Source of the DNA: Candidatus Brocadiia bacterium
Lineage (GTDB): Bacteria > Planctomycetota > PUPC01
Direction of reading: 5' to 3'
DNA length: 64,000 bases
Assembly: GCA_030605345.1 (NCBI GenBank)
Contig: JAUWIN010000001.1
Location: 5,253 to 69,252, forward strand
A program made the position numbers and the translations under genes. How positions within the stretch are numbered: position 1 is the stretch's first letter; each line of letters opens with the position of its first letter. The notes below the pieces were generated by a model that was given only the letters and a program-made list of their open reading frames with translations, ran no database searches and was not told where the DNA came from. Below are positions 1-64,000 of this stretch, in pieces.

Positions 1-1
1 A

Positions 2-235
2 CTGCTTAACAAGGCGCTCCGGGGTTATGAACTCGCCGTCAAGAAGCAGCCTGAATACGCCCCGGCTTACCTGACGGCGGCGAGGGTCCTGGAGGACGAG
101 AAAGACTACCAAGCCGCGGCCGAATGGTACGAGAAACTCCTCGAAGTATCGAAAGGGGAGGCGACAGTCGGAGCCCTGGCGCCTGACCGCTCCCGGTATG
201 CGTTGCAGGCCGCCGCCGAATTGGCCTGGCTCTAG
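2..235 (+). CDS. TPR-repeat protein, 5'-partial; open from window edge, ends at in-frame TAG (233-235)
   Basis: Frame-2 translation LLNKALRGYELAVKKQPEYAPAYLTAARVLEDEKDYQAAAEWYEKLL... shows TPR-like W-LG-Y/A-F-A-P spacing. The same frame continues into the 287..562 ORF. Confidence 0.4.
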   Translation: MLNKALRGYELAVKKQPEYAPAYLTAARVLEDEKDYQAAAEWYEKLLEVSKGEATVGALAPDRSRYALQAAAELAWL

Positions 236-286
236 TGCGAATACCTTGACGACCTCGATCAGGCAACAAAATACGCCAAGACAGCG

Positions 287-562
287 ATGGAAATCGACGC
301 TAACCTACCCAGCCTCATTGATACGGTGGGCTGGATTCATTACAAGGCCGGGGAATACGGCAAGGCAATACCCTATCTCCGTCGCTCCTTCAAAGCCCGA
401 CCGACCGACGCCACAGTTGCCTACCACCTCGCCGCAGCGCTCGAGAAACACAACAATCCCGAACGTGCGAAGGAGGTACTGCAAAAGGCCATAGAACACG
501 TCGGAGACGACGCCGACCTGAAAGCCAAAATGGAAAAGCTCCTCAGGGCCGTCGGCGGATAA
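287..562 (+). CDS. TPR-repeat protein fragment (same frame as 2..235; possibly one gene interrupted by a stop)
   Basis: ORF track 91 aa; TPR-like sequence GWIHYKAGEYGKAIPYLRRSFKARPTDATVAYHLAAAL. It is in frame with the upstream partial ORF. Confidence 0.4.
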   Translation: MEIDANLPSLIDTVGWIHYKAGEYGKAIPYLRRSFKARPTDATVAYHLAAALEKHNNPERAKEVLQKAIEHVGDDADLKAKMEKLLRAVGG

Positions 563-603
563 CCATCCTACGGTCCATAGGGCCGCTGTTATCTGCGGGA
601 CAT

Positions 604-632
604 TTGCCTCACGGAAGGACATGGTGTATAAT
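604..632 (+). promoter_or_regulatory. sigma-70-like promoter (TTGCCT-N17-TATAAT) upstream of the DJ-1/PfpI gene
   Basis: TTGCCT at 604-609, 17-nt spacer, TATAAT at 627-632. Sits ~90 nt before the ATG at 721. Confidence 0.35.
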
Positions 633-720
633 TACTACAATAATAGAATCAGTTCCCGGGACCAGCGGGTGGTCAGGGAGCCAACTTCCAGAAAAGTTTC
701 AGGAGGCCAAATTGTCAAAG

Positions 721-1338
721 ATGAAAGGTTACTCCGTTACGGCAATGTGCGCCATTGTGCTGGTCGCATTCTCGGGCTGCAAGCAGCAGCAGGAGGAGGA
801 AATGATTGATCTGACAGGAAAGGACGTGTTGATGGTCGTAGCCAGCAACGATTTCCGAGACGAAGAGTACCGCGAACCTGCCGAGGCGCTGGCGCGAGCC
901 AAGGCGGGGGTGGACATTGCCTCCTCCTCGAAAAAGGTCTCCACCGGCATGCTGGGCCATACCGTCACGCCGGACCTGCTGTTGTCAGAGGTGGACGTTT
1001 CCAAGTATGCGGCGGTCATCTTCGTCGGCGGGCGCGGAGCGAGCGAATACTTCGACGACCCTACGGCGCACAAAATCGCCCAAGACGCCGCCGCAGATGG
1101 CAAGTTGGTCTGCGCCATCTGCATCGCGCCTTCAACGCTCGCCAATGCTGGCCTACTGGAGGGGAAAAAGGCCACCTGCTTCCGGTCCGAGAAGGACAAC
1201 CTGACCAAGAAAGGAGCACAGGTTGTCGAGCAGGGAGTGGTTCGCGATGGCAACATCATCACTGCCGACGGCCCTGAAAGCGCCAAGGCTTTCGCTAAGG
1301 CCGTGTGCGAGGCGCTGGCGGAGAGGGAGAATAAATAG
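721..1338 (+). CDS. DJ-1/PfpI family protein (class I glutamine amidotransferase-like), predicted lipoprotein
   Basis: Start MKGYSVTAMCAIVLVAFSGC gives a signal peptide plus lipobox. The nucleophile-elbow motif AICIAP and overall DJ-1/PfpI architecture are present. A longer upstream start exists in the ORF track. Confidence 0.75.
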   Translation: MKGYSVTAMCAIVLVAFSGCKQQQEEEMIDLTGKDVLMVVASNDFRDEEYREPAEALARAKAGVDIASSSKKVSTGMLGHTVTPDLLLSEVDVSKYAAVIFVGGRGASEYFDDPTAHKIAQDAAADGKLVCAICIAPSTLANAGLLEGKKATCFRSEKDNLTKKGAQVVEQGVVRDGNIITADGPESAKAFAKAVCEALAERENK

Positions 1339-1592
1339 GCCGGCTGCGGGAACACCGAACTGCGGGGACAGGCCGCACCGAAACGCTGACAGCGAAGCCC
1401 CACCCATAACGCCATCCTTGGTTGTCAAGCCGGAGTACGCCAGCTTCACCACGGGCGCGAACATGCCTGGCTGGCGGCGTGGGGATTGACAACCGCTGAC
1501 CGAATTGCCAAAATAGAACTTCCTTGGCTGGCAGACGACCGCCAGTTGCGTCTCTAGCACCAGGCCGCAAGGCAATAGGGCTACCGGAGCAC

Positions 1593-2678
1593 ATGACAAG
1601 CTTCGCGCGCATGACCACTACATTGGCACTCAAACCGGTGGACCACGTCCCGGTAGTGGTGAGCCCGTGGGCGGCCACAACTGAGCGGTGGCGAAAGGAA
1701 GGCCATATCGGCGCCGAAGAGGATGTCGCCGAGCACTTCGGCCAGGACCTCCGCACCGGCGGATGGATCGACAGCACCGCCGATATGGATTTCGAGTCGG
1801 TCGTCATAGAGGAAACTGACGAAACTATACTCACGCTGGATGGTAATGGTGCGCAGCTCCGCCGGCACAAACTTCACGAGAGCACACCCGAGCACGTGGA
1901 CTTCGCGGTAAAGGAACGCATTGCCTGGGAGGAAAAGGTCAGGCCGCATCTTCTCGAGGTTGATCGACGCCGGATTCCGTTTGGGGCTTATCGCGAAGCG
2001 CGCCGCTCGGCCGCGGAAAAGAAACTCTTCTTCTGCTGGGAAGGGGGAGCGCCGTTTGAACAAATGTGCGCAGTCTGCGGCCACGAATATATGCTGATGG
2101 GCATGGCCACAGACCCCGATTGGGTCAGAGACATGGTGATCACATTTGCGCGCCTCAACGTTATGCACCAGGAAGTGCTCTTCGCCGAAGAGGGCCTGCC
2201 CAACGGGGTGTTCTACAACGAGGACATGGGATTCAAGTACAAGCCTTTTATGTCACCGCAGATGTACGAAGAAATCGTCCTTCCTGGCCACAAACTGCTG
2301 TTCGAAGCGGCGCACGCCGAGGGCCTGAAGGTGCTCGTGCATTCGTGCGGCTTTGTCGAGCCGCTGGTGCCGGGGCTAATTGAGGCCGGGATGGACTGTC
2401 TCCAGGCGATGGAAGTAAAAGCCGGCATGGACGTCCTCCGGCTGTTCGACCGTTTCGGCGAGCGGATTTCCTTTTTTGGAAACATCGACGTGCGCACTTT
2501 GGTCGCCAATGATCGTGCTGCGATTGAAAAAGAGCTGCTCACGAAAATTCCGCCGATCATCAATCACGGTGGCGGCTACATTCTGCATTCCGATCATTCC
2601 GAACCGCCTGAAGTCGACTACGAGACCATGCGCTTTTTCGTCGACCGCGGCCGCGAGATCGGAACGCCGAAACCCTAG
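1593..2678 (+). CDS. uroporphyrinogen decarboxylase-like (URO-D/MtaA-fold) family protein, paralog 1
   Basis: HSCGFVEPLVPGLIEAGMDCLQAMEVKAGMD, FFGNIDVRTL and a C-terminal HSDHS...EVDYETMRFFV are typical of the URO-D/methylcobamide:CoM methyltransferase-like fold. Internal start MTSFARM chosen. Confidence 0.7.
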   Translation: MTSFARMTTTLALKPVDHVPVVVSPWAATTERWRKEGHIGAEEDVAEHFGQDLRTGGWIDSTADMDFESVVIEETDETILTLDGNGAQLRRHKLHESTPEHVDFAVKERIAWEEKVRPHLLEVDRRRIPFGAYREARRSAAEKKLFFCWEGGAPFEQMCAVCGHEYMLMGMATDPDWVRDMVITFARLNVMHQEVLFAEEGLPNGVFYNEDMGFKYKPFMSPQMYEEIVLPGHKLLFEAAHAEGLKVLVHSCGFVEPLVPGLIEAGMDCLQAMEVKAGMDVLRLFDRFGERISFFGNIDVRTLVANDRAAIEKELLTKIPPIINHGGGYILHSDHSEPPEVDYETMRFFVDRGREIGTPKP

Positions 2679-2716
2679 AAACCCCACATCGGTCTGAAAG
2701 GAAAAGGAGGGATGTC

Positions 2717-3832
2717 TTGACCAAGAAACAGCGATTTCTGGCGGCGGTTCGAGGAGAAGTGCCCGACGTAGTGCCGGTGTCACCGCTTATCCACTGGCGG
2801 TTCGCCAACAAGGTGCTCGGCCGGTGGGATTGGAAGGCCGTATTCGAAGTGCATCAGATGATCGGATCGGTGCACCACCGCGGTCCAATCGGCGTGAGCG
2901 TGCATTCCTCCCTGCCCGACGGGTGTGGATCGGAGCAGCGTGAAATCAAACGCTCGCCCGATGGGCGCGTCGAGAGCGAATGGATCATCCGCACGCCCAA
3001 GCGGACCCTGCGCGGCAAGATTGAGAGGGGCCTGATCCCCCACGAACCCCTGGTGGGGAAGGCGGTGGAGTATCCCGTGAAGTCGGCGGAGTACTGGCGA
3101 GCCTACCTCGAGCTTCGGCAAGCCTGGCTGGAAAACATCACCGGCCCGGCGGTCGAACACTTCGACGAAGTGGTGAAAACGATGGGCGAGGAGGGCGTCC
3201 CGAGCGTAGCTCTCGGGCCAGCCCACAGCGCGCTGGGTGGCGTCCGGGGTATGGCTGAGTTCATCATGGATTTGCATGACTATCCGGACCTGATGGACGA
3301 ACTCTTCGAGGTCGAGCGGCAGATTACGGACAAGTGCATCGATGCGTTTCTGGCCGCGCCGACCGAAGTCGCGTGGCTCGACATCTGCTGGGCGACCGGA
3401 TCAAATCTGGGGCCGGAGCGGTTCAAACGATGGGCGCAGCCCGACGTGGAACGCGCCATGGACAGGGTGCGCGGGGTTCCGAACAAATACCTTGGCCTCT
3501 ACACCCTCGGCAGGATCCGCCACCTGTTGCCCATGTTTGCCGACGCAGGGGTGGATTTCGTCGAGACCTTCGAGCCGAACGAGGGCGACATTACCCTGGC
3601 GGAGGCCAAGAAGCTCTACGGGAAAAAGATGTGCTTGATGGGCAATTTCGACTGCACGATCCTCTCGTTCGGGACGGTAGAGGAGGCGCGGCAGGAAACG
3701 CGGCGCTGCCTGCGCGAGGGAATGGCCGACGGCGGATATGTGCTCGTGACCGGTGACGAAGTGCCCGCCGACACGAAAATGGACAGCCTGAAAGCAAGGG
3801 TTGAGACGGTCGAAGAGCACGGTCGGTACTAG
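2717..3832 (+). CDS. uroporphyrinogen decarboxylase-like (URO-D/MtaA-fold) family protein, paralog 2
   Basis: TTG start preceded by AAGGAGG (2704-2710). Motif ...KKMCLMGNFDCTIL...GYVLVTGDEVPADT; tandem with paralog 1 after a 38-nt gap. Confidence 0.7.
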   Translation: MTKKQRFLAAVRGEVPDVVPVSPLIHWRFANKVLGRWDWKAVFEVHQMIGSVHHRGPIGVSVHSSLPDGCGSEQREIKRSPDGRVESEWIIRTPKRTLRGKIERGLIPHEPLVGKAVEYPVKSAEYWRAYLELRQAWLENITGPAVEHFDEVVKTMGEEGVPSVALGPAHSALGGVRGMAEFIMDLHDYPDLMDELFEVERQITDKCIDAFLAAPTEVAWLDICWATGSNLGPERFKRWAQPDVERAMDRVRGVPNKYLGLYTLGRIRHLLPMFADAGVDFVETFEPNEGDITLAEAKKLYGKKMCLMGNFDCTILSFGTVEEARQETRRCLREGMADGGYVLVTGDEVPADTKMDSLKARVETVEEHGRY

Positions 3833-3873
3833 CTGACGTCCGCCCGGCCTTCACCCCCCAAAGGAGACCTACT

Positions 3874-5028
3874 ATGCCACAACGCTGCTTCGGTGAAGAA
3901 GAGCTGGCCAACCTGCGCGAGGTGATTGAGAGCGGCGAGCTCTGGCGCGGGGTAAGAGGTAAGTTTGTTGGCCGATTTGAGGACGAGTTCGGCCAGTGGC
4001 TGGGCCGAAAGTACGTGCTGGGGATCTGCTCAGGTACCTGCGCCGAGGAAACCGCCGTCGCCAGTCTGGGCCTGGAGCTGGGTGACGAAGTCATCTGTCC
4101 CGCAAGCGCGCCGATCTTCGTATCCTTCCCCGTTATCAGCGTGGGGTGCGTGCCGGTCTTCGCCGATGTTGACCCGCGGACGCTCATCATCTCGCCAGAA
4201 GGCATCGAGGCCCGGATCACCGAGCGCACCCGCGCCGTGCTCGTAGTCCATCTCTGGGGTACGCCGGCGCCGATGGACGAGATCATGGCCGTAGCCCAGC
4301 GCCATAACCTCAAAGTTATTGAAGACTGCGCGCAAGCCTACGGCGCTTGCCACCGAGGACGAAAGGTCGGCACCATCGGTGACGTGGCCTGCTTCAGCCT
4401 TCAGCAAAGCAAACACATCACGGCCGGGGAAGGCGGCATCATCGCCACCGATGACCCGGAAATCTATAAGCGCGCCGTGCTGTTCTCAAACGTCGGAATG
4501 CCCTGGCTCTACCAGTATGGGCTCGAGCAGCCGACGTCCGAGCCGCTGAACGGGCTGCGACGACGGGGCCATTTCGCCTTCGGCCACAACTACCGCATGA
4601 GCGAACTCCAGGGGGCAGTGATGGTGGCTCAGTTGGCCAAGTTGCCGGAGTTCAATGCCCGACGTAAAAAACTTGTCGAAATCATCGAAACTGAGTTGGG
4701 CGATGTACCCGGTGTGGAGCTGGCTCACGTCTATCCGAACACCGAGCCGAACTTCTGGATCTATCCGCTTCGCGTGCCAGAGGCGTTGGGAGACTACGCG
4801 GAGATTAACTATCTTGAGGCGGAGTTCCAGAAGATGCAGAGAACCCGCCGCACGTCACTGGGGATTCCGCTGCCGGACTACGTGCAGTACAAGCCCGGCG
4901 AGTGTCCCCAAGCCGAAGCTGCCAGCAAGGGGTTCGGTGGCATCGATGTCAGCCACGCGACAGACCCCGAAGATATGCGCCAAGCAGCGCGAAACATCCG
5001 CGAAAAGGCCGACAAGCTTTCCGGATAG
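3874..5028 (+). CDS. DegT/DnrJ/EryC1/StrS family PLP-dependent aminotransferase or dehydratase
   Basis: Family-typical stretches VLVVHLWGTPAPMDEIMAVAQRHNLKVIEDCAQAYGA and SLQQSKHITAGEGGIIATDD (PLP lysine region). Confidence 0.75.
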   Translation: MPQRCFGEEELANLREVIESGELWRGVRGKFVGRFEDEFGQWLGRKYVLGICSGTCAEETAVASLGLELGDEVICPASAPIFVSFPVISVGCVPVFADVDPRTLIISPEGIEARITERTRAVLVVHLWGTPAPMDEIMAVAQRHNLKVIEDCAQAYGACHRGRKVGTIGDVACFSLQQSKHITAGEGGIIATDDPEIYKRAVLFSNVGMPWLYQYGLEQPTSEPLNGLRRRGHFAFGHNYRMSELQGAVMVAQLAKLPEFNARRKKLVEIIETELGDVPGVELAHVYPNTEPNFWIYPLRVPEALGDYAEINYLEAEFQKMQRTRRTSLGIPLPDYVQYKPGECPQAEAASKGFGGIDVSHATDPEDMRQAARNIREKADKLSG

Positions 5029-5122
5029 ACTGTTCGGCAGGCCCAATCCCGCGCGAGCTGGGAACTGCTGATTTTACAAGAATCTGAGCGAGGCCGTCCT
5101 CGGCGCCAAACCAAAGAACAGG

Positions 5123-6559
5123 ATGGACAAAATGAGTAATCGCACAGACAGTGGTAGTGATTCGGCGGACCGGTTCGAGCCGACCGTGACATCACTTCAG
5201 AACAACTATAAGTGTCCGGAATGGTTTCGGGATGCCAAGTTCGGGATTTATCTGCACTGGGGGGTGTACTCGGTGGCGGAGCGGGCCGAATGGTACGGAA
5301 GGCAGATGTACATACCTGACGACCCGGTGTACGAGCACCACGTCAAGACATACGGGCACCCGTCCGAGTTCGGCTACAAAGATTTCATCCCCATGTGGAA
5401 AGCCGAAAAGTTCGACCCGGACCGCCTGGTGGGGCTTTTCAAGCAGGCCGGGGCCAGGTATTTCACCCCGTGTGCGGTGCATCACGACAACTTCGACCTA
5501 TGGAATTCCAAACATCATAGATGGAATTCGGTGAACATGGGACCGAAGAAGGACATCATCGGAATGTGGCGGGAGGCGACACTGAAGCACGGGCTTCGAT
5601 TTGGCGTCACCACGCATCTGGCCCGGTCTTACAGTTGGTTCAATGTCAATAAGGGCGCCGACACCGACGGGCCATACAAGGGCGTGCCCTACGACGGCAA
5701 TGATCCCGCCTATCGGGAGTTCTACTTCGAGCCGCACGACGACACCGACCACCGCCAGCCCATCAACCCGCCCGAACACTGGCGAAGGGAGTGGGCGCTT
5801 CGCATCAAAGACCTGATTGACCACTATCAGCCCGACCACCTCTACTTCGACGGCGGAATTCCGTTCCAGGGTGATGACGCGGCCAGGACAGGGCTCGAAG
5901 TCGTAGCGCACTATTACAACCAGAACGCGCGCCGGCACGGAGGTCGGCAGGAAGGCGTGATGTGCATCAAAAATTGCGCCGGGCACGGGCTTTACGTTGA
6001 CGGTATTACCACGCTCGACCTCGAGTGTGCCCGGGCCGACGACATCCAGCAGGCTCCGTGGCAGACGGATACCTCCATCGGCCCCTGGGGCTATTTGGCA
6101 GGGGCGAAGTATCGACCTGTCCGCGAGATTGTTCACGAACTCATAGACATCGTCAGCAAGAACGGGAACCTCCTTCTCAATGTCCCGCCAAAGGCAAACG
6201 GAACGCTGGACAAACAGACAGAACAAATCCTGTCAGACATCGGCCGGTGGATGGAAGTGAACGGAGAGGCGATCTATGGTACCAGGCCCTGGGGCAGGTA
6301 TGGCGAAGGGCAGCTGCGTTTCACCCGTAAGGACGACACGTTATATGTGATCGCACTCGAATGGCCCGCCGCCGGCGAAGGGCTGGCCGTGCCATCCCTA
6401 GGCGGACAGGCCGGAGCGTCGAAGGTTTCTGACGTGACCTTGCTGGGGTGCCCGGAACCTGTCGAATGGGAACAAAATGACAAAGAGTTGCGAATTGCTC
6501 CCCCCGCAGCGCCGCCGTGTGAACATGCATACTCGTTCCGGGTGAAGTTCGCCAGATAG
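5123..6559 (+). CDS. alpha-L-fucosidase (glycoside hydrolase family 29)
   Basis: N-terminal WFRDAKFGIYLHWGVYSV is the GH29 signature; 478 aa is the expected size. Confidence 0.8.
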   Translation: MDKMSNRTDSGSDSADRFEPTVTSLQNNYKCPEWFRDAKFGIYLHWGVYSVAERAEWYGRQMYIPDDPVYEHHVKTYGHPSEFGYKDFIPMWKAEKFDPDRLVGLFKQAGARYFTPCAVHHDNFDLWNSKHHRWNSVNMGPKKDIIGMWREATLKHGLRFGVTTHLARSYSWFNVNKGADTDGPYKGVPYDGNDPAYREFYFEPHDDTDHRQPINPPEHWRREWALRIKDLIDHYQPDHLYFDGGIPFQGDDAARTGLEVVAHYYNQNARRHGGRQEGVMCIKNCAGHGLYVDGITTLDLECARADDIQQAPWQTDTSIGPWGYLAGAKYRPVREIVHELIDIVSKNGNLLLNVPPKANGTLDKQTEQILSDIGRWMEVNGEAIYGTRPWGRYGEGQLRFTRKDDTLYVIALEWPAAGEGLAVPSLGGQAGASKVSDVTLLGCPEPVEWEQNDKELRIAPPAAPPCEHAYSFRVKFAR

Positions 6560-6711
6560 CAAACGGGAAACCCCATTCGCCCTGGCCGCACACACAGGTC
6601 CGGGCTGAAAACCGAATTGGTCTGTCCCTCAATTCCACGCCTCTGGGCTGCCCTGAACGCTGCCCATCGTGCCTCTCCTCCCCTTCTGCCACCCACCTGT
6701 TTGGGACCGGC

Positions 6712-6740
6712 TTGACAACCGGTTCGCTGCGAATATTATA
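6712..6740 (+). promoter_or_regulatory. sigma-70-like promoter (TTGACA-N16-TATTAT) upstream of the MinD/ferredoxin ATPase gene
   Basis: TTGACA at 6712-6717 and TATTAT at 6734-6739, ~30 nt before the AAGGA RBS and the ATG at 6771. Confidence 0.4.
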
Positions 6741-6770
6741 TTCCGACGGTCGAATATATAAGGAACAACC

Positions 6771-8594
6771 ATGAAGATTGCTATTTCGAGTGGAAAAGGC
6801 GGAACAGGCAAGACTTTCATTGCGACCAACCTGGCCGCACTGCTCGCCCAACGTGGCCGCGGCGTCGTATATCTGGATTGCGACGTCGAGGAACCGAACG
6901 GCCACCTGTTCCTCAAGCCCGAGACGGAACGCACCGAACGCATGACCGTGCCCGCACCGGTCAGCATCGACGCGGACAAATGTATCGGATGCGGCAGATG
7001 TGCCGAGGTATGTCACTACAACGCCATCGCGGTGGTCAAGGACAAGGTGCTGCTGTTTGACGAATTATGCCACGCCTGCGGGGCGTGCAGCATTGTCTGC
7101 CCGGAGGGCGCGATTATCGAGGGCGACAAGGAGATTGGTCAGATCAAGCATGGCAGGAGCGGCGATATCGGCTTTCATTACGGTCTGCTGAAGACGGCGG
7201 TGGGTGGAATGTCGCCGCGCCTCATCGCCGCGCTCAAGAAATATGCCGGCGACGACATTACCATCCTGGATTCACCGCCCGGCACGGCGTGTTCCGCCGT
7301 CGAAACCGTTGCAGGCGCCGATTTGTGCCTCCTGGTTGCCGATCCTACGCCGTTCGCGGTGCACGACTTGAAGCTTGCGGTGAACATGTGCAGGCAAATC
7401 GGGCAGGAGCCTGCAGTGGTGGTCAATCGGGCAGGTCTTGATGATGCGGAACTCAGCCAATATTGCAGGAGGGCACAACTCGAGGTCGTCGGCGAGATAC
7501 CGGACAGCCGTCAGATCGCCGAGGTCTATTCCGTCGGTGACCTGGTCGTGGAAAAGTTGCCCGAGATTCGACCCTATTTCGAGAAGATTATCGAGCGGGC
7601 GCAAGCCCTGGCGGCGGCCGAGCGACCGGTGAAGACAGATTTGATCGAACCCCTGTTCCGTCCGGGCGGCGAACGCTCGAGGGCGAGAAAACCGGACCCG
7701 ACGGCGAAGAGGCCGGAAGAAGTGGTCATAATAAGCGGCAAAGGCGGCACAGGCAAAACCTCGCTTGCTGCGTGTTTCGCACAACTTGCCGCCCCGGGGC
7801 TGGTGTCTGACTGTGACGTGGACGCCGCCGACCTTCATCTCGTGCTGGACCCACAGGTACAGGAAGAGGGCGACTTCGTCGGCGGTGTGACCGTGGAAAT
7901 CGATCAGGAAAAATGCACCCGCTGCGGGAAGTGCAGGGAATCCTGCCGCTTCGATGCCATTACGCGCACTGACGACGGCCGCTACCTTGTCGACCAAGTC
8001 GCCTGCGAGGGGTGTGGTGTGTGCGAACTGGTCTGCGAAGATGACGCTGTGAAGATAGAGGACGATATCAACGGCAAGTGGTTTGTATCCGAGACGCGGT
8101 TCGGCCCCATGTCCCCCGCCATCCTGGGGCACGCGGAGGAAAACTCGGGCCGCCTGGTGACGCTGGTGCGCGATTTGGCCGCCGACCTTACCACCGCGGC
8201 ACGACAACCCGGAAATGTCCTCATAGACGGCTTACCCGGAACCGGCTGCCCGGTGATTGCCTCCGTCAGCGGTGTCCGATACGCCGTCATCGTGACTGAA
8301 CCCACCGTGTCCGGCCTGCACGACCTGCGACGGATACTCGACCTCACCCGTCACTTCAGGGTCAGGGCGGGCGTGATTGTCAACAAGGCGGACTTGAACC
8401 AGGAAATGACGGAAAAGATACGCACGGAGACCGAAGGGGTCGGCGCCGACTTGCTTGGCGAGATCGCCTATGACGATAATTTCACTCAAGCGCAGATGAA
8501 GCACAAGACACTCCTGGAGTACGATGGCGGAGAAACCGGGCCGGTGATTGCGTCGATCTGGGAGAAAATCACCAAACTGCTGAAAAAACCGTGA
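6771..8594 (+). CDS. tandem-duplicated MinD/ParA-superfamily P-loop ATPase with embedded 4Fe-4S ferredoxin domains (COG1149-like), fused dimer
   Basis: Two repeats of Walker A (ISSGKGGTGKT and IISGKGGTGKT), each followed by CIGCGRC...C..C...CP or CTRCGKC...CEGCGVC ferredoxin motifs and then a MinD-like core. Confidence 0.7.
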   Translation: MKIAISSGKGGTGKTFIATNLAALLAQRGRGVVYLDCDVEEPNGHLFLKPETERTERMTVPAPVSIDADKCIGCGRCAEVCHYNAIAVVKDKVLLFDELCHACGACSIVCPEGAIIEGDKEIGQIKHGRSGDIGFHYGLLKTAVGGMSPRLIAALKKYAGDDITILDSPPGTACSAVETVAGADLCLLVADPTPFAVHDLKLAVNMCRQIGQEPAVVVNRAGLDDAELSQYCRRAQLEVVGEIPDSRQIAEVYSVGDLVVEKLPEIRPYFEKIIERAQALAAAERPVKTDLIEPLFRPGGERSRARKPDPTAKRPEEVVIISGKGGTGKTSLAACFAQLAAPGLVSDCDVDAADLHLVLDPQVQEEGDFVGGVTVEIDQEKCTRCGKCRESCRFDAITRTDDGRYLVDQVACEGCGVCELVCEDDAVKIEDDINGKWFVSETRFGPMSPAILGHAEENSGRLVTLVRDLAADLTTAARQPGNVLIDGLPGTGCPVIASVSGVRYAVIVTEPTVSGLHDLRRILDLTRHFRVRAGVIVNKADLNQEMTEKIRTETEGVGADLLGEIAYDDNFTQAQMKHKTLLEYDGGETGPVIASIWEKITKLLKKP

Positions 8595-8663
8595 ACCGCG
8601 GGTTATTAGGGGAGTGCGGGGGCAAGTCCGTCCCAGCTGCGGAGCTGAGGTTGGAGTTAAGAA

Positions 8664-9440
8664 ATGGAACTCAAGCCCATAGGTAAAGTCCGCTCACTTT
8701 CAGCGGGCCGATCGGTACTCGAAGTTGATGACGCGTATAAAAACGCCTTATATGGCATCCATCCGGGCGACCGGGTTCAGGTTCTCTATTGGATGCACGA
8801 ATTGCTCGCCGATGCCCGGCAGACCCTCAAGGTACATCCACGCGGCGACGGCAGCCGTCCCCTGCGCGGAGTTTTTGCTCTCCGAAGCCCAATGAGGCCC
8901 AACCCCATAGGCGTATCTGTGGTTAAGGTGGTGCAGGTTGGTGATGGTCAGGTCACCGTGACCGGGCTGGATGCCCTGGACGGTTCGCCCCTGGTGGATA
9001 TCAAAGGCACGACACGGCAGGCGCCGGCGCGGCTCACCACCATGTGGGGGAAGATTCATAACATACTGGTAGGTAAACTTGAAGACGAACTCGGCGAGGA
9101 GCATCTGCGAAACGCGCTTTATCAGGCATTGTGGGAAGCAGGAGGTGCTGCGGCTGAAGGGCATCTGGATGATGCCGCCGCCATCGGCCGACAGATCATG
9201 ACCATCGAAGAGTCCTTTGATATCAAGGGGCGAATTTGCGAAGACACTCCCCACTGCTTCGTGCGGGAGGTCACTTACTGCCCGTGGTCCTACTTCAGGC
9301 CTTTGAGTTGCATGCTTTTTGCCTGGTGGATGGAAGGATTTTGCTACGGCCTCAACCCGGGGTTTCGTTATCGCCTCGAGAAATTGGTTCCCCGGGGAGA
9401 CAACAGCTGCGTGTGGTCGGTTTCAAGGCTGCCTGATTAG
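8664..9440 (+). CDS. TsaA/TrmO (YaeB)-like SAM-dependent methyltransferase domain protein with an uncharacterised Cys/Trp-rich C-terminal domain
   Basis: The N-terminal 130 aa match the TsaA family (RPNPIGVSVVKVV...GLDALDGSPLVDIKG). The C-terminal ~110 aa (CPWSYFRPLSCMLFAWWMEGFCYGLNPGF) are not recognised. Confidence 0.6.
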   Translation: MELKPIGKVRSLSAGRSVLEVDDAYKNALYGIHPGDRVQVLYWMHELLADARQTLKVHPRGDGSRPLRGVFALRSPMRPNPIGVSVVKVVQVGDGQVTVTGLDALDGSPLVDIKGTTRQAPARLTTMWGKIHNILVGKLEDELGEEHLRNALYQALWEAGGAAAEGHLDDAAAIGRQIMTIEESFDIKGRICEDTPHCFVREVTYCPWSYFRPLSCMLFAWWMEGFCYGLNPGFRYRLEKLVPRGDNSCVWSVSRLPD

Positions 9441-9549
9441 CCGAGGACGGTGCAGGCAGCAGCGGGAGCTCCGGCCCTCGCCTTGCTGAATGTAGCGGGC
9501 CCTTGCACCGGTGACGATGAGCCGCCGCGCTTGCGCCGGCAGGGACAAT

Positions 9550-10707
9550 CTATCGCCGCGCGGCGCTGCGGGATGCTCTCAGAACTGTCGAGTAGATTCG
9601 CTCGACCTGTTCAGCCTGTGTGGCGGGGTCGAACCGTTCGAGGGCTGTGCGGCGTGCGGCGGCACCCATCCTGCGGCGGAGTTCTTCATCCCGGGCAAGG
9701 CGGACAACGGCTCCTGCCAGGTTGGCGGGGGAATCTTCTACCACCAGCCCAGTCTCTCCATCGGACACCAGTTCGGGCAACATGCCGCGCCTCGCGGCGA
9801 TGACGGGCGTGCCGAGGGCCATCGCCTCGCGCGCCGCGCGGCAAGACCCATCGGTGCCCGGAACCAGGAATACTTTGACATCGAAGGCGCGCAGCGCCGC
9901 GCCGTATTCGTCGCCACTGAGATATCCGGGGAACAGCACCACGTCATCGAGGCCCAGCCGGTGTGCTGGTTTGACCGCTACAGCTTGTTTGTGGGTCCCG
10001 CGGCCGACGATTACGAGTTTGAGACGCGGCAGTTGCTCCCGCGCTATGGCGGCTGCGTCGAGCAGCACGTCGAACCTCCGCCGCTTCTGGATGCGCGCGG
10101 CGACCCCGACCACGAAGTCGGCGGCGGCGAGGCCGAGTTTCGCCCGCCCGTCGGCAAGGTCACGCGCCGGGTCGAACCTGGCCACGTCAATTGCCCCGTG
10201 GACCAGATGTGTAGTTCCGGCGTCAAGGTCGAAGCGCCTCACGTCCCCTTCCAGCGCCGCCTGCGACAGTTCTATCAGCGCGTCCGCCCTTTTCGGGAAC
10301 AGGAAGCGGTTGCGAAGGTTCAGGTGCATCGGGACTGCGTCGTGGTTGGTGCGGACGATGGCGGGGCGCCGGTTGCAGCGTCGCGCCGCCAGCGCCGCGG
10401 TCAGATGGTCGTTGACGAGGTTGCAGTGGACGATTTCAAAGCCGCGCCGGTCGATGAAGTCGGCGAGGCGCAGGGCGTCGCGCAGGAGCGGGAACGGGCT
10501 GAAGTGCTTGGGCAAGGCGAGACTGGTCGTCGTGTCGAGCCCCTGGCCGGTGGCAAGGGAATCAACATAGCCCTGCCCCTCACGACGCGGGTGTGGATGA
10601 GCCAGGGTGACCTCGTGGCCGCGCCTCATCAGTTCGGCGGCCAGCCGGACCGCTGGCTCGGCGGGGCCGGTCACCTTGTAATTGCTGAACAAGTGGCGCA
10701 GTTTCAT
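9550..10707 (-). CDS. glycosyltransferase family 4 (GT-B, WaaG/RfaG-like)
   Basis: C-terminal EAMALGTPVIAARRGMLPELVSDGETGLVVE matches the GT4 E-X7-E region. Part of the LPS-core locus. Confidence 0.75.
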   Translation of the reverse strand: MKLRHLFSNYKVTGPAEPAVRLAAELMRRGHEVTLAHPHPRREGQGYVDSLATGQGLDTTTSLALPKHFSPFPLLRDALRLADFIDRRGFEIVHCNLVNDHLTAALAARRCNRRPAIVRTNHDAVPMHLNLRNRFLFPKRADALIELSQAALEGDVRRFDLDAGTTHLVHGAIDVARFDPARDLADGRAKLGLAAADFVVGVAARIQKRRRFDVLLDAAAIAREQLPRLKLVIVGRGTHKQAVAVKPAHRLGLDDVVLFPGYLSGDEYGAALRAFDVKVFLVPGTDGSCRAAREAMALGTPVIAARRGMLPELVSDGETGLVVEDSPANLAGAVVRLARDEELRRRMGAAARRTALERFDPATQAEQVERIYSTVLRASRSAARR

Positions 10708-12344
10708 ACGGCTTTACCCTCTCGCCTGCGGTGTTCGAGAATCTCCGCTCCGCCGCGTTGGAGCCAGCGCCGGTGGCGGGCGCGGCTTATGGCGTCGATT
10801 TCGGCCAGAAGTTCAGGCTGGCGGAACTCAGGCCGGCCGCGGGAATATTCTCGGAAAAACCGCAGCCGGTCGGCTCTGGACGGCTTGACATAGACATCGT
10901 CGATCTGGCCGAGGTTCTTAATCCTGAAGTTGAGGGATGGCGCCCGCCCGGTGCGTATGTCGCCGACATCGATGAGGTAGAATTCCCATCCGTCCTGCAT
11001 TTCGCGCACCAAGACGTTCTTTCCGGAGAGGTCGCGGTGACGGAGTTTGTGTGAGTGAATCCGCCTGACAAAGTTAGCGGCCTGGGAGATGAACCGGCGC
11101 CATTTGTGGAGCGCGTCTGTACCGACCGGTCGGGCGGTGTCGGCCACATAGTCGTTGAAGCGGCTCGCGCCGGTGACGTAGTGGGTGATGAAGAACGAGC
11201 GGCGGCCGGCCTCGGCCATGGCGCACGCCTCCGGCGTGCGTATCCCGCGCACGCGGCAGGCATGCGAGCCGACCCAAGCGAAGCTGGCGCGCGAGCCGCG
11301 GAAGAAATCGCCGATGCACTGAAACAGCCCCGGTCGGATAAATTCCTTCACGCACAGAGGAGGCCACCTCTCGTCGCTCAAGTTAACGACGGTTATCCGT
11401 GCTCGCCGGTTGCTCATCAGGACTTCCGTGCCGCGTTGGTCTGCGGTTTTTGCCCGGTGTTGCTCGACGGCCTCGGCCACGAGCTCAGCTGGGAAATCCA
11501 CCCGGCGGTATACCTTCATCCCACTGACGCGCTCACGCCGGAAACCTGTCGACTTTTTCACGCAGCGTTTTGTTCGGCTTGCGTATCTGCGCTCTCGGCT
11601 GCGTATGACGCCGCGACCGAGGGCAACTGCGAAGTTCTCTATTTCTTCCCCGGATGCATCCTGGCCGAGGTATGCGCGGGCGAACGCCAGGTGGTCTTTC
11701 GGGCCCAGGCCGTCGCGCGGTGACGAGAGAAGTTGCGCCACGTTTGCAATGCGCTTCCGCTTAGACACGAGCCTGCCAACGGTTACGCGGTGGAGATCGA
11801 TAAGAACAAGCTCATCGCCTGCGACGAGGATGTTGCCGGCGTGTAGGTCGCGGTGGAGCACGTTGGCGTCGTGCATTCTCCTGACGAGACGGGCGACATC
11901 GCTGAGCAATTCCGGTCTGTGGCCGAGCGCTTCGCGCAGCGGGACCCCGTTCTCGACCGCCTCAGACACTAGCACCGCCTCTGCGAACACGCCGGCGACC
12001 CGCCGCTCGCCCAGCGCAATGACGCGGGCCACGCGCAACCCACGGCCGGCCATCGCGCGCGAGGCGTCCCATTCAACCAACGCCCGTGACGGCAGCAGGA
12101 GATACTTTAACCGTTCCTTCAGCGAGTGCACCTTGTGGTGCTTGATAAAGACCGTCCGCCCGGCAAGTTCAAGCCGGTACACCGTGCGGGTGAGCGTGCG
12201 CTTGATCAGCACTGCTCCGGCTGTTCCCAGCGCGTTCAGGCTCGGAGCCAGTACCTCGCGCAGGGGTTTCTCGAACCACTTTTCGACGGCCCACCGCATT
12301 CCGCCAAGGTTGAAATGCGCGAGTTGTCCGCCTGAATCCTTCAC
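10704..12344 (-). CDS. tandem (two-domain) lipopolysaccharide core kinase, Kdo/WaaP/RfaP family
   Basis: Two kinase catalytic loops, HRDLHAGNILV...LIDLHRV and HRDLSGKNVLV...LIDVGDI, in one 546-aa ORF. Start overlaps the downstream GT4 (ATGA). Confidence 0.65.
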   Translation of the reverse strand: MKDSGGQLAHFNLGGMRWAVEKWFEKPLREVLAPSLNALGTAGAVLIKRTLTRTVYRLELAGRTVFIKHHKVHSLKERLKYLLLPSRALVEWDASRAMAGRGLRVARVIALGERRVAGVFAEAVLVSEAVENGVPLREALGHRPELLSDVARLVRRMHDANVLHRDLHAGNILVAGDELVLIDLHRVTVGRLVSKRKRIANVAQLLSSPRDGLGPKDHLAFARAYLGQDASGEEIENFAVALGRGVIRSRERRYASRTKRCVKKSTGFRRERVSGMKVYRRVDFPAELVAEAVEQHRAKTADQRGTEVLMSNRRARITVVNLSDERWPPLCVKEFIRPGLFQCIGDFFRGSRASFAWVGSHACRVRGIRTPEACAMAEAGRRSFFITHYVTGASRFNDYVADTARPVGTDALHKWRRFISQAANFVRRIHSHKLRHRDLSGKNVLVREMQDGWEFYLIDVGDIRTGRAPSLNFRIKNLGQIDDVYVKPSRADRLRFFREYSRGRPEFRQPELLAEIDAISRARHRRWLQRGGAEILEHRRREGKAV

Positions 12345-12422
12345 GATATACCCCGGTGTTTTTGAGTTTCGAGTTTCGGACCTGCGGAACTCGGAACACG
12401 GAACTCGAAGCTCGAAATTCGT

Positions 12423-13199
12423 TTATCGTCGTCCGCTCGGCAGTTTGCCTGTTGCACCACGCCGGTTCATCTCCCAGAGCTTCGCATACCTCGCGAAGAT
12501 GCTCATGGCCGAGAGCCCACAGAGAAGCAGGCCGTGGAACCCGTCGAGAAAGCCGAGCTTCAATACGTACATCTTAAAGAATTTTACCGGCGGCTTGAGG
12601 AGCAGGTGCCACCATCGCGCACACACACCACGACGAAACATGTCGGCAGCAGCCCAGGAGGAGTATCGGTCGAACTTTTCGAAGTAGTTCCTCAAGTCGC
12701 GGTCCGTGTAGTGCAAGAGGTCCCCATCCAGTTGCCCCACCCTGCCGTCGAGGATGATACTCTCGTGGACTTCAACTTGATTATAGTGCCCCTTGTCGCG
12801 CCGGAACAGGCGTAGCGGCCAGTCGCGGTTCCATCCGCAGTGACGGATGAATTTTCCAAGGAAGTAGCTGCGCCGGTGGACGCGGTAGCCGTCGCAGTCG
12901 CCGCTCTCGACGGCTTTTTTGATGGCGGAGCGAAGTCCTGGCGTGATGCGCTCGTCCGCGTCCAGGATCATCACCCACTCACCGCCCGCCTGGGGGATGA
13001 TCCAGTTCTTCTGGGTCGCCGGGTTGATGTATTCGTGCTGGACGACGTTGGCGGTGTGTTCGGCTGCAATCTCGCAGGTGCGGTCTGTGCTCCCGGAGTC
13101 ACAAACGATAATTTCGTCGGCCCACGTGGCTGTTTCAAGGCACTCGCGGATGTTGTGTTCCTCGTTCTTTGTCGTCACGATGACGGTAATCTTGCCCAA
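12423..13199 (-). CDS. glycosyltransferase family 2 (LPS core GT, WaaE/KdtX-like)
   Basis: VIVTTKNEEHNIRECLETATWADEIIVCDSGSTDRT plus a DXD motif ILDADE; GT-A fold. Confidence 0.75.
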   Translation of the reverse strand: MGKITVIVTTKNEEHNIRECLETATWADEIIVCDSGSTDRTCEIAAEHTANVVQHEYINPATQKNWIIPQAGGEWVMILDADERITPGLRSAIKKAVESGDCDGYRVHRRSYFLGKFIRHCGWNRDWPLRLFRRDKGHYNQVEVHESIILDGRVGQLDGDLLHYTDRDLRNYFEKFDRYSSWAAADMFRRGVCARWWHLLLKPPVKFFKMYVLKLGFLDGFHGLLLCGLSAMSIFARYAKLWEMNRRGATGKLPSGRR

Positions 13200-13250
13200 G
13201 TCTCTTCCGTTCTCGTCGGCAATACCAGACCCCGGCGTGATGCAAACAAT

Positions 13251-14438
13251 CTACGTGGGAGGATAGGGCCGGGGGCTTGGTTTGCGCGAACGTCTTTTTT
13301 CCGCCAGCACGATGTCGTACAGTTCCATTATCTCCTTGAAGTTTCGTTCGAGCGGGCGCGTCTCCGCCAGCGCGCGCGCGGCGACCCCGGCGGCCCGACG
13401 CGTATCAGGACGAAGAAGCTCACGAATCGCGCCGACGAGTGCACCCGTGTCGTCGGGATCGACGACATACCCCTCTTTTCCCTGCGTGATGAGCTCACCC
13501 GCACCGTTGAAGATGCTCGTTACTACTGGCAGGCCGCTGGCCAGGGCTTCGAGGACGACGTTGGCGCAGGGATCATAATAGCTCGGGAAAACGAGCATGT
13601 CGGCGGCGGCATAGAAGCGCTCTGGTTCACGTGATGGGCCAACATACTGCACCATGTGCTCGGCGCCCAGTTCCGCCGTTTCCGCCGCGTAGCGGGCCTG
13701 CTTGCCGCCACCAAGCACCAGGAGGCGAATCGGTGGTTGGCTATCCTTTAGGCAAGCCACCGCCCTAATCGCTGGGCGCAGCCCCTTGCGCTTGAAATTG
13801 TGTCCAACAAACAGAAGTGTCACCTCGTGATCTAATCCAAGCAGTTTTCGCGTCTCCTCACGGAAGCGTTCGCGGTTGCGCGGATGAAACCGATCTAGAT
13901 CGACACCGTTGTAGATGACACGGATTCGCTCGGGAGACGCCGGGTAGAACCGGAGGATTTGCTCTCTCACCATGCGCGAGTTGGCGATAACAAACGGGCC
14001 GGCCCGCCGGAACTGCTCGGCTTCCAGTCTGAGGACAAGCCGGTGGTCAAGGCTCAGCTTCTGGCGCATGCGGGAGAGGAAACGTTTCGGACCCGTGCCT
14101 ACCGCCTTGAGCTCTTGCTCTAGCCACGCCCGGTGAACTCCGCCGCCGGGCCGGAAGACGTCCATATACACGCTTTTCCCGAAGCCGTGGATGATGTCGA
14201 ACGATTCGCCCTGGAGCATCTTTGCCGTGCGCCGGGCGAACGTCCAGCGCCGCAGAAGTTTCATCGGACGTGTGGGGACCCGGTGGAAGACAAGGTCGTT
14301 CTCCGCCACATTCCATTCGTTCGTAATCTCGTGGACCTCGTGTCCGGCCGCAAGGAGCGCGCGGCCGAAGTTGCGAACGTAGGTCTCGCCCCCGCCCTTT
14401 GCAGGATCGAAATACTCGATGGTCAGAGCGGTTTTCAT
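13251..14438 (-). CDS. glycosyltransferase family 4
   Basis: GT4 C-terminal region EALASGLPVVTSIFNGAGELITQGKEGYVV. Confidence 0.75.
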   Translation of the reverse strand: MKTALTIEYFDPAKGGGETYVRNFGRALLAAGHEVHEITNEWNVAENDLVFHRVPTRPMKLLRRWTFARRTAKMLQGESFDIIHGFGKSVYMDVFRPGGGVHRAWLEQELKAVGTGPKRFLSRMRQKLSLDHRLVLRLEAEQFRRAGPFVIANSRMVREQILRFYPASPERIRVIYNGVDLDRFHPRNRERFREETRKLLGLDHEVTLLFVGHNFKRKGLRPAIRAVACLKDSQPPIRLLVLGGGKQARYAAETAELGAEHMVQYVGPSREPERFYAAADMLVFPSYYDPCANVVLEALASGLPVVTSIFNGAGELITQGKEGYVVDPDDTGALVGAIRELLRPDTRRAAGVAARALAETRPLERNFKEIMELYDIVLAEKRRSRKPSPRPYPPT

Positions 14439-14563
14439 TGCTTAGGATTATTCTCGCCGCGATGCGCCAAGCCATCATATGATATGATCGTCTCGGCCAA
14501 TTCCCTTGCCACTATTGTCGTCAAGGTGTCATGCCGCCAAGACGTCATTAACAAGCAATGGAC

Positions 14564-15661
14564 TCAGCGTGACCGCTCGTTGACCAGTTGAGCGTACACG
14601 CGTTCGATTCGGTCAGTCACGAGCTCCCGGTCGAACAGTTTCTCCGCTCGCTCGCGGCCCTTTTCGCCCATTTCCTGCAACGCCTTTGGGTCTTCAATCA
14701 CGGCGGCGATGGTATCGGCCATAGCCCCGGGGTCGTCAGGCGGACAAAGCCGCCCTGTCACACCGTCGACGACGGCCTCAGGTATGCCACCAACACGGGT
14801 AGCCACGATCGGCTTGGCCATGGCCATCGCCTCCAAAAGAGCGTTTCCCATGCCTGCCTTCTTGTTGGGCTGGACAAAGAGGTCCATCACGCTTAGCATC
14901 GCGGGCATGTCCTCAGTGAACCCGGGCACAATCAGGCGGTCTGAGATACCCAACTTCATGGCCTCTTCCACCAGGCCCTCGCTGCCGTGTCCGACGAGGA
15001 GGAGCCGCGCGTGGCGAAACCGCGGGGCGAGCTTGCCGAATGCGCGAACGAGGGTCCGCGCCTGTACGCTCTTGCTTCCCAGCCGCGCGGCACATCCGAC
15101 AATAAAATGCTCCGCCGATAACCCGAGCTCAGCTAATACACGAGGCTGTTTCGGACGCGGAGAAAAGCGACGCGTATCAACCGCGTCGGGGATGACGACG
15201 ATCTTGTCCGACGTCACGCCGTCGGCGACAAGCACGTCTCGCGTCGCTCCCGACACGGCGATCAGGCGATCCGTGAGACCATCATAGAGCAGGCGGCTGA
15301 ATACGCCTCGTTTGAGCGGGACCGTGTTGTGTTTCGTTCGCACAAGCGATACGCCGCGGACGCCCAGAAGAGCCAACACCCCGAGCAAATGGTCGCGGGC
15401 GCTATGAACGTGGACGATGGTAAACCTGCCGCGCACGATGTGCCGCCTGATCCGGGGCGCCGACGTATACAGCCTCGCCCCGGACATACGCAGCCGCATC
15501 ACTGGCACGCCTGCTTGCTCCATCCGATCGCCCAGCATGCTATCAGGCGAGCAGGCCAGCGAGACGTCGTGCCCCCGCTGTCTCAGTACCTCTATCTCGG
15601 CGAGCGTGCGCAAGGGTTGGCCGCCGAGCTTCTTCTTGCGTTCTATGTGGAGTATACGCAT
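14564..15661 (-). CDS. glycosyltransferase family 4
   Basis: Start MRILHIERKK chosen (the ORF-track upstream extension lacks homology). LEAMAMAKPIVATRVGGIPEAVVDGVTG is the GT4 motif. Confidence 0.75.
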   Translation of the reverse strand: MRILHIERKKKLGGQPLRTLAEIEVLRQRGHDVSLACSPDSMLGDRMEQAGVPVMRLRMSGARLYTSAPRIRRHIVRGRFTIVHVHSARDHLLGVLALLGVRGVSLVRTKHNTVPLKRGVFSRLLYDGLTDRLIAVSGATRDVLVADGVTSDKIVVIPDAVDTRRFSPRPKQPRVLAELGLSAEHFIVGCAARLGSKSVQARTLVRAFGKLAPRFRHARLLLVGHGSEGLVEEAMKLGISDRLIVPGFTEDMPAMLSVMDLFVQPNKKAGMGNALLEAMAMAKPIVATRVGGIPEAVVDGVTGRLCPPDDPGAMADTIAAVIEDPKALQEMGEKGRERAEKLFDRELVTDRIERVYAQLVNERSR

Positions 15662-15668
15662 TCCAACT

Positions 15669-16337
15669 TCACAGTATAACCCTTCGCAGAAAGTGGAACA
15701 AGCCCATTCTTTTCCCGACGGTAAGTCGCGGTAGGCGCAGCGGATCGATGTCCGCTCCGACCGCGCCCCGAACGGTCGTGCAGGCGGTCTGATAGCCGGC
15801 CTTACGCACGGCTGCCACAGTCCGTTCATCGAAAGTCCCATACGGATAGCAGAAGTGGCGTATCTCCCGCCCTAACATGTCCTCTAGGATTTTTTTGGAA
15901 CCATCTACTTCGTTCCACAAGTCGTCCGACGAACATTCCGTGAGCCGTGCATGAGTCCGGCTGTGGCTGCCAATGTCAATGCCGGACTCGGTCATCTCCC
16001 TTAACTGCGAGCGGGTCAGGAGGGGGTATGGACGGTGACGTCCCGGCCAGTCGGATGATTGTCTGTCAGTTGTTGCGAAGACGACCGCTGGAATATGCCG
16101 GGCACTCAGCACCGGAAGGGCGTGGTCGTAAATGTCGCTGAAACCGTCGTCGAACGTTATCACGACGTTGCGCCGAGGCATGCGTCCTTCCGCTATAAAA
16201 TGCGGCACGGCATCAAGGTTGCAGAACCTATATCGTAAGAAACGGAGGGTACTAATCTGCTGGCGAAATCGCGCCACGGGAACTGTCAGTCGCTCGTAGG
16301 GTTGGCCACGGAGTTCAGCCACGCGATGGTAGGTCAA
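15669..16337 (-). CDS. polysaccharide deacetylase (NodB homology, CE4 family)
   Basis: VVITFDDGFSDIYDHALPVL and IGSHSRTHARL are canonical NodB motifs 1 and 3. Confidence 0.7.
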   Translation of the reverse strand: MTYHRVAELRGQPYERLTVPVARFRQQISTLRFLRYRFCNLDAVPHFIAEGRMPRRNVVITFDDGFSDIYDHALPVLSARHIPAVVFATTDRQSSDWPGRHRPYPLLTRSQLREMTESGIDIGSHSRTHARLTECSSDDLWNEVDGSKKILEDMLGREIRHFCYPYGTFDERTVAAVRKAGYQTACTTVRGAVGADIDPLRLPRLTVGKRMGLFHFLRRVIL

Positions 16338-16424
16338 TATGCTGAGGCCGGCGATCGCACACTCCCGCTTATCTGGTCGTTTATTGATTGTCCTTGTTGA
16401 TTGTGTCTAATGCCTCGTCCGCGG

Positions 16425-17147
16425 TCACATCCTGAACTCGTCGCCCAGGTAGCGGTCTCGAACTGCTTCGTCCGCCAGGACCTCCTCCGGTGTGCCGTGC
16501 ATCAAGATGACCCCCTCGTCGATGATGTAGGCGCAGTCGGTAATGGAGAGGGTATCACGGACGTTGTGGTCGGTCAGCAGGATGCCGATGCCGCGGTCAC
16601 GCATGGTGCCGATCATTTGCTTGATGTCCGAGACCTTTTTGGGGTCGACGCCCGAGAAGGGTTCGTCGAGCATGATGACGGCCGGACGGGTGACGAGCGC
16701 CCTTGCGATTTCGAGCCTGCGGCGTTCTCCGCCCGAGAGGTTGAGTGCGAGCGAGCCGGCGAGTTTGTCCAGCCCGAGGTCCTTGAGAATGGCCATCCCG
16801 CGCTGGGTGCGTTGGTGCCTCGGCACGTCCAGTGTCTCGATGATTGCAATGATGTTGTCGAGCACGGTCATTCGCTGGAAGACCGACGGCTCCTGCGAGA
16901 GGTATCCCATCCCCCGCCGCGCCCGGAGGTACATCGGCAGATGGGTGACATCTTCACCATTGAGGAAGACCGAGCCGGCCTGCGGAGAGATCATCCCGAT
17001 GGTCATCCTGAACGAGGTGGTCTTCCCAGCGCCGTTGGGGCCCAGCAGTCCGACCACTTGTCCAGGGTCCACAGCGAAACTGGCCTGGTTCACCACGGTC
17101 TTGTGGCCGTAAGACTTCACCAGCTTTTTTGCTTCGAGCAGGGCCAT
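16425..17147 (-). CDS. lptB: LPS export ABC transporter ATP-binding protein LptB
   Basis: LLGPNGAGKTTSF...LNGEDVTHLPMYLRARRGMGYLSQEPSVF...LSGGERRRLEIARAL closely matches the LptB family. Start MALLEAKKL chosen. Confidence 0.85.
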   Translation of the reverse strand: MALLEAKKLVKSYGHKTVVNQASFAVDPGQVVGLLGPNGAGKTTSFRMTIGMISPQAGSVFLNGEDVTHLPMYLRARRGMGYLSQEPSVFQRMTVLDNIIAIIETLDVPRHQRTQRGMAILKDLGLDKLAGSLALNLSGGERRRLEIARALVTRPAVIMLDEPFSGVDPKKVSDIKQMIGTMRDRGIGILLTDHNVRDTLSITDCAYIIDEGVILMHGTPEEVLADEAVRDRYLGDEFRM

Positions 17148-17157
17148 TGCGCTGTCC

Positions 17158-18435
17158 TCAATTAATAAACCTCCAGCGGGGAATAGGCCAGAAGACAAAG
17201 AACGCCTCGCCGATGAGGCTGGGTTGCTTGACCACGCCCCAGCTGCGGCTGTCGAAACTGTTGGGGCTGTTATCGCCGAGAACAAAATACTCGTCCGGGC
17301 CGAGTTTGAACGGCTGGTGGACCGCGAATCTCTGGTAGCGCCTGTTGGAGGTATAGAAGATGTCGCGCCAGAGCCGTACGTCGCGAACGGTCACGTCGCA
17401 GCCAGTGACGGCGAACTCGGCCCTGCTGATTTCGGTGCCGTGGAGTTGGGCTTCGGGGCCCGCCGGCACGCTGTCATCGAATGAGATGATTTCCTCGCCG
17501 TCCACCTCCAGTACAACACGCTGGTCAATGTTTGAGAATTCGACCAGATGTTCGCCATTTGCATTGAACGGTTCGGCGGCGTGGGCGGTTTCCTCGCCGT
17601 TGCACAGCAACCTGGGCGTCTCGCCCCGCTTGCCCAGTGGGAGGTAGGCGGCGTATTTGGTGTCGTCCTCGCGCAGACGGGCGATAATATACCCTGAGCC
17701 ACCGGTGTGCTTGAACCGCAAGGCCAGTTTGAGGTCTCCGACGATGTTGAACGGCCCCAAGCGTTGGCGGTTGGTAGCGCTTTTTCGGTCCGACTCCACT
17801 CGGTCTTCGATCTCGTCAAGATAACGGACACCGCATTCACGCGGGGGTGACGACCCGGAAAGTGTGATGGCGTCGCCACGCATGCGGACGGCGCCGTATT
17901 TGCCCCAGCGCTCGAAAAAAACCTCACCGCGCCTCTTCAGAATTTCGTCGTTGGCCACCGGCATGAGCAGTACGTCTTGGACATTTTCGGGCTTGTGTGA
18001 TATCCGGCTGTCGATGAACACGTCGCCGTTCCTGATCTCAATTTCCTGGCCCGGCAGCCCCACCAGCCGCTTCACATAATTGACGTAGTCCGCGCTGCCG
18101 GGGTATGTGACGGTTCCGTTTGGGTTCTGTTCAACGGCCTCGGCGACGAGGCGGGCGGCCGCGTCTTCCCGCGCACGCGCCCTGTAGAAATCGATACGGT
18201 GCTGGTCGATCTTGAAGACGATGATGTCCCACTGCTGGGGTGGATGTAGATCGAACTGGAACTTACTGACCAGGATGCGGTCGCCGTGGCTCTCACTCCC
18301 GATGAGCGTCGGCTCCATCGACGAGGTCGGGATGCGAAACGCCTCTACTACGTAGTGCCGCATGATCATCGCCAGGACAAAGGCGACCGCAAGGCTCTCG
18401 GCGTATTCCCTGACGGTCAGGCGCGTGAGTTTCAT
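17158..18435 (-). CDS. lepB: signal peptidase I (LepB) with an enlarged middle domain
   Basis: N-terminal TM segment, SMEPTL (box B, Ser nucleophile), VKRLVGLPGQ (box D, Lys) and GDNSPNSFDSRSWG (box E). Confidence 0.8.
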   Translation of the reverse strand: MKLTRLTVREYAESLAVAFVLAMIMRHYVVEAFRIPTSSMEPTLIGSESHGDRILVSKFQFDLHPPQQWDIIVFKIDQHRIDFYRARAREDAAARLVAEAVEQNPNGTVTYPGSADYVNYVKRLVGLPGQEIEIRNGDVFIDSRISHKPENVQDVLLMPVANDEILKRRGEVFFERWGKYGAVRMRGDAITLSGSSPPRECGVRYLDEIEDRVESDRKSATNRQRLGPFNIVGDLKLALRFKHTGGSGYIIARLREDDTKYAAYLPLGKRGETPRLLCNGEETAHAAEPFNANGEHLVEFSNIDQRVVLEVDGEEIISFDDSVPAGPEAQLHGTEISRAEFAVTGCDVTVRDVRLWRDIFYTSNRRYQRFAVHQPFKLGPDEYFVLGDNSPNSFDSRSWGVVKQPSLIGEAFFVFWPIPRWRFIN

Positions 18436-18697
18436 TCAGATTCCACGTATCCGGTTGACGTGTCGCGTTGCTATTATAGCCTTGTGGGCATAACTTGGCA
18501 ATTGCTTGAAACCGCAGACAGCTGTTCCAAAGATTCTGCGAACTTTGCCTGGGGACATGTCCCCTTTACGCCGAGCAGTTGAGCATACGTGTTCGGGGAT
18601 ATGACGGCTCGAAAATCAAATCGCGGGTTCCGCGGCAATCGTTTCAACAATCAATCCACTCTTTCCCCATCGGACACGTCCTAACCTTCTCCACGTG

Positions 18698-19762
18698 TTA
18701 CACGTCGGCGTAGGTCAGCCCTTGCCAACAGCCCTCGTCCTCTATCCGCTGGGCGATATTGACGTCATACGCGTCGGCGACCGGTTCGAGGACCCACGGC
18801 GAACTGTCCCAAACGTTCCGAAGGGTATTTCTGACGACGTCCAGAGCGGCGGGTGTCATCCTGCCCAACGGCCTGCGGGTCGGCCCCGCCGGCATACCCA
18901 GGCCGTTCATCAAAGCCTTGATAGCCAGTGGGTTCCGGAATTTGTCCTTGACCGACCGGATCGAGCCGTCCGGCATGGTGCGCTGGTCGTCAGAGACAAC
19001 AGTGACGATGCCGAAGAGCGGCTCGAGGGCGCTGTGGATTTGGGTTGCCCGGTCGCTGTTACCTTCAAGTGCGGCCTTGACCATCTGTGAGACCGGGCCG
19101 GGTACGATGTTGCTCATCACCGAAATGACCCCCTGCGCGCGGATGCGGTCATCCAGCATGATGTCTAGGGTAACGCCGTCGTCGCCGGAGAGGATATCGA
19201 ATTCGTCCCCCACGAGGCTGCGGGTGACGGCCATGCGTTTGGTGTCCCCCGTGGCTTCCTTGACGGCGGTAACGTTTGGATGTTCGGCGGCCAGGATGGC
19301 GAGGTCTTCCGGCGACAGCGCCGTGCCGCTTCGGCCGGGTATGACGTAGGGGATGACGGTGCAGTCGGGGCAGGCGGCGGCGACAACGCCGTGATATTCT
19401 CGCCGCAGTTCCAATGTCGAAGGCCCGTTGTAGTAGCAATCGACCAGGAGCAGGGCGTCGGCACCGGATCGTGCGGCGTGTTTGCTCCCCTGGACTGCCT
19501 CGTTGGTGGAGTTGCTGCCAGTGCCCGCGATGAGAAGACACCTGTCCGCGGTCGTTTTTATGGCGCCGTCTATGACTTGATTATGTTCCTCCCAAACCAG
19601 GGCCGGTGACTCGCCGGTCGTGCCGGTGGGAAGGAGCCCGCTGATACCCTGGGCTATCTGGAAGTTCATGTTTTTCTCGAACCCGGCCCAGTCCACTGAA
19701 CCGTCCGCGAGGAACGGAGTTACCAGAGCGGTGTGAGCACCTGCAAAGCTCTTTGGAGACAT
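18698..19762 (-). CDS. dihydrodipicolinate synthase/N-acetylneuraminate lyase family (DapA-family) enzyme with a ~60-aa C-terminal extension
   Basis: TGTTGESPALVWEEH and KEATGD (Schiff-base lysine region) place it in the DHDPS family. Start MSPKSF chosen. Confidence 0.7.
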   Translation of the reverse strand: MSPKSFAGAHTALVTPFLADGSVDWAGFEKNMNFQIAQGISGLLPTGTTGESPALVWEEHNQVIDGAIKTTADRCLLIAGTGSNSTNEAVQGSKHAARSGADALLLVDCYYNGPSTLELRREYHGVVAAACPDCTVIPYVIPGRSGTALSPEDLAILAAEHPNVTAVKEATGDTKRMAVTRSLVGDEFDILSGDDGVTLDIMLDDRIRAQGVISVMSNIVPGPVSQMVKAALEGNSDRATQIHSALEPLFGIVTVVSDDQRTMPDGSIRSVKDKFRNPLAIKALMNGLGMPAGPTRRPLGRMTPAALDVVRNTLRNVWDSSPWVLEPVADAYDVNIAQRIEDEGCWQGLTYADV

Positions 19763-19943
19763 GTCTTCCTCCTGCAACGATTGCTTTCGTGTTACAGCGA
19801 CATTCTACCTGTGAGCGGGTACCGCCGCAATCAAAATCGCGGTCACATGTTGCGTCTGAGGTGACGACAGCACGCGTTCTATAAAATCGAGGGCCGACTC
19901 GCGAGAAATTGGGGAACATCAGCACTACACAGCAACAGTGTAG

Positions 19944-20948
19944 TCACCATTTTTCGCCGAAGGTCCTAGCCATTATTTCCGCCGTGGCGTGGCGAAAAGT
20001 GTGATACATCCGAACATACTCGCATCCGGTGTTGGCGATCCGGCGCCTTTCACTCTCCCTCGGAAGGTAGTAATCGATGAGTTCAAGACACTCTTCGACC
20101 GACTGGAACCAGACAAGATGCTCATGGTTCGTGAAGTATTCCTCGAGGTTCGGAACGTACCGCGTCAGGAGAAACCCACCACATCCCAGGGTTAACCAGG
20201 TACGGTTGGAAAAGTACAGATCCAGATCGTTCTTCCCGTCAATCCCGATTATGATCTTCGTTGAGGCGCAGATTTTCCGGTACTGCTTCGGGTAGACATG
20301 TCGCCTAGCTGGGGCTTGTCGTAAAGCGCTTTCCCACCCCTGACCGTATAGCTTGAGTGAAAACCGCTCTGCAATGGCTCGTAAGAGCCCCGTCCGGTTC
20401 GGCATATTTGCGCTACCGATGAAAGCAACGTCTGCGAAGTAACCCGGGTCTGGCGAATCCGGGAAGTGATCTGTCGGATCACACCCGCCACGAATGTAGC
20501 TGACGTTACGGACCCCCATGCTTTTGAAATCAGGGACGTTGCCGCGAGCAGTCGTGAACATAATGGAACATCGACGGCCTAGCTCAATTAGCTCATGGCT
20601 GGCCGCATAAAATAGGTCTTGATAAAACAAGGCCGTGAGGACGCCATTTGGAACAGCGTCCAGCATATCAACAGTGGCGTCCTTGGAATAAATCAATACC
20701 ATATCAGGCTGGAAGCGACGCATACGCCAACATGTGTATCTTAGCCCGTTCTTGTTCCCGAGAAGGCGTGCGACTTTGTGTGTATTAATCCAGAGAACTC
20801 TGTGCCCGTTCTGTTGGAATCCACGTATTAAATGGGCGGTAACCCGGGTGTGACGCTTGTGTTTTGCGAACAAAAGGACGCGGCGCTCTTTGCGAGCAAC
20901 TGGAATGGAATCAATCGTGTACCGGGTGCGCATGGGAAAATCGTTCAT
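19944..20948 (-). CDS. CgeB-like glycosyltransferase (Glyco_trans_1_2 / DUF3880)
   Basis: C-terminal YFSNRTWLTLGCGGFLLTRYVPNLEEYF...LVWFQSVEECLELIDYYL matches the CgeB family pattern. Start uncertain (MNDFPM chosen). Confidence 0.6.
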   Translation of the reverse strand: MNDFPMRTRYTIDSIPVARKERRVLLFAKHKRHTRVTAHLIRGFQQNGHRVLWINTHKVARLLGNKNGLRYTCWRMRRFQPDMVLIYSKDATVDMLDAVPNGVLTALFYQDLFYAASHELIELGRRCSIMFTTARGNVPDFKSMGVRNVSYIRGGCDPTDHFPDSPDPGYFADVAFIGSANMPNRTGLLRAIAERFSLKLYGQGWESALRQAPARRHVYPKQYRKICASTKIIIGIDGKNDLDLYFSNRTWLTLGCGGFLLTRYVPNLEEYFTNHEHLVWFQSVEECLELIDYYLPRESERRRIANTGCEYVRMYHTFRHATAEIMARTFGEKW

Positions 20949-21405
20949 TCGGAAAACGCCAGATTGCCCGAAACCAAACCCGCGGAGGCTTTTTCGCGTG
21001 TTGGAAGATCGCCCCAGCCAGCACAGAGGTCTGGAGTCCGCAACCCTCGCAGCAATCCAATCCTCAGTTCGCCAGCCAAACCGCCTGCACTCCACACCGG
21101 GTCAACAAAACACATGAGGCCAACGGAGTATTCGCGACACGCTTCCTCCATGGCAAACCGTCCTTCAATCTCCAGCAAAGTTCGCGCATAGTCCTCCGTG
21201 GCCACGGCATACTACATCTGCTGACCGCTGGGGTCAAGTACGTAGCAAGGGGACGGCGTCAAGTAAACTGTGCAACCAGGATATGCGTCCGTTCAGCGCC
21301 AGATAGAAGTCGACCTTCTTTTTCCCAGCCAACTGCGCTTTTGCTGGTGAGGCGGCGGCCATGACAACTTGATTGCTGGCGGCTAGCTCCGTAGAATTGC
21401 GGCCG

Positions 21406-22206
21406 ATGAAAACGATTGATTTCCATACGCATGCATTTCCGGACTTCCTGGCTGAGCAGGCGATCGGCGCCATTGAAGCGAGCTCGTCGCTCCAACGCTC
21501 CCACGCCGATGGCACGGTGAGCGGCCTGCTCCGCTCGATGGACACCGCCGGTATCGAGGTGTCCGTCATCGCCTCCATTGCCACTGCTGAGAAGCAGTTC
21601 GTCAGTATCCTGAACTGGTCACGCGAAATCGCGTCCGACCGAATCATCCCCTTCCCTTCCATATATCCGTTTTCCGCAGACGCCGTCCAGCAGGCGGAGC
21701 AGGTGGCCGACGCCGGCTTCAGGGGCGTCAAACTGCATCCCTTATACCAGGATTTCCAGCCTCTGAACGAACGGATGATGCCGATTTATGGCGCTATCGC
21801 CGACCGGGACCTCATCCTGCTGTTTCACTCTGGCGACGACCTCGCCTTCCTCGGCGACCACCGCTGCATGCCGTCCACCATGCTCCAGGTCCAGAAGCGA
21901 GTCCCTGGGCTGAAAATGGTGCTTTCGCACCTCGGCGGATTCTCGCAATACACCGACTTCGAGCGGCACTGCCTCGGGTCGGAAGCGTACATCGATGTCT
22001 CGTTCGGCATACCAGACCAGCCCAGCGAGATGTTCACCCACATCGTCCGCGACCACACCGCCGGCCGGGTGATGTTCGGAACCGACTCGCCCTGGAACGA
22101 CCAGAAAACCGAGATAGAAAAACTGAAGCGGGTGATTGACAAGCCCGACCTGCTGGAGGATATTCTGTGGAACAACGCGGCGGAACTCCTCGGAATCGGA
22201 CACTGA
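21406..22206 (+). CDS. amidohydrolase-2 family metal-dependent hydrolase (TIM barrel)
   Basis: IDFHTHAF (HxH), LLFHSG, LSHLGG and FGTDSPW are metal-ligand motifs of the amidohydrolase_2 family. Confidence 0.65.
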   Translation: MKTIDFHTHAFPDFLAEQAIGAIEASSSLQRSHADGTVSGLLRSMDTAGIEVSVIASIATAEKQFVSILNWSREIASDRIIPFPSIYPFSADAVQQAEQVADAGFRGVKLHPLYQDFQPLNERMMPIYGAIADRDLILLFHSGDDLAFLGDHRCMPSTMLQVQKRVPGLKMVLSHLGGFSQYTDFERHCLGSEAYIDVSFGIPDQPSEMFTHIVRDHTAGRVMFGTDSPWNDQKTEIEKLKRVIDKPDLLEDILWNNAAELLGIGH

Positions 22207-22207
22207 T

Positions 22208-23218
22208 ATGACATCAAAAGAAATCGTGAGGCGGACGCTCGAGTTCAGCCGGCCCGAGCGGCTGGCACGGACGTTGCCTGAGCCGTGGGGGAATGACTTG
22301 TGCAGCGTGGGCGCCGATACGGACGACCTCGCCGGCGGCTGGAAGAAGGTAGGTGATGAGCGTTGGGAACGCACCGACGAGTGGGGCAATACCTGGGCAC
22401 GGGTCGAAGACCACTCCATGGGTGAAGTCGCAAAGGGCGCACTGGAGAACATCAACGCAGTCGAAGACCTCCCCATGCCGCCACTGAGCGACCCGGAACG
22501 CTACGAAAATGCGGCGAAAACCATCGCCGAAAACAACGAGCACTTCATCGCCGGCGGCCTGCCCGGCTTCACCTTCAGCATGGCTCGTAAAATCCGCCGG
22601 CTCGACCAATACATGATGGACCTCCACCTCCACCGCGACAAGATCGAAATCCTCCACGACCGCATCGACGAAGTTCTGCTCGCGATGGTCGAAAACTACG
22701 ACCGCATCGGATGTGATGCAATCATAACCGCCGAAGACTGGGGCACGCAACTTGGGCTGATGATACACCCGGACCTGTGGCGCGAGATATTCAAGCCGCG
22801 GTTCAAAAGAATTTGCGACGCAGCCAGGAAACACGGAATGAAAGTCCTGCTCCACTCTTGCGGCAGGATTACAGACGTCATCCCTGACATGATAGAGGTC
22901 GGCATCGACGCGCTACAATTCGACCAGCAGCAGGTGCACGGCATCGATAACCTGGCGAGATACGCCGGTCGGGTAACTTACTGGTGCCCGGTGGACATCC
23001 AGGCAGCGCTACAGAGCGGTGACGAGGCGGTGATCCGCGGATGGGCGCGCACGCTGGTCGAGAAGCTGTGGTGCGGCGGGAAGGGCGGCTTCATCGCTGA
23101 CTTCTACTCAGATGGGGTTTCCATCGGGGTCCCGCCCGAATGGCAGGCCTGGGCCTGCAACGAGTTCGTCAAGGCAGACGCGGAAAAAGGACGAGTGGTG
23201 CAGGAAAACGGGGGCTGA
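22208..23218 (+). CDS. uroporphyrinogen decarboxylase-like (URO-D/MtaA-fold) family protein, paralog 3
   Basis: KVLLHSCGRITDVIPDMIEVGIDALQFDQ matches the conserved core of paralogs 1 and 2. Start is 1 nt after the amidohydrolase stop. Confidence 0.7.
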   Translation: MTSKEIVRRTLEFSRPERLARTLPEPWGNDLCSVGADTDDLAGGWKKVGDERWERTDEWGNTWARVEDHSMGEVAKGALENINAVEDLPMPPLSDPERYENAAKTIAENNEHFIAGGLPGFTFSMARKIRRLDQYMMDLHLHRDKIEILHDRIDEVLLAMVENYDRIGCDAIITAEDWGTQLGLMIHPDLWREIFKPRFKRICDAARKHGMKVLLHSCGRITDVIPDMIEVGIDALQFDQQQVHGIDNLARYAGRVTYWCPVDIQAALQSGDEAVIRGWARTLVEKLWCGGKGGFIADFYSDGVSIGVPPEWQAWACNEFVKADAEKGRVVQENGG

Positions 23219-23221
23219 GAT

Positions 23222-24643
23222 TTGCCAACGGTGGCGACCACGCCCGGCCCAGTTGCGAGGATTAGCCAAGTTAAAAGCGGCGCGGAGCCCTTCGCCGCGC
23301 TCTGCGCGATAGCGGACGAACGCCTCCCTTTCCTGCTCGACAGTGGCATGAGCCCCGAACGCCTCGGGCGATACTCCTTCGTAGGGTGCGAACCCTTCCT
23401 GGTGGTCCACTCGAACGGCAAGACCGTGTGGGCCGACGGCGGGCGCGCCGGCAGGAACCCCTTCGCAGTCCTTCGCCGTATGCTCAAGAAGCATAGAATG
23501 CGGCCGGCCCAACGGCCAGTCCCGTTCGCCGGCGGCGCCGTCGGCTACCTCGCTTATGACCTCGGGCGGTTCGTCGAACACCTCCCGGACAATACCATCG
23601 CCGACATCCCGCTTCCGGAGATGCACTTCGCCTTCTACGACGTGACGGCTGGTTTCGACCACCAGACCAACAGGTGGTACGTCTCCAGCGTGGACCTCGG
23701 CGTGGCCGGTGCGGCGGGGCGGCGGAAGCGGCTCGTCTCGGCCATCCGCGGCGCGCCGCCGCAGCCCAGGCTCCGGCCGGTCTCGTCCAGCGGCCTCAAA
23801 TCCAACTTCACAAAGCCCCAATACCTGCGGGCGGTCAGCCGCGCAAAGGACTACATCGCCGCGGGTGACATCTTCCAGGTCAACCTGTCGCAGCGCTTCG
23901 AGGCCGAAACTGACGCAGCCCCGCTCGAACTCTACGCCGCACTGCGCTCGGCCAACCCCGCACCGTTCGCCTGCTACCTGCCGGTGGAGGGCGGGACGGT
24001 GCTGAGTTCGTCGCCCGAGCGGTTCCTGAAAGGCACCGGCAGGCACACCGAGACCCGACCTATCAAGGGCACACGGCCTCGCCGTCCCGACGACGAGGCG
24101 TTCAACTGGCAGATGCGGCGCGAACTCCTCGCCAGCGAGAAAGACCGCGCCGAACTGGCGATGATTGTGGACCTCGAACGCAACGACCTCGGCCGCGTCT
24201 GCTCCTACGGCTCCGTGCGCGTTACCGAGCCCATCGTCCTCGAACAATATCCCACGGTGTATCACCTCGTGGCGACCGTGGAGGGCGAACTGCACAAGGG
24301 CCGCGACATCATTGTCCTGATCAAGGCGACGTTCCCCGGCGGCTCCATCACCGGCGCACCCAAAATCCGAGCAATGGAAATTATCGACGAACTCGAACCC
24401 ACCAAGCGCTCCGTGTACACCGGCAACATCGGCTACATCGGCTTCGACGGCACCGCCGACCTCAACATCGCAATACGGACGATGCTCCTCACGCGCGGCC
24501 GTGCCTACCTACAGGTCGGAGGGGGCATCGTGGCCGACTCCGAACCCCAGGCCGAATACCAGGAAACCCTCGACAAGGCCAGCGCTATGTTCCAGGCACT
24601 CGGAGCCGCCAGTAATTCAGATGGAAAAGGCATGCACTGGTGA
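23222..24643 (+). CDS. pabB: aminodeoxychorismate synthase component I (PabB) or anthranilate synthase component I family
   Basis: Chorismate-binding signatures LSSSPERFL, MIVDLERNDLGRV and GGSITGAPKIRAMEII. Its 473-aa size and lack of a TrpG neighbour favour PabB. Confidence 0.7.
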   Translation: MPTVATTPGPVARISQVKSGAEPFAALCAIADERLPFLLDSGMSPERLGRYSFVGCEPFLVVHSNGKTVWADGGRAGRNPFAVLRRMLKKHRMRPAQRPVPFAGGAVGYLAYDLGRFVEHLPDNTIADIPLPEMHFAFYDVTAGFDHQTNRWYVSSVDLGVAGAAGRRKRLVSAIRGAPPQPRLRPVSSSGLKSNFTKPQYLRAVSRAKDYIAAGDIFQVNLSQRFEAETDAAPLELYAALRSANPAPFACYLPVEGGTVLSSSPERFLKGTGRHTETRPIKGTRPRRPDDEAFNWQMRRELLASEKDRAELAMIVDLERNDLGRVCSYGSVRVTEPIVLEQYPTVYHLVATVEGELHKGRDIIVLIKATFPGGSITGAPKIRAMEIIDELEPTKRSVYTGNIGYIGFDGTADLNIAIRTMLLTRGRAYLQVGGGIVADSEPQAEYQETLDKASAMFQALGAASNSDGKGMHW

Positions 24644-24661
24644 TGCCGCTCGCAGGAGGAT

Positions 24662-25780
24662 GTGATGCCTACTTTCAGCACGGTAAAACAGCTTGTCACC
24701 GGCGCCGGGTGTTTCGAGCAACTCGGACAGTTGGCCCGGGGCCTCGGCCGGCGGGCGCTGGTCGTGACCGGCAAACACGCAATGAAAGAAGCAGGCGTCA
24801 CCGACCGCGCCTGTAACTTGCTGAAGGCGGCAGGAGCCGAGCACGTGCTGTTCGAGCAGATTGGCGGCGAACCCACCGCCGCCCAGGTGGACGCCGGCAG
24901 AAAAATGTGCGCTGAGACCGAATGCGATATGGTCGTCGGGATAGGCGGCGGAAGCGCGATGGACGCGGCGAAGGCAATCGCCGCACTCGTCCGCTCGGAC
25001 GCACCCACCGCAGAATACGTTCAGGGCCGGAAAGCTGATGCCGACAGGGTGCTTCCGTGCATTTGTGCCCCCACCACCAGCGGCACCGGCGCCGAGGTCA
25101 CCCCGAACGCCGTCATCAGCCACCCCGCCAGCACAGTCAAGGTCAGCGTACGCGGGCGGGGCGTGCTGCCCACTGCCGCACTGGTCGACCCCGACCTCAC
25201 CATCACCTGCCCGCCGGGTGTCACCGCCGCTTCCGGGATGGACGCCCTGACTCATGCGATCGAGGCCTATGTCTCCATCCACGCCACACCGGTGACGGAC
25301 GCGCTCAGTTTCCATGCCGCAAGGCTTCTGCTCAGGAACCTGCCCGCCGCGTATGCCGACGGACACGACAGGGCGGCGCGTGAGGCCTGCTCATACGCCA
25401 GCACCTTGGCCGGCATCGCACTTGCCAACGCCCGGCTGGGCGTGATTCACGGGATTGCTCATCCGCTCGGTATTCGATATCACGTCCCGCACGGGGTATG
25501 CTGCGGGGTGCTGCTGCCTGCGTCCATCCGCCTGAACCATGCCGCGGCGGTGGAGAAATACCGCTGGCTCTCGCATGTCGCGGGCGATGACATCGAGAAG
25601 GCTGTCGAGCGGATGCTTGACGCCATGAATGTCGGACGCACGCTGAGAGAATACAACATTCCGGAGCGCGATTTCGCCGCCATCACAAAGGAAAGCATGC
25701 CGTCCGGGTCGCTCAAGGCGAATCCGAAGAAGGTGACTGAGGAAGACGTCTTTCAGATCCTTCGCCAGGTCGCAGGTTAG
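24662..25780 (+). CDS. iron-containing (group III) alcohol dehydrogenase
   Basis: GGGSAMDAAKAIA plus the metal-binding histidines (HAIEAY, GVIHGIAHPLG) typical of Fe-ADH. Confidence 0.75.
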   Translation: MMPTFSTVKQLVTGAGCFEQLGQLARGLGRRALVVTGKHAMKEAGVTDRACNLLKAAGAEHVLFEQIGGEPTAAQVDAGRKMCAETECDMVVGIGGGSAMDAAKAIAALVRSDAPTAEYVQGRKADADRVLPCICAPTTSGTGAEVTPNAVISHPASTVKVSVRGRGVLPTAALVDPDLTITCPPGVTAASGMDALTHAIEAYVSIHATPVTDALSFHAARLLLRNLPAAYADGHDRAAREACSYASTLAGIALANARLGVIHGIAHPLGIRYHVPHGVCCGVLLPASIRLNHAAAVEKYRWLSHVAGDDIEKAVERMLDAMNVGRTLREYNIPERDFAAITKESMPSGSLKANPKKVTEEDVFQILRQVAG

Positions 25781-25869
25781 GGCAGCGGTCTGTGCCCGCA
25801 GCATCGTACCCGTTGCTGCTCGGCGGCGGAACGGCTACAATATAGTGGTTCTGAACGGAGCAGACACGA

Positions 25870-27339
25870 ATGAGGAGTAAAAAGGAGCGCGAGCGCTACT
25901 GCAGCCCGCTGGTAACACGCTACGCCAGCGGGGCGATGTCATACCTGTTCTCAGACGACTTCAAGTTCAAGACGTGGCGAGAGCTCTGGACGGCGCTCGC
26001 GGAGGCGGAACGCCATCTCGGCCTGAACATCACCAAGGCGCAAGTCAGCCAGATGAAGAAGGCAGCGGGCCATGTGAACTACGCCGAGGCGGAGAAGATT
26101 GAGAAGAGGACCCGCCACGACGTGACGGCGCACGTCCGCGCGTTCGCCAAGCAATGTCCGAAGGCGAAGGGCATTATCCACCTCGGAGCGACCAGTTGCT
26201 TCGTCACCGACAACACCGAACTAATCCAGATGCGCCGCGGGCTGCAGACTCTTCGGACGAAACTGGCGAAACTGATCGACGTTTTAGGTAGGTTCGCCCT
26301 GAAGCACAAGAACCTTCCGACGCTCGGCTCGACCCATTTCCAGCCGGCTCAGCCCACAACTGTCGGCAAACGCGCCTGCCTCTGGGCGCAGGACTTCATT
26401 CTGGACATGAAAGAACTGGAGACCCGGCTGGAAAGACTGAAGTTCCGCGGCGTCAAGGGCACCACTGGCACCCAGGCAAGTTTCCTCGCACTGTTCGGCG
26501 GCGACGAGAAGAAAGTGATGCGTCTGGAAAGACTGGTAGCGCGAAAAATGGGGTTCGTCGGCCCAGGGGGAGGCGCCGCGGTGTTCGCCGTGACCGGCCA
26601 GACATACACCAGGAAGGTGGACTCGCAGGTGCTGGCGGCGCTGTCGGGCATTGCGCAGTCGGCCAGCAAAATGGCCACCGACATCCGCCTGCTGCAAGGA
26701 CTCAAGGAAATGGAGGAGCCGATCGGAAAGGAACAGGTCGGCTCGTCGGCGATGGCATACAAGCGCAACCCGATGCGGTGTGAACGAATCTGCGCCCTGG
26801 CGCGGTTCGCTGTTGTGAGTGCGTTCAACCCCGCAATCACCGCGGCAACCCAGTGGCTGGAACGAACACTTGACGACTCGGCCAACCGCCGCCTGGCCAT
26901 AGCAGAATCCTTCCTTGCCGCCGATGGAATCCTCAACCTGTGTCTCAACGTTGCGGGCGGACTGGTAGTCAACCAGGGTCAAGTCAAAAGACGCCTCGAG
27001 GCTGAATTGCCGTTCATGGCGACCGAAGACATTCTGATGGCGGCCGTCAACGCAGGAGGCGACCGGCAGGCGCTGCACGAGCGCATCCGACTGCATTCCC
27101 GGGCTGCCGCGGAGGCCGTCAAACAGGAGGGCCGCCAGAACAACCTGCTCGAACGACTGAAAAAAGACCCTGCGTTCGCGCCGGTCCGGGATCAGATAGC
27201 TTCAATGGTCGATCCACGCAGGTTCGTCGGGCGCGCACCTTCGCAAGTGTCTGAATTCATCCGGAACGTCGTCAGCCCGATCCGGAGGAAATACCGCAAG
27301 GCGATTGCGCAACTGGAGGACGAGGAGATTACGGTATGA
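25870..27339 (+). CDS. purB: adenylosuccinate lyase
   Basis: RYASGAMSYLFSD, TLGSTHFQPAQPTTVGKR and SSAMAYKRNPMRCE are PurB/fumarate-lyase signature regions. Confidence 0.9.
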   Translation: MRSKKERERYCSPLVTRYASGAMSYLFSDDFKFKTWRELWTALAEAERHLGLNITKAQVSQMKKAAGHVNYAEAEKIEKRTRHDVTAHVRAFAKQCPKAKGIIHLGATSCFVTDNTELIQMRRGLQTLRTKLAKLIDVLGRFALKHKNLPTLGSTHFQPAQPTTVGKRACLWAQDFILDMKELETRLERLKFRGVKGTTGTQASFLALFGGDEKKVMRLERLVARKMGFVGPGGGAAVFAVTGQTYTRKVDSQVLAALSGIAQSASKMATDIRLLQGLKEMEEPIGKEQVGSSAMAYKRNPMRCERICALARFAVVSAFNPAITAATQWLERTLDDSANRRLAIAESFLAADGILNLCLNVAGGLVVNQGQVKRRLEAELPFMATEDILMAAVNAGGDRQALHERIRLHSRAAAEAVKQEGRQNNLLERLKKDPAFAPVRDQIASMVDPRRFVGRAPSQVSEFIRNVVSPIRRKYRKAIAQLEDEEITV

Positions 27340-27470
27340 GATTGGTGTTGTTGTTGCTTCTGTTGTCCTTGCCGATCCTGGCCGCCGGTTGTGATACCAT
27401 GCCGGAGGAGGCACCCGGCTATTACGTGCAGGCTGAATTGCAGACACATAGCGGGGGCGGGGCCTCGTGA
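27336..27470 (+). CDS. small predicted lipoprotein (44 aa), not in the ORF track
   Basis: ATG overlaps the purB stop (ATGA) and its TGA overlaps the pepP GTG start (GTGA). Sequence MRLVLLLLLLSLPILAAGCDTMPEE... has a textbook signal peptide and lipobox LAAGC. Confidence 0.4.
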   Translation: MRLVLLLLLLSLPILAAGCDTMPEEAPGYYVQAELQTHSGGGAS

Positions 27471-28567
27471 GGAAGAAGAACCTGACACGCCGCCTCAGCA
27501 GGCTGCGTACGCAACTGCGGCGGAAGAAGCTGGACGCGATGCTCGTCATCAGCCAAGCCAACGTGCGCTACCTCAGCGGCTTCACCGGCGACGGCTCTCG
27601 GCTGCTCATCACCCAGACCGATGCACTGTTCCTGACTGACTTTCGATACGTGGAGCAGGCGGAGGCCGAGTGCCCCGGCTGCAAGGTGGTGGATACCCGC
27701 CGGGAGATGAACAAGACGACCGGACGAGAGGCCTGGAAACTGGGGGTCCGGCGGCTGGGGTTTTCGCCTGAAGCGGTCTCGCTGGCCGGGGCGGACGCGC
27801 TTCTGGAGACGCTGAGGGAACGAAGGGTCGAGCCGGTCCGGGCGCCGGGATTGGCGACCGGTCTCCGTGCGGTCAAGGAACCAGGCGAGGTAGCGGCGAT
27901 TCGGGCGTGTGTGGAGGCGGCTGAGGAATGCCTCGAACACGTCCGGCCATATCTGGAACCCAGGGTCCGCGAACTCGACGTTGTGGCGGAGATGGAGTAT
28001 TTCGTGCGCTGTCTCGGGTTCGATGGTATGTCGTTCCGGCCGATCGTCGCGTTCGGGCCGAACAGTTCGCGATGTCATCACGCGCCCGGCAGGCAGCGGC
28101 TGAAGGCGGGCGACCCGGTGCTCATCGATTGGGGCGTGCGTGGCGACGGCTACGTGAGCGACTTGACAAGGACATTTTTCCATACTACGATTCCTCCAAG
28201 GTTCGAGCGGATTTACCGCGTAGTGCTCGAGGCCCAGCGTCGAGGAATCCAGAGGATCCGACCGGGTGCTACGGCCGCGGAGGTGGACGGCGCCGCCCGG
28301 CGCTGCATAGAGAGGGCCGGGTTCGGCCGCCGCTTCGGCCACGGGCTCGGCCACGGCATCGGCCTCCAAGTCCACGAGGGGCCCAGTCTGGCCGCGAACT
28401 CGAACGCGGTGTTGAAACGCGGCATGGTACTCACGGTCGAGCCGGGCATCTACATCCCGGGGTTCGGCGGGGTACGCATCGAGGACGACGTATTGGTGGC
28501 TTCCAGGGGCGCCCGGGTGCTTTCGAGCGTGCCCAAGCGGCTGAGTGAGGTAGTGATTGGGGGATAG
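27467..28567 (+). CDS. pepP: Xaa-Pro aminopeptidase (M24 family, PepP-like)
   Basis: GTG start. The metal-ligand pattern (DWGVRGDGYVSDLTRTF, GHGLGHGIGLQVHE, VLTVEPGIY, IEDDVLV) is that of M24B. Confidence 0.8.
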   Translation: MRKKNLTRRLSRLRTQLRRKKLDAMLVISQANVRYLSGFTGDGSRLLITQTDALFLTDFRYVEQAEAECPGCKVVDTRREMNKTTGREAWKLGVRRLGFSPEAVSLAGADALLETLRERRVEPVRAPGLATGLRAVKEPGEVAAIRACVEAAEECLEHVRPYLEPRVRELDVVAEMEYFVRCLGFDGMSFRPIVAFGPNSSRCHHAPGRQRLKAGDPVLIDWGVRGDGYVSDLTRTFFHTTIPPRFERIYRVVLEAQRRGIQRIRPGATAAEVDGAARRCIERAGFGRRFGHGLGHGIGLQVHEGPSLAANSNAVLKRGMVLTVEPGIYIPGFGGVRIEDDVLVASRGARVLSSVPKRLSEVVIGG

Positions 28568-28573
28568 GGCCGG

Positions 28574-29131
28574 GTGATTAGCGGCAGCGAGCTGAAGAAC
28601 GGAATGACCATCCTGCACAACGGGCAGGTGCACCGTGTAGAATATTTCCAGCACGTCAAGCCGGGCAAGGGAAGTGCGTTCACCCGCACCAAGATTAAAA
28701 ACCTGGAGACGGGAGCGGTGCTCGAACACACCTTCAAGGCCAAGGACAGCATCGATACTGCCATGGTCGAGCGAAAGGAGATGGAATACCTCTATCGCGA
28801 CACGGCATACTACTATTTCATGGACACTGAGACATACGAACAGGTCCCCTTCGCTGCCGAGCGCTGCGGCCGCATTGCGGCTTACCTCAAGGAGAACATG
28901 GCCCTCACCGTGGCGATGTTTCAGGACAGGGTACTCGACATTTCGCTCCCCAAGCTGGTCGAACTCAAAGTCACAAAGACTGACCCCGGACTGAAAGGCA
29001 ACACCGCAGCGGGCGGGAACAAGCCGGCAGAGCTCGAGACCGGCGCCGTGGTGAACGTGCCGCTGTTCGTGGACCAGGGCGATATTATCCAGATAGACAC
29101 CCACACCGGAGAATATCTGGGAAGAGCATAG
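28574..29131 (+). CDS. efp: elongation factor P
   Basis: VKPGKGSAFTRTKIKNLETG (contains the conserved loop lysine), 185 aa, the classic efp-accB-accC neighbourhood. Confidence 0.9.
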   Translation: MISGSELKNGMTILHNGQVHRVEYFQHVKPGKGSAFTRTKIKNLETGAVLEHTFKAKDSIDTAMVERKEMEYLYRDTAYYYFMDTETYEQVPFAAERCGRIAAYLKENMALTVAMFQDRVLDISLPKLVELKVTKTDPGLKGNTAAGGNKPAELETGAVVNVPLFVDQGDIIQIDTHTGEYLGRA

Positions 29132-29192
29132 GGGCGAGGGTTTCGCCGGCCCCGAAGACGCACCGGGGCGTATTTTGGCCGGAGGGCAACCG

Positions 29193-29654
29193 ATGGACAT
29201 CGAAGAGATACGCGGGTTGCTGGACGAACTGGCTGCCTTCATGGAGAAGAACAATCTCGCCGAACTTGAACTGGACGTTGACGGGGCCGAGGTGAAACTC
29301 AAAAAAACCAACAACCGGCCGCAGCAGCAAGCAGTGGCGCAAGCCCCAACGCCGGCGGGACCCGCGCCGGGCAACACGGGAAGCCCCGAGCAACCCGCGC
29401 AGAAACAGGGCACTGAGACAATTACGTCGCCGATGGTGGGCACGTTCTATCGCGCCCCGAAGCCAGACACCGACCCATTCGTCGAGCCCGACGACGAGGT
29501 GGACGAGGACACGGTTCTGTGCATTATCGAGGCGATGAAGGTGATGAACGAAATCAAGGCGGAACACAAGGGACGAGTGGCAGAGATCCTGGCGGAGAAC
29601 GGCGAGCCGATAGAATACGGCCAGCCGCTTTTCCGGATCGTCGTTTCGGACTGA
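29193..29654 (+). CDS. accB: acetyl-CoA carboxylase biotin carboxyl carrier protein
   Basis: CIIEAMKVMNEIKAE is the biotinyl-lysine AMKM motif; a Pro/Ala-rich linker is present. Confidence 0.85.
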   Translation: MDIEEIRGLLDELAAFMEKNNLAELELDVDGAEVKLKKTNNRPQQQAVAQAPTPAGPAPGNTGSPEQPAQKQGTETITSPMVGTFYRAPKPDTDPFVEPDDEVDEDTVLCIIEAMKVMNEIKAEHKGRVAEILAENGEPIEYGQPLFRIVVSD

Positions 29655-29732
29655 CATTATTTCAAAGCAAGGTTGCGAACTGTGGCGTTGGCTGCTTGAA
29701 TCCACGGGGACTTTGGTTCTGAAAGGTGAGCC

Positions 29733-31160
29733 GTGTTCTCCCGAATCCTGCTCTGCGCCCGCGGCGAAATAGCCCTCCGGATAATACGCGCCTGTCGGGA
29801 ACTGGGCATAGCGACCGTGGCGGCGTATTCGGAGGCGGACAAGGATGCGGTGTACCTCAACTTTGCCGACGAGACAATCTGCATCGGCCCCGGCCCCAGC
29901 GACCAGAGTTACCTCAACATCCCTGCCATCATCTCCGCCGCCGAAGTCTCCGACGTCGAAGCCATCCACCCAGGCTATGGCTTCCTCTCCGAGGTCAGCC
30001 GGTTCGCCGAGGTCTGCCGCAGCTGTAATGTCGAGTTCATCGGGCCGTCCGTAACCGCGATGAGCCAGATGGGCGACAAGGTCAAGGCTCGCGAAATCGC
30101 CGCAAGTACCGGTGCATCCATTGTCCCCGGCAGCAAGGGCGCGGTGGAGACCGGAGAACAGGCGGTCGAAGTAGCCCACGAAGTGAACTACCCGGTCCTG
30201 GTCAAGGCCGGGCTGGGTGGTGGCGGCCGGGGAATGCGCGTGGCCCACAACGATATGAGCCTGCTCAATTGCTTCGCCGTGGCTCAGTCTGAGGCCGAGG
30301 CCGCATTCGGCAGCAACGCAGTTTACATCGAGAAATACATTACAGGCGCCCGCCACGTGGAAATCCAGCTGCTCGGCGACCACCACGGCAATGTCATCCA
30401 CCTTGGCGATCGCGACTGCAGCCTCCAGCGGCGGCACCAGAAACTGATTGAAGAGGCCCCATGCCCCGTCCTCGATGACACGGTCAGGGAAAAGCTGGGC
30501 CAATCCGCCATCGCCATCGCCAAACACATCAATTACTACGGCGCCGGTACCGTCGAATTCCTTGTGGACGAGGAGGGTAACTATTACTTCATCGAGATGA
30601 ACTGCCGCATCCAGGTGGAGCATCCCGTAACCGAGATGGTGACGGGGGTGGACATTCTGCGTGAGCAGCTCAGGATCGCCTCCGGCGAGCGGCTGAGCCT
30701 GCGGCAGGATGACATCAACATGCAGGGAGTCGCCATCGAATGCCGCATCAACGCGGAAGACCCGGTGACCTTCCGGCCAGCCCCGGGCACCATAACCAAG
30801 TACTACCCGCCCGGCGGCCCCGGCGTCAGGGTGGATTCCCACGCCTACGCCGGGTTCACCATATCACCGATCTACGATTCGCTGGTGGGCAAGCTGATCG
30901 TGCACCGGAGAAATCGCCGCGAGGCTATCGCCTGCATGCAGCGGGCACTCCAGGAGTACATCATCGACGGCATCAAGACGACTATCCCCCTATACATTGA
31001 AATCTTCGACCACAGCGCATTCCTGTCCGGACGAATCGACACCAAGTTCGTCGAGAACGTCTTGGACAACGGCGGGTTCTCTAACGCCAAGACCGGCTCA
31101 GGCGGGACGGAAACGGGTCGAACACAGCAGGCGACAACTCCCCAGAAAGGAGGAAAGTAG
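29733..31160 (+). CDS. accC: acetyl-CoA carboxylase biotin carboxylase subunit
   Basis: ATP-grasp motifs YPVLVKAGLGGGGRGMRV, EMNCRIQVEHPVTE; 475 aa. Confidence 0.9.
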   Translation: MFSRILLCARGEIALRIIRACRELGIATVAAYSEADKDAVYLNFADETICIGPGPSDQSYLNIPAIISAAEVSDVEAIHPGYGFLSEVSRFAEVCRSCNVEFIGPSVTAMSQMGDKVKAREIAASTGASIVPGSKGAVETGEQAVEVAHEVNYPVLVKAGLGGGGRGMRVAHNDMSLLNCFAVAQSEAEAAFGSNAVYIEKYITGARHVEIQLLGDHHGNVIHLGDRDCSLQRRHQKLIEEAPCPVLDDTVREKLGQSAIAIAKHINYYGAGTVEFLVDEEGNYYFIEMNCRIQVEHPVTEMVTGVDILREQLRIASGERLSLRQDDINMQGVAIECRINAEDPVTFRPAPGTITKYYPPGGPGVRVDSHAYAGFTISPIYDSLVGKLIVHRRNRREAIACMQRALQEYIIDGIKTTIPLYIEIFDHSAFLSGRIDTKFVENVLDNGGFSNAKTGSGGTETGRTQQATTPQKGGK

Positions 31161-31161
31161 G

Positions 31162-31770
31162 ATGGCGAATTCCTTGAAGAAAAGCCGTTACCTTGGATAC
31201 CTCTTGCTGATGGCAGCGGGGGTTCTGCTTTGCGTCATATCCTTTCGCCACCTCGCAACGCGGCCTGCTGTCTGGTTGTTGGACGTGGTCTCCATCATCT
31301 TCGGCGCCGGACTGTTCGGCTGGCAATTGCTCAGGCTCATCAGGACGTTCAGGCGCGACGTGAGAAGATTTGTCAGGATCAAGAGCGAGACCGGAAGCGT
31401 CCGCGTGCACGCAGGGGCCGTGGAGCAGGCACTCCGTCACACCGCCAAGTCCCTGCCCGAAGTGCACGACGTCCGGGTGAGACTGGTGCTCGACAAGCAG
31501 AGCGGCCTACCTTCAGCCGGCGAGGTTGACGCCCGGATAAAGGACATCACAAATATCGTCTCGGTGCACGACGCACTGTCCAAGGTGCTTGCCGAGAGGT
31601 ACCAGCAAATCATCCCTGGCGCCCCCACCATCGACTTTCACCTGACAATCAAGCATCACTTCAAGCCCCCCCGCGAGCACAGAGCCCACCACAAGAAGAA
31701 AAAGTCGGTACCGCCCGAGGAAGACGAGACCAAGTCGATAAGAGCACCTCAATATCCAGTGCCGAAATAA
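31162..31770 (+). CDS. membrane protein with an Asp23/Gls24 (AmaP-like) domain
   Basis: Two N-terminal hydrophobic helices, then a ~100-aa region resembling alkaline-shock-protein-23 family spacing, then a Lys-rich tail. Weak call. Confidence 0.4.
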   Translation: MANSLKKSRYLGYLLLMAAGVLLCVISFRHLATRPAVWLLDVVSIIFGAGLFGWQLLRLIRTFRRDVRRFVRIKSETGSVRVHAGAVEQALRHTAKSLPEVHDVRVRLVLDKQSGLPSAGEVDARIKDITNIVSVHDALSKVLAERYQQIIPGAPTIDFHLTIKHHFKPPREHRAHHKKKKSVPPEEDETKSIRAPQYPVPK

Positions 31771-31832
31771 ACCCGGAATCGCAGCCCACCGGACTGCTCC
31801 CGGCGCCTCCTTTCAGGTAGCTCAGCCTTGCG

Positions 31833-33293
31833 TTACTTCTCGGTGCTGTCCCCGAACACCTGCGCCGAATAGATATACACCTGCGTCTCGTCGTCCTTCC
31901 ATGCGTCAGGGGCTATCCCAATCTTGCGTCGGCAGAGATGCGAGATAAACGTCCGCCTGTCCCAGCCCTGCTCCGTGGCAACCTGCGGCAGGTAGGTCCC
32001 GGTCCGCCTGCCGCGACGGATGTACAGGCCGTGAATGCCGGGGACGAAGTTGAGGGGGTCTTTGACGCGCACCATCGGCGACAGCACCGAAATCTGAATG
32101 CCTATCTCCGGCTCCTCCTCCGACGTTATTGGGTCGCCGACGAAGCGCCGATCGTGCGCCGCCGCAACCGCCATCTCGCCTGCCAGTTTCCAGAGCGGTT
32201 GGTGTGGCACGAACCGCCCGATGCAGCCGCGCAGCCGCCCCTTGTTCTTGTAGGTCACAAACACCCCCCGCTCGACCTGGAGGTCTTTGTTCTGGATGTC
32301 GAACTCCGGCGGCGGCTCGCCGTTCAGCACCGCCCGCAGCGTCTGGCGCGCCACCTCCAGCAGTCTCTTCCGGCCCGCGGCGCCCACCTCGCCGGGCCCG
32401 ATGCTGAATACGCACGCGGCGTAACTTACCGAGTGGCTGTAGTCATTGTTCAGGTCGCCCGACATGTAATACTCGAGCAATTTGCCACGGCAGTCGGGGG
32501 TCAGCATCTCGAGCATCACCGAGATGGGAACCCGCCCGCAAATTGTCGCCCCCGTCTCCGACACATACTTCCGAAAACCGGACGGGTCCACCTTCAGTAT
32601 GTGTTCCACCGCTCCCTTGTCGAGCTTCTCGATATTGGCGCGGAGATTTTTCTGGAACGGCGTAAAACCGAACCTCCGGCCGTAGTGCGTGAAGTCCGAA
32701 CTCGCCACCACCAGGGTGTGCGCGTCGACGTGCCGCCGCAGAATTTTTCCGAGTTCCGAGTGCTCCTTCTCCTTCAGCGACCCTAACACAATTGGCACCA
32801 AACTGAATTTCTTCAGCGCTACCTGGAGGAACGGCAGTTGGAGCTCGAGCGAATGTTCTTCGCTGTGCGCACCCGGAACCGTCCTGACCAGCGGTGACTT
32901 GAGCACCGCGTCGCACACGGCCCGGTCGAGCGGAATCCTGCCCAGCGGTGTCTGGTAGAAATCGACCTTTGGAATAGACCCGCCGTGGAACCGGAGGTGG
33001 TGAGAAGGCCCCATCAGGATGACGCGGCGGATGTCACAGCCGCGAAGTTGGGCGTATGCTGCGCCGGCACAACGCCCGGAAAATCGGTAGCCCGCGTGCG
33101 GCGAAATCAGCGCCACCGGCGGCCCGCCGAGCTCCGCCTTCGGCGCCTTGGCAAAATATCCCTCAATCTGCTTCCGGAGAACCTTCGCCTCAGCCGGATA
33201 CCACGTTCCCGCCATGGCCGCGGGGCGGACCCTTGCCTCACCTGCCTCCGCAACAACAGTTAGCGTCAACAGAAAAATAGGCCAAATCTTCAT
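31833..33293 (-). CDS. fusion protein: MEMO1-like (AmmeMemoRadiSam system protein B) N-terminal domain + AMMECR1 C-terminal domain, with a predicted signal peptide
   Basis: The N-terminus MKIWPIFLLTLTVVAEAGEA (GGAGGG RBS 8 nt upstream) is followed by the Memo motif MAGTWYP...LISPHAGY...HSLELQLPFL. The C-terminal part (GCIGRF...) is AMMECR1-like. Confidence 0.7.
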   Translation of the reverse strand: MKIWPIFLLTLTVVAEAGEARVRPAAMAGTWYPAEAKVLRKQIEGYFAKAPKAELGGPPVALISPHAGYRFSGRCAGAAYAQLRGCDIRRVILMGPSHHLRFHGGSIPKVDFYQTPLGRIPLDRAVCDAVLKSPLVRTVPGAHSEEHSLELQLPFLQVALKKFSLVPIVLGSLKEKEHSELGKILRRHVDAHTLVVASSDFTHYGRRFGFTPFQKNLRANIEKLDKGAVEHILKVDPSGFRKYVSETGATICGRVPISVMLEMLTPDCRGKLLEYYMSGDLNNDYSHSVSYAACVFSIGPGEVGAAGRKRLLEVARQTLRAVLNGEPPPEFDIQNKDLQVERGVFVTYKNKGRLRGCIGRFVPHQPLWKLAGEMAVAAAHDRRFVGDPITSEEEPEIGIQISVLSPMVRVKDPLNFVPGIHGLYIRRGRRTGTYLPQVATEQGWDRRTFISHLCRRKIGIAPDAWKDDETQVYIYSAQVFGDSTEK

Positions 33294-33468
33294 AACCTTC
33301 CCTCCTGAAGCCATTGTCATTACATGATTTTAGCGCTCGGCAGGGCGCAATCAAACTCAATTGCGCCGCCGGCGATTTGCGAGAGCCATTGACAACGCGG
33401 CCACAGGAGCAAAGAATAAGATAGAGGTCGTAGCTGGCGGTGTGTCCCAATCTGCGGAGATATTTCAA

Positions 33469-33882
33469 ATGGTTGCCTCCCCCAGAAAACGAAAAGCTCT
33501 CTATGGCGTTGCTGTCGGCTTCCTTCTTTCTGCCGGCATAGCCGCATGGTGGCTCCTGGGGCGAAACCCCGAGAGAGTCCATAGGGTATATGTTGCTCCT
33601 GACAATTCGTTCCAGGTGGTTGTTAGTGTTACGAAGCAGCATTGGCCCTACGGAGTCCAGGGCAACTACTACCTGACGGACATCACGCTGACACGCTGGC
33701 GCAAGGTCGACGACTACTTTGTGGACTTTCTGGACGACCCCGAGATGATCCTGCGATGGGATGAACACCGCCGAGGGTTTGTGTACATTGGTAAGATATC
33801 GGGGCCGGTCCTCATCAACTGCGAAACCTTTCCACTTGCACATCAGGACAAACCGTTTCCCTTTGACCTCGCGCCCCAGTAG
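33469..33882 (+). CDS. hypothetical membrane-anchored protein
   Basis: ORF with an N-terminal TM helix (ALYGVAVGFLLSAGIAAWWLL); no recognisable domain. Start ambiguous. Confidence 0.3.
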   Translation: MVASPRKRKALYGVAVGFLLSAGIAAWWLLGRNPERVHRVYVAPDNSFQVVVSVTKQHWPYGVQGNYYLTDITLTRWRKVDDYFVDFLDDPEMILRWDEHRRGFVYIGKISGPVLINCETFPLAHQDKPFPFDLAPQ

Positions 33883-34360
33883 GCGACTGGCCGCATGGAA
33901 TCGGATAAGTAACAGCACGATTGTGACGACAGCATACTAATTTTCGCAGCGTGTTGCGCGTTCGGCCGGGGGGTGGGGCCGACACAACCGCCACTATCGT
34001 TCCGGACAGTCTCAATCGGGTGATGGTTCAGCAGACCGCGACGCGCGCCCCGTTGTTTGGCCAATCGCTTTGCTTTGTCGGCCTGGCCGTTTGCAGCTTA
34101 TTGCGGCTTTTCGTCGCTACTCCCTTTCGCCGCCGGGTTTTTGTCCCCGAGGGTAATGCTCACTTGAACCGGCTCGCCGGGGACAGCGGCGCATGAGAAT
34201 CCGCAGTGCCCGGACGGCTGAAAAATCACCCAATCTCTGACGTGGTCGGGCGCTGGGGCGCCGGTGAACCTGGCGACATAAGCACTGGCCGCGCAGTGCG
34301 TTATGTGCAGGCCGAAAAAGCAGCCTGGCAACCCCAAATGTAATTTTTTGTAAAACGAGC

Positions 34361-34424
34361 AAAATGCTACAGCGGTTGTAGCAATGCTACAGCATTTGTA
34401 GCACGTATAAGGGTAGAGGCACGG
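34361..34424 (+). promoter_or_regulatory. conserved palindrome-rich ~65-nt element, copy 1, in the leader of a PEP-CTERM gene
   Basis: AAAATGCTACAGCGGTTGTAGCAATGCTACAGCATTTGTAGCACGTATAAGGGTAGAGG is ~85% identical to a reverse-complement copy at 42108-42177. Contains the 7-1-7 palindrome TGTAGCAaTGCTACA. Confidence 0.5.
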
Positions 34425-34759
34425 TGTAAGTGTGCCCTATGAGAAAGATAACGCGCGGAGCGAGAGAGCGGGATCACAGACGCGCCTTTGCCCGACACGG
34501 GTAGCGGTGCGCCAGCGACCCTAACCGGGGCGGTGCGTAAGCCGCACCCGAGGAGGTGACGCGGAGCCATGCGCGCTCCAACCAACCGTGGCAGCCAGCG
34601 GCGAGCGAAAGGAGGTGATGCGAGGCAAGCACAACCGATGCAACGCCAGCCGTGAATTTGCGGGCCGCGGGCGAATTGGCGGCCATCACCCACTGGAGAC
34701 GGCGCTCATTGTGTTTGGCGCATAAGACTAATCTGCATTTTTGTCGGAGGGACGAGAAA

Positions 34760-35491
34760 ATGAAAAGAGTGAGTTTGCTGGCGGCGCTCGTGTTACTGCT
34801 CACGATTGCCCCGGCGCAGGCGGTGTCGATCCAAATGACCGACGCCACCCCGCACTACGTCAATACCAAGGAGAACTGCTGCACGCCGGCGGAATGCGAC
34901 ATCTGCAAGATCACCGGGTTCTACAACTCGACCCCGGCGGCCGCGGGAGGAAACACAGACTTCACCAACGCGTTCAATGCCTGGGAAGACGACAACGAGG
35001 GCTGGACAATCGTTAACGCCGGGGCCTTGTCGGGAACGTTTCAGATTACCACGTTCGACGCCAAGTTCGACGGGTGCAGCGGCGGGGTGGAGTTCCAGGT
35101 CACCTATGTACCCGGCGAGGGCGACCCAGCGGTGGGCGATACGAACTGGGCACAGGCGATCGACACCAACGACCCCTTGGGCGGCAAAACCAGCCCCTAC
35201 CTGGACATCGCGTCCGGCAAGGACGAGGACCCGCCGCTCTATCCCCACTCATACCCGGACGGGTATTTCTATGACTGGCCCAAGCGAGGATGCCCGGATG
35301 ACTGCGAAGAGACCGTGAGTTGGGAAGGTCACCTGTACTTGACCGCGATCGACCGCGCCGCCGAGAAGTTGTCCCTCTACGAAGGGATCGTATGGGGCTT
35401 CGGGCTGGACTGCGTCGTGCCCGAGCCGGCGATGCTGCCCCTGCTGGGGCTGGGCGTCGCGGCCGTGCTCAACCGCCGCCGGAGGAGGTAA
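34760..35491 (+). CDS. PEP-CTERM sorting domain-containing exported protein
   Basis: Signal peptide MKRVSLLAALVLLLTIAPAQA. C-terminus VPEPAMLPLLGLGVAAVLNRRRRR is the PEP motif plus TM helix plus Arg cluster. Confidence 0.75.
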   Translation: MKRVSLLAALVLLLTIAPAQAVSIQMTDATPHYVNTKENCCTPAECDICKITGFYNSTPAAAGGNTDFTNAFNAWEDDNEGWTIVNAGALSGTFQITTFDAKFDGCSGGVEFQVTYVPGEGDPAVGDTNWAQAIDTNDPLGGKTSPYLDIASGKDEDPPLYPHSYPDGYFYDWPKRGCPDDCEETVSWEGHLYLTAIDRAAEKLSLYEGIVWGFGLDCVVPEPAMLPLLGLGVAAVLNRRRRR

Positions 35492-35748
35492 CGCGAGAGG
35501 CAGGGCGGCAGGTGCCTTCGCCGAAATCGGCGCATGTGACAGTAACTTCGGGAGCGCGTTAGCGTTTCCGCGCCGTGACGTCCTTGCCCTCAATCTCAAG
35601 CGGTTGACTTTGGCCAAGATTACGTTCGGTCGGTTACAACCTCACTGGCGCAAATTATTCGGGGAGACTGTGAATGACTTACCTCCCGAGGGGCTTGACC
35701 GCGCACTGCACACGGTGTAGGATTTAGACAGGAATCAACACCGCCACC

Positions 35749-37617
35749 GTGGAATTGTGGGCAGGACTCATGGAGCAAACGGTTTGCAGCGCCTGCGGCC
35801 GCCAAATGACACTGAAGGACCTGGAGAACAACTCGTTCTCCGAGGTGGACGGCAAGATGTACTGTCCGCAGTGCTTCTTGAAGATTGGCCATCCGAGGAA
35901 AATGCGCTGTCCGAACTGCGGGAGGGAGACGACCGCCCTGCTTCGCAACGGCGTTTATACCTGTATTTACTGTGGGGAGAAAATTGGCGGCCGGCAGGAG
36001 TCCGGTGTCATCGCTTCGGCGCGGCCGTCTGCGGGCCGAGACTCCACCGTCCGTAGGCCAGCCGCCGCTGCTCCGCGCCCTCTGCGGCCCCAAAAAGACC
36101 GCAAAGTCCAGGTGCTGGCTGTGGCATTGAGCGGCTTCGCTGCCGCCTCACTAATCCTCGCCGCCCTCCTGGTCAGAGCGCATTTCAGCCGCGACGCGGA
36201 GCCCAGCCAGCCAGCCGCACACGGGGAGGAGCAGAAACAGCCGGTCAGACCTGAACCGAAGAGCAAGGACGCCGAAGCCCTTCAGCGTGTTCAAAACTGG
36301 GTCAAGGAAAACCCCGAGAAGATCGAGCAGGGTATCAAACTATACAACCAGACAATTCAGGATATGACCGACCCTGTTTTCAAGGCGAGAACGAGGATAG
36401 CGGTGATCGCACTCCAGACAAAGCTCGAGCAGGCCGACAGGGTGAAGCAGGGAAAGCTTGAGCAACTTACCCGCGAACTCGAAGAGGCGCGGGAACAAAT
36501 CCAAAACCTTAAAACGCGCCTGGAAAAAGCGAGCCGCGCACCCGCCCCCAAGGAAGCGCAACCGCCAGCACCGCGCACAACTGAGACCGCTCCCAAGACT
36601 ACCCCTGCGGAAAAGCGCGCCCGGGAAGCAGCAGCCGCGTTTCAAGACGCCCTCGGCAAAGCCCAAAAACAGCAAGCCCTGAAGCAATACGGTCAGGCGA
36701 TGAAAACGATGCAAGCGTTCGCCGACAACTATCAGCACACCGAATACGGAGGGAAGGCGGAGGATAAGTGTAAGACCATCAGTCGCCATGCATACGGGCA
36801 ATTCGGCACCCTGAGAAAGCGTGCCGACGTGCTGGTCGAACAAGGGGATTACACCGGGGCGCGCCAGCTCTATGCGAGCGCCCTGGGCTTTGGGGTGCCC
36901 GACATCACTGGCTTGGTGGAGCAATGCCTCGCCGAAATTCGCCGGCTCGAAGAAAACCAGGTCGGCGCCACGGCCAAGGAACCGACCCCGCCAGCCGTGA
37001 AAAGGCAGATTGAGGCGCTCAGCAGTGAAGATAAATCTGAGCGAGCAGAAGCCGCACGCAGACTGGGCGACCTTGGTGACCCGGCGGCTGTGCTCCCCCT
37101 CATCGAGGCGTTGAAGGACGAGGACTCGTGGAACGTCAGGGCTTGCGCCGCGAAGAGCCTGGGGAAACTGGGCGAAATCAGCGCCGTCCCGGCTCTGATT
37201 GACGCGCTCGGAGATAAGTCGGACGGCGTAGCGTTCGACGCTCACAACGCGCTAAAGGCGATAACGGGCGAGCAGTTCTCCCGAGCCCAGAGGGCAAAGT
37301 GGCTGGCGTGGTATAAAGAGAACAAGGTCGGAGCTCAGCGACCGGCGCCGAAGCCTGTTCAACAAAAGGGGAGTAGTGCATTTACCTCAACCGTCATCGA
37401 GCGCAGATATGACCCCGACACGGTGTCCTTCGTCGTGCCAGAGGGCAAGACCCTCGCCGCCGGCACAAATGTAAAACTGCTGCGAGATGGCGACCACATC
37501 TGTAACGTCCTCATCCAGCAGGTAGCCGGCGCGCAGGCGTTCGGCGAACTGTCTGGCCTGCAGCACGGCGCGGAAGTGGCGCCCGGAGACAAGATTACCG
37601 TTCAGCCGCCAGAATAA
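35749..37617 (+). CDS. zinc-ribbon / coiled-coil / HEAT-repeat (PBS-lyase type) membrane-anchored protein
   Basis: N-terminal CSACGR...CPQC and CPNCGR...CIYCGE ribbons, a single TM helix, a long Lys/Glu/Ala-rich coiled coil, then HEAT-like repeats (RRLGDLGDPAAVLPLIEALKDEDSWNVRACAAKSLGKLG). Confidence 0.6.
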   Translation: MELWAGLMEQTVCSACGRQMTLKDLENNSFSEVDGKMYCPQCFLKIGHPRKMRCPNCGRETTALLRNGVYTCIYCGEKIGGRQESGVIASARPSAGRDSTVRRPAAAAPRPLRPQKDRKVQVLAVALSGFAAASLILAALLVRAHFSRDAEPSQPAAHGEEQKQPVRPEPKSKDAEALQRVQNWVKENPEKIEQGIKLYNQTIQDMTDPVFKARTRIAVIALQTKLEQADRVKQGKLEQLTRELEEAREQIQNLKTRLEKASRAPAPKEAQPPAPRTTETAPKTTPAEKRAREAAAAFQDALGKAQKQQALKQYGQAMKTMQAFADNYQHTEYGGKAEDKCKTISRHAYGQFGTLRKRADVLVEQGDYTGARQLYASALGFGVPDITGLVEQCLAEIRRLEENQVGATAKEPTPPAVKRQIEALSSEDKSERAEAARRLGDLGDPAAVLPLIEALKDEDSWNVRACAAKSLGKLGEISAVPALIDALGDKSDGVAFDAHNALKAITGEQFSRAQRAKWLAWYKENKVGAQRPAPKPVQQKGSSAFTSTVIERRYDPDTVSFVVPEGKTLAAGTNVKLLRDGDHICNVLIQQVAGAQAFGELSGLQHGAEVAPGDKITVQPPE

Positions 37618-37623
37618 TGTCGC

Positions 37624-37911
37624 TCACGCAAGCCTGTTGACGGCGGCTGGCGTCGTCCCTGTCACCCGGAAAACCTTGTTGCGCGAAGTTCGCCCGGACA
37701 CCAGTTCTACCGCCGAAGTGCGCACGCCGAGCGCCTTTGCCAGCGTCGCGGCTATTGCGTCGTTCGCCCGGCCACGTTCGGGGGCTTGTGCCACCGCGAC
37801 CTTGAGCGCCCCGGCGTATTCACCTCCGACTTTGTCTCTGGAGCCGCCGGCTTGAGCCCAGACAGGCACAAGCACCGAGTCGCCTTCTACCCGGCAGCGA
37901 ATCATAAGCAC
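37624..37911 (-). CDS. DUF167 (YggU-like) family protein
   Basis: 95 aa; ...VAVAQAPERGRANDAIAATLAKALGVRTSAVELVSGRTSRNKVFRV matches the UPF0235/DUF167 pattern. Confidence 0.65.
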   Translation of the reverse strand: MLMIRCRVEGDSVLVPVWAQAGGSRDKVGGEYAGALKVAVAQAPERGRANDAIAATLAKALGVRTSAVELVSGRTSRNKVFRVTGTTPAAVNRLA

Positions 37912-38078
37912 TCCGATTCGGAAGACGGTCCAGAGCTCCCAGTCCCAGTGGTGGACTTGCGCATATCTTATCCTTCCACCAGGCAGGCGTCAAACCGCTG
38001 GCAGCCGCGGTTGACAGGCCAGGCCGTGCCGGTTATTTTGATGCGGAATCGAATGTACTCACGTGTGAGGATGCGGCT

Positions 38079-39260
38079 GTGCTTGACCGCGAAAATGCCA
38101 TCCGCTTGAAATTCAGGGAACTATACGGCAGCGACCAGGGCCTGGGCCTGACGCGGGCGCCTGGACGGGTCAACATCATAGGGGAGCATACGGATTACAA
38201 CCAGGGCTACGTCCTGCCCATTGCAATCGCCCAGGACACCGTGGTCGGGTTCAAGCCGAATGGCTCGCGCCGGGTGAACGTTCACTCCATGACGATGGAG
38301 GAGTCGGCGAGCTTTTCGCTCGACGAGACGCCGAGCGGCGAAGGCCCGCGCTGGGTCCGCTATGTCGCTGGTGTGGCCGCCGCATTGCAGGACGCGCGCA
38401 TCGAGTTGGCCGGAATCGACATGGTTATTCATAGCACTGTTCCTGTCGGGGGCGGGCTGTCGTCGTCCGCCGCACTTGAGGTCTCGTGTGCGCTCGCCTT
38501 CCCCTCGGCCGCGGGGGTGGACGTAGAGAGGAAGAAACTCGCGCTCATTTGTCAGGACGCAGAGAATAAGTACGCTGGAATGAGGTGCGGGGTGATGGAC
38601 CAGTATGTGGCACTATTCGGACGGGAGGGGGCGGCTGTCAAACTTGATTGCCGCTCGCTGGAGCACGAGCTGGTGCCGTTGTCCACCGAGACGGCGAAGT
38701 TCGTGGTGTGCGACACCAGCATCCGCCACGAGTTGGCCTCGTCGGAATACAACAAACGGCGGCAGACATGCGAGCGCGGCGTGCAGGAGGCTTCACGAAT
38801 CCTCAGCGGCGAGTCAGTGAACGCGCTGCGTGACCTTGAGCCCGGCGACCTTTCTGGCCTCGAAACTGAACTCGACCCCGTGACTTTCAAGCGGGTGCGG
38901 CACGTGGTGACCGAAAACGCACGAGTGCTGGAGGCAGCCCGGGCCATGAAGGCCGAAAACTACATCGCGCTGGGCGTGCTGATGGACGCCTCACACGAAA
39001 GTCTGCGCGACGACTACGAGGTGAGTTGCCCGGAACTTGACGCAATGGTCGAAATCGCCTGGTCGCAGCCCGGCGTTTATGGCTCACGCATGACCGGCGG
39101 CGGATTCGGCGGATGCACTATTACCCTGGTGAGTTCGGACCACGTGGACAGTTTGTGCAAAAACGTAGCCCTGTCGTACCGGGAACGGACGGGGAACGTT
39201 CCGAGCATTTATGTCTGCGCCCCTGAAAAGGGCGCCGAAGTCATCTCCCCTGCCTTCTGA
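38079..39260 (+). CDS. galK: galactokinase (GHMP kinase family)
   Basis: GalK signature GRVNIIGEHTDYNQGYVLPIAI, GHMP motif PVGGGLSSSAALEV, C-terminal MTGGGFGGCTITLV. Confidence 0.85.
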   Translation: MLDRENAIRLKFRELYGSDQGLGLTRAPGRVNIIGEHTDYNQGYVLPIAIAQDTVVGFKPNGSRRVNVHSMTMEESASFSLDETPSGEGPRWVRYVAGVAAALQDARIELAGIDMVIHSTVPVGGGLSSSAALEVSCALAFPSAAGVDVERKKLALICQDAENKYAGMRCGVMDQYVALFGREGAAVKLDCRSLEHELVPLSTETAKFVVCDTSIRHELASSEYNKRRQTCERGVQEASRILSGESVNALRDLEPGDLSGLETELDPVTFKRVRHVVTENARVLEAARAMKAENYIALGVLMDASHESLRDDYEVSCPELDAMVEIAWSQPGVYGSRMTGGGFGGCTITLVSSDHVDSLCKNVALSYRERTGNVPSIYVCAPEKGAEVISPAF

Positions 39261-39270
39261 GCAGGCCCGA

Positions 39271-39346
39271 TGGTGGAGGCAACGGGACTCGAACCCGTGA
39301 CCTCATGGCTGCCAGCCATACGCTCTCCCAACTGAGCTATGCCCCC
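39271..39346 (-). tRNA. tRNA-Ala (anticodon GGC)
   Basis: Reverse complement GGGGGCATAGCTCAGTTGGGAGAGCGTATGGCTGGCAGCCATGAGGTCACGGGTTCGAGTCCCGTTGCCTCCACCA folds as a cloverleaf. Anticodon loop CTGGCAG with the G3:U70 alanine identity pair; CCA encoded. Confidence 0.85.
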
Positions 39347-39519
39347 AGCGAGCCAGATTCCGCAACGCATTGTACGAGCGCGAGCAGCAGTGTCAAGCCC
39401 GGCTTGAACAGGCGAACGCGTTATGCTACCTTATGCTCCAAGAAACTGGGCGCGCTACACTCCGCCGGGCGGAACCAGAAGCTGCCGCATGGTGAAAATT
39501 AGGGAATTGGGGTAACACT

Positions 39520-40551
39520 ATGACCAGCACTCGCGACCTGTTGACCACGGCACTGGACGGCGGCACCCCGGCGCAAACCCCGCTTTCCATCTATGAGTGG
39601 CTGGCGGGCGATGTAAATGATGATTGGCGCCGCTTGTTTGACCAGGGGCTCGGAATCTGCCGTCACGTCAATACTGTCAAGCACATCGAACACGGGGTCA
39701 AGGATACGGTGGAGGAGAGAGTCGAAAGCAACCGGCACTATTACACCCAGCGGAAAGAGACGCCGGTCGGTACGCTGCAGAAGGTGACCATAGACGGCTG
39801 GGGCCATGAGGACTGGATCAAAACACCCGAGGACTACAAGATTCGACAGTGGATAGTAGAAAACACTGAACTTGTCCCGCAGTATGATCAATTCGAGAAA
39901 ATCGAACAGCAGGTCGAAGATTACGCCGTCACGATTGCGACCGGTTCCCGTACCCCGGCTATGAGCATAAATCTGGACTGGGCTGGGACGGAACAATTCT
40001 GTATGGACGTGGCGACGGGGGTGGACGAATTGTTCGAACTTTACCACGTACAGAAGAAGCAATTCCTGGAGGAAACTCGCCTGATTGCCGCCGGGCCGGG
40101 GCATTTCGTCAAGTGGCTCGAAAATCTCACCGCCGGCATGCTGGGGCCGGAACGCTATGTGGACCTACTGGTGTCTGTCTATAACGAGGCCATGCCGATT
40201 CTCGAGGCAGCGGGCAAGCGCGTGATGGTCCATTATGACGGCCAGATAGGATGCCTCACCGAGCAGATCGCTTCTGCGCCGTTCCACATCATTGAATCAT
40301 TCACCGAGCCGCCGGAAGGGGATATCATGTATGACGAGAGTCGGGCGGCCTGGCCGGACAAAGCATTCTGGGCGAACATCAGCGTCGGCCTTTACGCTCT
40401 GCCCGAACCCCTCCTGCGGGACGCAGTGATTGCCAAGCGCGAGCGGGCGGGCAAGAAAGCCCTTGCCTTTGAAATTTCCGAGGACCTGCCCAAAAACTGG
40501 CAGGAGTCCGTGCCGATAGTGCTCAACACGCTGCGGGAGCTGGACACCTGA
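39520..40551 (+). CDS. uroporphyrinogen decarboxylase-like (URO-D/MtaA-fold) family protein, divergent paralog 4
   Basis: Similar length and C-terminal barrel pattern (VMVHYDGQIGCLTEQIASAPFHIIESF...ISVGLYAL) to paralogs 1-3 but more divergent. Weak call. Confidence 0.55.
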   Translation: MTSTRDLLTTALDGGTPAQTPLSIYEWLAGDVNDDWRRLFDQGLGICRHVNTVKHIEHGVKDTVEERVESNRHYYTQRKETPVGTLQKVTIDGWGHEDWIKTPEDYKIRQWIVENTELVPQYDQFEKIEQQVEDYAVTIATGSRTPAMSINLDWAGTEQFCMDVATGVDELFELYHVQKKQFLEETRLIAAGPGHFVKWLENLTAGMLGPERYVDLLVSVYNEAMPILEAAGKRVMVHYDGQIGCLTEQIASAPFHIIESFTEPPEGDIMYDESRAAWPDKAFWANISVGLYALPEPLLRDAVIAKRERAGKKALAFEISEDLPKNWQESVPIVLNTLRELDT

Positions 40552-40620
40552 GGCCATCTGCAATAGCTCCGCCCCCGACCACGCATAAATAAACGGCGGC
40601 TTGCCGGAATGTGGGAGCGC

Positions 40621-41862
40621 TTACCTGACCAATGAGCGGCGCCGGGTCCGCCGGAGGAAGCGCAGCATAATCAAGCCGAATGTCAGGGTTACACAGGCGG
40701 GCGGTTCTGGCACTGCCTCGAACGCCCCCATGTCGGCCTGTCCGCCGTAAAAGCGGGCCTTGCCGTCGAGGTCGCTGAGAATCACGTATTCGGCGGTGCC
40801 GGGAGCTATTCCGTCAACCACCACGTCCATATCCGCTTGGAACCCGGTGCTGGGGTTGACGTTGACGTAGCGAAAATCGCCAGCATCCACGGTGGCGCCG
40901 CTGTTTATACAGGGACTGCCGACCGCCAGCCTGAAGTCTTGCAGGAGCGGGTCGGTGGTGATGCTGCCCCCGTTGTCGAAGTCGTATTCACCATCGAAGA
41001 CAAAACTACCGCCGGTCGCCTTGTAAATATCGCTGGAGGAATAAAATCGTTTGTTGGGCAGTTCATAGCCGGGTCGCTTGTCTGCGGTGAGTTCAACCGG
41101 CGTGCTCTCCGCGGTGACGATGCTGTTGAAGAGCTGAAGATACCCATCGGTATTCCACGGCTCCTCGTCGTTGGAGATACCAATGGCATTGTCTGCGATG
41201 GTGGAATGGACGATGTAGGTGCTGAATCCATCGGTCGTATCCACGTAGCGCAGACCGGTCCCGAATCCTTCGATGAGTGAATTCATCACATATACCCCAT
41301 GGCAGTGGTCGTCGATGTGGATGCCGGTGCGGGGGTCAGTGTCCTTGCCGTCACCGGAGAGGTGACAGTTCTTGAGAACTGACCCGGCGGCGAAAGTGCT
41401 GAAGTACACGGCGCCGTCAACCGCGAACCCGTCAATGGTTATCGTGGTCAGGTGAACGTGAAAGACCTTGTCGCCCGAGCCAGTGATATGGCTTTTGCTT
41501 GAGAGTTCCTGGTGGACGTTCACCGGGGCGGATTCGCCAGTCTCCCACTTCATCCCTCCCTGGACGGTGTTGACCGTGACTGTGTCGGAGGTGAGGTTAA
41601 TCTGCCCCCCGCTGACCTCGTCCACGTCCTCCTCATAATCACTGTGCACTCGGATGTCCCAGTCGCCGGAACCGTTCGTTTGGATCCACTCATAGACCGC
41701 GTCGATTCCGCTCAGTCCCTCGTCCTCCATCCACTTCCATGAGGGGTCGTTATTGACGGCCGGCTGCGGCCCGCCGACGTAGTAGTAATTCGTCGCCAAC
41801 GCCGGCGCCGAAGCGGCGAAAAGAAAGACAAGAACAGTGCCGGTCACGAATTGCAGACGCAT
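40621..41862 (-). CDS. PEP-CTERM sorting domain-containing protein with a right-handed beta-helix (pectate-lyase-like) region
   Basis: Signal peptide MRLQFVTGTVLVFLFAASAPALA; a beta-helix-like repeat region (NCHLSGDG...HIDDHCHGVYVMNSLIEG...IADNAIGIS); C-terminus EAVPEPPACVTLTFGLIMLRFLRRTRRR. Confidence 0.75.
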   Translation of the reverse strand: MRLQFVTGTVLVFLFAASAPALATNYYYVGGPQPAVNNDPSWKWMEDEGLSGIDAVYEWIQTNGSGDWDIRVHSDYEEDVDEVSGGQINLTSDTVTVNTVQGGMKWETGESAPVNVHQELSSKSHITGSGDKVFHVHLTTITIDGFAVDGAVYFSTFAAGSVLKNCHLSGDGKDTDPRTGIHIDDHCHGVYVMNSLIEGFGTGLRYVDTTDGFSTYIVHSTIADNAIGISNDEEPWNTDGYLQLFNSIVTAESTPVELTADKRPGYELPNKRFYSSSDIYKATGGSFVFDGEYDFDNGGSITTDPLLQDFRLAVGSPCINSGATVDAGDFRYVNVNPSTGFQADMDVVVDGIAPGTAEYVILSDLDGKARFYGGQADMGAFEAVPEPPACVTLTFGLIMLRFLRRTRRRSLVR

Positions 41863-42107
41863 GGGTTGACCTCCTCATCCACCGGTGTCAGGTTATTCTG
41901 ACCGCCTATCCAAAAAGGTGCGTACGTCCCGTGGCGCCGGCCCATCCGACGCCCCAACATCGCTTGTTGTTGGCTGGCATCACATCCTTCTGACTGTGAG
42001 CCAGCTCCTCCGGCAGCGGTTGAGCATAGCCAGCCCGCTGGCCTCTGCAAAGCTGTCTTGCGGCCGGCCCGGTCTACCCCTGGGGCAGACCTTCCCGCCG
42101 CACGAAA

Positions 42108-42177
42108 CACCATCACCCTCTACTATAATACACGCTACAAATGCTGTAGCATTGCTACACGGCGTGTAGCAATTTTT
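42108..42177 (-). promoter_or_regulatory. conserved palindrome-rich ~65-nt element, copy 2, in the leader of the second PEP-CTERM gene
   Basis: Reverse complement AAAAATTGCTACACGCCGTGTAGCAATGCTACAGCATTTGTAGCGTGTATTATAGTAGAGGGTGATGG aligns with copy 1 (34361-34424) in the same orientation relative to the gene. Confidence 0.5.
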
Positions 42178-42612
42178 CTCCGGGTCGCGCGGCCCTGGCG
42201 TTTGTCTGGTCATAACCTAACCCAGCGCCAGGTCTTATGCCGTTTGCGCGCTGGTCCGTTGCATCCGCGTCCGCCCCCATTTTTTTTGTTTTTTCCTGCC
42301 CTGTTGTAGCGGACAGGTTCTCGAAGACATCTCGGACAACTTGTTCCGGTTCCGAAAACCCTCTTCAGTGCAGGGGAATGCCATGCCGACAGCGCCGAAA
42401 ATTTGGGAAAATCTGTGACTCGTAGTCAGACCGGCACTTAGTGCTGCTCTGTCAATTCTGCTTTCTGGGGTATGTGTTGCATGGAGCGTGGCTTCACGAG
42501 GACAATATGCGGGCCCGCGTTGAGCAAAACCGGCGAAGTTGACAAAGTAGCACTAACCGCGGGCCGGCCCGTCGGTCAATAGCCGAAATACAAAAATACT
42601 GAGCGGGCTCAG

Positions 42613-42641
42613 TTGACCACGCCCGTTCGCTACCGTATAAT
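42613..42641 (+). promoter_or_regulatory. sigma-70 promoter (TTGACC-N17-TATAAT) for tRNA-Phe
   Basis: TTGACC at 42613-42618, 17-nt spacer, TATAAT at 42636-42641, 11 nt upstream of the mature tRNA 5' end. Confidence 0.5.
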
Positions 42642-42652
42642 CCTCGGTCGAT

Positions 42653-42727
42653 GGGTAGGTAGCTCAGGGGTAGAGCACGGGACTGAAAATCCCGGTGTCG
42701 GCGGTTCAATTCCGCCCCTACCCACCA
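42653..42727 (+). tRNA. tRNA-Phe (anticodon GAA)
   Basis: GGGTAGGTAGCTCAGGGGTAGAGCACGGGACTGAAAATCCCGGTGTCGGCGGTTCAATTCCGCCCCTACCCACCA has a 7-bp acceptor stem, anticodon loop CTGAAAA and T-loop TTCAATT; CCA encoded. Confidence 0.85.
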
Positions 42728-42747
42728 TTTTTTCAGGTGCAGGTAAG

Positions 42748-43293
42748 ATGGAATTCAACGAACTGTTCAGCGCCGTTGTGGGCGATGTGCGGCGGTGTGG
42801 CGAATCGGTTGACCCGCAGCAGGTCTGCGCCCTCGTTGACGCGCTCGCCACAAAGCGGAAGGTGCTTCTTGTGGGCGCCGGCCGCAGCGGCGCGATGCTG
42901 GAGGCAATGCGGATACGCCTGGGTCATCTGGACATCGACACCCACGTGGCCGGCTCGCCGGGTTGTCCGCCCGTGCAGGAAGGTGACCTGGTGCTGGTCG
43001 CGTCCGGGGCCGGGCGAACTCCCGTGTCCCTCGAAACAGCCGCCAAGGCACACGACGCGGGAGCGCGGCTGGCCGTGATTACAGCGGACACGTCCTCGCC
43101 AATCGCCGGGCTCGCCGACATCATCGTTCACGTCCCCGCGCCGCTGACACTGCGGCACCCTACGCCCCACACCCTCCGGAGCCTGTTCGAGGAATGTCTG
43201 CTCATCATCTGCGATTGCGTCTGCCGGATGCTCCAGGACAGGCTCGGCCTGTCGGCTGCCGCCATGCAGTCCCGTCATTCGTGCGCGGGATGA
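42748..43293 (+). CDS. SIS (sugar isomerase) domain protein, 6-phospho-3-hexuloisomerase-like
   Basis: VLLVGAGRSGAMLEAM...GDLVLVASGAGRTPVSLETAAKAHDAGARLAVIT is the SIS phosphosugar-binding pattern. The ORF-track upstream extension overlaps tRNA-Phe, so the start was set at MEFNELF (42748). Confidence 0.6.
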   Translation: MEFNELFSAVVGDVRRCGESVDPQQVCALVDALATKRKVLLVGAGRSGAMLEAMRIRLGHLDIDTHVAGSPGCPPVQEGDLVLVASGAGRTPVSLETAAKAHDAGARLAVITADTSSPIAGLADIIVHVPAPLTLRHPTPHTLRSLFEECLLIICDCVCRMLQDRLGLSAAAMQSRHSCAG

Positions 43294-43336
43294 AGGCGGA
43301 AAAGCCCTTTGAGGGAGTTCCCTTCAGCCGTCTTTC

Positions 43337-44113
43337 TTACACGAAATACCGCACGGCGTTACGGAAGATTTGCATACCGTCGCCTTCGGGCTTGACGCCT
43401 TCACGCGTCCAGCGCGGGTGCTGGGTCGGGAGGACGTGGCGCTCCGGATGCGGCATAAGCCCCAGAACCCTGCCGGTCGGGTCGCAGATTCCGGCGATGT
43501 CGTCCACCGAGCCGTTGGGGTTGGCGGGATACTGCGCTTCAGTGCGCCCGTCGCGGTCCACGTAACGGAAAATGATTTGGTCGTTGTCACGGATTGCGTT
43601 TAGTGTGGCGTCGTCCTTGGTGAGGAATTTCCCCTCTGCGTGCGCTACGGGCAGGTAGATCATCTCGCCCTTGTTGATCAACGGCGACTTGCCGGAGTCG
43701 GCCCGAAGATAGACCCACCGGTCCTCGAACTTATTCGAGTCGTTGAACGGGAGGGTGACCGGCTGTTGGGTGTCTCGGGTGACCGGACCGGGCAGCAGGC
43801 CAGCTCTTGCCAGGACCTGAAAGCCGTTGCAGATGCCGATGACAAGCTTGCCGCTATCGACGAATTTTTTCAGGCGGTCGCCAAGTTCCATCCGGAGTTC
43901 GTTTGCCAGGATTTTTCCTGCGGCGATGTCGTCGCCGTAACTGAACCCTCCCGGCAGGGCAAGGACCTGATGTTCGTCGAGCAGCGAGGGCTTTTCGTTC
44001 ACCCGATTGATATGGAGCAGCGAGACCTCGCTGCCGGCCCGCTCGAAGGCGAACTTCGTCTCCAGGTCACAGTTGGTCCCCGCCGTCCGGATGATGAGGG
44101 TTTTCACTGTCAT
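43337..44113 (-). CDS. purQ: phosphoribosylformylglycinamidine synthase glutaminase subunit PurQ
   Basis: Class I GATase triad context LVIGICNGFQVLARAGLL and HAEGKF; start MTVKTLIIRTAG. Confidence 0.85.
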   Translation of the reverse strand: MTVKTLIIRTAGTNCDLETKFAFERAGSEVSLLHINRVNEKPSLLDEHQVLALPGGFSYGDDIAAGKILANELRMELGDRLKKFVDSGKLVIGICNGFQVLARAGLLPGPVTRDTQQPVTLPFNDSNKFEDRWVYLRADSGKSPLINKGEMIYLPVAHAEGKFLTKDDATLNAIRDNDQIIFRYVDRDGRTEAQYPANPNGSVDDIAGICDPTGRVLGLMPHPERHVLPTQHPRWTREGVKPEGDGMQIFRNAVRYFV

Positions 44114-44132
44114 TTTTCCACTCGGGTGTTCG

Positions 44133-44543
44133 TCAGAACGTGTCCAACATGCGGATATCCGCCTGTGACTCGGCGAGTTTGGCAAGGCGGCGGTCTGCGG
44201 TTACCAGCGTTCCATTAACCTCGAGCGCGAGAGCTACATAGGAAGCATCGTACACGCTGGCGCCCGTTGTACCCGCTACGTGAATCGCTCGAAAAATCAG
44301 TCCGGCGTCCAAAGCCGAGAAGGAGATGCCAGTATCAAGCAGCTGACGTATCGAATTCTGGACCTGCGAGGGGGTCAGTTCGATTTTCCGCAGAAGGATG
44401 TTAGCGACCTCGTACAACAACATATCGGGGGCGGCCATATCGAGGCTTCCGAGCAAAGCCTGCTCGCAAAGCGCAAGAGCCTTGTCGGAATCATTTTCTC
44501 TTACGAACCACTTTAACGCCACAGATGCATCGATGACATACAC
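44133..44543 (-). CDS. vapC: PIN-domain ribonuclease toxin (VapC family)
   Basis: MYVIDASVALKWF... conserved acidic residues (D5, E-region, D near C-terminus); 136 aa. Overlaps the upstream small ORF by 1 nt. Confidence 0.75.
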   Translation of the reverse strand: MYVIDASVALKWFVRENDSDKALALCEQALLGSLDMAAPDMLLYEVANILLRKIELTPSQVQNSIRQLLDTGISFSALDAGLIFRAIHVAGTTGASVYDASYVALALEVNGTLVTADRRLAKLAESQADIRMLDTF

Positions 44544-44779
44544 TAGCGCTCTCTTTCCTCTCGAACTAGTGTCACCACGTCTTTGCCCTTAGCCTTACCC
44601 TTTGTTAACTTCTGAATCTTCTCGAAAGCCTTTAGTACTTCCTGTGCTGGTTTGGGGCTGCTCAATCTTCGCAACGTCCGATACGTGGCGCGGGGCTCCT
44701 TGGTCTGCCCGGAATCCTTGTCCTTCTTGTCTTCATCCATCGCCATTCTCCCGAAGGCGGTCAATTCTAACAATACCAC
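44543..44779 (-). CDS. putative antitoxin partner of VapC (small Lys-rich protein)
   Basis: 78-aa ORF (or 67 aa from the internal MAMDEDKK start) immediately upstream of and overlapping vapC. No clear AbrB/RHH motif, so assignment is by context. Confidence 0.4.
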   Translation of the reverse strand: MVLLELTAFGRMAMDEDKKDKDSGQTKEPRATYRTLRRLSSPKPAQEVLKAFEKIQKLTKGKAKGKDVVTLVREERER

Positions 44780-44792
44780 GAATATCCAAGGA

Positions 44793-47648
44793 TTACCACC
44801 TCAGCGGCGCCTGCCAGGATTCTTTGAGGCCGATGATGGATTCACGGATGACCGTGTCGCCTCCGAGACCGGTTACCGCGAATGTTCCGTCGTCGGTGAT
44901 TGTGCCGACCTGCGCACAGGATGCGGCGGTCATTGCGTCGCAGAATGCCTCAACTTTCCCCGGCTCGACCTCGACGATGAACCGCGAGTTGGATTCGGAG
45001 AAGAGGAGCTTGGCATCTTCTTGCGCCTCGGCCGAGCAAGGGACCTTCGCCAGGTCGAACCGCATGCCCAACCCGCCAGCGAAGGCCATCTCGGCCGCGG
45101 CGACGGCAATCCCGCCCTCGCTGCAATCGTGACAGGCCCTGACCAGGCCTGCCGCCGTCGCCCTTGACAGCGCGGTAAAAACCCTCAGGCCGAGGTCGGT
45201 GTCGACCTGCGGCACGTTTCGGCCCAGTTCGCCGTGGATGTCGTAGTAGTGCGACCCGCCCAGTTCATCCTTTGTCAGGCCGACCACAAAGACAAGGTTT
45301 CCGGGCTGCTTGGCGTCCATCGACACGGCCTTGGTGACGTCGTGCATCACGCCCATCGCCGAAATCAAAAGCGACGGCGGGACCGCAATCGTGCCGCCGT
45401 CCACCTGGTATTCGTTGTTCAGGCTGTCCTTCCCGGAGACGAACGGTGTTCCGTAAGCCTTCGCAACGTCGTAGCAGGCGCGTGCGGCCCGCACCAGCCC
45501 GCCGAGCCGGTCGGGCTTGTCGGGGTTGCCCCACGAGAAATTGTCCAGCAGCGCCGCACGTTCGAGGTCGCCGCCCCCCGCAACCAAGTTTCTCAGCGCC
45601 TCGTCAATGGCGGAAGCCGCCATGTGGTACGGATCGATCAAACCATACTTCGGGTTCATCCCGTTGGAAACGACCAGCCCACGCCGCGAGCCGAGCACCG
45701 GCGCGACGATGCAGGCATCGCCCGGCCCGTCGTTCTCGGCCCCCACCAGCGGCTTCAGCACGCTTGCGCCCTGAACCTCGTGGTCGTACTGGCGTATAAT
45801 CCACTCCTTGCTGCACACGTTCCACGAGCCCAGAATGTTCTTGAGGTCCTCGCCGTAGTCGGTCTTCGCGGGCAGGTGGGGTTCTTTCAGCGCCGGCTCG
45901 CTCCACTCGGCCTTGCGCTCCAGCCGGGGCACTCCGTTGTGGAGGAAGTCCATCTCCAGGTCGCAGACTTGCTCGCGCTGATAGTGGAGGACCAGCCTGC
46001 CGCTGTCGGTATAGCGGCCGAGGGTTGTGGACTCGACGTTCTCGGACGCGCACAGTTCGTGCAGCGCCTGTTCGTGCTCCGGGGGGACGGCTATGACCAT
46101 CCGTTCTTGCGCCTCGGAAATCCACATCTCAGTGTAGGTGAGGCCATCATATTTGAGCGGGACCGTGGCCAGGTCAACCTCGGCCCCGATGTCCTTACCC
46201 ATCTCGCCCACTGCGGAGGACAGTCCCCCCGCCCCGCAGTCGGTGATGCAGGAATACCAGCCCCGGTCGCGCGCTACCAGGAGCACGTCGCGCATCTTCT
46301 TCTCCATAATTGCGTTGCCAATCTGGACGTGGCTGCTGGAGGTTTCTTCGTGCAGTTCGACGGAGGCGAACGTGGCGCCGTGTATGCCGTCTCGGCCGGT
46401 GCGCCCGCCGACGACCACGACGAGGTCGCCTGGCCGGGCCGCCTTCTCACAGCCGTCCCGCGGGATAAGGGCGAGGTTGCCGCAATACACCAGGCAGTTG
46501 CCGACATATCGCTCATCGAAGAAAACCGCGCCGTTGGCGGTGGGGATGCCCATACGGTTGCCGTAGTCGCGGACGCCGGCGACGACGCCGCGCATAATCC
46601 GCCGCGGGTGCATCACGGCCTTCGGCAGTTTGTGGGGAGGATAGTCGGGCGGCCCGAAGCAGAACACGTCGGTGTTGAGGATCGGCTTTGCGCCCATGCC
46701 GGTGCCCATCGGGTCGCGGATGACCCCTCCGATGCCTGTGCCGGCGCCGCCGTAAGGCTCGAGAGCAGACGGATGGTTGTGGGTTTCGACCTTGAAGGCG
46801 ACGCCCCAGTCTTCGTCGAACTCGATTACGCCGGAATTGTCCTCGAACACGGAGAGGCACCACGGCTTGTCCAGTTCGCGAGTAACCCGCATCACGGTCT
46901 GTTTCAGCAGGTTGTCGATGATTTCGCCGTTGTAGTTGATGATGCCGCGAAAGGTCTTGTGGACGCAATGCTCCGACCACGTCTGGGCCAGGGTCTCCAG
47001 TTCCACGTCGGTCGGGTTGCGGCCGAGCTTCTCGTAGTAGTCCTGGATTGTCTTCATTTCGGCAAGGTTTAGCGACAGCACCCCCTCCCGGCTGATCCGC
47101 TCCATTTCGCCTTCATCGGCTTCCAGCAGCGGCACCACCAGCTTCTCGAAAGGTGTCTTCGAGCCAGTCGTGATCTCGTGTATCTTTTCGCCGCCCAGAA
47201 TAAGATGTTCGATGATGTCGTTCGCCAGCACCTTCTCGCCGATCCTTTTCGCGTCGGCCGCTGCCAGCGAGCCGTAGATGTAGTATTTCCGCGCCGTGCG
47301 AACGGCCGATGCCCGGAGACCCATGTCGGCGATGCCCTTGAGGGTGCTCGCTTCCACCGGGTCCATCACGCCTGGCTTCCGCACGACCTGGACGATTTGG
47401 AGGTCGCTGCGGCTTTCGTCGAGCACCGGCTCGCCGACCGCATACCTGTCCACCACCGGATCGCTCAAGAGACGGTCTGCAATCCGCTCGACCTGTTCCC
47501 GCCCCAGTTCGGTCTGTATGACGAAAACCCGGACTCGCCGCACCTCCTCGATTCCGGAGATGCCGATTGCCTCTGCCTCGCTCTTGACAGTCTGGCCTTC
47601 GGGGTCGAGCTGTCCGGGCTTCAATGCGATTTCAATCTGCCAGAGCAA
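44793..47648 (-). CDS. purL: phosphoribosylformylglycinamidine synthase subunit PurL with N-terminal PurS-like domain(s) (PurS-PurL fusion)
   Basis: N-terminal WQIEIALKPGQLDPEGQTVKSEAEAIGISGIEEVRRVRVFVIQ is PurS-like and is followed by a second PurS-like repeat. The remainder has PurL AIR-synthase-related domains (GAGTGIGGVIRD, SNGMNPKYG). Confidence 0.85.
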   Translation of the reverse strand: MLWQIEIALKPGQLDPEGQTVKSEAEAIGISGIEEVRRVRVFVIQTELGREQVERIADRLLSDPVVDRYAVGEPVLDESRSDLQIVQVVRKPGVMDPVEASTLKGIADMGLRASAVRTARKYYIYGSLAAADAKRIGEKVLANDIIEHLILGGEKIHEITTGSKTPFEKLVVPLLEADEGEMERISREGVLSLNLAEMKTIQDYYEKLGRNPTDVELETLAQTWSEHCVHKTFRGIINYNGEIIDNLLKQTVMRVTRELDKPWCLSVFEDNSGVIEFDEDWGVAFKVETHNHPSALEPYGGAGTGIGGVIRDPMGTGMGAKPILNTDVFCFGPPDYPPHKLPKAVMHPRRIMRGVVAGVRDYGNRMGIPTANGAVFFDERYVGNCLVYCGNLALIPRDGCEKAARPGDLVVVVGGRTGRDGIHGATFASVELHEETSSSHVQIGNAIMEKKMRDVLLVARDRGWYSCITDCGAGGLSSAVGEMGKDIGAEVDLATVPLKYDGLTYTEMWISEAQERMVIAVPPEHEQALHELCASENVESTTLGRYTDSGRLVLHYQREQVCDLEMDFLHNGVPRLERKAEWSEPALKEPHLPAKTDYGEDLKNILGSWNVCSKEWIIRQYDHEVQGASVLKPLVGAENDGPGDACIVAPVLGSRRGLVVSNGMNPKYGLIDPYHMAASAIDEALRNLVAGGGDLERAALLDNFSWGNPDKPDRLGGLVRAARACYDVAKAYGTPFVSGKDSLNNEYQVDGGTIAVPPSLLISAMGVMHDVTKAVSMDAKQPGNLVFVVGLTKDELGGSHYYDIHGELGRNVPQVDTDLGLRVFTALSRATAAGLVRACHDCSEGGIAVAAAEMAFAGGLGMRFDLAKVPCSAEAQEDAKLLFSESNSRFIVEVEPGKVEAFCDAMTAASCAQVGTITDDGTFAVTGLGGDTVIRESIIGLKESWQAPLRW

Positions 47649-47662
47649 ATCTGTTCTCCGTG

Positions 47663-48541
47663 CTAATTTTCAGTTTGACGTTCTGCGCCCCCAGCCCCGG
47701 ACTCCAGCGAAGTCCTTCGGCGGCAAGCACGTTCGAGGGCCTCCCTGAGGTCGTCCCACTGGCGGCTTTTCAGAAGGGCGCGGATGGAATCGAATTCCCC
47801 CGCAAATCGTTCCAGTGCCTCCATGACATTCTCGCGATTATCCTTGAGCACGTCGAGCCAGAGATCGACGTCGCTTGCGGCGATTCGGGTCACGTCCTTG
47901 AGGCCCGTCGCGGCGTAAGGGAGGCTGGCCTCGTCGGCCGCATTGATCGTCGTCACCGCAATAACGTGCGGGAGGTGGCTGATCTGGGCTACCGCGCGGT
48001 CGTGCTCGTCGATGTCGAGCATCTGGACCGAGGCGCCGAGCGCCTGCCACATCTTTCGGATAGTTTCCACGGCATCAGACGCCGTCTTGTCCGTCGGTGT
48101 CAGGACACAGCGCGCGCCGTCGAACAGGTCAGGCCGGGCGTTCTGGACGCCGCGTTTTTCCGACCCCGCCATCGGATGCGCCGGCACGAACGCGATGCCT
48201 TCGGGCAGGACCGCTTCGACTTTCCTGGTGATATTCGCTTTTGTGCTGGCCACGTCGGTGAGGATGCTGCCCGGCTTCATCGCACGGAGCGCCTCCGCCG
48301 CCTTCTCCGCGGTCAGGCCCACCGGCGTGCAGATGACGACGATGTCAGCCTCGGCCGCACCCTCGGCAATGTCGAGCGTCCACCGGTCGATGGCGCCGCG
48401 TTCTTCTGCTCGCTTGAGGGAGATGTCCCGATGCCCGACGCCTACAACCTGCCGCGCCAAAGCACGCCTTTTGAGCGCAAGGCCCAACGCCCCGCCAATC
48501 AGCCCGACGCCAACAATAGTAATCCGTCCAAAATCGGCCAT
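47663..48541 (-). CDS. tyrA: prephenate/arogenate dehydrogenase
   Basis: Rossmann ITIVGVGLIGGALGLAL plus AHPMAGSE (catalytic His region). Confidence 0.8.
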   Translation of the reverse strand: MADFGRITIVGVGLIGGALGLALKRRALARQVVGVGHRDISLKRAEERGAIDRWTLDIAEGAAEADIVVICTPVGLTAEKAAEALRAMKPGSILTDVASTKANITRKVEAVLPEGIAFVPAHPMAGSEKRGVQNARPDLFDGARCVLTPTDKTASDAVETIRKMWQALGASVQMLDIDEHDRAVAQISHLPHVIAVTTINAADEASLPYAATGLKDVTRIAASDVDLWLDVLKDNRENVMEALERFAGEFDSIRALLKSRQWDDLREALERACRRRTSLESGAGGAERQTEN

Positions 48542-48829
48542 CAGTCCACGCGCACTCGAAGAGACTACCCCGATGACTACCGTGCCGGGATTTTACAGTG
48601 ACCCGCGTCGCAAGTCAACGTCGCACATTTTGGAACAAGTCCGTTGAGCTGCCCACACGCTCCCCATCGGCCCACCGAGAAAGGAACCGCCCAACAGAGC
48701 AAGACGGGAATAGGCGACGGCCCCTCATATTACAGACGCATGGTGCAACAGCCAAACGATAACGGAATCGGGGTGGAAAACGCGCCGGCCGTGTGGTAGC
48801 ATATCGCCTGCCGGCCAGGGGACCTCCAG

Positions 48830-49050
48830 CAAGGCAGGAACGATACGTCGGAATAAATCAAGGACCTCGATAATCTGAAGCCGATAGACCACGCGGTGAC
48901 CGCGAAACCCCAGACCCCGGTCTACAAGATGCACCGCTACTTCGCCCGACGCCCCTGGAGCGTCTTTCGCGCCCTCATCGAGCACTACTCGAATCCCGCC
49001 AGCATCGTCCTCGACTCATTCTGCGGCGGTCATAGTCACGCGATTGTGTG
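48830..49050 (+). pseudogene. remnant of a DNA (N6-adenine/N4-cytosine) methyltransferase gene, C-terminal motif-I region only
   Basis: KPQTPVYKMHRYFARRPWSVFRALIEHYSNPASIVLDSFCGG matches the hkYPa.fP..L...lI..yt.pgdlVLDPFaGSGTT region of beta-class methylases. No DPPY domain precedes it and the frame degenerates right after FCGG. GC-rich (native), located at the edge of the low-GC block. Confidence 0.5.
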
Positions 49051-49225
49051 CGGCCCTGCGCCTCGGTGCCGGGGATCCTTCTTGCATTGCCCACAGACGG
49101 GTGATACTCTGCGGCAGCAAATGCGCGGTGGATGAGGAATAAAACTGTCGGCTCTTTTTTTCTTGCGCGGCGACTGTTTCCTGCTATCTTTTCACTTGGC
49201 CGAAGTGTTACGAGGTAGGAAGGCC

Positions 49226-50428
49226 ATGCCTTGTTGGGGAAGGTTCAGAAGCGGCCCCTGGGTTGGTGCTCTGGCGGGTCTAGTTGCTGGCTTACTGATA
49301 GTTCTGGCAATCTCTGACCGCGTGAGCTATGTGCCGTATTCCCACTCCGCGGCTTGGAAAGGCGTCAATTGGGGGAAAGTAAGGGAATTGGGTGCGAACA
49401 TAGGCGTTGTGTGTGGGGCGCTAGCAGGTGTTATAGTAGGTATTCGGGCCGCTATCGAGGAGTTTGAATCGATCTTGGCAAGGAGCCTGGCATGCCTTTT
49501 GGCCGCAGGTATGGGATTGTTTGTTGGTGCTCTGGCTGGCGCCCTGGGCGGCCTGATTGCTGCTCTCCTTATCGTAGCTTTACTCGCGGCCTTGCTCCCT
49601 GTCGTGATAGGTGTTGTTTGTGGAGGGCTCGGCGGATTTCTTCTTGGTCCCGCCGCAAACGAGCTCTTTTATTCCCGTCCTGGTGGCCATCCCAACGAGG
49701 TCCCTGCTGGCTGCACAATTGGAGCCATCGCCGGCGGAGTTGTTTCCGCGCTTGCGTGGAGCTTAGAGAAAAGGTTTCTCGGCAACACGGTTTTTATTCC
49801 CATATTCGCACTTGCCGGATACCTCACTGGACACGGAATCGGCAAACTCGTAGATGGTGTGGGTCTAGCCGAAGTTGTCGATTTGGAGCTAGACGAGGAC
49901 GAGGAGATACGTACGGACGAAACGCCCTGGGGCGAGGATCAAGCAAAAAGAGAAGAAATCGACAGGCTAGTTGCAGAAACGATGGTGGTAATCAAGACGG
50001 CCAGGGCGAGAACCTCGGACCCAACTATTACAGCCGCGCTTATGCTACTGGAAGAAGACCTGCTGAATGTAGCAGACGAGTTCAAAAGTGGGGTAATATC
50101 ATACTCCGATGCAAGGGCAAGGGTCGTACAGATTAAGCAAGACGCGGAAGCCCTGGGATCCACTACGGGCGGTGGAAGGACAACGAAGGAGCGGGTGGAG
50201 AAGGAAACTTACTACGCTATCCTGGGCATCAAGCCCGATGCGAGTCAAGACGAAATCAAGAAAGCTTACCGCGCGAAAATGTCGGAGCATCACCCTGACC
50301 ACTACAGGAATAAGCCAAAATCGAAGCAAGAAGAAGCGGAAGCGATGAGTAAGAAGGTGAACGAAGCTCATGAAGTCCTAATGGACCCAAATAAGCGTAG
50401 GGAGTATGACCGAGACATTGGGGCATAA
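49226..50428 (+). CDS. multi-pass membrane protein with glycine-zipper-like helices and a C-terminal DnaJ (J) domain
   Basis: Repeated GxxxG-rich hydrophobic segments (GMGLFVGALAGALGGLIAAL, VVCGGLGGFLLGP). C-terminal J-domain YYAILGIKPDASQDEIKKAYRAKMSEHHPDH...EAHEVLMDPNKRREYD with the HPD motif. RBS GAGGTAGGAAGG before the ATG at 49226. Confidence 0.6.
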   Translation: MPCWGRFRSGPWVGALAGLVAGLLIVLAISDRVSYVPYSHSAAWKGVNWGKVRELGANIGVVCGALAGVIVGIRAAIEEFESILARSLACLLAAGMGLFVGALAGALGGLIAALLIVALLAALLPVVIGVVCGGLGGFLLGPAANELFYSRPGGHPNEVPAGCTIGAIAGGVVSALAWSLEKRFLGNTVFIPIFALAGYLTGHGIGKLVDGVGLAEVVDLELDEDEEIRTDETPWGEDQAKREEIDRLVAETMVVIKTARARTSDPTITAALMLLEEDLLNVADEFKSGVISYSDARARVVQIKQDAEALGSTTGGGRTTKERVEKETYYAILGIKPDASQDEIKKAYRAKMSEHHPDHYRNKPKSKQEEAEAMSKKVNEAHEVLMDPNKRREYDRDIGA

Positions 50429-50463
50429 CCCGACAGAACGAATAGCGAAATGGACGGCAAAGA

Positions 50464-51261
50464 ATGAGCAACATGCCAGAGCTAAGCAAAAAACAAATGG
50501 AAGTTCTGGGAAAAGTGACTCGCAGGAGTGCCGATATTCGTGCATCCAGCGCCGCCAGACGCACAAGAATCCTTGACATAGCACTCCTTTTTGACACTAC
50601 CGGTAGCATGTATCCGTATCTCGAGAACGTTCGGCAAAATCTGAGCAGACTCGTATCGGAAATTGGCTCAGCTCTGCCCGACGTATGCTATGCAGTAATT
50701 GCGCATGGCGATCACCCTGACGCCGACACGACCTATGTCACCAAGACGTGTCAACTGACCCGCGACGCAGAGAGGGTGACTAATTTCATAATAAACGTGG
50801 AACCAACAGGCGGAGGAGGTCCGGAGGCGCTCGAGGACGCTTTACACGAAGCCAATGCGTTGAAGTGGAGGGAACGCTCCAATAAGGCGGTCGTCCTGGT
50901 CGGTGACGCCCCACCACACGGGGTTGTCGATAGCTTTAGTGAGTGCCCCTGCGGATTTGACTACAGGAAGGAAACAAAAGGCCTATGTAGAAAGGGCATC
51001 AAGATTTATTCGGTCCTATGCAACCCGAACAATGTTGACAGAACCGAGGAGGTCTTTAGATGGTTTGCGAAGCAAACCAAAGGAAGATTCCTGACGCTGG
51101 AGAACATCGATGACCTCACCGACCTCCTTATCGGTGTCTGCATGAAAGAAGCGGGGTTGCTAACATCGTTCGAACACAAATTGCTGCAGGCTAACAAGAT
51201 GACACCTTCGAAGAGGAGGTTGATGCTTCAGCTCAAGGAGAGCGGTCATGATAGTTCCTGA
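50464..51261 (+). CDS. von Willebrand factor type A (vWA) domain protein with MIDAS motif, cytoplasmic
   Basis: LLFDTTGSM (DxTxS MIDAS), downstream T and D ligands, VVLVGDAPPHG, then a Cys cluster CPCGFDYRKETKGLC. No signal peptide. Low GC. Confidence 0.7.
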   Translation: MSNMPELSKKQMEVLGKVTRRSADIRASSAARRTRILDIALLFDTTGSMYPYLENVRQNLSRLVSEIGSALPDVCYAVIAHGDHPDADTTYVTKTCQLTRDAERVTNFIINVEPTGGGGPEALEDALHEANALKWRERSNKAVVLVGDAPPHGVVDSFSECPCGFDYRKETKGLCRKGIKIYSVLCNPNNVDRTEEVFRWFAKQTKGRFLTLENIDDLTDLLIGVCMKEAGLLTSFEHKLLQANKMTPSKRRLMLQLKESGHDSS

Positions 51262-51463
51262 CCCTTTCAAGCTCGCGAAGATCATCTTAGTAATCCAAAT
51301 AAGATCAATTGTAGCTATTCTGAAAATCATGGGGTACATTTTCTATTTCGGCATTGAAGTGGCGTGGTACGTAGCGCATGGTCGAAGGGACAGGATAGGC
51401 GAAGCAATCGGAAGGTTCGGCCAAAGCACAGTCGATGCGTTTGGAGACATCTTTAGGTTATGA
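51248..51463 (+). CDS. small hydrophobic protein (71 aa), hypothetical
   Basis: ORF overlapping the vWA stop; two predicted TM segments (IILVIQIRSIVAILKIMGYIFYFGIEVAWYV). Could be spurious. Confidence 0.25.
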   Translation: MIVPDPFKLAKIILVIQIRSIVAILKIMGYIFYFGIEVAWYVAHGRRDRIGEAIGRFGQSTVDAFGDIFRL

Positions 51464-51999
51464 GAAGAACCCGTGGAAAGACCATGGGCGCGAAAAGAGT
51501 TACTATCAGATTCAAGTGCGTCTGCCGCCAATCCGTGCGCGTATCTGGCGAACACGCTGGGAAGAAGGGAAGGTGTCCGGCATGTGGTGCAATACTGCGG
51601 ATTCCCAGGGACAGCGGGGCGCCAGCCCATGTAGAGATCTCGGTTATTTGGGCTCTTCGCCTGAAACTTCTGATGAACCGCCTCTGCGAGTGCTTGCTCT
51701 GCTCGTATTTTCCCTTGCGGAAATGGGGGGAGATACTCTCCATAGACTGGCGTGCCTTGCTAGTAGTCCTGCCACTAACTGCGGGCTTGTTAGTCAGCCT
51801 CATCCTCTGGCTTTACGCGGCGGGACCTGAAGCGCTACACCTTGCGATTGTTTTCTCCGTTCTCACGGGGACATATGGGTGGCTCACAGCCTTTGCATTT
51901 TTTTTCGGGCGCTCGACCCGCGACCTACAATTCTCCTTGGATACCCTACGCCATCGTCGACGAACCTTGCGCCAGGATCTCGAGAAGCTTGGTCCCTGA
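51460..51999 (+). CDS. zinc-ribbon (CxxC...CxxC) membrane protein, hypothetical
   Basis: N-terminal KCVCRQSV...CPACGA zinc ribbon followed by three hydrophobic helices. Low-GC island cargo. Confidence 0.4.
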   Translation: MRRTRGKTMGAKRVTIRFKCVCRQSVRVSGEHAGKKGRCPACGAILRIPRDSGAPAHVEISVIWALRLKLLMNRLCECLLCSYFPLRKWGEILSIDWRALLVVLPLTAGLLVSLILWLYAAGPEALHLAIVFSVLTGTYGWLTAFAFFFGRSTRDLQFSLDTLRHRRRTLRQDLEKLGP

Positions 52000-52011
52000 C
52001 AGAGTGAAGAG

Positions 52012-52134
52012 TTACTTCAGTTTCTCTCGGCAGATGTTGCACTTGCCGTCCTTGCCGCAGCGGCTACAGTACTTCCTTCCACATATCTTGCACGTCGACA
52101 ATGCAGCTGTTTTACCGCAAACATCACACGGCAT
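52012..52134 (-). CDS. 40-aa zinc-ribbon mini-protein (4 x CxxC), not in the ORF track
   Basis: Reverse strand GGAGGTGAGGAAG-ATG..., translation MPCDVCGKTAALSTCKICGRKYCSRCGKDGKCNICREKLK*. It has a strong SD and 8 Cys arranged as four CxxC pairs. Confidence 0.45.
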   Translation of the reverse strand: MPCDVCGKTAALSTCKICGRKYCSRCGKDGKCNICREKLK

Positions 52135-52434
52135 CTTCCTCACCTCCTTACAGGGCCGAATATCCCCACTCAACCGTTTGCGTACGACCAACCATGACGT
52201 TGAAAAAGTATACGTTGGTCGAACGCTGTTGTCAAACGGTTTCTATCACCCCAATATAGCGATTGGTATTTTGTAGGATGTAAAACAATAGCCTCGTTGG
52301 TGGTGTCGCCCTATGACATGACAAACTAAAATCATGTGACACCCCATGTTACGCTGCGCGTTCAAGGGAAGAAAATTAAACTTCCTGAAGCAGAAGGCCC
52401 CGCAGCATAACCTGTTGCGGGGCCTTATCTTACG

Positions 52435-52496
52435 TGGTGCCGAGGGCGGGATTTGAACCCGCATGCCCCATAAGGAGCACTAGGCCCTCAACCTAG
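52435..52496 (-). tRNA. tRNA-Leu (anticodon GAG) 3' fragment, 5'-truncated (pseudo-tRNA / att-site remnant)
   Basis: Reverse complement ...CTAGGTTGAGGGCCTAGTGCTCCTTATGGGGCATGCGGGTTCAAATCCCGCCCTCGGCACCA gives an anticodon arm (loop TTGAGGG), a long variable arm, a T-arm and the acceptor 3' strand + CCA. The complementary 5' acceptor strand (GCCGAGG) is absent. A hairpin plus U-rich tract follows the 3' end. Confidence 0.55.
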
Positions 52497-52661
52497 CATG
52501 TCTGCCAGTTCCATTAAGAAACTCCCGTATCGGGGGAATGCTTTCTCTAACCTATCTATTGCTCCTGTAAGAGAATCCAATATGAACTCATCAGACCTCA
52601 TTTGCTTCCTGCGAATGTTTTCTACATACTCTTTTTGCTCTGACATTTGGCAGACCTCATA
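52488..52661 (-). pseudogene. truncated low-GC ORF (57 codons) reading into the tRNA-Leu fragment
   Basis: MSEQKEYVENIRRKQMRSDEFILDSLTGAIDRLEKAFPRYGSFLMELADMLG*; its last ~10 codons are encoded by tRNA-derived sequence. It looks like a gene N-terminus cut by an integration or deletion junction. Confidence 0.3.
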
Positions 52662-52852
52662 AACGCTGATAGAAGTCTCGGTAAGCGAAGTTGCATCAAT
52701 CTAATTCCAGTAAATCTGGACAGTTACCTATTTCGTGCTGAACTCATCACTTCATTGTACTTGATGCCGGTTTGGGGTCAATCCACGGCTGGCAGGACGT
52801 TGGGAAGTGGAAGGGGCATCGAAGAACAGGCGCGCGCTGCTGGCAGGTGGTC

Positions 52853-55800
52853 TCAGTGCAGGAGGTCGCGGAGGAGGCCCTTGAGCGCGTCTGCCGGCTC
52901 GTCCTTCTTTTCCTTTTTCTCGTCGCGGTCTCTGTGTTGTTTCAACCTGTCCTTCAGGATGCCTTCGATTAGACTGCGGGGGTCTCTAAGGATGTCCGTG
53001 ACCAGCGAGAGCACCCATTTGGGAAAAGTGGTCAGGTCGGCTGCGATGCGCGGCTTGTCGAAACGGCCGGACACGCCGAACGTGCAGAACGCGGGGCGTT
53101 TCTTCTCCAGCGCTTTCTCCACCACGGCGAGGGCGGCCTCCTGCTTCACCACTTCCCTCTTCACATAGTTCATCAGCAGTTCCGTCGGCGCCATGACGGC
53201 AACGTCCATCTGGATTGTGCCGTCCAGGCCGACCGAGGCTTTCTGTATCTCGAGGTCGAGGTTGTTCCTACCCTCCAGCAGCAGGTCATCAGCGTGCACC
53301 CGCCCTCTTCTCAGGTGCAGGTCCAGGTCGAGTTGGTCGTAGCGGTATTTGTTATCGGGGAGCGCGGCGGCGCCGAGGTGCCGAAGGATCGGGCCGGCTA
53401 ATCCGGCGACCAATGGAGACCGCTCGAAGTTCAATATCACGCCGTCATTGAGGGCGAACTTCATGTCCGCGGTCCAGTTGGTTGTGATGTCATCCCACGC
53501 GAATCCTTTCCCTTTCCAGGTTACGTCGCCGCCAACCCGACCCATGAAGACATCCTTGAGTGACAATTGTGCAGTTGCCACGTTGTTGAGGTCGATTTTT
53601 TGGATGACGATTTCTCCGTTGTGCGCTATCCCAGGTTGGTTCAGGTCTGCTGCCAGACTGGCGCGGACAGTTCCCTGATGGACCTCCGCCCGGAACGGCT
53701 TGGAGGTGGTGATTTTATTCCCCGCCATCCGCAGGTCAGTCGAAATATTTTTGACGATATGTTTCTCATAAGTCAGTTTTTCAACTTCAAGATGACCAGT
53801 GACCGTGTGATTTTTCAGGAACTCGAATTGTGTCCGGGCGCTCGGAGCGGTGGTAGTTTCTCGCACACCGGGGTTGGCCTTCTCCGGCAGTGCTGCGAGC
53901 AGATGGCCTGCGTTCACGTGGGGCGAGGACACCGAGAACGCCAGGTGAAGTGCGTCGGTGTGGGCGAGTATTGGGGCGTTCTTTTTGGCCGCGGTTATCC
54001 GCAGCTCCTTGAACGTCAGCGTAGTATCGCTTTTCGGCGCACGGGTGGACGCGCCCACAGTAAGTCCGGCGGCATCAATACTGTTCCGGTTCATTCGGAT
54101 CTCGCCGTTCGCCGTGAACCCCAGCCGGCCGGAAGTGGCGGCGAGTTGGTCAAGTCTGACCACGCCGCTGAATTCGGCACCACCCAGGCTGCCGGCGGTC
54201 ACTTCGTCGATGGGCACCCTGCCGGAGGCAGACAAGTGGAGTTTGCCGGAAAGTTCGAACTCTCTGAGGGCGGGCACCATGGCGGTCAGCATCGCTGGGC
54301 GTTCAATCACGGCGGTCAATTTCTGGCAGACGAACGTGCCGAAGTCGTCAGACACCTGCCCGTTGAGTCTGAGTTCCGCGCCGTCGAGCAGGACATCGAG
54401 CCGGGATACGTCCACCCCGCCATTTTCGGCCAGCGCTGCTCCGAGTTCTACCGTAGCCTTTTTGGCGCGAGGCTTGGCAAAGAACTCACCGTACTCGAGC
54501 GAGGCCGCTGTGGCGTCAGCAGAAAAGGCGATTTTTGTGGGGGATGCTTGTTCAACGTTGAGGGTGAACGGCACGGCGCCGGTGGCCTTGAGCTGCGGGG
54601 GCAGGAGCCCCTCCGGCAGCGTGGCGAGAGAATCCAGGAAGACCACGCCCTCGAACGAGGCGCTCGCGGACAGTTTCCTCGCTGCGGCCAGCGGCTCGGT
54701 CCGAAACTTATCAATGTCGAGCCCCGATACCGTGCACTGCTCTTTAAGCGTCACCCGGCCATAGGCAGTGTTCGCCTCCAGATTGTCCAGTTCCAGTTCA
54801 CCTTTTCCAGTGTCGAGCCGTCCGGCCAGTTCGAGGCGGCCCTTGGTGTCGATGCCTTCTGGGATTAGTTTCAGCGCTGCGAGCAGTGGGCCGAACTTGT
54901 TGGTCTTTGCAGCGAGCCGCACCTCCACCGCTCCCTTCAGGGCCACGTAATCATCTATCGTGCCGCTTACGGAGGCCGCGAGATCGGATGACTTGAAGTC
55001 CAGGGTTTTTATCTCCACCTGCTTCTTGGCCAGGTCTGCGCTGGCGTCGCACTGGCAGACCAACTCGCCCTTCGACAAAATATCCAAGACGGGGGCGGCT
55101 GCGCGGCCCGCCTGTGGCGGGTCGGACCGGCCGGCTATGGAGAGGTTTTTGGCGGCGAGTTTGAACTTGGTCCTGAACTTTCGAGCCGTGCCGCTGAAGG
55201 AGCCGTCGGCCACAGCCATCTGACCTTGGGGCTTGATTTCGGACAGGACATCAATGTAGGCGGACAGCCGCGACGCAAGGGCGCCCAGGTCAGCGGTGCC
55301 GCTGAAACTTAGCTCTGCCTCCGGCGCGCCAGTAAGGTCGCTGAAACTACCGATTAGTGCGACTTGGGTGTAGGGCATCTCGGCCTCGCCGGCTGTCAGC
55401 ATAACTTTGCAGTCACGGGCGTCAATTTTCGCCCCTCTCGCGTCCAGCCTGGCAGCTACGCTGAACCGAACCGGGGCCGGCTTGCCCTGCTCACGTTCGA
55501 GTTTTGCCGCGGCCGCCACTTTGGCGTGTCCCTCTTCACCCTTTCCCGAGAACTTCAACTCGAGTTTGTCGTGGAGCGGCGGCAACCCGAGGGCCTTGCC
55601 GAACTTGCTTGTGAAGGTGCGGCCGCTGAACCGCACGTAGCCCGAGAGGTCGGTGCCGAGGCTGTTTAGGTCAGACAGCGACCACACCCGCCCCTTCACT
55701 ATCCGGGCGTCGAGGAAACTGGACTTCGCCTCCAGCGAACCAATCGCCAGCTCCTTTAGTTTTCCTTCGGGCGTGAACTGAAGCCCGGCTTCCGCGCTCA

Positions 55801-57127
55801 GTGCGGTGTCCTCGGGCGGGAGTGTGCTCCCGCCGGTGAGCGAGGGGTGGGCCTGAAAATCTGCGATAGAGATGGACACCCGACCATTCAGCGCGGCCGA
55901 CGTGCCGCTGATTTTCAGCCGGCCGGTTATACTTCCGCGGGAAGTGGCCGGCCCGCCGTCGGGCGGGGTCGGCATTCCGAGTGATTTCGCCGCTGCGCCG
56001 CCGGTCAATTTTGCCAGGTCGCAAGTGAAGTTCAGCGAACCGAGAAAGCTTTCGGCCCCGGCATCCTTCATTTCGAGACTGAACTCCCCCTCGGAGAAAG
56101 GTTCGGCCTTGAAAGTGATCCGTGCCGACAGATCCCGGCCTGGTATGTCCATGCTCGAACTCAGGTCCGCGGCGAATGTGAGGCCGTCGAACACAGTGTC
56201 ACCGGTGAGGTTGCCCACCGCCGTGACTTGGCCGGCGCGCTCGGCTGAGACGGAAATCTCTCCGTTGACGGACTCGACCGTCGCCGGCAGGCCCAGGGTC
56301 CCGCAGATACCGCCCAGGGGGAACCGCGTCAGGGTCGCGCTCAGGAGTTCGCCCATGACCTGCCGGGGTTCTATGGTGCCGTTGTGAAACAGGCGGGCGT
56401 TCCCCTTCATCAGGAAGGAGCCCTTGCTGGCGTTGCCGGTCACGCGGTAGCGCAATGGCCGGGCCAGCCCCGGAAGGTTGGCCTCGGCGGTGAGGTCTTT
56501 GAGCATCGTCTCGCGCCGGGTGTCGCCGAGGCAGTCCCGAAAGAGGAGTCGGCCGCCGTCCCACTTGAACTCGAGCGAAAGTTCCTTCAGCGGCTCGGTT
56601 TCTTTTCTCTCAGACTCAGACCCCAGCTCTTGCTTTTCTGGCTCCGGCTTCAGAAGGTCAGCGATGTTCAAAACCCAGCCGGCGCCCCGCTCGATTAGGA
56701 CCCGCGGCTCGGCGATTGCCACGCGCGCATGCACCTTCCTGCCCAGGCTCGCAAGAGCAGACAAGACATTGACCCGGACGTCGAGTTCCTTGACTCGAAT
56801 GAAGTCCTCGGCGCTAAAGCCTTCCCTGTTGGCGATTCTCAACCCTCCCACCTTGACCCCGCTGAAGAGGTCTAGGTCCAGCGATTCCACTGAGACTTTC
56901 CGTTTCAGCGCCGCCCCGGCGTAGCTGCAGAACATTCCCTTCAGCCGCGCCTCAGTAAAGATGAGCGGGAAAAGTATTGCCGCAAGTACAATCAGAGCGG
57001 CAAGGCCGCCAACCACATAAAGGGCGATCTTCACGAGCCGCCGGCGCCTTGTGGGCTTGGGCCGGCCCGGCTCCCCGGCGGCAGCCGCTGCCGCCCTAGC
57101 CCCACTGCTGGAACCGCGGTCTGTCAT
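52853..57127 (-). CDS. AsmA-family / TamB-like giant inner-membrane-anchored envelope biogenesis protein (1424 aa)
   Basis: N-terminal Arg-rich region plus a single TM anchor (IALYVVGGLAALIVLAAILFPLIF), then >1300 aa of beta-rich repetitive sequence typical of AsmA/TamB (DUF748/DUF490-like), and a C-terminal Lys/Glu-rich tail. Confidence 0.6.
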   Translation of the reverse strand: MTDRGSSSGARAAAAAAGEPGRPKPTRRRRLVKIALYVVGGLAALIVLAAILFPLIFTEARLKGMFCSYAGAALKRKVSVESLDLDLFSGVKVGGLRIANREGFSAEDFIRVKELDVRVNVLSALASLGRKVHARVAIAEPRVLIERGAGWVLNIADLLKPEPEKQELGSESERKETEPLKELSLEFKWDGGRLLFRDCLGDTRRETMLKDLTAEANLPGLARPLRYRVTGNASKGSFLMKGNARLFHNGTIEPRQVMGELLSATLTRFPLGGICGTLGLPATVESVNGEISVSAERAGQVTAVGNLTGDTVFDGLTFAADLSSSMDIPGRDLSARITFKAEPFSEGEFSLEMKDAGAESFLGSLNFTCDLAKLTGGAAAKSLGMPTPPDGGPATSRGSITGRLKISGTSAALNGRVSISIADFQAHPSLTGGSTLPPEDTALSAEAGLQFTPEGKLKELAIGSLEAKSSFLDARIVKGRVWSLSDLNSLGTDLSGYVRFSGRTFTSKFGKALGLPPLHDKLELKFSGKGEEGHAKVAAAAKLEREQGKPAPVRFSVAARLDARGAKIDARDCKVMLTAGEAEMPYTQVALIGSFSDLTGAPEAELSFSGTADLGALASRLSAYIDVLSEIKPQGQMAVADGSFSGTARKFRTKFKLAAKNLSIAGRSDPPQAGRAAAPVLDILSKGELVCQCDASADLAKKQVEIKTLDFKSSDLAASVSGTIDDYVALKGAVEVRLAAKTNKFGPLLAALKLIPEGIDTKGRLELAGRLDTGKGELELDNLEANTAYGRVTLKEQCTVSGLDIDKFRTEPLAAARKLSASASFEGVVFLDSLATLPEGLLPPQLKATGAVPFTLNVEQASPTKIAFSADATAASLEYGEFFAKPRAKKATVELGAALAENGGVDVSRLDVLLDGAELRLNGQVSDDFGTFVCQKLTAVIERPAMLTAMVPALREFELSGKLHLSASGRVPIDEVTAGSLGGAEFSGVVRLDQLAATSGRLGFTANGEIRMNRNSIDAAGLTVGASTRAPKSDTTLTFKELRITAAKKNAPILAHTDALHLAFSVSSPHVNAGHLLAALPEKANPGVRETTTAPSARTQFEFLKNHTVTGHLEVEKLTYEKHIVKNISTDLRMAGNKITTSKPFRAEVHQGTVRASLAADLNQPGIAHNGEIVIQKIDLNNVATAQLSLKDVFMGRVGGDVTWKGKGFAWDDITTNWTADMKFALNDGVILNFERSPLVAGLAGPILRHLGAAALPDNKYRYDQLDLDLHLRRGRVHADDLLLEGRNNLDLEIQKASVGLDGTIQMDVAVMAPTELLMNYVKREVVKQEAALAVVEKALEKKRPAFCTFGVSGRFDKPRIAADLTTFPKWVLSLVTDILRDPRSLIEGILKDRLKQHRDRDEKKEKKDEPADALKGLLRDLLH

Positions 57128-57562
57128 CCCATTCTCCTACAGGCTCCGGGGCAGGCGCCCCGGACGCCAGAGCAAAGGACACAAACGAGGGAGCGCCCGC
57201 GCCCTACATGCTCCAACCCTTCAGTATACCAAAATGGTCCGTCGGGTGCGTGAGGAATCTTCGTCGCTGGGAAGGGACGAAGGGAATGCGGCCAACTTGG
57301 TTGGCCCCATTCTCAGTGGTCTCCTGGAGAAGACGACCGAACATCGGCTCAACTGCGACGCCTGCGGCAAACCAGAGCCAAGCCGACCAGCCCAAGCCCC
57401 GGCGGCTCAGAGACGCCGCCTTCGCCACCGCCGATGAGCAGGCGTTCGAACAAGGACACGGCGGCCGAGGCGCCAACATCGTCGTACACGGTGCCGACAC
57501 AGGTCAGCATGTGGGTGTGAAGGGCGGCCCCTTTCTCCACGGGCGAAGCCCTTATAGCTCGG

Positions 57563-58378
57563 TTAGTTCCGCCGTCGGATGAGCGCGGCCCGCCTTGAGC
57601 GAAGTCCAAAGGCCAGAGCGCCCAACCCCAGCAGTGAGAGCGTGGCTGGCTCCGGGATGACCAGTTCAAAGTTGTCACAGTAGAGTTTGCTGCCATCGTC
57701 AAGGGCAAAGTCGCAACCCCAATCCCAGCCGCCGATCCTTAAGGTAAAGGTGCTACTGCCGTCCATGTCCCAATCGCCGACCGAGATGCTGCTGCCCAAT
57801 GCTTGAAATCCGGCGCCCTCGTTGTAATAGGAATGGAACGACGTTCCGTCCCACACCAGCTTCAGCGCTCCATCGCTGGCGGTCGCCGGGGCGTAATGCT
57901 CCTCCATCTCCTCTCCTTCGTCAGTGGTTTTCTCTATCCACCAGCCAAGATAGTACTCGTCTTCCCACCAGCCCCGGTCGAGGCCGAACCAGAGCCCGTC
58001 ACGGTAATCAGCGGTGTTCAGGACGACGACCTCCATTCCGTAGTCGTGATCGCTTTCGGGGCCACCGCCATAGTCGCCGACGTGTACGTCCAGCGTCACG
58101 GTCCAGCCGGTTCCGTACGGCGCGGGGGTTTTGAGCTTGTAGTAGGCCGCATTCTCCTCATCGGGCTCCAGCTCCCCCGGCGAAGTGTATTCCAGATGCT
58201 CATGGATTTCCGCTAGATCACCGTCCTCATCAGTACCATATTCCCACATCGCTGTGTTGCAGATGTTATCGTTGAAGTCATCGAACAAAGTTTGTCCCAC
58301 GGTAGGGCTCGCACACAATCCTGAGGCGACCAGAAGCATGACGATAAGGCACGGGGTGTTCTTCAAGGCTACGTTCAT
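57563..58378 (-). CDS. PEP-CTERM sorting domain-containing exported protein (acidic, Trp/Asp-rich)
   Basis: Signal peptide MNVALKNTPCLIVMLLVASGLCASP. C-terminus VIPEPATLSLLGLGALAFGLRSRRAALIRRR is the PEP-CTERM motif. Confidence 0.7.
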   Translation of the reverse strand: MNVALKNTPCLIVMLLVASGLCASPTVGQTLFDDFNDNICNTAMWEYGTDEDGDLAEIHEHLEYTSPGELEPDEENAAYYKLKTPAPYGTGWTVTLDVHVGDYGGGPESDHDYGMEVVVLNTADYRDGLWFGLDRGWWEDEYYLGWWIEKTTDEGEEMEEHYAPATASDGALKLVWDGTSFHSYYNEGAGFQALGSSISVGDWDMDGSSTFTLRIGGWDWGCDFALDDGSKLYCDNFELVIPEPATLSLLGLGALAFGLRSRRAALIRRRN

Positions 58379-58686
58379 TCTCCACTCTCCTTTCCGTTAG
58401 AGGGTTCAGGCTTCTCCAAGATACAGAACAGCGGGTGCAATTATTCCTGCCAGTTTCATCAGGTCGCAGCCATCACTCCCTTCAGTGATTCCTATTGGTC
58501 AGCCGTTATTCGTGCTCACGTTGCCTTACTGCCGACCTTTTCGGCTGATTTCACCATTCCATTGCAGCAAACTGCGTGCCAGGCGAAACCAAAATCGTAA
58601 GTATTTTGAGCGCGGGGAGTAAGCCCTTGATACATAAGGGCTTACACCACTTTGCCGGAGCCTCATACCCTGGCAGGACCGGCGCG

Positions 58687-58819
58687 GCGTTCCCGCCATG
58701 TTGCGAAAATCCAACGTAGTTTTGCCGGGATTTGGCGCAGAAACGCGGTAAGTCTCGCAGCAGCAAGGGATTATTCACGTGTTGCGAAAAGGCAACACGG
58801 GTCTGGTCAGTGTTGCGTT
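58687..58819. promoter_or_regulatory. array of three GTGTTGC-N6-GCAACAC type palindromes in the leader of the third PEP-CTERM gene
   Basis: catGTTGCgaaaatcCAACg (58687-58706), cacGTGTTGCgaaaagGCAACACgg (58766-58790), caGTGTTGCgttttgaCAACgg (58798-58819); 310-440 bp upstream of the start at 58378. Confidence 0.35.
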
Positions 58820-58973
58820 TTGACAACGGAGAACGCCGGGCTCGTACTACTCGCCGAGGGCTACTATCGTGCGGATGGGCGTCCGTGTGGCGTAGCGGCT
58901 CGCCTTCGCGTCAGGGCGGATTTCGGGGATCTCCCACCTCTGGCCCCGGCCTGTTCCCCTCACCAGCAGGTGT

Positions 58974-59234
58974 TCAACGCCGTCTTTTCGTGCATCGCGT
59001 CAGGACATCGTCTATGAGGCGTGAGATGGCGATTCTGAGCTTGCCCTCCGTCTCGTAGGTGCCATTCTTGATTTCTTTTCGTATCCGTTCGAGTCGCATG
59101 CTGCGCTCTCCTGCGCCACGGCCAGTTCCACCGGCCGACCGCGATTCTCCGCGTCTACGAGCGACGGGGCTGCTCGGCTTATCCCCCTCACTTGCGTTCC
59201 GCTTGCCGCGGCTCAAACCCACGTCAGCCTCCAA
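58974..59234 (-). CDS. FlgM-like anti-sigma-28 factor (tentative)
   Basis: C-terminal RLERIRKEIKNGTYETEGKLRIAISRLIDDV resembles the FlgM C-terminal helix pair (..IK.AI..G.Y.VD..KLA..L..); disordered Arg/Gly-rich N-terminus. Confidence 0.4.
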   Translation of the reverse strand: MEADVGLSRGKRNASEGDKPSSPVARRRGESRSAGGTGRGAGERSMRLERIRKEIKNGTYETEGKLRIAISRLIDDVLTRCTKRRR

Positions 59235-59572
59235 GAGTGCTCCGGCTCCAATACGTCCACAAGTCTCCCTTATTATATCGACCGATTGGCGGAGATACTT
59301 GAGCAGAATCGGCGAACAGGGGGGAAACGGGCGCCCATGGGCCTAACGCTTGTTGTCGCCTGGAGTTACGCCCCTGTGAACTCCAGTTCACCAATCGAAT
59401 CGACCCTGACGATCGGATTTTTTGCCCCGCGCCACTCCCCATCGGGCGGCTCGCCTTCGGCGGCGCTGCGCACAAAGCGGGTGAGAAGCTCAGGGATGCT
59501 GTCGCGTGAGCCACTGTCCAGCAGAACAACCTCGAGCGGCCGCCGCGCCTCCGCGGCCCGGTGCCTTCGTCA

Positions 59573-60121
59573 CTATTGTTCCACGTTGCCGATGTCGTCG
59601 TATCCACCGGACTGGCTGCTCTTGTTCGGCCCACACGCCCAGAGTTGATAAGATGCGAGGTTCAGAAAGACATCACCATTCTTGACCGGTTTCACCTCGA
59701 CGTCCTTCTGGTTCAACCTGTATTTTACCGGTCCGGCGGTATAGGCCGACGGATGGAAGAATATCCACGGATTTCCCCACGGGTCCGACAGTTCCTGGCG
59801 GCCATCCCCGTCTGTGTCAGTTAGCCACCCTTTCACGATGTGCTTCCTGACGAACGGGCCCCCGTTCTCCCTGGTCCGCAGGCACCCCAGCATGGCCTCG
59901 ATACCAGCGTTCTCCCCGGTCCCAAGTGACGGGGGATAGGTGCCAAACTGGCTCTGGTACTGTGAGAGCGCCGCCTGGAATATCCTCAACTGCTCCTTCG
60001 TCTCCTCCACACGGGCGCCTTCGAGGTGCGCCAGGAGCGCTGGGAACATCAACGATGCGAGAACGGCAATTACACCGATGACGACGAGAATTTCGATGAC
60101 GGTAAATGCGTGTTTTTTCAT
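59573..60121 (-). CDS. prepilin-type N-terminal cleavage/methylation domain protein (type II secretion pseudopilin / type IV pilin-like)
   Basis: MKKHAFTVIEILVVIGVIAVLASLMFPAL is a class III signal peptide with the conserved Glu5. Start MKKHAFT chosen over the longer track ORF. Confidence 0.6.
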   Translation of the reverse strand: MKKHAFTVIEILVVIGVIAVLASLMFPALLAHLEGARVEETKEQLRIFQAALSQYQSQFGTYPPSLGTGENAGIEAMLGCLRTRENGGPFVRKHIVKGWLTDTDGDGRQELSDPWGNPWIFFHPSAYTAGPVKYRLNQKDVEVKPVKNGDVFLNLASYQLWACGPNKSSQSGGYDDIGNVEQ

Positions 60122-60347
60122 TTTGAGCTCGTTATCCTGACGGCGTGAAAGATGCAATTCACTTTTCAGCCACAGATACCACGCCGACGGCCATGGCTGA
60201 GGCTGACCCAAAGGCCGCGGCTGCCTGTTCTACTATTCATCTACCAGAAGGCTCTGATTTGCCAGTATACCCCCTACGAGGCATGCCCGCAAGTTGCGGG
60301 TGGCGCTCCAGCGGCCCTCCCGGACATGTAGGATGCGCAGCCGGCTG

Positions 60348-61223
60348 TCACGAGAGGCGGTCGAGTCGCGAGATGACCTCGCCCAGGGTCAACCTAGCCC
60401 GGCGCGATGGGGCGCACGAGAGCAGCACCACGTCCTCCAGCGCAGGTGACGTGTCCCGGTTATAACGGCGCACGGAAGTTTCGAAGGGTTTGATTTGGAG
60501 GTCCACGGCCCCTCCGGTACCGGCGCCTGCAACGTTTGGTCGAATGGTGCGGCCGGTCAGCGCCCAAAACATTGTGGCGCCGAGTCCGAAGACGTCTGTG
60601 CGCTCGTCAACACCGGCTCCCACAAGTTGTTCCGGCGCCATGTACGAGGGACTGCCTGTCACCTGGGTAGCGTGTCCCTTCCGATGGCAGGCCAGGCCAA
60701 GGTCGAGGAGCCGGACCTCCATCTTTTCGTTCACCATGACATGATGCGGTTTGAAGTCGGCGTGCACGATGTCGTTGCGGTGCATGAACTGGAGGATGTC
60801 AGCCGCCTGGCGGTAAATGCTGATGAGTTGGTCGATGGAATACTCACGGTTTTTTCTCAGGTTCTCCCCGTCGATAAAGTCCATCACCAGGTGTAGTTCG
60901 TTGGCAAACAGCAACGCTTTGCGGCGGACGACGAGCCTGTGCATCCGTGGGATACCTGTGTGGCCGCTGTCGAGGTTCGTCAGGTGGCGGCCGATTTTCC
61001 ACTCGTTGCGTACCTGGGTGCGATACACCTTGAGCAGCTTAGCCTGGTCGCCGCCATATTCGGGGGAAGGGGCGAGCCCCTGTATCTCCCGGACGATTGC
61101 CGGAGTGACGCTCTTTATGGCAAGGTACTGGCCGGTCCGGTCGTCTTTGGCCTTGAAAACTACGCTACCGGCCCCGTTGCCTATCTGACCCAGTATGGTG
61201 ACGCCGGATATCTTCGGTGTCAT
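60348..61223 (-). CDS. Hanks-type serine/threonine protein kinase
   Basis: Gly loop ILGQIGNGAGSVVFKA, VAIK-like YLAIKSV, catalytic loop HADFKPHHVMV, DLGLA (DFG equivalent), SPSYMAPE (APE). Confidence 0.8.
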   Translation of the reverse strand: MTPKISGVTILGQIGNGAGSVVFKAKDDRTGQYLAIKSVTPAIVREIQGLAPSPEYGGDQAKLLKVYRTQVRNEWKIGRHLTNLDSGHTGIPRMHRLVVRRKALLFANELHLVMDFIDGENLRKNREYSIDQLISIYRQAADILQFMHRNDIVHADFKPHHVMVNEKMEVRLLDLGLACHRKGHATQVTGSPSYMAPEQLVGAGVDERTDVFGLGATMFWALTGRTIRPNVAGAGTGGAVDLQIKPFETSVRRYNRDTSPALEDVVLLSCAPSRRARLTLGEVISRLDRLS

Positions 61224-61277
61224 TTCGCCGCCTTCCAGGTCTTTCCGAGCGCTGCTTTGGCGTTCGGCCCGATGGTG

Positions 61278-61625
61278 CTATTTGTTCCGCGTGCCAATCG
61301 GCACCAGGCACAGGATTGCAGCCGGCTCTGTACCGGTGTTCTTGAACTGGTGTTTCTCTCCACCGGGCACGAAGATTGCGTCGCCGGGCGCAAAGGCCGA
61401 CTCGCCATCATCGGACAACACGGTTCCCGAGCCGTTGAGCACAAAGACCTCGTGCTCCCAGTCGTGCGCGTGCAGCGGCGTGTGGCCACCGGGCGCGATG
61501 TCGAACCGCCGCATGGCAAAGGTCGGAGCGCCAGAACGCTCGTCGATGAGCCAACGCACCTTCACGCCCGACGCCGGAGCACCCTCTTCGGACGACTCGA
61601 CCTCGCTGAAGTGCTGCTTCTTCAT
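61278..61625 (-). CDS. cupin domain protein
   Basis: Two-His cupin motifs GGHTPLHAHDWEHEVFVLNGSG and PGDAIFVPGGEKHQFKNTG; 115 aa. Confidence 0.65.
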   Translation of the reverse strand: MKKQHFSEVESSEEGAPASGVKVRWLIDERSGAPTFAMRRFDIAPGGHTPLHAHDWEHEVFVLNGSGTVLSDDGESAFAPGDAIFVPGGEKHQFKNTGTEPAAILCLVPIGTRNK

Positions 61626-62266
61626 CTATCGGACTCCTTGCTCAGTTTGTCCTTCAGTTCGGTTATCCTTGTGCCCAGTTCGGCCAGTGCCTTTTGAATC
61701 TTGGCCACCCGCTCGGCAAGGGACTGGATTTTGACAGCCTTGCAAGCAGAATCAACGCTGACCTTCATCCTTTCCAGTGCCCCTGTCAGGTTGTCTAACT
61801 CCTTCGTCACGCCCTTGAGTCTGTCCGACTGGTTCAACTCGGATATTTTCGCGACCAAGGCAGTAGTCTTTTCGACAAGTTCAGCGGCCGGTTCTTCGAG
61901 AGCGCTGGCCTTTCCGGCCGCAGCGTCAAGCTTTGCCCTCAGCTCATTGATGACCGCCCCGAGCTTTTCAGTTTGCGTGGTGAGTTCTTTGAGCCGATCC
62001 AACCCCCTGACCGACTGGTGCAGTTTCTCCAGTTGACCGGCGATTTCTGTCAACCCCTGGCGGACTCGCAGAAGCTCGGCCTCCGAAGACTTCACCTGTC
62101 GAATCTGCTCCCGCACGTCGTTCCTGACCGCCTCTCTTAGCGAATAGTTTGAGATCAATTGAAACGCACTGAAGGCGAGCAGCACAACGAGCACCGCGGC
62201 GACTATCCTGAAGCTGCCCATGTTTCCCCCGCCCAGATCGGTGTCTCTCTTCGGTGATTTCGCCAT
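61622..62266 (-). CDS. membrane-anchored coiled-coil protein, hypothetical
   Basis: N-terminal TM helix (FRIVAAVLVVLLAFSAFQLI) followed by ~170 aa of heptad-rich Leu/Glu/Lys sequence. Overlaps the cupin start by 4 nt. Confidence 0.35.
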   Translation of the reverse strand: MAKSPKRDTDLGGGNMGSFRIVAAVLVVLLAFSAFQLISNYSLREAVRNDVREQIRQVKSSEAELLRVRQGLTEIAGQLEKLHQSVRGLDRLKELTTQTEKLGAVINELRAKLDAAAGKASALEEPAAELVEKTTALVAKISELNQSDRLKGVTKELDNLTGALERMKVSVDSACKAVKIQSLAERVAKIQKALAELGTRITELKDKLSKESDR

Positions 62267-62430
62267 CCGGCAAAATTACCTACCTCATTATAACCCTGCG
62301 CGATGACCGGCTCAAGATTCTTCCGGCAGGTCTGTGGAGCCGCGCGGCGCCTTGCATTTGGGCCGGGCGGGCGTTATCATCTTTCGCCGCGGTCGCAGAG
62401 TAACGGGCCGAACATATTGGAGGGGCCGCC

Positions 62431-62802
62431 GTGGTCGAGCGAAGGAAAGCACTGGTGGTCCGAAGTGCGGGCGAGGTCGCAGTCGTCTATTTCACCGCCT
62501 CCCGCCTCCTCGACGAAATCCAAATCAAGTCTGTCGGAAACGACCTGTACGACATTGTCGAGAAACAGCACAGGGCACGCATCGTCATCAGTTTCCAGAA
62601 CGTCGAGCGGTTCTCGACCGCCCTGCTGGGGAAGTTGGTGAGCCTGAAGAAGAAGGCGGCAAAATCAAAGGGCGATGTCAAACTCTGCTCCATCCCCCCC
62701 AGCATCATGGAAATTTTTGAGGTCACGGGCCTGGACGCAGCGTTCGACATCTTTCAGGAAGAGCAGGCCGCAATCAAGAGCTTCGGCAGAGGTGCCGTGT
62801 GA
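62431..62802 (+). CDS. STAS domain protein (anti-sigma factor antagonist, SpoIIAA-like)
   Basis: GTG start. VAVVYFTASRLLDE...SFQNVERFSTALLGKLVSL...IPPSIMEIFEVTGLDAAFDIF matches the STAS fold pattern; the usual phosphorylatable Ser position is occupied by S/T. Confidence 0.55.
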   Translation: MVERRKALVVRSAGEVAVVYFTASRLLDEIQIKSVGNDLYDIVEKQHRARIVISFQNVERFSTALLGKLVSLKKKAAKSKGDVKLCSIPPSIMEIFEVTGLDAAFDIFQEEQAAIKSFGRGAV

Positions 62803-62931
62803 GCGCCCGCAAACCTGAACCATCGTGCAAAAATTGCAGGCAAGGGCACGAACCCAGCGCGCAGCGGGACGAACCCAGTTCTGAATAGAGTCCCCCTGTT
62901 CCACGCTGGACGAACCCCGGAGAGCTCCGCG

Positions 62932-64000
62932 ATGTTGCTGCTGGTCGAGAAATCCGAACTGAGCGGGTCCATTGACGTTCCCGGTTCTAAATCTCACACC
63001 GTGCGCGGCGTCTTCTTCGCCTCGCTCGCTGACGGGGCCTCGATTCTTACGAAGCCACTCGACTCGCTGGACACCCAAGCCGCCGTCGTGACCTGCCGGG
63101 CCTTAGGCGCTGAAGTCGAGACTGACGCCGACGGCGGTTGGGAAGTGCGCGGGTTCGCCGGACAGCCCTGCGTCCCGGACGACGTGGTGAACGTGATGAA
63201 CTCTGGCACCACGCTCAACATCGCGCTGTCGGTCGCGGCACTTGCCAACGGCCACACAGTATTCACCGGAGACGAGCAGATCCGCAGGCGGCCGTGCGGC
63301 CCGCTGCTCCTGGCGCTGTCTCGGCTGGGCGCCGAGGCGTTCTCAACACGCGGCAACCAGTGCCCGCCAATCGTGGTCGGCGGCAAGCTCCTGGGCGGCT
63401 CCACCGCGCTAAAGGCCACCTCCTCGCAGTATCTCACCAGCCTCCTCATCAGCGCGCCACTTGCCGACAACGACACCGAGATAAAAGTGCTCGAGCTCAA
63501 CGAGCGCCCCTACGTCCTGATGACGCTCGACTGGCTGGAGAGGCTGGGGATTGAGTGCGGCCGCGACGAATCGCTGACGCACTTCAACATCCCTGGCGGA
63601 CAGGCCTACCACCCGTTCAATCGAGACATCCCGGCCGACTTCTCGTCGGCGACGTTTTTCCTCTGCGCCGCCGCCATCACCGGCGGGGACGTCCACCTCA
63701 CCGGGCTCGACATGACCGACTCGCAGGGCGACAAGGCGGTGGTTGAGATGCTGCGGACGATGGGCGCAAGAATTGAGGAGTGCGAGGACGGGCTGGCCGC
63801 GTCAGGTGGGACACTCAAAGGCGCCGAGCTCGACCTCAACGCCACGCCCGACGCCCTGCCCGCCCTCGCCGTGACCGCGTGCTTCGCAGAGGGCGAAACC
63901 AAACTGGTGAACGTGCCGCAGGCCAGAATCAAGGAGACCGACCGCATCTCGGTGATGTGCCGCGAACTCGGCAGGATGGGAGCAAACATCACCGAACTCG
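62932..64000 (+). CDS. aroA: 3-phosphoshikimate 1-carboxyvinyltransferase (EPSP synthase), 3'-partial at window end
   Basis: LPGSKSHTVRGVFFASLADG, NSGTTLNIAL and DEQIRRRPCGPLL are AroA signature regions. The ORF is open to the window end, so it is not a closed ORF in the track. Confidence 0.85.
   Translation, partial: MLLLVEKSELSGSIDVPGSKSHTVRGVFFASLADGASILTKPLDSLDTQAAVVTCRALGAEVETDADGGWEVRGFAGQPCVPDDVVNVMNSGTTLNIALSVAALANGHTVFTGDEQIRRRPCGPLLLALSRLGAEAFSTRGNQCPPIVVGGKLLGGSTALKATSSQYLTSLLISAPLADNDTEIKVLELNERPYVLMTLDWLERLGIECGRDESLTHFNIPGGQAYHPFNRDIPADFSSATFFLCAAAITGGDVHLTGLDMTDSQGDKAVVEMLRTMGARIEECEDGLAASGGTLKGAELDLNATPDALPALAVTACFAEGETKLVNVPQARIKETDRISVMCRELGRMGANITEL

What the first reader, a model, noticed from the sequence alone, without database searches (positions are those of the whole stretch)
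34361..34424. Conserved ~65-nt palindrome-rich element (TGTAGCAaTGCTACA core) repeated in the long leaders of two different PEP-CTERM genes
Copy 1 (34361-34424, + strand, ~340 nt upstream of the PEP-CTERM gene at 34760) and copy 2 (42108-42177, - strand, ~250 nt upstream of the PEP-CTERM gene starting at 41862) are ~85% identical over ~65 nt. Both have the same orientation relative to the downstream gene, while flanking sequence is not conserved. The element has two consecutive 7-8 bp stems with 5-nt loops (TGCTACA-gcggt-TGTAGCA, then TGCTACA-gcatt-TGTAGCA), followed by a TATAAG / TATTAT box and GTAGAGG. Between copies the first stem shows a G.U to C-G change (g...t in copy 1, c...g in copy 2), which preserves RNA pairing. 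Both genes have unusually long non-coding leaders (~800 bp of ORF-free sequence). This looks like a dedicated cis-regulatory DNA operator array or a structured leader RNA controlling exosortase substrates. PEP-CTERM genes are known to be under PrsK/PrsR-type control in some organisms, but this motif is not one I can assign.
Basis: seen in the sequence. Interest (0 to 1): 0.75.

Follow-up and report, generated by a model that had tools for sequence, protein, structure and literature searches.

The report
Regulator-binding repeat array upstream of PEP-CTERM genes
Two surface-protein (PEP-CTERM) genes of a Planctomycete each carry the same 39-bp array of four inverted 7-bp repeats, which is not specific to these genes: it belongs to a widespread, undescribed family of arrays that in mobile elements sits directly after the gene of an uncharacterised, probably DNA-binding, regulator.

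Summary
Each copy (34365-34403 on +, 42171-42133 on -) has four half-sites, TGCTACA-N5-TGTAGCA-N1-TGCTACA-N5-TGTAGC(A/G). Each copy points at a PEP-CTERM gene. There are 4 dyads in the window against 0.07 expected by chance.

The array is not a PEP-CTERM-specific signal. Public genomes, viral contigs and metagenomes hold about 50 arrays with the same 7-5-7-1-7-5-7 geometry. They come in several half-site variants, and both arms and both dyads change together.

In Planctomycete and other mobile elements the array usually lies 12-24 nt after the stop codon of an uncharacterised protein family with no Pfam hit, which I call "W-tail". Its predicted fold resembles OmpR/SARP winged-helix DNA-binding domains. 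One residue of a conserved C-terminal helix tracks the half-site variant.

Best reading: a tandem DNA operator for a W-tail-type regulator that overlaps a sigma-70-like promoter with a TATAAG/TATTAT -10 box. No such regulator is encoded in the 64-kb window.

An RNA tandem-hairpin role, similar to nut or put sites, is not excluded. An HxlR-family operator with the identical motif in other phyla is probably a look-alike. I found no Rfam, Pfam or PHROG match, and the one literature search on the motif returned only unrelated papers.

The parts
34336..34364 (+). A/T-rich tract directly 5' of array 1 (aaatgtaattttttgtaaaacgagcaaaa)
   Evidence: Read from the sequence. An A-rich tract 5' of the array recurs in related arrays; A at position -3 occurs in 30 of 40.
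34365..34383 (+). Array 1, dyad 1: TGCTACA gcggt TGTAGCA
34385..34403 (+). Array 1, dyad 2: TGCTACA gcatt TGTAGCA. Its centre lies 20 bp from the centre of dyad 1. Half-site 3 with the preceding A (ATGCTA) is the proposed weak -35.
   Evidence: The promoter assignment is an inference; one search found no site that passes the strict sigma-70 consensus scan.
34406..34411 (+). TATAAG, a -10-like hexamer 16 nt after ATGCTA (inferred -10)
   Evidence: Read from the sequence. A TAnnnT-type hexamer occupies the same position after copy 2 (TATTAT) and in the L008 lineage (TAGGGT).
34413..34436 (+). GTAGAGG followed by the small hairpin GGCAC-ggtgtaagt-GTGCC. This is the conserved 3' extension and the inferred start region of the transcript.
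   Evidence: Shared with copy 2 and the L008/L027 lineage (GGTAGAG..GGTGTAA). It resembles the GAGGCAC..TAAC block after arrays of mobile elements.
34760..35491 (+). PEP-CTERM gene 1 (243 aa), the downstream target
   Evidence: translation; TIGR02595. It is an orphan protein; its only database match is itself.
42153..42171 (-). Array 2, dyad 1: TGCTACA cgccg TGTAGCA (read on the - strand)
42133..42151 (-). Array 2, dyad 2: TGCTACA gcatt TGTAGCG (read on the - strand)
   Evidence: A terminal G in half-site 4 is the commonest state in the family, 25 of 40.
42125..42130 (-). TATTAT, a -10-like hexamer 16 nt after ATGCTA (inferred -10)
   Evidence: Inference, as for copy 1.
42117..42123 (-). GTAGAGG, the conserved 3' extension
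40621..41862 (-). PEP-CTERM gene 2 (413 aa, beta-helix with choice-of-anchor Q domain), the downstream target

Best explanation
Each copy is a double-stranded DNA operator: two 19-bp dyads (TGCTACA-N5-TGTAGCA) whose centres are 20 bp apart, so two dimers of one regulator would sit on almost the same face of the helix. The operator belongs to a portable regulatory cassette that is common in mobile elements of Planctomycetota and some other phyla.

The cognate binder is most likely a member of an uncharacterised protein family, here called "W-tail". These proteins are about 240-420 aa. They share a conserved module, FRRxGxxW...GLxYIAxLL...(K/R)VRKSVSxA(V/I)xR...LGRHL...Y.P....W-x-x-stop, and the model shows an OmpR/SARP-like winged-helix fold.

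In the window the second dyad overlaps a sigma-70-like promoter: weak -35 ATGCTA, 16-nt spacer, -10 TATAAG or TATTAT. A bound regulator would therefore most likely block RNA polymerase, that is, repress. The two PEP-CTERM genes would be switched together. The regulator is encoded elsewhere in the genome, possibly on a prophage or island.

**Shown:**
- the architecture of the array;
- membership of the array family;
- the adjacency of array and W-tail gene in other loci;
- the co-variation between one protein residue and the half-site.

**Inferred:**
- that DNA rather than RNA is the target;
- the promoter assignment;
- the sign of regulation;
- the existence of a trans-encoded regulator in this genome.
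For: 1. **A large family with one fixed geometry.**
   - An exact-pattern scan for the window's own motif found 10 loci in genomes, 9 in viral contigs and 16 in metagenomes, all with the same 7-5-7-1-7-5-7 layout.
   - A degenerate scan added arrays with half-sites TGCCACA, TGTCACA and TGTTACA.

2. **Both arms and both dyads change together.**
   - On 32 distinct arrays, 95.8% of arm positions are complementary.
   - Positions 3/5 and 4/4 switch C-G to T-A in both dyads, giving 32 double changes against 8.2 in shuffles.
   - The two dyads of an array carry the same variant at position 4 in 31 of 32.
   - One protein reading four equivalent half-sites would produce this. Base-pairing alone would not require it.

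3. **Adjacency to the W-tail gene.**
   - A W-tail gene ends 12-24 nt before the array in L001, L002, L038, L040, L043, L046 and L047, and 131-284 nt before it in L022, L028 and L008/L027.
   - In loci found by protein homology alone, the array follows the gene in 5 of 7: L036, L052, L055, L056 and L062.

4. **Specificity co-variation.**
   - Residue x of the helix (K/R)VRKSVSxA(V/I) is Asn (Arg once) in all six lineages with TGCTACA arrays, and Asn with TGTTACA.
   - It is Met or Thr in all eight lineages with TGCCACA or TGTCACA arrays.

5. **Fold.**
   - The AlphaFold model has mean pLDDT 84.
   - The same module is the N-terminal (effector-position) domain of about 1000-aa AAA_16/TPR STAND proteins.

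6. **The window arrays resemble the mobile-element class, not the HxlR class.**
   - They have G+C-rich spacers ending in T.
   - They have an A-rich 5' tract.
   - Copy 2 ends in TGTAGCG.
   - They carry the 3' GAGGCAC/GGTGTAA block.

7. **RNA pairing is imperfect where the transcript direction is known.** Hairpin 2 has C.A or A.C mismatches in L043, L055 and L056 and in L062, while the inner CACA/TGTG core stays invariant.

8. **No described RNA family.** Rfam gives no match.
Against: - No W-tail homologue is encoded in the 64-kb window, by tblastn or by HMM on all stop-to-stop ORFs. The binder in this organism is therefore hypothetical.
- The array is strand-asymmetric, which a purely symmetric dimer site does not predict. 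Loop 1 is C-G-n-T-T in most arrays, and half-site 4 usually ends in G.
- In many mobile elements the array lies at a fixed 22-24 nt from the stop codon. In five loci a strong intrinsic terminator follows it before the next gene. That layout suits an RNA or antitermination device at least as well as an operator.
- The region 3' of the array in the sigma-gene loci is a conserved, apparently structured leader.
- The co-variation between residue x and the half-site is partly confounded by relatedness of the TGCCACA-type proteins.
- The promoter is weak by consensus. The strict scan found none.
- The Planctomycetota metagenome contig L057 (PurL 81% identical) lacks both the array and the PEP-CTERM gene at the syntenic tRNA-Phe locus. 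Conservation by descent could therefore not be shown.
Confidence: 0.5

Rival explanations
1. **RNA device.** The array is transcribed and works as two tandem 7-bp hairpins with pentaloops, separated by one base. These would sit in the 5' leader or in an intercistronic RNA. They would be bound by the W-tail protein or act on RNA polymerase, controlling read-through of downstream terminators or translation. Phage nut (boxB-N) and HK022 put elements work this way (from my own knowledge).
For: - The asymmetry is strand-specific and always the same way round relative to the downstream gene. Loop 1 is CGnTT, U.G closes hairpin 2 in 21 of 32 arrays, and G.U occurs at the loop-closing pair in L036, L047, L052 and L055.
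- Within single arrays the two hairpins sometimes differ by a compensated pair: L036 has T-A versus C-G, and L055 has U-A changed to C-G.
- L011 and L023 have an expanded second loop with an extended stem.
- Strong intrinsic terminators follow the array in L001, L020, L022, L036 and L040.
- The sequence directly 3' of the array is a conserved leader with covarying hairpins and a hairpin that sequesters the Shine-Dalgarno sequence.
- The array sits at a fixed distance from the stop codon of the upstream gene.
Against: - Both hairpins keep the same sequence variant in 31 of 32 arrays, which structure alone does not need.
- Stem length, loop length and the 1-nt linker never vary among the arrays recovered. 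The search patterns imposed this geometry, but the five protein-first loci that carry an array show it too.
- At positions free of search bias, forward-strand G.U (about 3 cases) is no commoner than C.A (3-4 cases).
- Hairpin 2 falls to 4-5 pairs in L043, L055, L056 and L062.
- In copy 1 the forward strand folds best as one nested hairpin, not as two tandem hairpins.
- The W-tail model resembles DNA-binding winged helices.
- In the window a -10-like box lies 3' of the array, and no terminator is predicted in either leader.
- There is no Rfam match.
Confidence: 0.22
2. **Operator of a host HxlR/DUF24-family regulator.** This is a redox- or electrophile-sensing winged-helix regulator encoded elsewhere in the genome. 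Mobile elements and PEP-CTERM genes would have recruited its box.
For: - Arrays of the same geometry built on the TGCTACA/TGTAGCA half-site (one half-site imperfect in L004, L010 and L024) sit 13-40 nt from the start codon of HxlR-family genes (PF01638, E=2e-11). L004, L005, L006/L032 are from Alphaproteobacteria (Bradyrhizobium, Afipia, one unclassified); L010 is from Flavobacterium; L024 is a low-G+C metagenome contig whose HxlR is 63% identical to L010's. The proteins are 45-63% identical across phyla.
- DUF24-family regulators bind 7-bp-arm inverted repeats, for example HypR at GTATCAAAATTGATAC (PMC3351151).
Against: - There is no HxlR homologue in the window, in any Planctomycete or mobile-element locus held, or in viral contigs.
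- The HxlR-class arrays have A+T-rich spacers that hold -10-like hexamers. In L005 and L006/L032 all four half-sites are perfect, so both strands match the pattern.
- The HxlR-class arrays lack the CGnTT loop and the 3' GAGGCAC block. The window arrays have the features of the mobile-element class.
- The mobile-element family spans four half-site variants, so a chance coincidence of one variant with an unrelated operator of common geometry is plausible.
Confidence: 0.1
3. **Site or relic of a mobile element with no present regulatory role.** The arrays could be replication iterons next to an A/T-rich unwinding tract, a recombination or cassette-boundary site, or a reverse-strand terminator. 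They would have been left behind or carried along when the PEP-CTERM genes were acquired.
For: - 16 loci carry one integrase family within 2.5 kb of the array. L003, L009 and L029 carry other integrases.
- The array precedes primase and DnaB genes in L001 and L002.
- L007 has two arrays that flank a 3-gene cassette.
- Copy 2 lies 480 nt from tRNA-Phe, where synteny with the Planctomycetota contig L057 ends.
- On the reverse strand both window copies score as hairpin plus T-run terminators.
- The leader of gene 2 contains a decayed PEP-CTERM tail fragment.
Against: - The window holds no integrase, W-tail gene or replication gene.
- Both copies keep all four half-sites nearly perfect, with one change in 28 positions in copy 2. 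Both keep the same orientation and a similar distance to a PEP-CTERM gene. Decay would not preserve this.
- No gene converges on either copy that would need a terminator.
- Two repeats are few for an iteron origin.
- A 5-bp spacer is too short for the 6-8 bp overlap region of a tyrosine-recombinase core site (from my own knowledge).
Confidence: 0.1

Closest known systems
Tandem dyad operators of phage and mobile-element master regulators that come in several specificity (immunity) classes, such as the lambdoid repressor/operator systems (from my own knowledge)
   Same: - Short dyad-symmetric sites repeated in tandem at about two helical turns.
- The sites lie between the regulator gene and the early operon.
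- Related elements carry different half-site variants that change together with the regulator.
   Different: - The putative regulator has no detectable sequence similarity to CI/Cro/Xre proteins.
- The array lies 3' of the regulator gene and is co-directional with it, often only 12-24 nt after the stop codon, and sometimes before a terminator.
- Copies also occur in front of chromosomal PEP-CTERM genes with no regulator nearby.
OmpR/PhoB- and SARP-type winged-helix activators and their heptamer repeats (for example the AfsR-afsS promoter complex, PDB 8hvr; OmpR, PhoB, ToxR, CadC)
   Same: - The recognised units are 7-bp repeats close to or overlapping the -35 region.
- The same domain is fused to STAND ATPase/TPR modules, as in SARP/AfsR.
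   Different: - These families usually bind direct repeats with 11-bp (or 22-bp) spacing. Here the heptamers alternate in orientation with 12-8-12 spacing.
- No sequence-level match to Pfam Trans_reg_C or BTAD was found.
- The helix that co-varies with the DNA lies in the C-terminal part, not in the region I would align to the OmpR recognition helix. I did not resolve this.
Lambda Q / PR' / tR' and N-nut or HK022 put antitermination modules (from my own knowledge)
   Same: - The gene order is regulator gene, cis site, short transcribed stretch, strong terminator, then the next block of genes. This occurs in L001, L020, L022, L036 and L040.
- There are two small stem-loops separated by one base, as in put RNA.
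   Different: - No sequence or fold similarity to N or Q was found.
- Terminators are absent in most loci and in the window.
- Whether the hairpins are transcribed is unknown.
HxlR/DUF24-family operators (HypR box 7-2-7, PMC3351151)
   Same: - Seven-bp-arm inverted repeats.
- An array of the same geometry on the TGCTACA half-site is the apparent auto-operator of one HxlR subfamily in Alphaproteobacteria and Bacteroidetes.
   Different: - No HxlR gene accompanies the window arrays or any mobile-element array.
- Spacer composition, flanks and symmetry differ.
PrsK/PrsR two-component and sigma-54 control of PEP-CTERM genes (PMC1569441; RpoN-dependent PEP-CTERM gene, PMC9850573)
   Same: Both are cis-control of PEP-CTERM protein genes. 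The third PEP-CTERM gene of this window fits this known scheme.
   Different: The two array-bearing genes have no GG-N10-GC promoter. The array has no resemblance to enhancer-binding-protein sites or to sigma-54 promoters.

Membership tests
   Both window copies match it. Copy 1 is perfect; copy 2 has one change, a terminal G, which is the majority state of the family.
   - Copy 1: aaaa 5' of the array, spacers GCGGT and GCATT, and GTAGAGGCACGGTGTAAG 3' of it.
- Copy 2: aaaaat 5' of the array, second spacer GCATT, and GTAGAGGGTGATGGTGTTT 3' of it, which is a weaker match.
   The window holds no homologue by tblastn or by HMM search of all ORFs of at least 40 codons. The upstream genes are an unrelated 173-aa ORF (33361-33882) for copy 1, and tRNA-Phe plus a SIS-domain gene for copy 2.
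HxlR/DUF24 auto-operator | An adjacent or divergent HxlR-family gene; A+T-rich spacers that carry the -10 elements | tested here: not met
   The window has no HxlR gene. Its spacers are G+C-rich.
PrsR / sigma-54-dependent PEP-CTERM promoter | A TGGCAC-N5-TTGCW (-24/-12) promoter upstream of the gene | tested here: not met
   The only perfect match lies at 58566-58581 (-), upstream of the third PEP-CTERM gene. Neither array-bearing leader has one.
Described structured RNA (any Rfam family) | A covariance-model hit at or near the gathering score | tested here: not met
   At gathering threshold only tRNAs match. In E-value mode on 33880-34800 the only hit is a chance match with E=8.5. Related loci give only tRNAs.
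REP / MITE-like dispersed repeat | Many copies per genome, in random orientation relative to genes, in unrelated intergenic regions | tested here: inconclusive
   The 64-kb window holds only two copies, both oriented towards PEP-CTERM genes. Every other locus holds one array, except L007 with two. The rest of this genome could not be read.
Intrinsic terminator (reverse strand) | A G+C-rich hairpin followed by a T-run at the end of a convergent transcription unit | tested here: inconclusive
   Both copies score as hairpin plus T-run on the strand opposite to the PEP-CTERM genes. No gene converges on them, and the stems have only 3-4 G-C pairs.
nut/put-type antitermination RNA | The element is transcribed, lies upstream of terminators, and is required in cis on the RNA | not testable with these tools
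   Terminators follow the array in 5 mobile-element loci, but none is predicted in the window leaders. No transcript data are available.

The most novel reading that the evidence does not exclude
The arrays and the W-tail proteins form an undescribed master-regulator and operator system of Planctomycete (and other) mobile elements, with several specificity classes. It would sit at the switch between defence cargo and an ECF-sigma-led replication operon.

In this genome the operator has been recruited in front of PEP-CTERM surface-protein genes. A regulator encoded on a prophage or island would then control the host's exosortase substrates in trans, remodelling the cell surface when the element changes state.
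Probability: 0.3. Interest if true: 0.65.

Novelty: new member of a known kind. Interest (0 to 1): 0.5.

Why it matters
Gene regulation in Planctomycetota is almost unexplored. As far as I know, PEP-CTERM genes have been tied only to PrsK/PrsR and sigma-54 (PMC1569441, PMC9850573).

This finding offers three things:
- a second, testable control element for PEP-CTERM genes;
- a candidate regulator family with no Pfam, NCBIfam or PHROG assignment in my scans, whose module is also the N-terminal domain of large STAND ATPases;
- a predicted residue-to-base specificity rule: Asn with T at half-site position 4, Met or Thr with C.

It also outlines a conserved control region of Planctomycete mobile elements that carry restriction-modification and BREX-like cargo. 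Thermostilla marina carries the module and, as far as I know, is cultured, so binding and transcript-mapping experiments are feasible.

If the element proves to be only a promoter-operator cassette of local use, the interest is modest.

Tried and rejected
- **HxlR operator as the main reading (adopted first, then demoted).** The first genome scan suggested it, because five lineages have the array at HxlR genes. I demoted it after the degenerate viral scan showed a larger family with other half-sites linked to W-tail genes. HxlR relatives were absent from viral contigs and from all mobile-element loci.
- **Orthologue-based test of the PEP-CTERM link (failed).** PEP-CTERM protein 1 is an orphan. 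Exact look-ups of both proteins found no contig.
- **Synteny test (uninformative for conservation).** Contigs from related Planctomycetota (PurL 79-81% identical) share only part of the neighbourhood. L057 keeps purL-purQ-SIS-tRNA-Phe; L059 and L060 keep only purL-purQ. None has the array or the PEP-CTERM gene.
- **Sigma-54 promoter in the two leaders.** None found.
- **ECF41-type promoter (TGTCACA-N16-CGTC, recalled from memory).** The spacing does not fit.
- **Sigma-70 promoter built from TTGTAG or TTGCTA of half-sites 1-2.** The spacers do not fit.
- **Integrase arm site or attP core.** Rejected as a general explanation, because arrays occur without integrases and the spacer is too short.
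- **Small ORFs in the leaders.** They are not conserved between the copies.
- **Literature search for the raw motif.** It returned only unrelated papers (primer-type occurrences).
- **Foldseek against the PDB and a profile search of PDB sequences for the W-tail family.** Nothing significant.
- **Wobble-asymmetry test of RNA versus DNA.** Too few cases free of search bias (about 3 G.U versus 3-4 C.A) to decide.
Full report
**1. What is in the window**

The two copies are an inverted repeat of 59 nt at 81% identity, arms 34361-34419 and 42117-42175. The core of each is a 39-bp array of four 7-bp half-sites:
- Copy 1 (34365-34403, +): TGCTACA gcggt TGTAGCA a TGCTACA gcatt TGTAGCA.
- Copy 2 (42171-42133, -): TGCTACA cgccg TGTAGCA a TGCTACA gcatt TGTAGCG.

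The dyad occurs four times in 64 kb against 0.07 expected. A relaxed scan for any similar dyad finds nothing else.

Each array is followed after 2 nt by a -10-like hexamer (TATAAG or TATTAT) and then by GTAGAGG. An A-rich tract precedes each.

Both arrays point at genes for PEP-CTERM proteins, 34760-35491 (+) and 41862-40621 (-). The ATG lies 356 and 270 nt downstream.

The window comes from a member of the Planctomycetota. The named PurL relatives are all Planctomycetes or Brocadiia.

**2. The array is a member of a widespread family**

An exact scan for three half-sites (TGCTACA-N5-TGTAGCA-N-TGCTACA) returned 10 loci in species-representative genomes, 9 in viral contigs and 16 in metagenomes. 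With 21 specified bases, chance expectation is below one per collection by my estimate. All hits showed the same layout, most with a fourth half-site.

The contexts fall into three classes:
- **(a) HxlR class.** Divergent or upstream operators of HxlR-family genes in Alphaproteobacteria and Bacteroidetes.
- **(b) Integrase class.** Phage-like contigs with one integrase family within 2.5 kb (16 loci), plus other integrases.
- **(c) W-tail class.** Loci where the array follows a gene whose product ends ...YNPxxPxEW-x-x-stop.

A degenerate viral scan (TGYYACA...TGTRRCA...) then revealed arrays of identical geometry built from TGCCACA/TGTGGCA, TGTCACA/TGTGACA and TGTTACA/TGTAACA.

On 32 distinct arrays, 95.8% of arm positions are complementary. 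Positions 3/5 and 4/4 switch between C-G and T-A in both dyads. The two dyads of one array carry the same variant at position 4 in 31 of 32.

**3. The partner protein**

The upstream gene family, which I call "W-tail", has no Pfam, NCBIfam or PHROG assignment in my scans.

It ends 12-24 nt before the array in seven lineages and 131-284 nt before it in three more.

A profile search found 101 homologues. They include proteins of Planctomycetaceae MAGs, Thermostilla marina and a Nitrospiraceae MAG. They also include about 1000-aa AAA_16/TPR STAND proteins in which the module is N-terminal.

In seven loci reached through the protein alone, five have the array after the gene.

In the protein-first loci that carry the array (L052, L055, L056), the gene order is similar:
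1. defence cargo (type I restriction-modification, BREX-like);
2. in L055 and L056, an Xre repressor plus an M78 peptidase;
3. a 360-400-aa unknown protein;
4. the W-tail gene;
5. the array;
6. a conserved leader of about 150 nt;
7. an ECF-like sigma gene;
8. phage-type replication genes.

In the conserved helix (K/R)VRKSVSxA(V/I), residue x tracks the half-site:
- It is Asn (once Arg) wherever half-site position 4 is T (L001, L002, L008, L022, L028, L047, L036).
- It is Met or Thr wherever position 4 is C (L038, L040, L043, L046, L052, L055, L056, L062).

I read this as specificity co-variation between protein and site. The caveat is that the Met-type proteins are related to each other.

**4. 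To which class do the window arrays belong?**

They share the features of the mobile-element class rather than the HxlR class:
- G+C-rich spacers ending in T;
- an A-rich 5' tract;
- a terminal G in copy 2;
- a 3' GAGGCAC...GTAA block.

The nearest analogue is the Planctomycetota lineage L008/L025/L027/L033. There a 239-aa W-tail protein lies 284 nt upstream of a TGCTACA array. The array is followed by TAGGGT, GGTAGAG and GGTGTAA, then by two small genes and, in L027 and L033 (the two loci that extend far enough downstream), a PEP-CTERM gene.

The window itself has no W-tail, HxlR or integrase gene.

**5. DNA or RNA?**

For DNA:
- the spacing never varies among the arrays recovered (the search patterns imposed it, but the five protein-first loci that carry an array show it too);
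- all four half-sites of an array carry the same sequence variant;
- the predicted fold is DNA-binding-like;
- pairing of hairpin 2 is imperfect, with C.A mismatches in loci where the transcript direction is known;
- the inner CACA/TGTG core is invariant;
- in the window, a -10-like box lies just 3' of the array.

For RNA:
- the strand asymmetry is consistent (loop CGnTT, U.G closing pair);
- a few compensated differences occur between the two hairpins of one array;
- the distance from the upstream stop codon is fixed;
- strong terminators follow the array in five loci;
- a conserved structured leader begins right after the array.

The counts of G.U versus C.A at positions free of search bias are too small to decide. 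ViennaRNA folds copy 1 as one nested hairpin and copy 2 as two tandem hairpins, so folding is ambiguous too.

I put the DNA operator at about 0.5 and the RNA device at about 0.2.

**6. Proposed mechanism in the window (inference)**

Two dimers of a W-tail-type regulator with the Asn-type helix, encoded elsewhere, bind the two dyads. Dyad 2 covers the region from the weak -35 (ATGCTA) to 2 nt before the -10 (TATAAG or TATTAT). Occupancy should therefore exclude RNA polymerase and co-repress both PEP-CTERM genes. Release would start transcripts near GTAGAGG with leaders of about 340 and 255 nt.

Activation is not excluded. The -35 is poor, and SARP/OmpR-type proteins activate from -35-overlapping repeats.

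**7. Relation to known systems and novelty**

The element is not the PrsK/PrsR-sigma54 scheme. That scheme is represented in the window by the third PEP-CTERM gene, which has TGGCACgcagtTTGCT at 58566-58581 and no array (PMC1569441, PMC9850573).

It is not an Rfam family.

It works like a phage or mobile-element operator with several specificity classes. Its layout also recalls the Q/PR'/tR' and nut/put modules.

I found no description of the array or of the W-tail family. Rfam, Pfam, NCBIfam and PHROG gave no match, and the single literature search on the motif itself returned only unrelated papers.

I rate it a new member of a known kind: an operator with its cognate regulator family. Interest is moderate.

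**8. Limits**

- Only 64 kb of the genome is available.
- The metagenome contig L057 (PurL 81% identical) lacks the array and the PEP-CTERM gene beyond tRNA-Phe.
- PEP-CTERM protein 1 is an orphan.
- There are no transcript data.
- Array sampling was partly defined by my search patterns.

Noticed in passing
window 58566-58581 (-), upstream of 57563-58378 (-): The third PEP-CTERM gene of the window has no array. It has a perfect sigma54-type -24/-12 promoter, TGGCACgcagtTTGCT, about 190 nt upstream of its ATG. The window therefore holds two different control schemes for PEP-CTERM genes.
   Followed up: partly
window 42005-42031 versus 35461-35487: The leader of PEP-CTERM gene 2 contains 22-27 nt that are 89-95% identical to the 3' end of PEP-CTERM gene 1. 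In one frame it reads ..GLAMLNRCRRSW.., a decayed PEP-CTERM tail. Part of the long leader may be a gene remnant.
   Followed up: partly
L004, L005, L006/L032, L010, L024: An array of the same geometry on the TGCTACA half-site, with A+T-rich spacers, is the apparent auto-operator of one HxlR-family subfamily. In Bradyrhizobium and Afipia it is divergent from a carboxymuconolactone-decarboxylase gene. In Flavobacterium (L010) and a Bacteroidetes-like contig (L024) it lies upstream of an HxlR gene followed by a DinB-like gene. I found no description of this putative operator.
   Followed up: partly
L038 2510-2650, L046, L047, L043, L041, L052 7221-7360, L055, L056, L062: A conserved leader of about 150 nt lies between the array and ECF-like sigma genes of Planctomycete mobile elements. 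It has several covarying hairpins and a CCUCCGG...CCGGAGG hairpin over the Shine-Dalgarno sequence. It has no Rfam match and may be a cis-regulatory RNA.
   Followed up: partly
L052, L055, L056 (and L053, rearranged): A recurrent mobile-element layout in Planctomycetota: type I restriction-modification or BREX-like cargo; an Xre repressor plus M78 peptidase in L055 and L056; an unknown 360-400-aa protein overlapping the W-tail gene; then an ECF-like sigma gene and phage-type replication genes (AAA_24, DUF669, DEAD helicase, Prim-Pol).
   Followed up: partly
L007 35-61 and 1140-1178: Two arrays 1.1 kb apart, with similar 5' flanks, bracket a three-gene minus-strand cassette next to an integrase. 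The outer copy is cut after the third half-site. This suggests the array is a recombination-prone module boundary.
   Followed up: partly
L011-L013, L015, L016, L018, L019, L026, L030, L031, L034: In the integrase-class phage contigs the array points at the 3' end of the integrase gene. A conserved motif, TGCGTACnAnGCGCCGTAC, follows 60-75 nt later. It may be an att core or a small RNA. It is unexplained.
   Followed up: no
window 42748-43293 (+), 42653-42727 (+): A 181-aa SIS-domain gene starts 20 nt after tRNA-Phe, which has a near-consensus promoter (TTGACC-17-TATAAT) at 42613-42641. The contig L057 (PurL 81% identical) keeps purL-purQ-SIS-tRNA-Phe; its synteny with the window ends at this tRNA.
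   Followed up: partly

What the first reader, a model, noticed from the sequence alone, without database searches (positions are those of the whole stretch)
42108..42177. Second copy of the PEP-CTERM leader element; partial third occurrence at 42297-42313
Reverse complement AAAAATTGCTACACGCCGTGTAGCAATGCTACAGCATTTGTAGCGTGTATTATAGTAGAGGGTGATGG aligns base-for-base with copy 1. A shorter related palindrome (CCTGTTGTAGCGGACAGG) sits 130 nt further from the gene. The 790-bp ORF-free stretch between this gene and tRNA-Phe is atypical for this otherwise tightly packed genome.
Basis: seen in the sequence. Interest (0 to 1): 0.6.

Follow-up and report, generated by a model that had tools for sequence, protein, structure and literature searches.

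The report
Shared operator-promoter before two PEP-CTERM genes
Two unrelated surface-protein (PEP-CTERM-type) genes of an uncultured planctomycete are each preceded by the same 59-base block, four alternating GCTACA/TGTAGC half-sites followed by a TATA-like box, which is most likely a shared promoter with a binding site for an unknown regulator; it is real and not previously described, but modest in scope.

Summary
The second copy is real. Window 42117-42175 (- strand) matches 34361-34419 (+ strand) without gaps at 48/59 bases, including a 26-base exact run.

The block is an A-tract, then GCTACA-N5-TGTAGC-N3-GCTACA-N5-TGTAGC (two 17-bp dyads, 20 bp apart), then TATAAG/TATTAT and GTAGAGG. All 24 half-site bases are identical between copies; all 5 bases of the first spacer differ.

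Both copies point toward a PEP-CTERM-type gene, about 340 and 255 nt upstream. The two proteins are not homologous. The leaders share a second collinear 32-nt block.

My best reading is a promoter (about -57 to +2) with a tandem operator for a dimeric DNA-binding protein. Nothing has been mapped, so this is inference.

It is not the proteobacterial sigma-54/PrsR motif. A third PEP-CTERM gene in the window does have a perfect sigma-54 promoter. No Rfam family matches.

Orthologues and roughly 70%-identity relatives lack the element. The same double dyad does recur in 34 loci from other phyla, at HxlR/CMD divergent promoters and in mobile elements.

The "partial third occurrence" is one chance hexamer in an unrelated hairpin.

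The parts
42117..42175 (-). Copy 2 of the conserved 59-nt block: A-tract, four half-sites, -10-like box, GTAGAGG.
   Evidence: Ungapped 48/59 match to 34361-34419, E 7e-13.
42134..42170 (.). Copy 2 double dyad GCTACA-N5-TGTAGC-N3-GCTACA-N5-TGTAGC. Hexamers at 42134-39, 42145-50, 42154-59 and 42165-70. The 37-bp pattern is its own reverse complement.
   Evidence: All 24 half-site bases are identical to copy 1, whereas 11 of the other 35 block positions differ (P=0.0015).
42125..42130 (-). -10-like hexamer TATTAT. The predicted transcription start is near 42118, which would give a 5' UTR of about 256 nt.
   Evidence: Read from the sequence. Inferred, not mapped.
42171..42177 (-). A-tract (AAAAATT) 5' of the first half-site, at about -59 to -53. 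On the opposite strand it is the T-run that follows a hairpin.
41958..41989 (-). Second conserved leader block AAGGATGTGATGCCAGCCAACAACAAGCGATG, at about +130 to +161 and 96 nt before the ATG.
   Evidence: 26/32 identical to 34609-34640. Local alignment score 20 against 10.9 +/- 1.5 in 300 shuffles, none reaching it.
40621..41862 (-). Downstream gene 2: 413-aa secreted protein ending ...VPEPPACVTLTFGLIMLRFLRRTRRRSLVR.
   Evidence: Choice-of-anchor Q domain passes its cut-off. The PEP-CTERM HMMs do not reach threshold, so the tail is PEP-CTERM-like by inspection only.
34361..34419 (+). Copy 1 of the block. Hexamers at 34366-71, 34377-82, 34386-91 and 34397-402. -10-like TATAAG at 34406-34411. 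Predicted start near 34418, giving a 5' UTR of about 342 nt.
34609..34640 (+). Second conserved leader block of copy 1: AAGGAGGTGATGCGAGGCAAGCACAACCGATG.
34760..35491 (+). Downstream gene 1: 243-aa PEP-CTERM protein.
   Evidence: PF07589 and TIGR02595 both pass their cut-offs. No homologue other than itself.
42300..42317 (.). It is not part of the element.
42613..42727 (+). Divergent neighbour: tRNA-Phe (42653-42727) with a near-consensus TTGACC-17-TATAAT promoter (42613-42641). It bounds the 790-bp stretch and shows that this organism uses canonical sigma-70 hexamers.

Best explanation
The 59-nt block is a promoter module with a built-in tandem operator, shared by two otherwise unrelated PEP-CTERM-type surface-protein genes so that one regulator controls both.

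Geometry, relative to a start inferred 7 nt after the TATA-like box: A-tract at -57/-54; half-sites at -52/-47, -41/-36, -32/-27 and -21/-16; -10 box at -12/-7. The two 17-bp dyads (GCTACA-N5-TGTAGC) are centred about 20 bp apart, so they sit on roughly the same face of the helix. That arrangement suits two dimers of a helix-turn-helix or winged-helix protein.

The sites cover the -35 region, which is itself a poor match to TTGACA. The bound protein therefore either occludes RNA polymerase (repression with de-repression) or substitutes for -35 recognition (activation). I favour repression slightly.

Transcription would yield long 5' UTRs of about 342 and 256 nt. These carry a second shared 32-nt block that may act after initiation.

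Shown: the repeat, its anatomy, its orientation and its pattern of conservation. Inferred: promoter activity, the start site, protein binding and the direction of regulation.
For: 1. Conservation starts at the A-tract and stops at GTAGAGG, a promoter-sized span ending at the predicted start. The flanks and the rest of the leaders do not align.
2. All 24 half-site bases are identical, while 11 of the other 35 positions differ, including 5/5 in spacer 1 (P=0.0015). The half-sites were defined from symmetry within a single copy, independently of the between-copy comparison.
3. Both copies have the same orientation relative to the downstream gene. The two proteins are not homologous, so gene duplication does not explain the shared block.
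4. A second block is shared in the same order, as expected for footprints in co-regulated leaders.
5. Orthologues of gene 2 (47-50% identity) have plain TTGACy-17-TAGAAT promoters about 100 nt upstream. The window has no intact counterpart, and no other sigma-70-like site exists in the 790 bp apart from the tRNA promoter. Gene 2 therefore needs a promoter from somewhere.
6. The same 4-half-site architecture has a chance expectation of about 0.004 in the genome collection (my own arithmetic). It occurs in 34 loci elsewhere.
7. In 12 of these loci it fills the 75-90-nt gap between divergent HxlR-family regulator and CMD-family genes, an arrangement typical of operators at the level of DNA.
8. 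In six mobile-element loci it has the same A-tract/AAATTGCTACA...TGTAGCG polarity toward the downstream gene as in the window.
9. Haft et al. 2006 (PMC1569441) report that PEP-CTERM genes are typically single-gene operons with more than 200 nt of upstream DNA carrying shared cis-regulatory motifs.
Against: 1. There are only two copies and no transcript data.
2. The -35 is poor (at best ATGCTA, 3/6). Copy 1's -10 (TATAAG) lacks the conserved final T, so the consensus scan does not call a promoter at either copy.
3. No candidate regulator is encoded in the window.
4. Orthologues and relatives lack the element, so there is no comparative support within the lineage.
5. Under a length-weighted null, two copies both falling in PEP-CTERM upstream regions in the sense orientation has P of only about 0.02.
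6. A perfectly conserved stem with a variable loop also fits an RNA or DNA hairpin.
Confidence: 0.55

Rival explanations
1. A genome-specific repeated palindromic element (REP/BIME-like, or a relic of a mobile-element cassette) that happens to lie upstream of these two genes and has no dedicated regulatory role.
For: It consists of tandem palindromic units in alternating orientation and is restricted to this lineage. The same double dyad occurs in integrative elements and viral contigs. Both PEP-CTERM genes are absent from the syntenic region of relatives. The length-weighted placement test is only P~0.02-0.07.
Against: There are only two copies in 64 kb. Both are 5' of genes, in the same orientation and at similar distances. 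The block has a non-palindromic conserved extension (GTATwA..GTAGAGG). A second collinear block is shared further downstream. No flanking terminal repeats, target duplications or transposase are present.
Confidence: 0.15
2. An RNA element: transcription starts further upstream and the dyads form two short hairpins (or one alternative central hairpin) in the 5' leader, acting on stability, attenuation or protein binding.
For: The sense strand folds into one or two hairpins, with z-scores of -2.0 and -2.9. Three mutually exclusive pairings are possible (1:2, 3:4 or 2:3). The stems are conserved while one loop varies.
Against: There is no conserved promoter upstream, because homology begins at the A-tract. 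No Rfam match appears even at E<=10. The stems show no compensatory changes, and the sense strand has no U-tract after the hairpins. In the 12 HxlR/CMD loci the same pattern lies between divergent start codons, which fits DNA recognition.
Confidence: 0.1
3. An intrinsic terminator on the strand antisense to the PEP-CTERM genes, stopping antisense or divergent transcripts.
For: Both copies score as terminator-like on the antisense strand: a 7-10-bp stem followed by TTTTTCT or TTTTGCT, with fold z-scores of -4.2 and -3.4. The same hairpin-then-T-run polarity is seen in the mobile-element loci.
Against: No gene on that strand ends nearby at either copy. About 1.2-1.3 such hits per region are expected by chance. 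This reading does not explain the second dyad, the TATA-like box or GTAGAGG. The antisense ORFs that end in the block are not credible genes: they have no family hit, low GC3, 1 synonymous against 5 non-synonymous codon changes, and the second block lies in different frames.
Confidence: 0.07
4. An upstream activating sequence for a sigma-54 enhancer-binding protein, as in the proteobacterial PEP-CTERM system. NtrC-type sites are also 6-5-6 dyads occurring in pairs (from general knowledge).
For: The dyads are 17 bp and tandem. PEP-CTERM genes are classically sigma-54 dependent (PMC1569441). The third PEP-CTERM gene in this window has a perfect TGGCACgcagtTTGCT.
Against: Neither leader has a sigma-54-like -24/-12 site. 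The best candidate scores 7/12 in leader 1, and leader 2 has none.
Confidence: 0.03

Closest known systems
Proteobacterial PEP-CTERM upstream cis-regulatory site (motif 1 + sigma-54 motif 2; PrsR/PrsK/PrsT), Haft et al. 2006, PMC1569441
   Same: A short DNA block shared by the long (>200 nt) upstream regions of otherwise unrelated, single-gene PEP-CTERM loci, implying co-regulation. That paper explicitly expects further motifs outside the Proteobacteria.
   Different: The sequence and logic are different. Here there is no sigma-54 -24/-12 element and no 17-nt motif ending in TTTACA. Instead there are four alternating hexamers overlapping a sigma-70-like core. The host is a planctomycete, and no PrsR-like protein is visible in the window.
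Tandem palindromic operators of winged-helix regulators, specifically the double dyad between HxlR-family and CMD-family genes found here in 12 alphaproteobacterial and Bacteroidota loci
   Same: Identical half-sites, spacers and 20-bp register (GCTACA-N5-TGTAGC twice), and overlap with promoter regions.
   Different: Those sites are symmetric (TTGCTACA...TGTAGCAA) and sit next to their presumed regulator gene. The window's copies are polar (A-tract on one side, TATA-like box on the other), precede structural genes, and have no HxlR-like gene in the 64 kb. I found no published operator with this sequence.
The same polar double dyad in integrative or mobile elements (loci L001, L003, L007, L011, L016, L017)
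   Same: Shared polarity: A-rich tract, AAATTGCTACA-N5-TGTAGCAwTGCTACA-N5-TGTAGCG, then a gene 120-180 nt downstream.
   Different: The downstream genes there are primase, DnaB-like helicase or ECF-like sigma genes. The upstream gene ends in a conserved ~75-aa domain of unknown function. None of these proteins has a homologue in the window.
REP/BIME repeated extragenic palindromes
   Same: Short palindromic units in alternating tandem arrangement, specific to one genome lineage.
   Different: The copy number seen is low, the position is 5' of genes in a fixed orientation, and there is a non-palindromic promoter-like extension.

Membership tests
Proteobacterial PEP-CTERM cis-regulatory site (Haft 2006) | A sigma-54 -24(GG)/-12(GC) motif, on average about 71 nt before the start codon | tested here: not met
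   TGGCAC-N5-TTGCW with up to 2 mismatches has no hit in either leader. A scan requiring both GG and GC gives at best 7/12 in leader 1 and nothing in leader 2.
Proteobacterial PEP-CTERM cis-regulatory site (Haft 2006) | A 17-nt motif 1 ending in TTTACA, about 63 nt upstream of motif 2 | tested here: not met
   There is no TTTACA on the sense strand of any of the three PEP-CTERM upstream regions.
Proteobacterial PEP-CTERM cis-regulatory site (Haft 2006) | A single-gene operon with more than 200 nt of non-coding DNA upstream | tested here: met
   The upstream gaps are 877, 790 and 1194 nt. The neighbouring genes are on other strands or unrelated.
Proteobacterial PEP-CTERM cis-regulatory site (Haft 2006) | PrsR, PrsK and PrsT encoded in the genome | not testable with these tools
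   Only 64 kb of the genome is available, and no such protein was seen among the window proteins scanned.
Sigma-70-type promoter with overlapping operator | A -10 hexamer close to TATAAT | tested here: inconclusive
   TATTAT (5/6) in copy 2. TATAAG (5/6, but lacking the conserved T6) in copy 1. The consensus scan calls neither.
Sigma-70-type promoter with overlapping operator | A -35 hexamer close to TTGACA, 16-18 bp upstream | tested here: not met
   The best candidate is ATGCTA (3/6) at a 16-bp spacing, read. This fits a factor-dependent promoter but gives no positive support.
Sigma-70-type promoter with overlapping operator | Inverted-repeat half-sites in helical register overlapping the core promoter | tested here: met
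   Two 17-bp dyads lie 20 bp apart, spanning -52 to -16.
Sigma-70-type promoter with overlapping operator | A mapped transcription start and demonstrated protein binding | not testable with these tools
   This needs RNA 5'-end mapping and EMSA or footprinting.
HxlR-family regulator operator | A cognate HxlR-family gene adjacent to or near the site | tested here: not met
   A tblastn search of all genes neighbouring the 29 related loci against the window found no homologue. The rest of the genome is unavailable.
Intrinsic terminator | A GC-containing hairpin followed by a U-run at the 3' end of a transcription unit on the same strand | tested here: not met
   A hairpin plus T-run exists only on the antisense strand. 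No gene ends there on that strand.
Any Rfam RNA family | A covariance-model match | tested here: not met
   At gathering thresholds only the two tRNAs match. At E<=10 nothing overlaps either block.
REP/BIME | Many dispersed copies, mostly at 3' ends or between convergent genes, in either orientation | tested here: inconclusive
   There are two copies in 64 kb, both 5' of genes in the sense orientation. The length-weighted P is about 0.02.
PEP-CTERM protein (downstream gene of this copy) | A C-terminal PEP-CTERM domain passing PF07589 or TIGR02595 | tested here: not met
   Gene 2 (40621-41862) passes only the choice-of-anchor Q model (27.1 against a cut-off of 25). Its tail VPEP + hydrophobic stretch + RRTRRR is PEP-CTERM-like by inspection. 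Gene 1 passes both models.

The most novel reading that the evidence does not exclude
The polar double dyad (A-tract-TTGCTACA-N5-TGTAGCAwTGCTACA-N5-TGTAGCG) is the operator of an undescribed, cross-phylum regulator carried by integrative mobile elements. One candidate for that regulator is the conserved ~75-aa C-terminal domain encoded just upstream of the site in those elements. In this reading the planctomycete has wired two surface-protein genes to that operator, so that a mobile-element-type regulator controls the host cell surface.
Probability: 0.1. Interest if true: 0.6.

Novelty: new variant of a known kind. Interest (0 to 1): 0.35.

Why it matters
PEP-CTERM/exosortase substrates are abundant surface proteins of sediment and biofilm bacteria. 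Outside the Proteobacteria their regulation is essentially unknown, and Haft et al. 2006 flagged exactly this gap. Here one 64-kb stretch shows two promoter types for such genes: a canonical sigma-54 promoter and the double-dyad block. The defined 59-bp block also gives a concrete bait for pulling down the regulator and a pattern for defining its regulon in planctomycete genomes. The value is limited because there are only two copies, the organism is uncultured and no close relative carries the element.

Tried and rejected
1. Rfam at gathering and permissive thresholds found only tRNAs.

2. The sigma-54/enhancer reading fails because neither leader has a -24/-12 site.

3. Conservation in orthologues of gene 2 (P0002-4; L030-32) was checked. 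The element is absent and plain sigma-70 promoters are present instead.

4. Conservation in relatives was checked through GalK synteny (about 70% identity; L033-37). Both PEP-CTERM genes and the element are absent.

5. Gene 1 has no homologue at all.

6. Lookups for more of the source genome did not extend it. The two exact-protein lookups for gene 2 found nothing; an edge protein matched only a 3.8-kb contig from another assembly.

7. Antisense ORFs that end inside the block (...ST[LI]I[RH]ATNAVALL) are rejected as coding.

8. No homologue of any gene neighbouring the 29 related loci exists in the window.

9. BLAST of the element against annotated plasmids and phages returned only chance-level hits.

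10. Literature searches for the hexamers returned primer noise.

11. The conserved C-terminal domain from the mobile-element loci has no Pfam or PDB match.

12. The leader folds show no common structure around the second block. Leader 2 has z -4.4 and leader 1 has z -1.5.

13. An embedded TTGCTA-18-TACAnT promoter, which is plausible for the HxlR/CMD loci, does not fit the window copies (read).

Full report
**Observation**

A motif search placed copy 1 at about 34360-34420 on the + strand. Pairwise BLAST of the two upstream regions gives one ungapped match: 34361-34419(+) against 42175-42117(-), 48/59 identical, E 7e-13. The match includes a 26-nt exact run. In shuffled versions of the window the paired-hexamer pattern never occurs. 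The second copy is therefore real and not a chance match.

**Anatomy**

- Each copy reads AAAwTGCTACA-N5-TGTAGCAATGCTACAGCATTTGTAGC-nn-GTATwAkrGTAGAGG.
- The core is four hexamers in alternating orientation: GCTACA-N5-TGTAGC-N3-GCTACA-N5-TGTAGC. That is two 17-bp dyads whose centres are 20 bp apart.
- The 37-bp pattern is its own reverse complement.
- The flanks give it polarity: an A-tract on the gene-distal side, and a TATA-like hexamer (TATAAG or TATTAT) plus GTAGAGG on the gene-proximal side.
- None of the 11 differences between copies falls in the 24 half-site positions, while all five bases of the first spacer differ. The probability of this under random placement is 0.0015. The half-sites were defined from symmetry within one copy, so the test is independent of the comparison.

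**Context**

- Copy 1 lies 341 nt before the ATG of a 243-aa protein that passes both PEP-CTERM models.
- Copy 2 lies 255 nt before a 413-aa protein. This protein passes only a choice-of-anchor Q model, but it ends in VPEP, a hydrophobic stretch and RRTRRR.
- The two proteins are not homologous.
- Apart from the block, the leaders share one more collinear 32-nt segment, at 34609-34640 and 41989-41958. It is 26/32 identical and no shuffle out of 300 reached its score.
- The source organism is an uncultured member of the Planctomycetota, judged from the names attached to its GalK relatives.

**The 'third occurrence'**

CCTGTTGTAGCGGACAGG is at 42300-42317. It shares a single TGTAGC with the element. 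That hexamer occurs 16 times outside the two elements, against about 14 expected in the window. Neither dyad searches allowing two mismatches nor a relaxed BLAST of the block detect the site. I reject it as a partial copy.

**The ORF-free stretch**

The region 41863-42652 contains no ORF with family support. Its far end is occupied by a near-consensus promoter (TTGACC-17-TATAAT) for the divergent tRNA-Phe. Long gaps are not unique to this locus: the window has five of 790 nt or more. However, three of the five largest precede the three PEP-CTERM-type genes. This matches the rule described by Haft et al. 2006, PMC1569441.

**What it is not**

- It matches no Rfam family, even at E<=10.
- It is not the proteobacterial PEP-CTERM site. 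Neither leader has a sigma-54 -24/-12 element, and there is no TTTACA motif.
- By contrast, the third PEP-CTERM gene (57563-58378, - strand) has a perfect TGGCACgcagtTTGCT at 58566-58581, plus upstream dyads. This genome therefore uses at least two promoter types for such genes.
- It is not a coding remnant. The antisense ORFs that end inside the block have no family hit, low GC3 and mostly non-synonymous differences, and the second block falls in different frames in the two ORFs.

**Comparative evidence within the lineage**

- Orthologues of gene 2 (47-50% identity) lack the element. They carry ordinary TTGACy-17-TAGAAT promoters about 100 nt upstream.
- The window has no intact counterpart of that promoter.
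- Relatives at about 70% GalK identity lack both PEP-CTERM genes at the syntenic position, and lack the element.
- Gene 1 is an orphan.
- The element is therefore specific to this lineage, and I could not test its conservation.

**Comparative evidence outside the lineage**

The exact four-half-site pattern has a chance expectation of about 0.004 per 596 Gb (my own arithmetic). It occurs in 15 genome loci, 14 metagenome loci and 5 viral loci, none of them planctomycete.

- Twelve loci are the short divergent region between an HxlR-family regulator gene and a CMD-family gene, in Alphaproteobacteria and Bacteroidota. This is a classic operator position.
- Most of the remaining loci are integrative or mobile elements with primase, helicase, integrase or excisionase genes. 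One of them has about five tandem 20-bp units.
- Six mobile-element loci share the window's polarity exactly: an A-rich tract, AAATTGCTACA...TGTAGCG, then a gene 120-180 nt downstream.
- None of the neighbouring proteins has a homologue in the window.

These loci show that the double dyad is a recurrent, functional DNA architecture. They do not identify the protein that binds it here.

**Mechanism**

I take the TATA-like box as a -10 element. The predicted starts are then near 34418 and 42118. The A-tract falls at -57/-54 and the half-sites span -52 to -16.

The conserved block therefore coincides with a full promoter footprint and ends at the start site. I regard this as the strongest single argument for a promoter with a built-in operator.

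The -35 is poor (at best 3/6), so the promoter is probably factor-dependent. Two dimers on the same face could either occlude RNA polymerase or replace -35 contacts. I cannot decide between these and lean slightly toward repression.

The second block lies at about +130 and +192. It contains AAGGAgGTGATG, and an ATG at the same aligned position opens short upstream ORFs of 35 and 24 codons that stop 35-45 nt before the main start. In leader 2 the GGA sits in a hairpin loop. Its role is unknown.

**Rival explanations**

- A REP-like or mobile-element relic. The placement statistics are only P~0.02-0.07.
- Leader RNA hairpins. There is no conserved promoter upstream of them and no covariation in the stems.
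- An antisense terminator. Both copies are flagged, but no gene ends there on that strand.

**Verdict**

This is a real second copy of an undescribed cis element linked to PEP-CTERM-type genes, most likely a shared operator-promoter. Confidence is about 0.55. It is a new variant of a known kind of feature and of moderate-to-low interest, pending a whole-genome census and 5'-end mapping.

Noticed in passing
window 58566-58581 (-), with dyads near 58795-58815 and 58700-58720: The third PEP-CTERM gene (57563-58378, - strand) has a perfect sigma-54 promoter, TGGCACgcagtTTGCT, about 165-190 nt before its ATG. Further upstream are two related dyads, GTGTTGC-N6-GCAACAC and GTTG-N7-GCAAC, which are candidate enhancer sites. 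It has no GCTACA element.
   Followed up: partly
window 34609-34640 (+), 41958-41989 (-), and possibly 59347-59361 (-): A second conserved block is shared by the two leaders, with core AGsCrAsmACAAsCG. A third match lies far upstream of the third PEP-CTERM gene. The block contains a Shine-Dalgarno-like AAGGAG/AAGGAT followed by an ATG that opens short upstream ORFs of 35 and 24 codons.
   Followed up: partly
window 58974-59222 (-): A small ORF has a C-terminus (RIRKEIKNGTYETEGKLRIAISRLIDD) resembling the anti-sigma-28 factor FlgM. The Pfam match is E 0.056, below the cut-off. It lies in the 1.2-kb gap upstream of the sigma-54 PEP-CTERM gene.
   Followed up: partly
window 52446-52566 (-): ARAGORN calls a 95-nt tRNA-Ile(GAT) here, but the Rfam tRNA model scores only 25.6 bits (gathering score 29) over a shorter span. 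It may be a degraded or atypical tRNA.
   Followed up: partly
L002, L004, L006, L008, L009, L010, L012, L013, L014, L015, L022, L024: The same double dyad fills the divergent region between HxlR-family and CMD (AhpD-like) genes in Alphaproteobacteria and Bacteroidota. In the alphaproteobacterial loci checked, the CMD start codon is 14 nt from the edge of the site. This looks like a conserved regulator-operator pair, and I found no description of it.
   Followed up: partly
L001 4800-6875, L003 3636-4901, L007 1989-2282, L011 1-357, L017 1137-2417: The genes ending just upstream of the polar double dyad share a ~75-aa C-terminal domain (YL..G.PRK...EK.RK.vS.AI.R.I.KI...H..LA.HL...I.TG....Y.P) with no Pfam or PDB match. 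In L001 it is fused to a QatC-like (Qat anti-phage) module. Weak ECF-like sigma genes lie downstream in L003 and L017.
   Followed up: partly
L020 1248-1346: About five tandem 20-bp units of GCTACACGAGATGTAGCGTC, an iteron-like array built from the same dyad.
   Followed up: no
L030 ~3715-3745, L031 ~1175-1205, L032 ~648-678 compared with window 41863-41910: Orthologues of gene 2 keep a strong TTGACy-17-TAGAAT promoter. The window retains only a remnant, GGCGGTCAGAATAAC, with no usable -35. This suggests promoter replacement in this lineage.
   Followed up: partly
window 44133-44779 (-): A PIN-domain-like toxin ORF of 136 aa with an overlapping 78-aa upstream ORF, arranged like a VapBC toxin-antitoxin pair, sits between purQ and purL. 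This was judged from the sequence only.
   Followed up: no
window 15842-17157: This is the largest gap in the window without a convincing gene (1316 nt). Only a low-GC3 ORF (16401-17165) lies in it, and there is no Rfam hit.
   Followed up: no

Follow-up and report, generated by a model that had tools for sequence, protein, structure and literature searches.

A gene pair encoding a membrane J-domain protein and a vWA protein, probably an Hsp70-coupled module, on a decayed island of a Planctomycetota chromosome

In a Candidatus Brocadiia chromosome, a short block of deviant composition bounded by gene debris encodes a membrane-anchored J-domain protein, a von Willebrand factor A (vWA) protein and several small proteins, which raises the question of which of these genes belong together and what they might do. 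The window analysed is a stretch of 64,000 nucleotides of contig JAUWIN010000001.1, to which all coordinates refer. The features concerned are as follows.

48896-49135, forward strand: remnant of an N4/N6 DNA methyltransferase (Pfam N6_N4_Mtase, PADLOC PglX)
49136-49225, forward strand: AT-rich leader (GC 0.49) preceding gene A and forming the left island edge
49226-50428, forward strand: gene A, membrane-anchored J-domain protein of 400 aa (Pfam DnaJ, 5.3e-21)
50464-51261, forward strand: gene B, cytoplasmic vWA protein of 265 aa (Pfam VWA, 9.4e-8, above cut-off)
51248-51463, forward strand: ORF C, hydrophobic, 71 aa, with an AAGGAG Shine-Dalgarno sequence, overlapping the end of B by 14 nt
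51484-51999, forward strand: ORF D, 171 aa when started at the ATG of 51484 and 179 aa from 51460
52012-52134, reverse strand: ORF E, 40 aa, four CxxC pairs, convergent with A-D
52394-52426, reverse strand: hairpin with a 14-bp GC-rich stem (inverted repeat I18, 93% complementary)
52435-52516, reverse strand: tRNA-Leu(GAG) pseudogene (Rfam, sequence reading and fold)
52488-52646, reverse strand: ORF F, 52-aa N-terminal stub of a larger protein (GC 0.42)

Composition and borders of the insert

The compositional block of 3.7 kb extends from about 49136 to 52852. In 400-nt windows its GC content is 0.47-0.57 (between 49000 and 52800) and that of the flanks 0.60-0.67; in 1-kb windows it is 0.49-0.53, the mean of the whole window being 0.60 (sd 0.032). 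The drop reported in a preliminary description of this DNA (about 49140-52700) is real, but the 40-50% given there was overstated, never holding across the entire block, and the dip reaches about 52850 rather than 52700. GC3 is a cleaner island signal than GC: 0.54 in A, 0.59 in B, 0.51 in C, 0.61 in D, 0.63 in E and 0.43 in F, and 0.82, 0.75 and 0.75 in PurL, TyrA and an AsmA-like gene outside the block.

Gene debris bounds the block, namely a methyltransferase stub, a tRNA-Leu(GAG) pseudogene and the stub of a DUF3883-type protein. The methyltransferase remnant previously placed at the left border is plausible from short matches only: N6_N4_Mtase matches about 40 residues (aa 13-50, E 2.3e-4, below cut-off), PADLOC matches comprise PglX (2.7e-7) and many MTase_II models, and about 45 residues around the 'D-S-F-C-G-G' region are recognisable. 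Its composition is native-like (GC 0.63, GC3 0.74). Within the leader, a promoter scan found no consensus sigma-70 site, and an SD-like AGGAAGG precedes the ATG of gene A. None of seven ORFs tested matches an integrase family, which bears out the earlier statement that no integrase survives.

The tRNA fragment corresponds to tRNA positions 8-76 including CCA, with the anticodon GAG at 52487-52489; the D arm, anticodon arm, long variable arm, T arm and 3' acceptor strand are intact, and all that is lost is the 7-nt 5' acceptor strand, with unrelated sequence in its place. The Rfam tRNA score (25.6 bits, model positions 8-63) is below the gathering score of 29. The preliminary description was thus right that the fragment exists and is truncated at its 5' end, but placed its boundary at 52496 instead of 52516; a full functional tRNA with an unusual 5' half, which it had named as the alternative, was checked for, and the tRNA is truly truncated. 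The same fragment explains a spurious ARAGORN call, a 95-nt 'tRNA-Ile' at 52472-52566. The hairpin that begins 8 nt past the CCA end is probably the terminator of the tRNA. ORF F, the low-GC reading frame already seen to run into the tRNA, is broken at that junction and resembles the N terminus of a DUF3883-domain protein of a Halosimplex plasmid (46.8% identity over 47 aa, E 3e-7); it marks the right side of the foreign DNA, which extends to about 52852. The locus resembles tRNA-associated genomic islands in that a deviant block adjoins a tRNA gene and has decayed mobile and defence genes at its edges, but differs from them in lacking an integrase and a direct repeat of the tRNA 3' end (no second copy or att repeat is present in the window), and in that its tRNA is damaged at the 5' end, which is not an outcome of site-specific integration.

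Relatives with 68% TyrA identity have tyrA-purSL-vapBC-purQ in common with this genome, and carry an unrelated ars/thioredoxin cluster on the insert side, where J-vWA genes are absent. The insert spot is evidently variable, since these relatives share only the tyrA-purL side and carry other genes here. The vapBC pair (44133-44779), whose proximity had been taken as an argument for a stress or defence role, loses that weight because it lies between purL and purQ, likewise in the island-free relatives, and is ancestral and outside the insert. The closest relative of B is archaeal (Ca. Argoarchaeum, 61% identity), whereas relatives in Planctomycetota reach only 39-43%. Foreign composition, the variable spot and the archaeal nearest vWA protein support the horizontally acquired context suggested earlier. 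On balance, the block is probably foreign DNA that entered a Planctomycetota chromosome by horizontal transfer and has decayed, and its conserved cargo would be an Hsp70-coupled cassette of A and B.

Conserved cargo and passengers

All the cargo ORFs of the preliminary description are present as described, including A with its C-terminal J domain. Protein A consists of a Gly/Ala-rich multi-helix membrane region (aa 1-235) with at least four hydrophobic helices (four segments) and 21 small-xxx-small (GxxxG-type) motifs, a bundle of three helices (aa 235-311, nt 49928-50158) and, after a linker, a canonical J domain (aa 328-395, nt 50207-50410) with HPD intact at aa 356-358 (nt 50291-50299). In an AF2 model built on two sequences, the bundle (pLDDT 82-86) and J domain (80-89) are modelled with confidence and the membrane part is unreliable. 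There is one full-length homologue (P0124, 44% identity across 98% of the length).

Protein B has an N-terminal helix (aa 9-33), the MIDAS motif D44-x-T46-x-S48 (DxTxS, aa 44-48, nt 50593-50607), the segment G147-DAPPHG (nt 50902-50922) and, at the C terminus, a conserved helical extension (aa 215-261). Columns invariant among 36 homologues include D44, T46, S48, D148 and H152, and B bears all MIDAS ligands; the intact MIDAS reported before holds, but the Cys cluster reported with it is not conserved in the family. The AF2 model (pLDDT 88, pTM 0.83) has integrin beta I-like domains as its best PDB fold matches (E 2e-10), and B is closest to the VWA_4/integrin-beta-like group.

The pairing of these genes was examined in 160 loci carrying the vWA family (2.0 Mb in all). 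A J-domain ORF lies no more than 600 nt from the vWA gene in 25 of the 160, co-directional in all, with gaps mostly of -13 to +24 nt, and one further J-domain ORF only occurs elsewhere in the 2.0 Mb. Because 135 of the 160 loci have no J-domain neighbour, the association marks a sub-clade and not the whole vWA family; among the closest homologues of B (at least 215 bits), the neighbour is present in 16 of 19 loci. The pair spans Archaea and at least seven bacterial phyla: carriers include Ca. Argoarchaeum (HSD in place of HPD), Cyanobacteria, Sericytochromatia, Chlorobiaceae, Verrucomicrobiota, Phycisphaerales and Saccharibacteria, as well as unclassified metagenome contigs and loci L163 and L164. 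Pfam verified the J domain in ten partner proteins. The J partners take two forms, TM-coil-J encoded upstream of the vWA gene and J-TPR/HEAT, with or without TM helices, encoded downstream; conservation among them does not extend to the membrane region of A, and some are soluble. In every case of both forms the J-coding end abuts the vWA gene, and this constancy while architecture and gene order vary by lineage points to selection on the pairing itself. In a neighbour census of 17 J-vWA loci, housekeeping genes were mixed with mobile ones and none recurred. Judged from sequence comparison, the pair of A with intact HPD and B with intact MIDAS is the one evolutionarily conserved cargo of the insert.

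The remaining genes differ in this respect. None of ORFs C, D, E and F has a homologue in the 160 loci, and C, D and E lack a match in all four libraries, Pfam, NCBIfam, PHROG and PADLOC; from the lack of homologues in the 160 loci, C, D and E, the zinc-ribbon genes among them, appear to be lineage-specific passengers. ORF C is found only in L165, from the same population. ORF D, for which the L165 gene call uses the 51484 start, combines a zinc-ribbon-like CxC...CxxC motif at its N terminus with hydrophobic helices; it has no homologue, assigned family or DUF2085 match. ORF E has a strong Shine-Dalgarno sequence (AAGGAGGTGA), a promoter-like TTGACA-17-TATACT at 52235-52207 and sub-threshold Pfam matches only, B-box/RING-like. 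The three zinc-ribbon proteins counted previously are reduced to two, as zinc-ribbon-like Cys pairs occur in D and E only.

Link of the vWA subfamily to Hsp70

Fusion proteins connect this vWA subfamily to Hsp70 directly. P0135 is a J-vWA fusion (DnaJ at 5-70, VWA at 104-273), and Hsp70 (NBD plus beta-SBD) is fused to vWA in L010, L012/P0138, P0127 and P0172 according to Pfam, L131 being a further case detected with jackhmmer alone; in the Hsp70 fusions the vWA domain stands where the lid would be. The L012 fusion is followed by GrpE and a second Hsp70, the L010 fusion is preceded by an FGE-sulfatase protein and followed by a HEAT protein, and an SBD-only Hsp70 fragment follows the vWA gene in L005. 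By comparative genomics, the vWA subfamily is a habitual partner of the Hsp70 machinery. This link, absent from the preliminary description, is the most informative fact of the locus.

Proposed mechanism and alternatives

A J domain with HPD docks on ATP-bound Hsp70/DnaK and triggers ATP hydrolysis, and in vWA domains a cation bound by the MIDAS ligands mediates binding to an acidic side chain on a partner protein. We consider it reasonably probable that A and B form an Hsp70-coupled vWA module, a membrane J co-chaperone with a MIDAS vWA protein, carried on the decayed island. A would be anchored in the cytoplasmic membrane and hold the soluble B there, probably via the three-helix bundle of A and the N-terminal helix of B; B would capture a ligand through its MIDAS; the J domain would then fire the housekeeping DnaK of the host, which might clamp and then remodel or release the vWA-bound client or B itself. 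As the island contains no Hsp70 gene, the use of host DnaK is an assumption. In this scheme B may act as adaptor, client or regulator.

Alternatively, and with a low probability, the pair may serve specifically to assemble an envelope or organelle structure or to insert its cofactor, with a client that varies by lineage and no role in conflict, in parallel to the metalloenzyme-activating MoxR-vWA pairs. In both archaeal loci the cassette is followed by S-layer-domain proteins, slightly more distant vWA-family members occur in apparent magnetosome gene clusters (with MamK-like actin, magnetochrome/PDZ proteins and a CDF transporter), and vWA-MIDAS proteins with ATPase partners are classical maturation factors (Kaur et al. 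2020, PMC7159879). However, no client gene is conserved beside the J-vWA pair, its neighbours in the window are orphan ORFs, and the magnetosome-type loci lack a J partner. It is quite improbable that the cassette is instead a chaperone-gated conflict or abortive-infection module, in which the glycine-zipper region of A would be a latent pore-former or membrane effector, kept under DnaK by the J domain and vWA protein (which might otherwise sense an invader protein) until infection perturbs DnaK or binds the MIDAS and releases membrane damage. The foreign DNA context with methyltransferase and DUF3883 debris fits such a role, as do a patchy, cross-domain distribution that indicates horizontal transfer, the toxin-antitoxin genes, Uma2, STAND NTPases, VirD4-like ATPases or XisH/XisI beside some J-vWA loci, and the FGE-sulfatase protein in L010; precedents are CoCoNuT operons, which hold glycine-zipper proteins and Hsp70-like/HEAT/vWA parts (PMC11090510), and bNACHT25, for which DnaJ-dependent phage sensing is reported (PMC12169576). 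Yet the defence role once proposed gives no signal: PADLOC has no match for A-F, the 17 J-vWA loci show no recurrent defence gene and many housekeeping neighbours, many J partners have no membrane or glycine-zipper part, and a weak EAD11 match in A is not seen again in homologues.

That A to E constitute one five-gene system of J, vWA and zinc-ribbon membrane proteins, as the preliminary description had it, is very unlikely. In its favour, A-D share one orientation and their junctions overlap or are short; a Cys-rich membrane protein (DUF2085) lies immediately upstream in archaeal cassettes, a loose parallel to D, and L164 has a 71-aa ORF loosely parallel to C. The A-B-C-D order also recurs in a second metagenome (L165), but this sample is from the same population (99.5% identical) and so gives no independent support. 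With C, D and E conserved neither in the 160 loci nor in the libraries searched, D outside DUF2085, and E convergent with its own promoter-like site, this reading is largely refuted by the lack of conservation. It is scarcely credible, finally, that A and B are unrelated hitch-hiking accessory genes whose adjacency has no functional meaning; the occurrence of 25 adjacent J genes versus one non-adjacent in 2.0 Mb, two gene orders and architectures, and the existence of J-vWA and Hsp70-vWA fusion proteins oppose it strongly.

Relation to known systems

No described system matched the J-vWA combination in the system libraries or the literature, as the preliminary description had anticipated, and no description of a J-vWA module was found in the literature; the Hsp70-coupled reading would point to an Hsp70-linked module not described before. 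Among the systems closest to it are the MoxR-vWA pairs (RavA-ViaA, CbbQ-CbbO, NorQ-NorD and the VMAP ternary systems of Kaur et al. 2020), which likewise couple a MIDAS-type vWA protein genetically to an ATP-driven protein-remodelling machine in compact, mobile cassettes of patchy distribution. The ATPase here would be Hsp70, reached via a J domain or direct fusion, and not a MoxR AAA+ protein, and no MoxR gene lies near the J-vWA pair; read in this way, the cassette would be an Hsp70-based equivalent of those AAA+ chaperone/co-chaperone pairs. Hsp70-family parts, HEAT repeats, J and vWA domains also co-occur in mobile multigene systems, namely GAP1-N2 GTPase conflict systems with Hsp70, GrpE and DnaJ-fused proteins (Kaur et al. 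2020, PMC7159879) and CoCoNuT systems with CnuD Hsp70-like/HEAT units and TerY-like vWA genes (Bell et al. 2024, PMC11090510). Those systems centre on GTPases or McrBC, with a TerY-like vWA accompanied by kinase and phosphatase, whereas GTPase, McrBC, TerY-like vWA, kinase and phosphatase are all absent here.

Protein A has no similarity beyond the J domain to E. coli DjlA, DjlB or DjlC (its NCBIfam DjlA score is 39 bits versus a cut-off of 162), and differs from them in its several Gly-rich helices and three-helix bundle. DjlA, DjlB and DjlC are membrane-anchored class III J-domain proteins, of which DjlC has HscC as its partner; they are not known to have a vWA partner. A shares with them a membrane anchor and a cytoplasmic J domain with HPD, an arrangement that would bring Hsp70 activity to the membrane.

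Composition and gene content of the low-GC block

The block at approximately 49136-52852 has a GC content of 0.49-0.53 in 1-kb windows and 0.47-0.57 in 400-nt windows, the mean of the window being 60% (standard deviation 0.032 in 1-kb windows), and GC at third codon positions (GC3) sets it apart from its neighbours more sharply than GC does. A fall from 65% to 40-50% had been described; the drop is real, but its size was overstated, and the right limit lies about 150 nt beyond the one proposed.

GC3 of the genes in and beside the block
44793-47648, minus strand, PurL: 0.82
47663-48541, minus strand, TyrA: 0.75
49226-50428, plus strand, gene A (400-aa membrane-anchored J-domain protein): 0.54
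50464-51261, plus strand, gene B (265-aa vWA protein): 0.59
51248-51463, plus strand, ORF C: 0.51
51484-51999, plus strand, ORF D: 0.61
52012-52134, minus strand, ORF E: 0.63
52488-52646, minus strand, ORF F: 0.43
52853-57127, minus strand, AsmA-like protein of 1424 aa: 0.75

The earlier picture of a foreign, decayed and unassigned block is borne out by the deviation in GC and GC3, by the debris at its edges, and by the lack of any named-family match beyond the J domain and VWA; scans of A-F with PADLOC, PHROG and NCBIfam found no named family beyond the J domain. ORFs C, D and E are plausible genes as read from their sequences: C (71 aa) is hydrophobic, D has a CxC...CxxC arrangement and hydrophobic helices, and E (40 aa) has four CxxC pairs and its own Shine-Dalgarno and promoter-like site. 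None of the three could be assigned to a family of Pfam, NCBIfam, PHROGs or PADLOC, and neither they nor F have a homologue among all ORFs of 160 loci that carry relatives of B (jackhmmer). The five-gene unit of J-domain, vWA and zinc-ribbon proteins envisaged in the preliminary description is therefore reduced to two genes, with the zinc-ribbon ORFs as passengers, and the annotation is corrected to a decayed island of which the meaningful cargo is A and B.

The J-domain protein and the vWA protein

The product of gene A has at least four strongly hydrophobic segments dense in small-xxx-small motifs, a confidently predicted three-helix bundle (aa 235-311, pLDDT 82-86) followed by a flexible linker, and a canonical J domain (aa 328-395; Pfam PF00226, 74.9 bits versus a cut-off of 27.8, E 5e-21) that looks functional, with the HPD motif (H356-P357-D358, nt 50291-50299) between helices II and III. 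A search of the whole database with full-length A, in which the Gly/Ala-rich region saturated the word filter, returned one true homologue (P0124, in locus L163), and no homologue of the membrane part was found among all ORFs of the 160 loci by jackhmmer. An EAD11 domain (PF19964) was considered for A and rejected, as it scores 15 bits versus a cut-off of 26 (E 0.025) and is absent from seven homologous J proteins. A 1.9-kb contig of another metagenome (L165) is 99.5% identical to 50030-51896; as it represents the same population, it does not corroborate the order of the genes independently. This contig, of 2x coverage, reads HPY (in 1-399) versus HPD in the window, probably a sequencing error.

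Gene B encodes a protein that matches Pfam VWA (32.9 bits versus a cut-off of 23.8) and is predicted to have the Rossmann-like vWA fold, and the top PDB matches of its AF2 model (pLDDT 88) are integrin beta I-like domains (E 2e-10). The residues D44-x-T46-x-S48 and D148 are the same in all 36 homologues compared; the MIDAS is complete in its ligands, and metal binding is predicted. The cysteine cluster of B, pointed out in the preliminary description and considered as a zinc site, is not conserved in the vWA family. The first search returned 183 relatives of B with a patchy distribution, of which the best is from the archaeon Ca. Argoarchaeum ethanivorans (61% identity), Planctomycetota reaching at most 39-43%; only one weak match was obtained against plasmids.

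Conservation of the J-vWA pair

The 160 loci, taken with up to 10 kb of flanking sequence, come from genomes and metagenomes, and all their ORFs were searched with the proteins of the window. In 25 of these loci, the vWA gene has a J-domain ORF no more than 600 nt away, always on the same strand and typically with a gap of -13 to +24 nt, and only one other J-domain ORF occurs away from the vWA gene in the 2.0 Mb of these loci. A J partner is present at 16 of the 19 loci with the closest homologues of B (at least 215 bits), L003 counted. The J domain was confirmed by Pfam in ten partners. Carriers of the pair include Ca. Argoarchaeum, several cyanobacteria, Sericytochromatia, Chlorobiaceae, Verrucomicrobiota, Phycisphaerales and Saccharibacteria, and an unclassified metagenome contig (L164) has the gene order of Ca. 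Argoarchaeum.

The J proteins have two architectures. In one (the window, L003, L005, L039, L087, L163 and L164), membrane helices and a coiled coil precede a C-terminal J domain and the gene is upstream of the vWA gene; in the other (L004, L006-L009, L014-L016, L027 and others), an N-terminal J domain is followed by TPR or HEAT repeats, with or without C-terminal membrane helices, and the gene is downstream. In both, the J-coding end adjoins the vWA gene. A census of 120 genes neighbouring the pairs revealed no third conserved component, only scattered XisH/XisI, VirD4-like, Uma2 and PIN genes among housekeeping genes.

In four oscillatorian cyanobacteria (L004, L021, L027 and L034), genes for a conserved 151-aa protein and a VirD4/TraG-like coupling-protein ATPase come after the vWA-J pair (for example, L034:9911-14109), and the whole may be an extended four-gene cassette. 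The J domain of Ca. Argoarchaeum (L003:8551-9759) has HSD rather than HPD. The gene after that of P0124 (L163:1566-2018) does not encode a typical vWA protein: it has the N-terminal helix KKQxxVLxRIRRRS in common with B, reads I-N-C-S-N-S-M versus F-D-T-T-G-S-M of B, and may be a MIDAS-degenerate paralogue.

Fusions to Hsp70 and to the J domain

Members of this vWA subfamily are also fused to Hsp70, as identified by Pfam in L010 (766 aa), L012 (P0138, 720 aa), P0127 and P0172, and by sequence search only in L131. In these fusions the Hsp70 profile spans the nucleotide-binding domain and the beta-sandwich substrate-binding domain, to approximately position 490-520 of 599, and the vWA domain stands where the helical lid would be. 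After the fusion gene of L012 come grpE and a second Hsp70 gene; the fusion gene of L010 lies between genes for an FGE-sulfatase protein (before) and a HEAT-repeat protein (after). A 290-aa protein with no part of Hsp70 other than the substrate-binding domain is encoded after the J-vWA pair of L005, and P0135 (317 aa) is a direct fusion of DnaJ (5-70) and VWA (104-273). The adjacency kept in two arrangements, together with the fusions to the J domain and to Hsp70, argues strongly, on comparative grounds, for a vWA protein that works with the Hsp70 cycle.

Possible functions of the cassette

J domains dock on ATP-bound Hsp70 and trigger hydrolysis, whereupon the substrate-binding domain closes on the client. 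The MIDAS sites of vWA domains bind an acidic residue of a partner via a cation, and vWA proteins are co-chaperones of MoxR AAA+ ATPases. On the reading that we favour, the cassette formed by A and B would be an Hsp70 analogue of the MoxR-vWA pairs: A would tether B at the membrane via its bundle and the N-terminal helix of B, a helix also present in the divergent vWA-like neighbour of P0124; B would capture a ligand; and the J domain would fire the host DnaK, upon which the complex would be remodelled or released.

An assembly or maturation factor is an unlikely alternative description of the same pair, and a conflict module has a slimmer chance still. Among known anti-phage defence systems (PADLOC-DB 2.0), none of A-F has a match at E values up to 1; the only matches to its models (PglX/MTase) are those of a methyltransferase stub at the left edge of the block. 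With no such match in A-F and no recurrent neighbour in the census, the defence role suggested in the preliminary description has gained no evidence. A further reading, which we regard as quite improbable, is that J-vWA pairs together with the Hsp70-vWA and J-vWA fusions constitute a hitherto undescribed class of chaperone-gated sensor-effector modules, in which a foreign or stress-exposed protein would be recognised at the vWA MIDAS, the threshold would be set by Hsp70 that the J domain brings in, and the glycine-zipper region of membrane-anchored versions would be a membrane-permeabilising effector; the logic would be that of immunity or abortive infection, with the core chaperone of the host as the guarded hub.

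The cassette was compared with known systems. DjlA-type membrane J proteins work in a like manner, but A falls outside their family (NCBIfam NF006948, 39.2 bits versus a cut-off of 162, matching in the J domain only). MoxR-vWA systems include a MoxR-type AAA+ ATPase, whereas none accompanies the cassette in the block or in the neighbour census. The TerY-P triad combines a TerY-like vWA protein with a PP2C phosphatase and a Ser/Thr kinase; B has no PADLOC match, and no kinase or phosphatase gene is among the neighbours in the block or in the census. The defining partners of the GTPase/Hsp70 systems (Kaur et al. 2020) and of CoCoNuT (Bell et al. 2024) are likewise absent from it. No description of the J-domain/vWA pair or of the Hsp70-vWA fusions was found in the searchable literature, of which the coverage is incomplete, and the novelty of the pairing is therefore provisional.

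The conserved link to J domains and Hsp70 is a modest but real comparative-genomic novelty. MIDAS-bearing vWA proteins are well known as co-chaperones of MoxR AAA+ ATPases; a widely transferred parallel with the Hsp70/J machinery, in the form of adjacent genes, a J-vWA fusion and lid-replacing Hsp70-vWA fusions, was not met with in the literature searched. If real, it would define a new class of substrate-selecting partner for bacterial and archaeal Hsp70 networks, offer a two-gene system in which to ask how a J protein passes a folded, metal-site-bound client to Hsp70, and give a working annotation to the J-associated branch of the large family of "hypothetical vWA proteins".

The wider vWA family

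When 1.8 billion representative proteins were searched with a profile, 1,042 clusters (at 50% identity) matched the vWA family at E<=1e-30 and 11,098 at E<=1e-10. Among the longer members are forms fused to ubiquitin, Ras/Roc, BRCT, WWE, SAM or RING domains, which have a eukaryote-like look. Phage relatives of B occur in crAss-like Bacteroides phages, a Rhizobium phage and a 197-kb virus from a methanotrophic enrichment (Virus Rctr197k, DAMO/ANME), the last being the strongest at E 1e-37; the phage proteins, those of KX853510.1 (L169:1470-2549) and MN988519.1 (L170:3983-5086) among them, are approximately 360 aa long. No J-domain neighbour is annotated beside the phage relatives, and by these comparisons the J association characterises a single prokaryotic sub-clade and not the family at large. 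Slightly remoter members (180-220 bits; L091, L092, L096, L104, L011, L018 and L019) are without a J partner, and among the products of their neighbouring genes are a MamK/MreB-like actin, a cation-diffusion-facilitator transporter, small membrane proteins, and PDZ proteins in which CxxCH motifs resemble those of magnetochromes (for example, L091:1479-6304). These look like magnetosome gene clusters, and their contigs include Nitrospirota- and Desulfuromonadales-type MAGs.

Edges of the block

At the left edge, what is left of an N4/N6 DNA methyltransferase is approximately 45 residues in an ORF of native-like GC (48896-49135, plus strand; Pfam E 2.3e-4, PADLOC PglX 2.7e-7). At the right edge, a tRNA-Leu(GAG) is preserved from position 8 to the CCA end (minus strand, 52435-52516): nothing is missing from the D arm, the anticodon arm with GAG at 52487-52489, the long variable arm, the T arm or the 3' acceptor strand. 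Unrelated sequence replaces the 7 nt that should pair with the 3' acceptor strand, and the Rfam score of the tRNA, 25.6 bits for model positions 8-63, falls short of the gathering score of 29. A GC-rich hairpin (52394-52426) lies beyond the CCA end. ORF F, which over 47 residues shares 47% identity with the N terminus of a DUF3883-domain protein of a haloarchaeal plasmid, runs into the tRNA fragment; the junction thus looks like a deletion or illegitimate recombination between a gene interior and tRNA position 7/8, and unlike an integrase att site. The 95-nt "tRNA-Ile(GAT)" reported by ARAGORN (52472-52566, minus strand) is an implausible artefact that straddles this junction.

Of the hallmarks of a tRNA-integrated genomic island, the block has deviant composition beside a tRNA, but neither an integrase nor an att direct repeat was found. 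The tRNA 3' end has no second copy or direct repeat within the window (a 25-mer occurs only once even when up to 3 mismatches are allowed, and 15-mers match no more often than by chance). At the level of ORFs, no integrase family was matched by any of the seven examined in 48896-52646, in line with the preliminary remark that no integrase survives.

The host locus

The best named relatives of TyrA are from Planctomycetota MAGs with only 68% identity, and two of them share with the window the order tyrA-purSL-(PIN toxin pair)-purQ-SIS-STAS. PurL (44793-47648, minus strand; 951 aa, TTG start) carries PurS as an N-terminal fusion, as in the loci of the relatives. The vapBC-like pair (44133-44779, minus strand), encoding a 136-aa PIN toxin and a 78-aa antitoxin, is wedged between purL and purQ, and a PIN gene has the same position in L166 and L167 (68% TyrA identity), which indicates that this insertion is old and vertically inherited; its proximity, once cited in characterising the block, is thus uninformative. 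Upstream of tyrA, where the window has the block, the relatives L166, L167 and L168 have an ArsP permease/thioredoxin/DsbD/ArsR-type cluster, and no J-domain or vWA gene was found on that side in the two relatives examined. This side of tyrA thus appears to be a recurrent integration site or variable spot in the lineage. A second low-GC patch (19750-21100, GC 0.52-0.54) spans a 383-aa ORF (19944-21095, minus strand) that looks glycosyltransferase-like from its sequence and may be another acquired gene.
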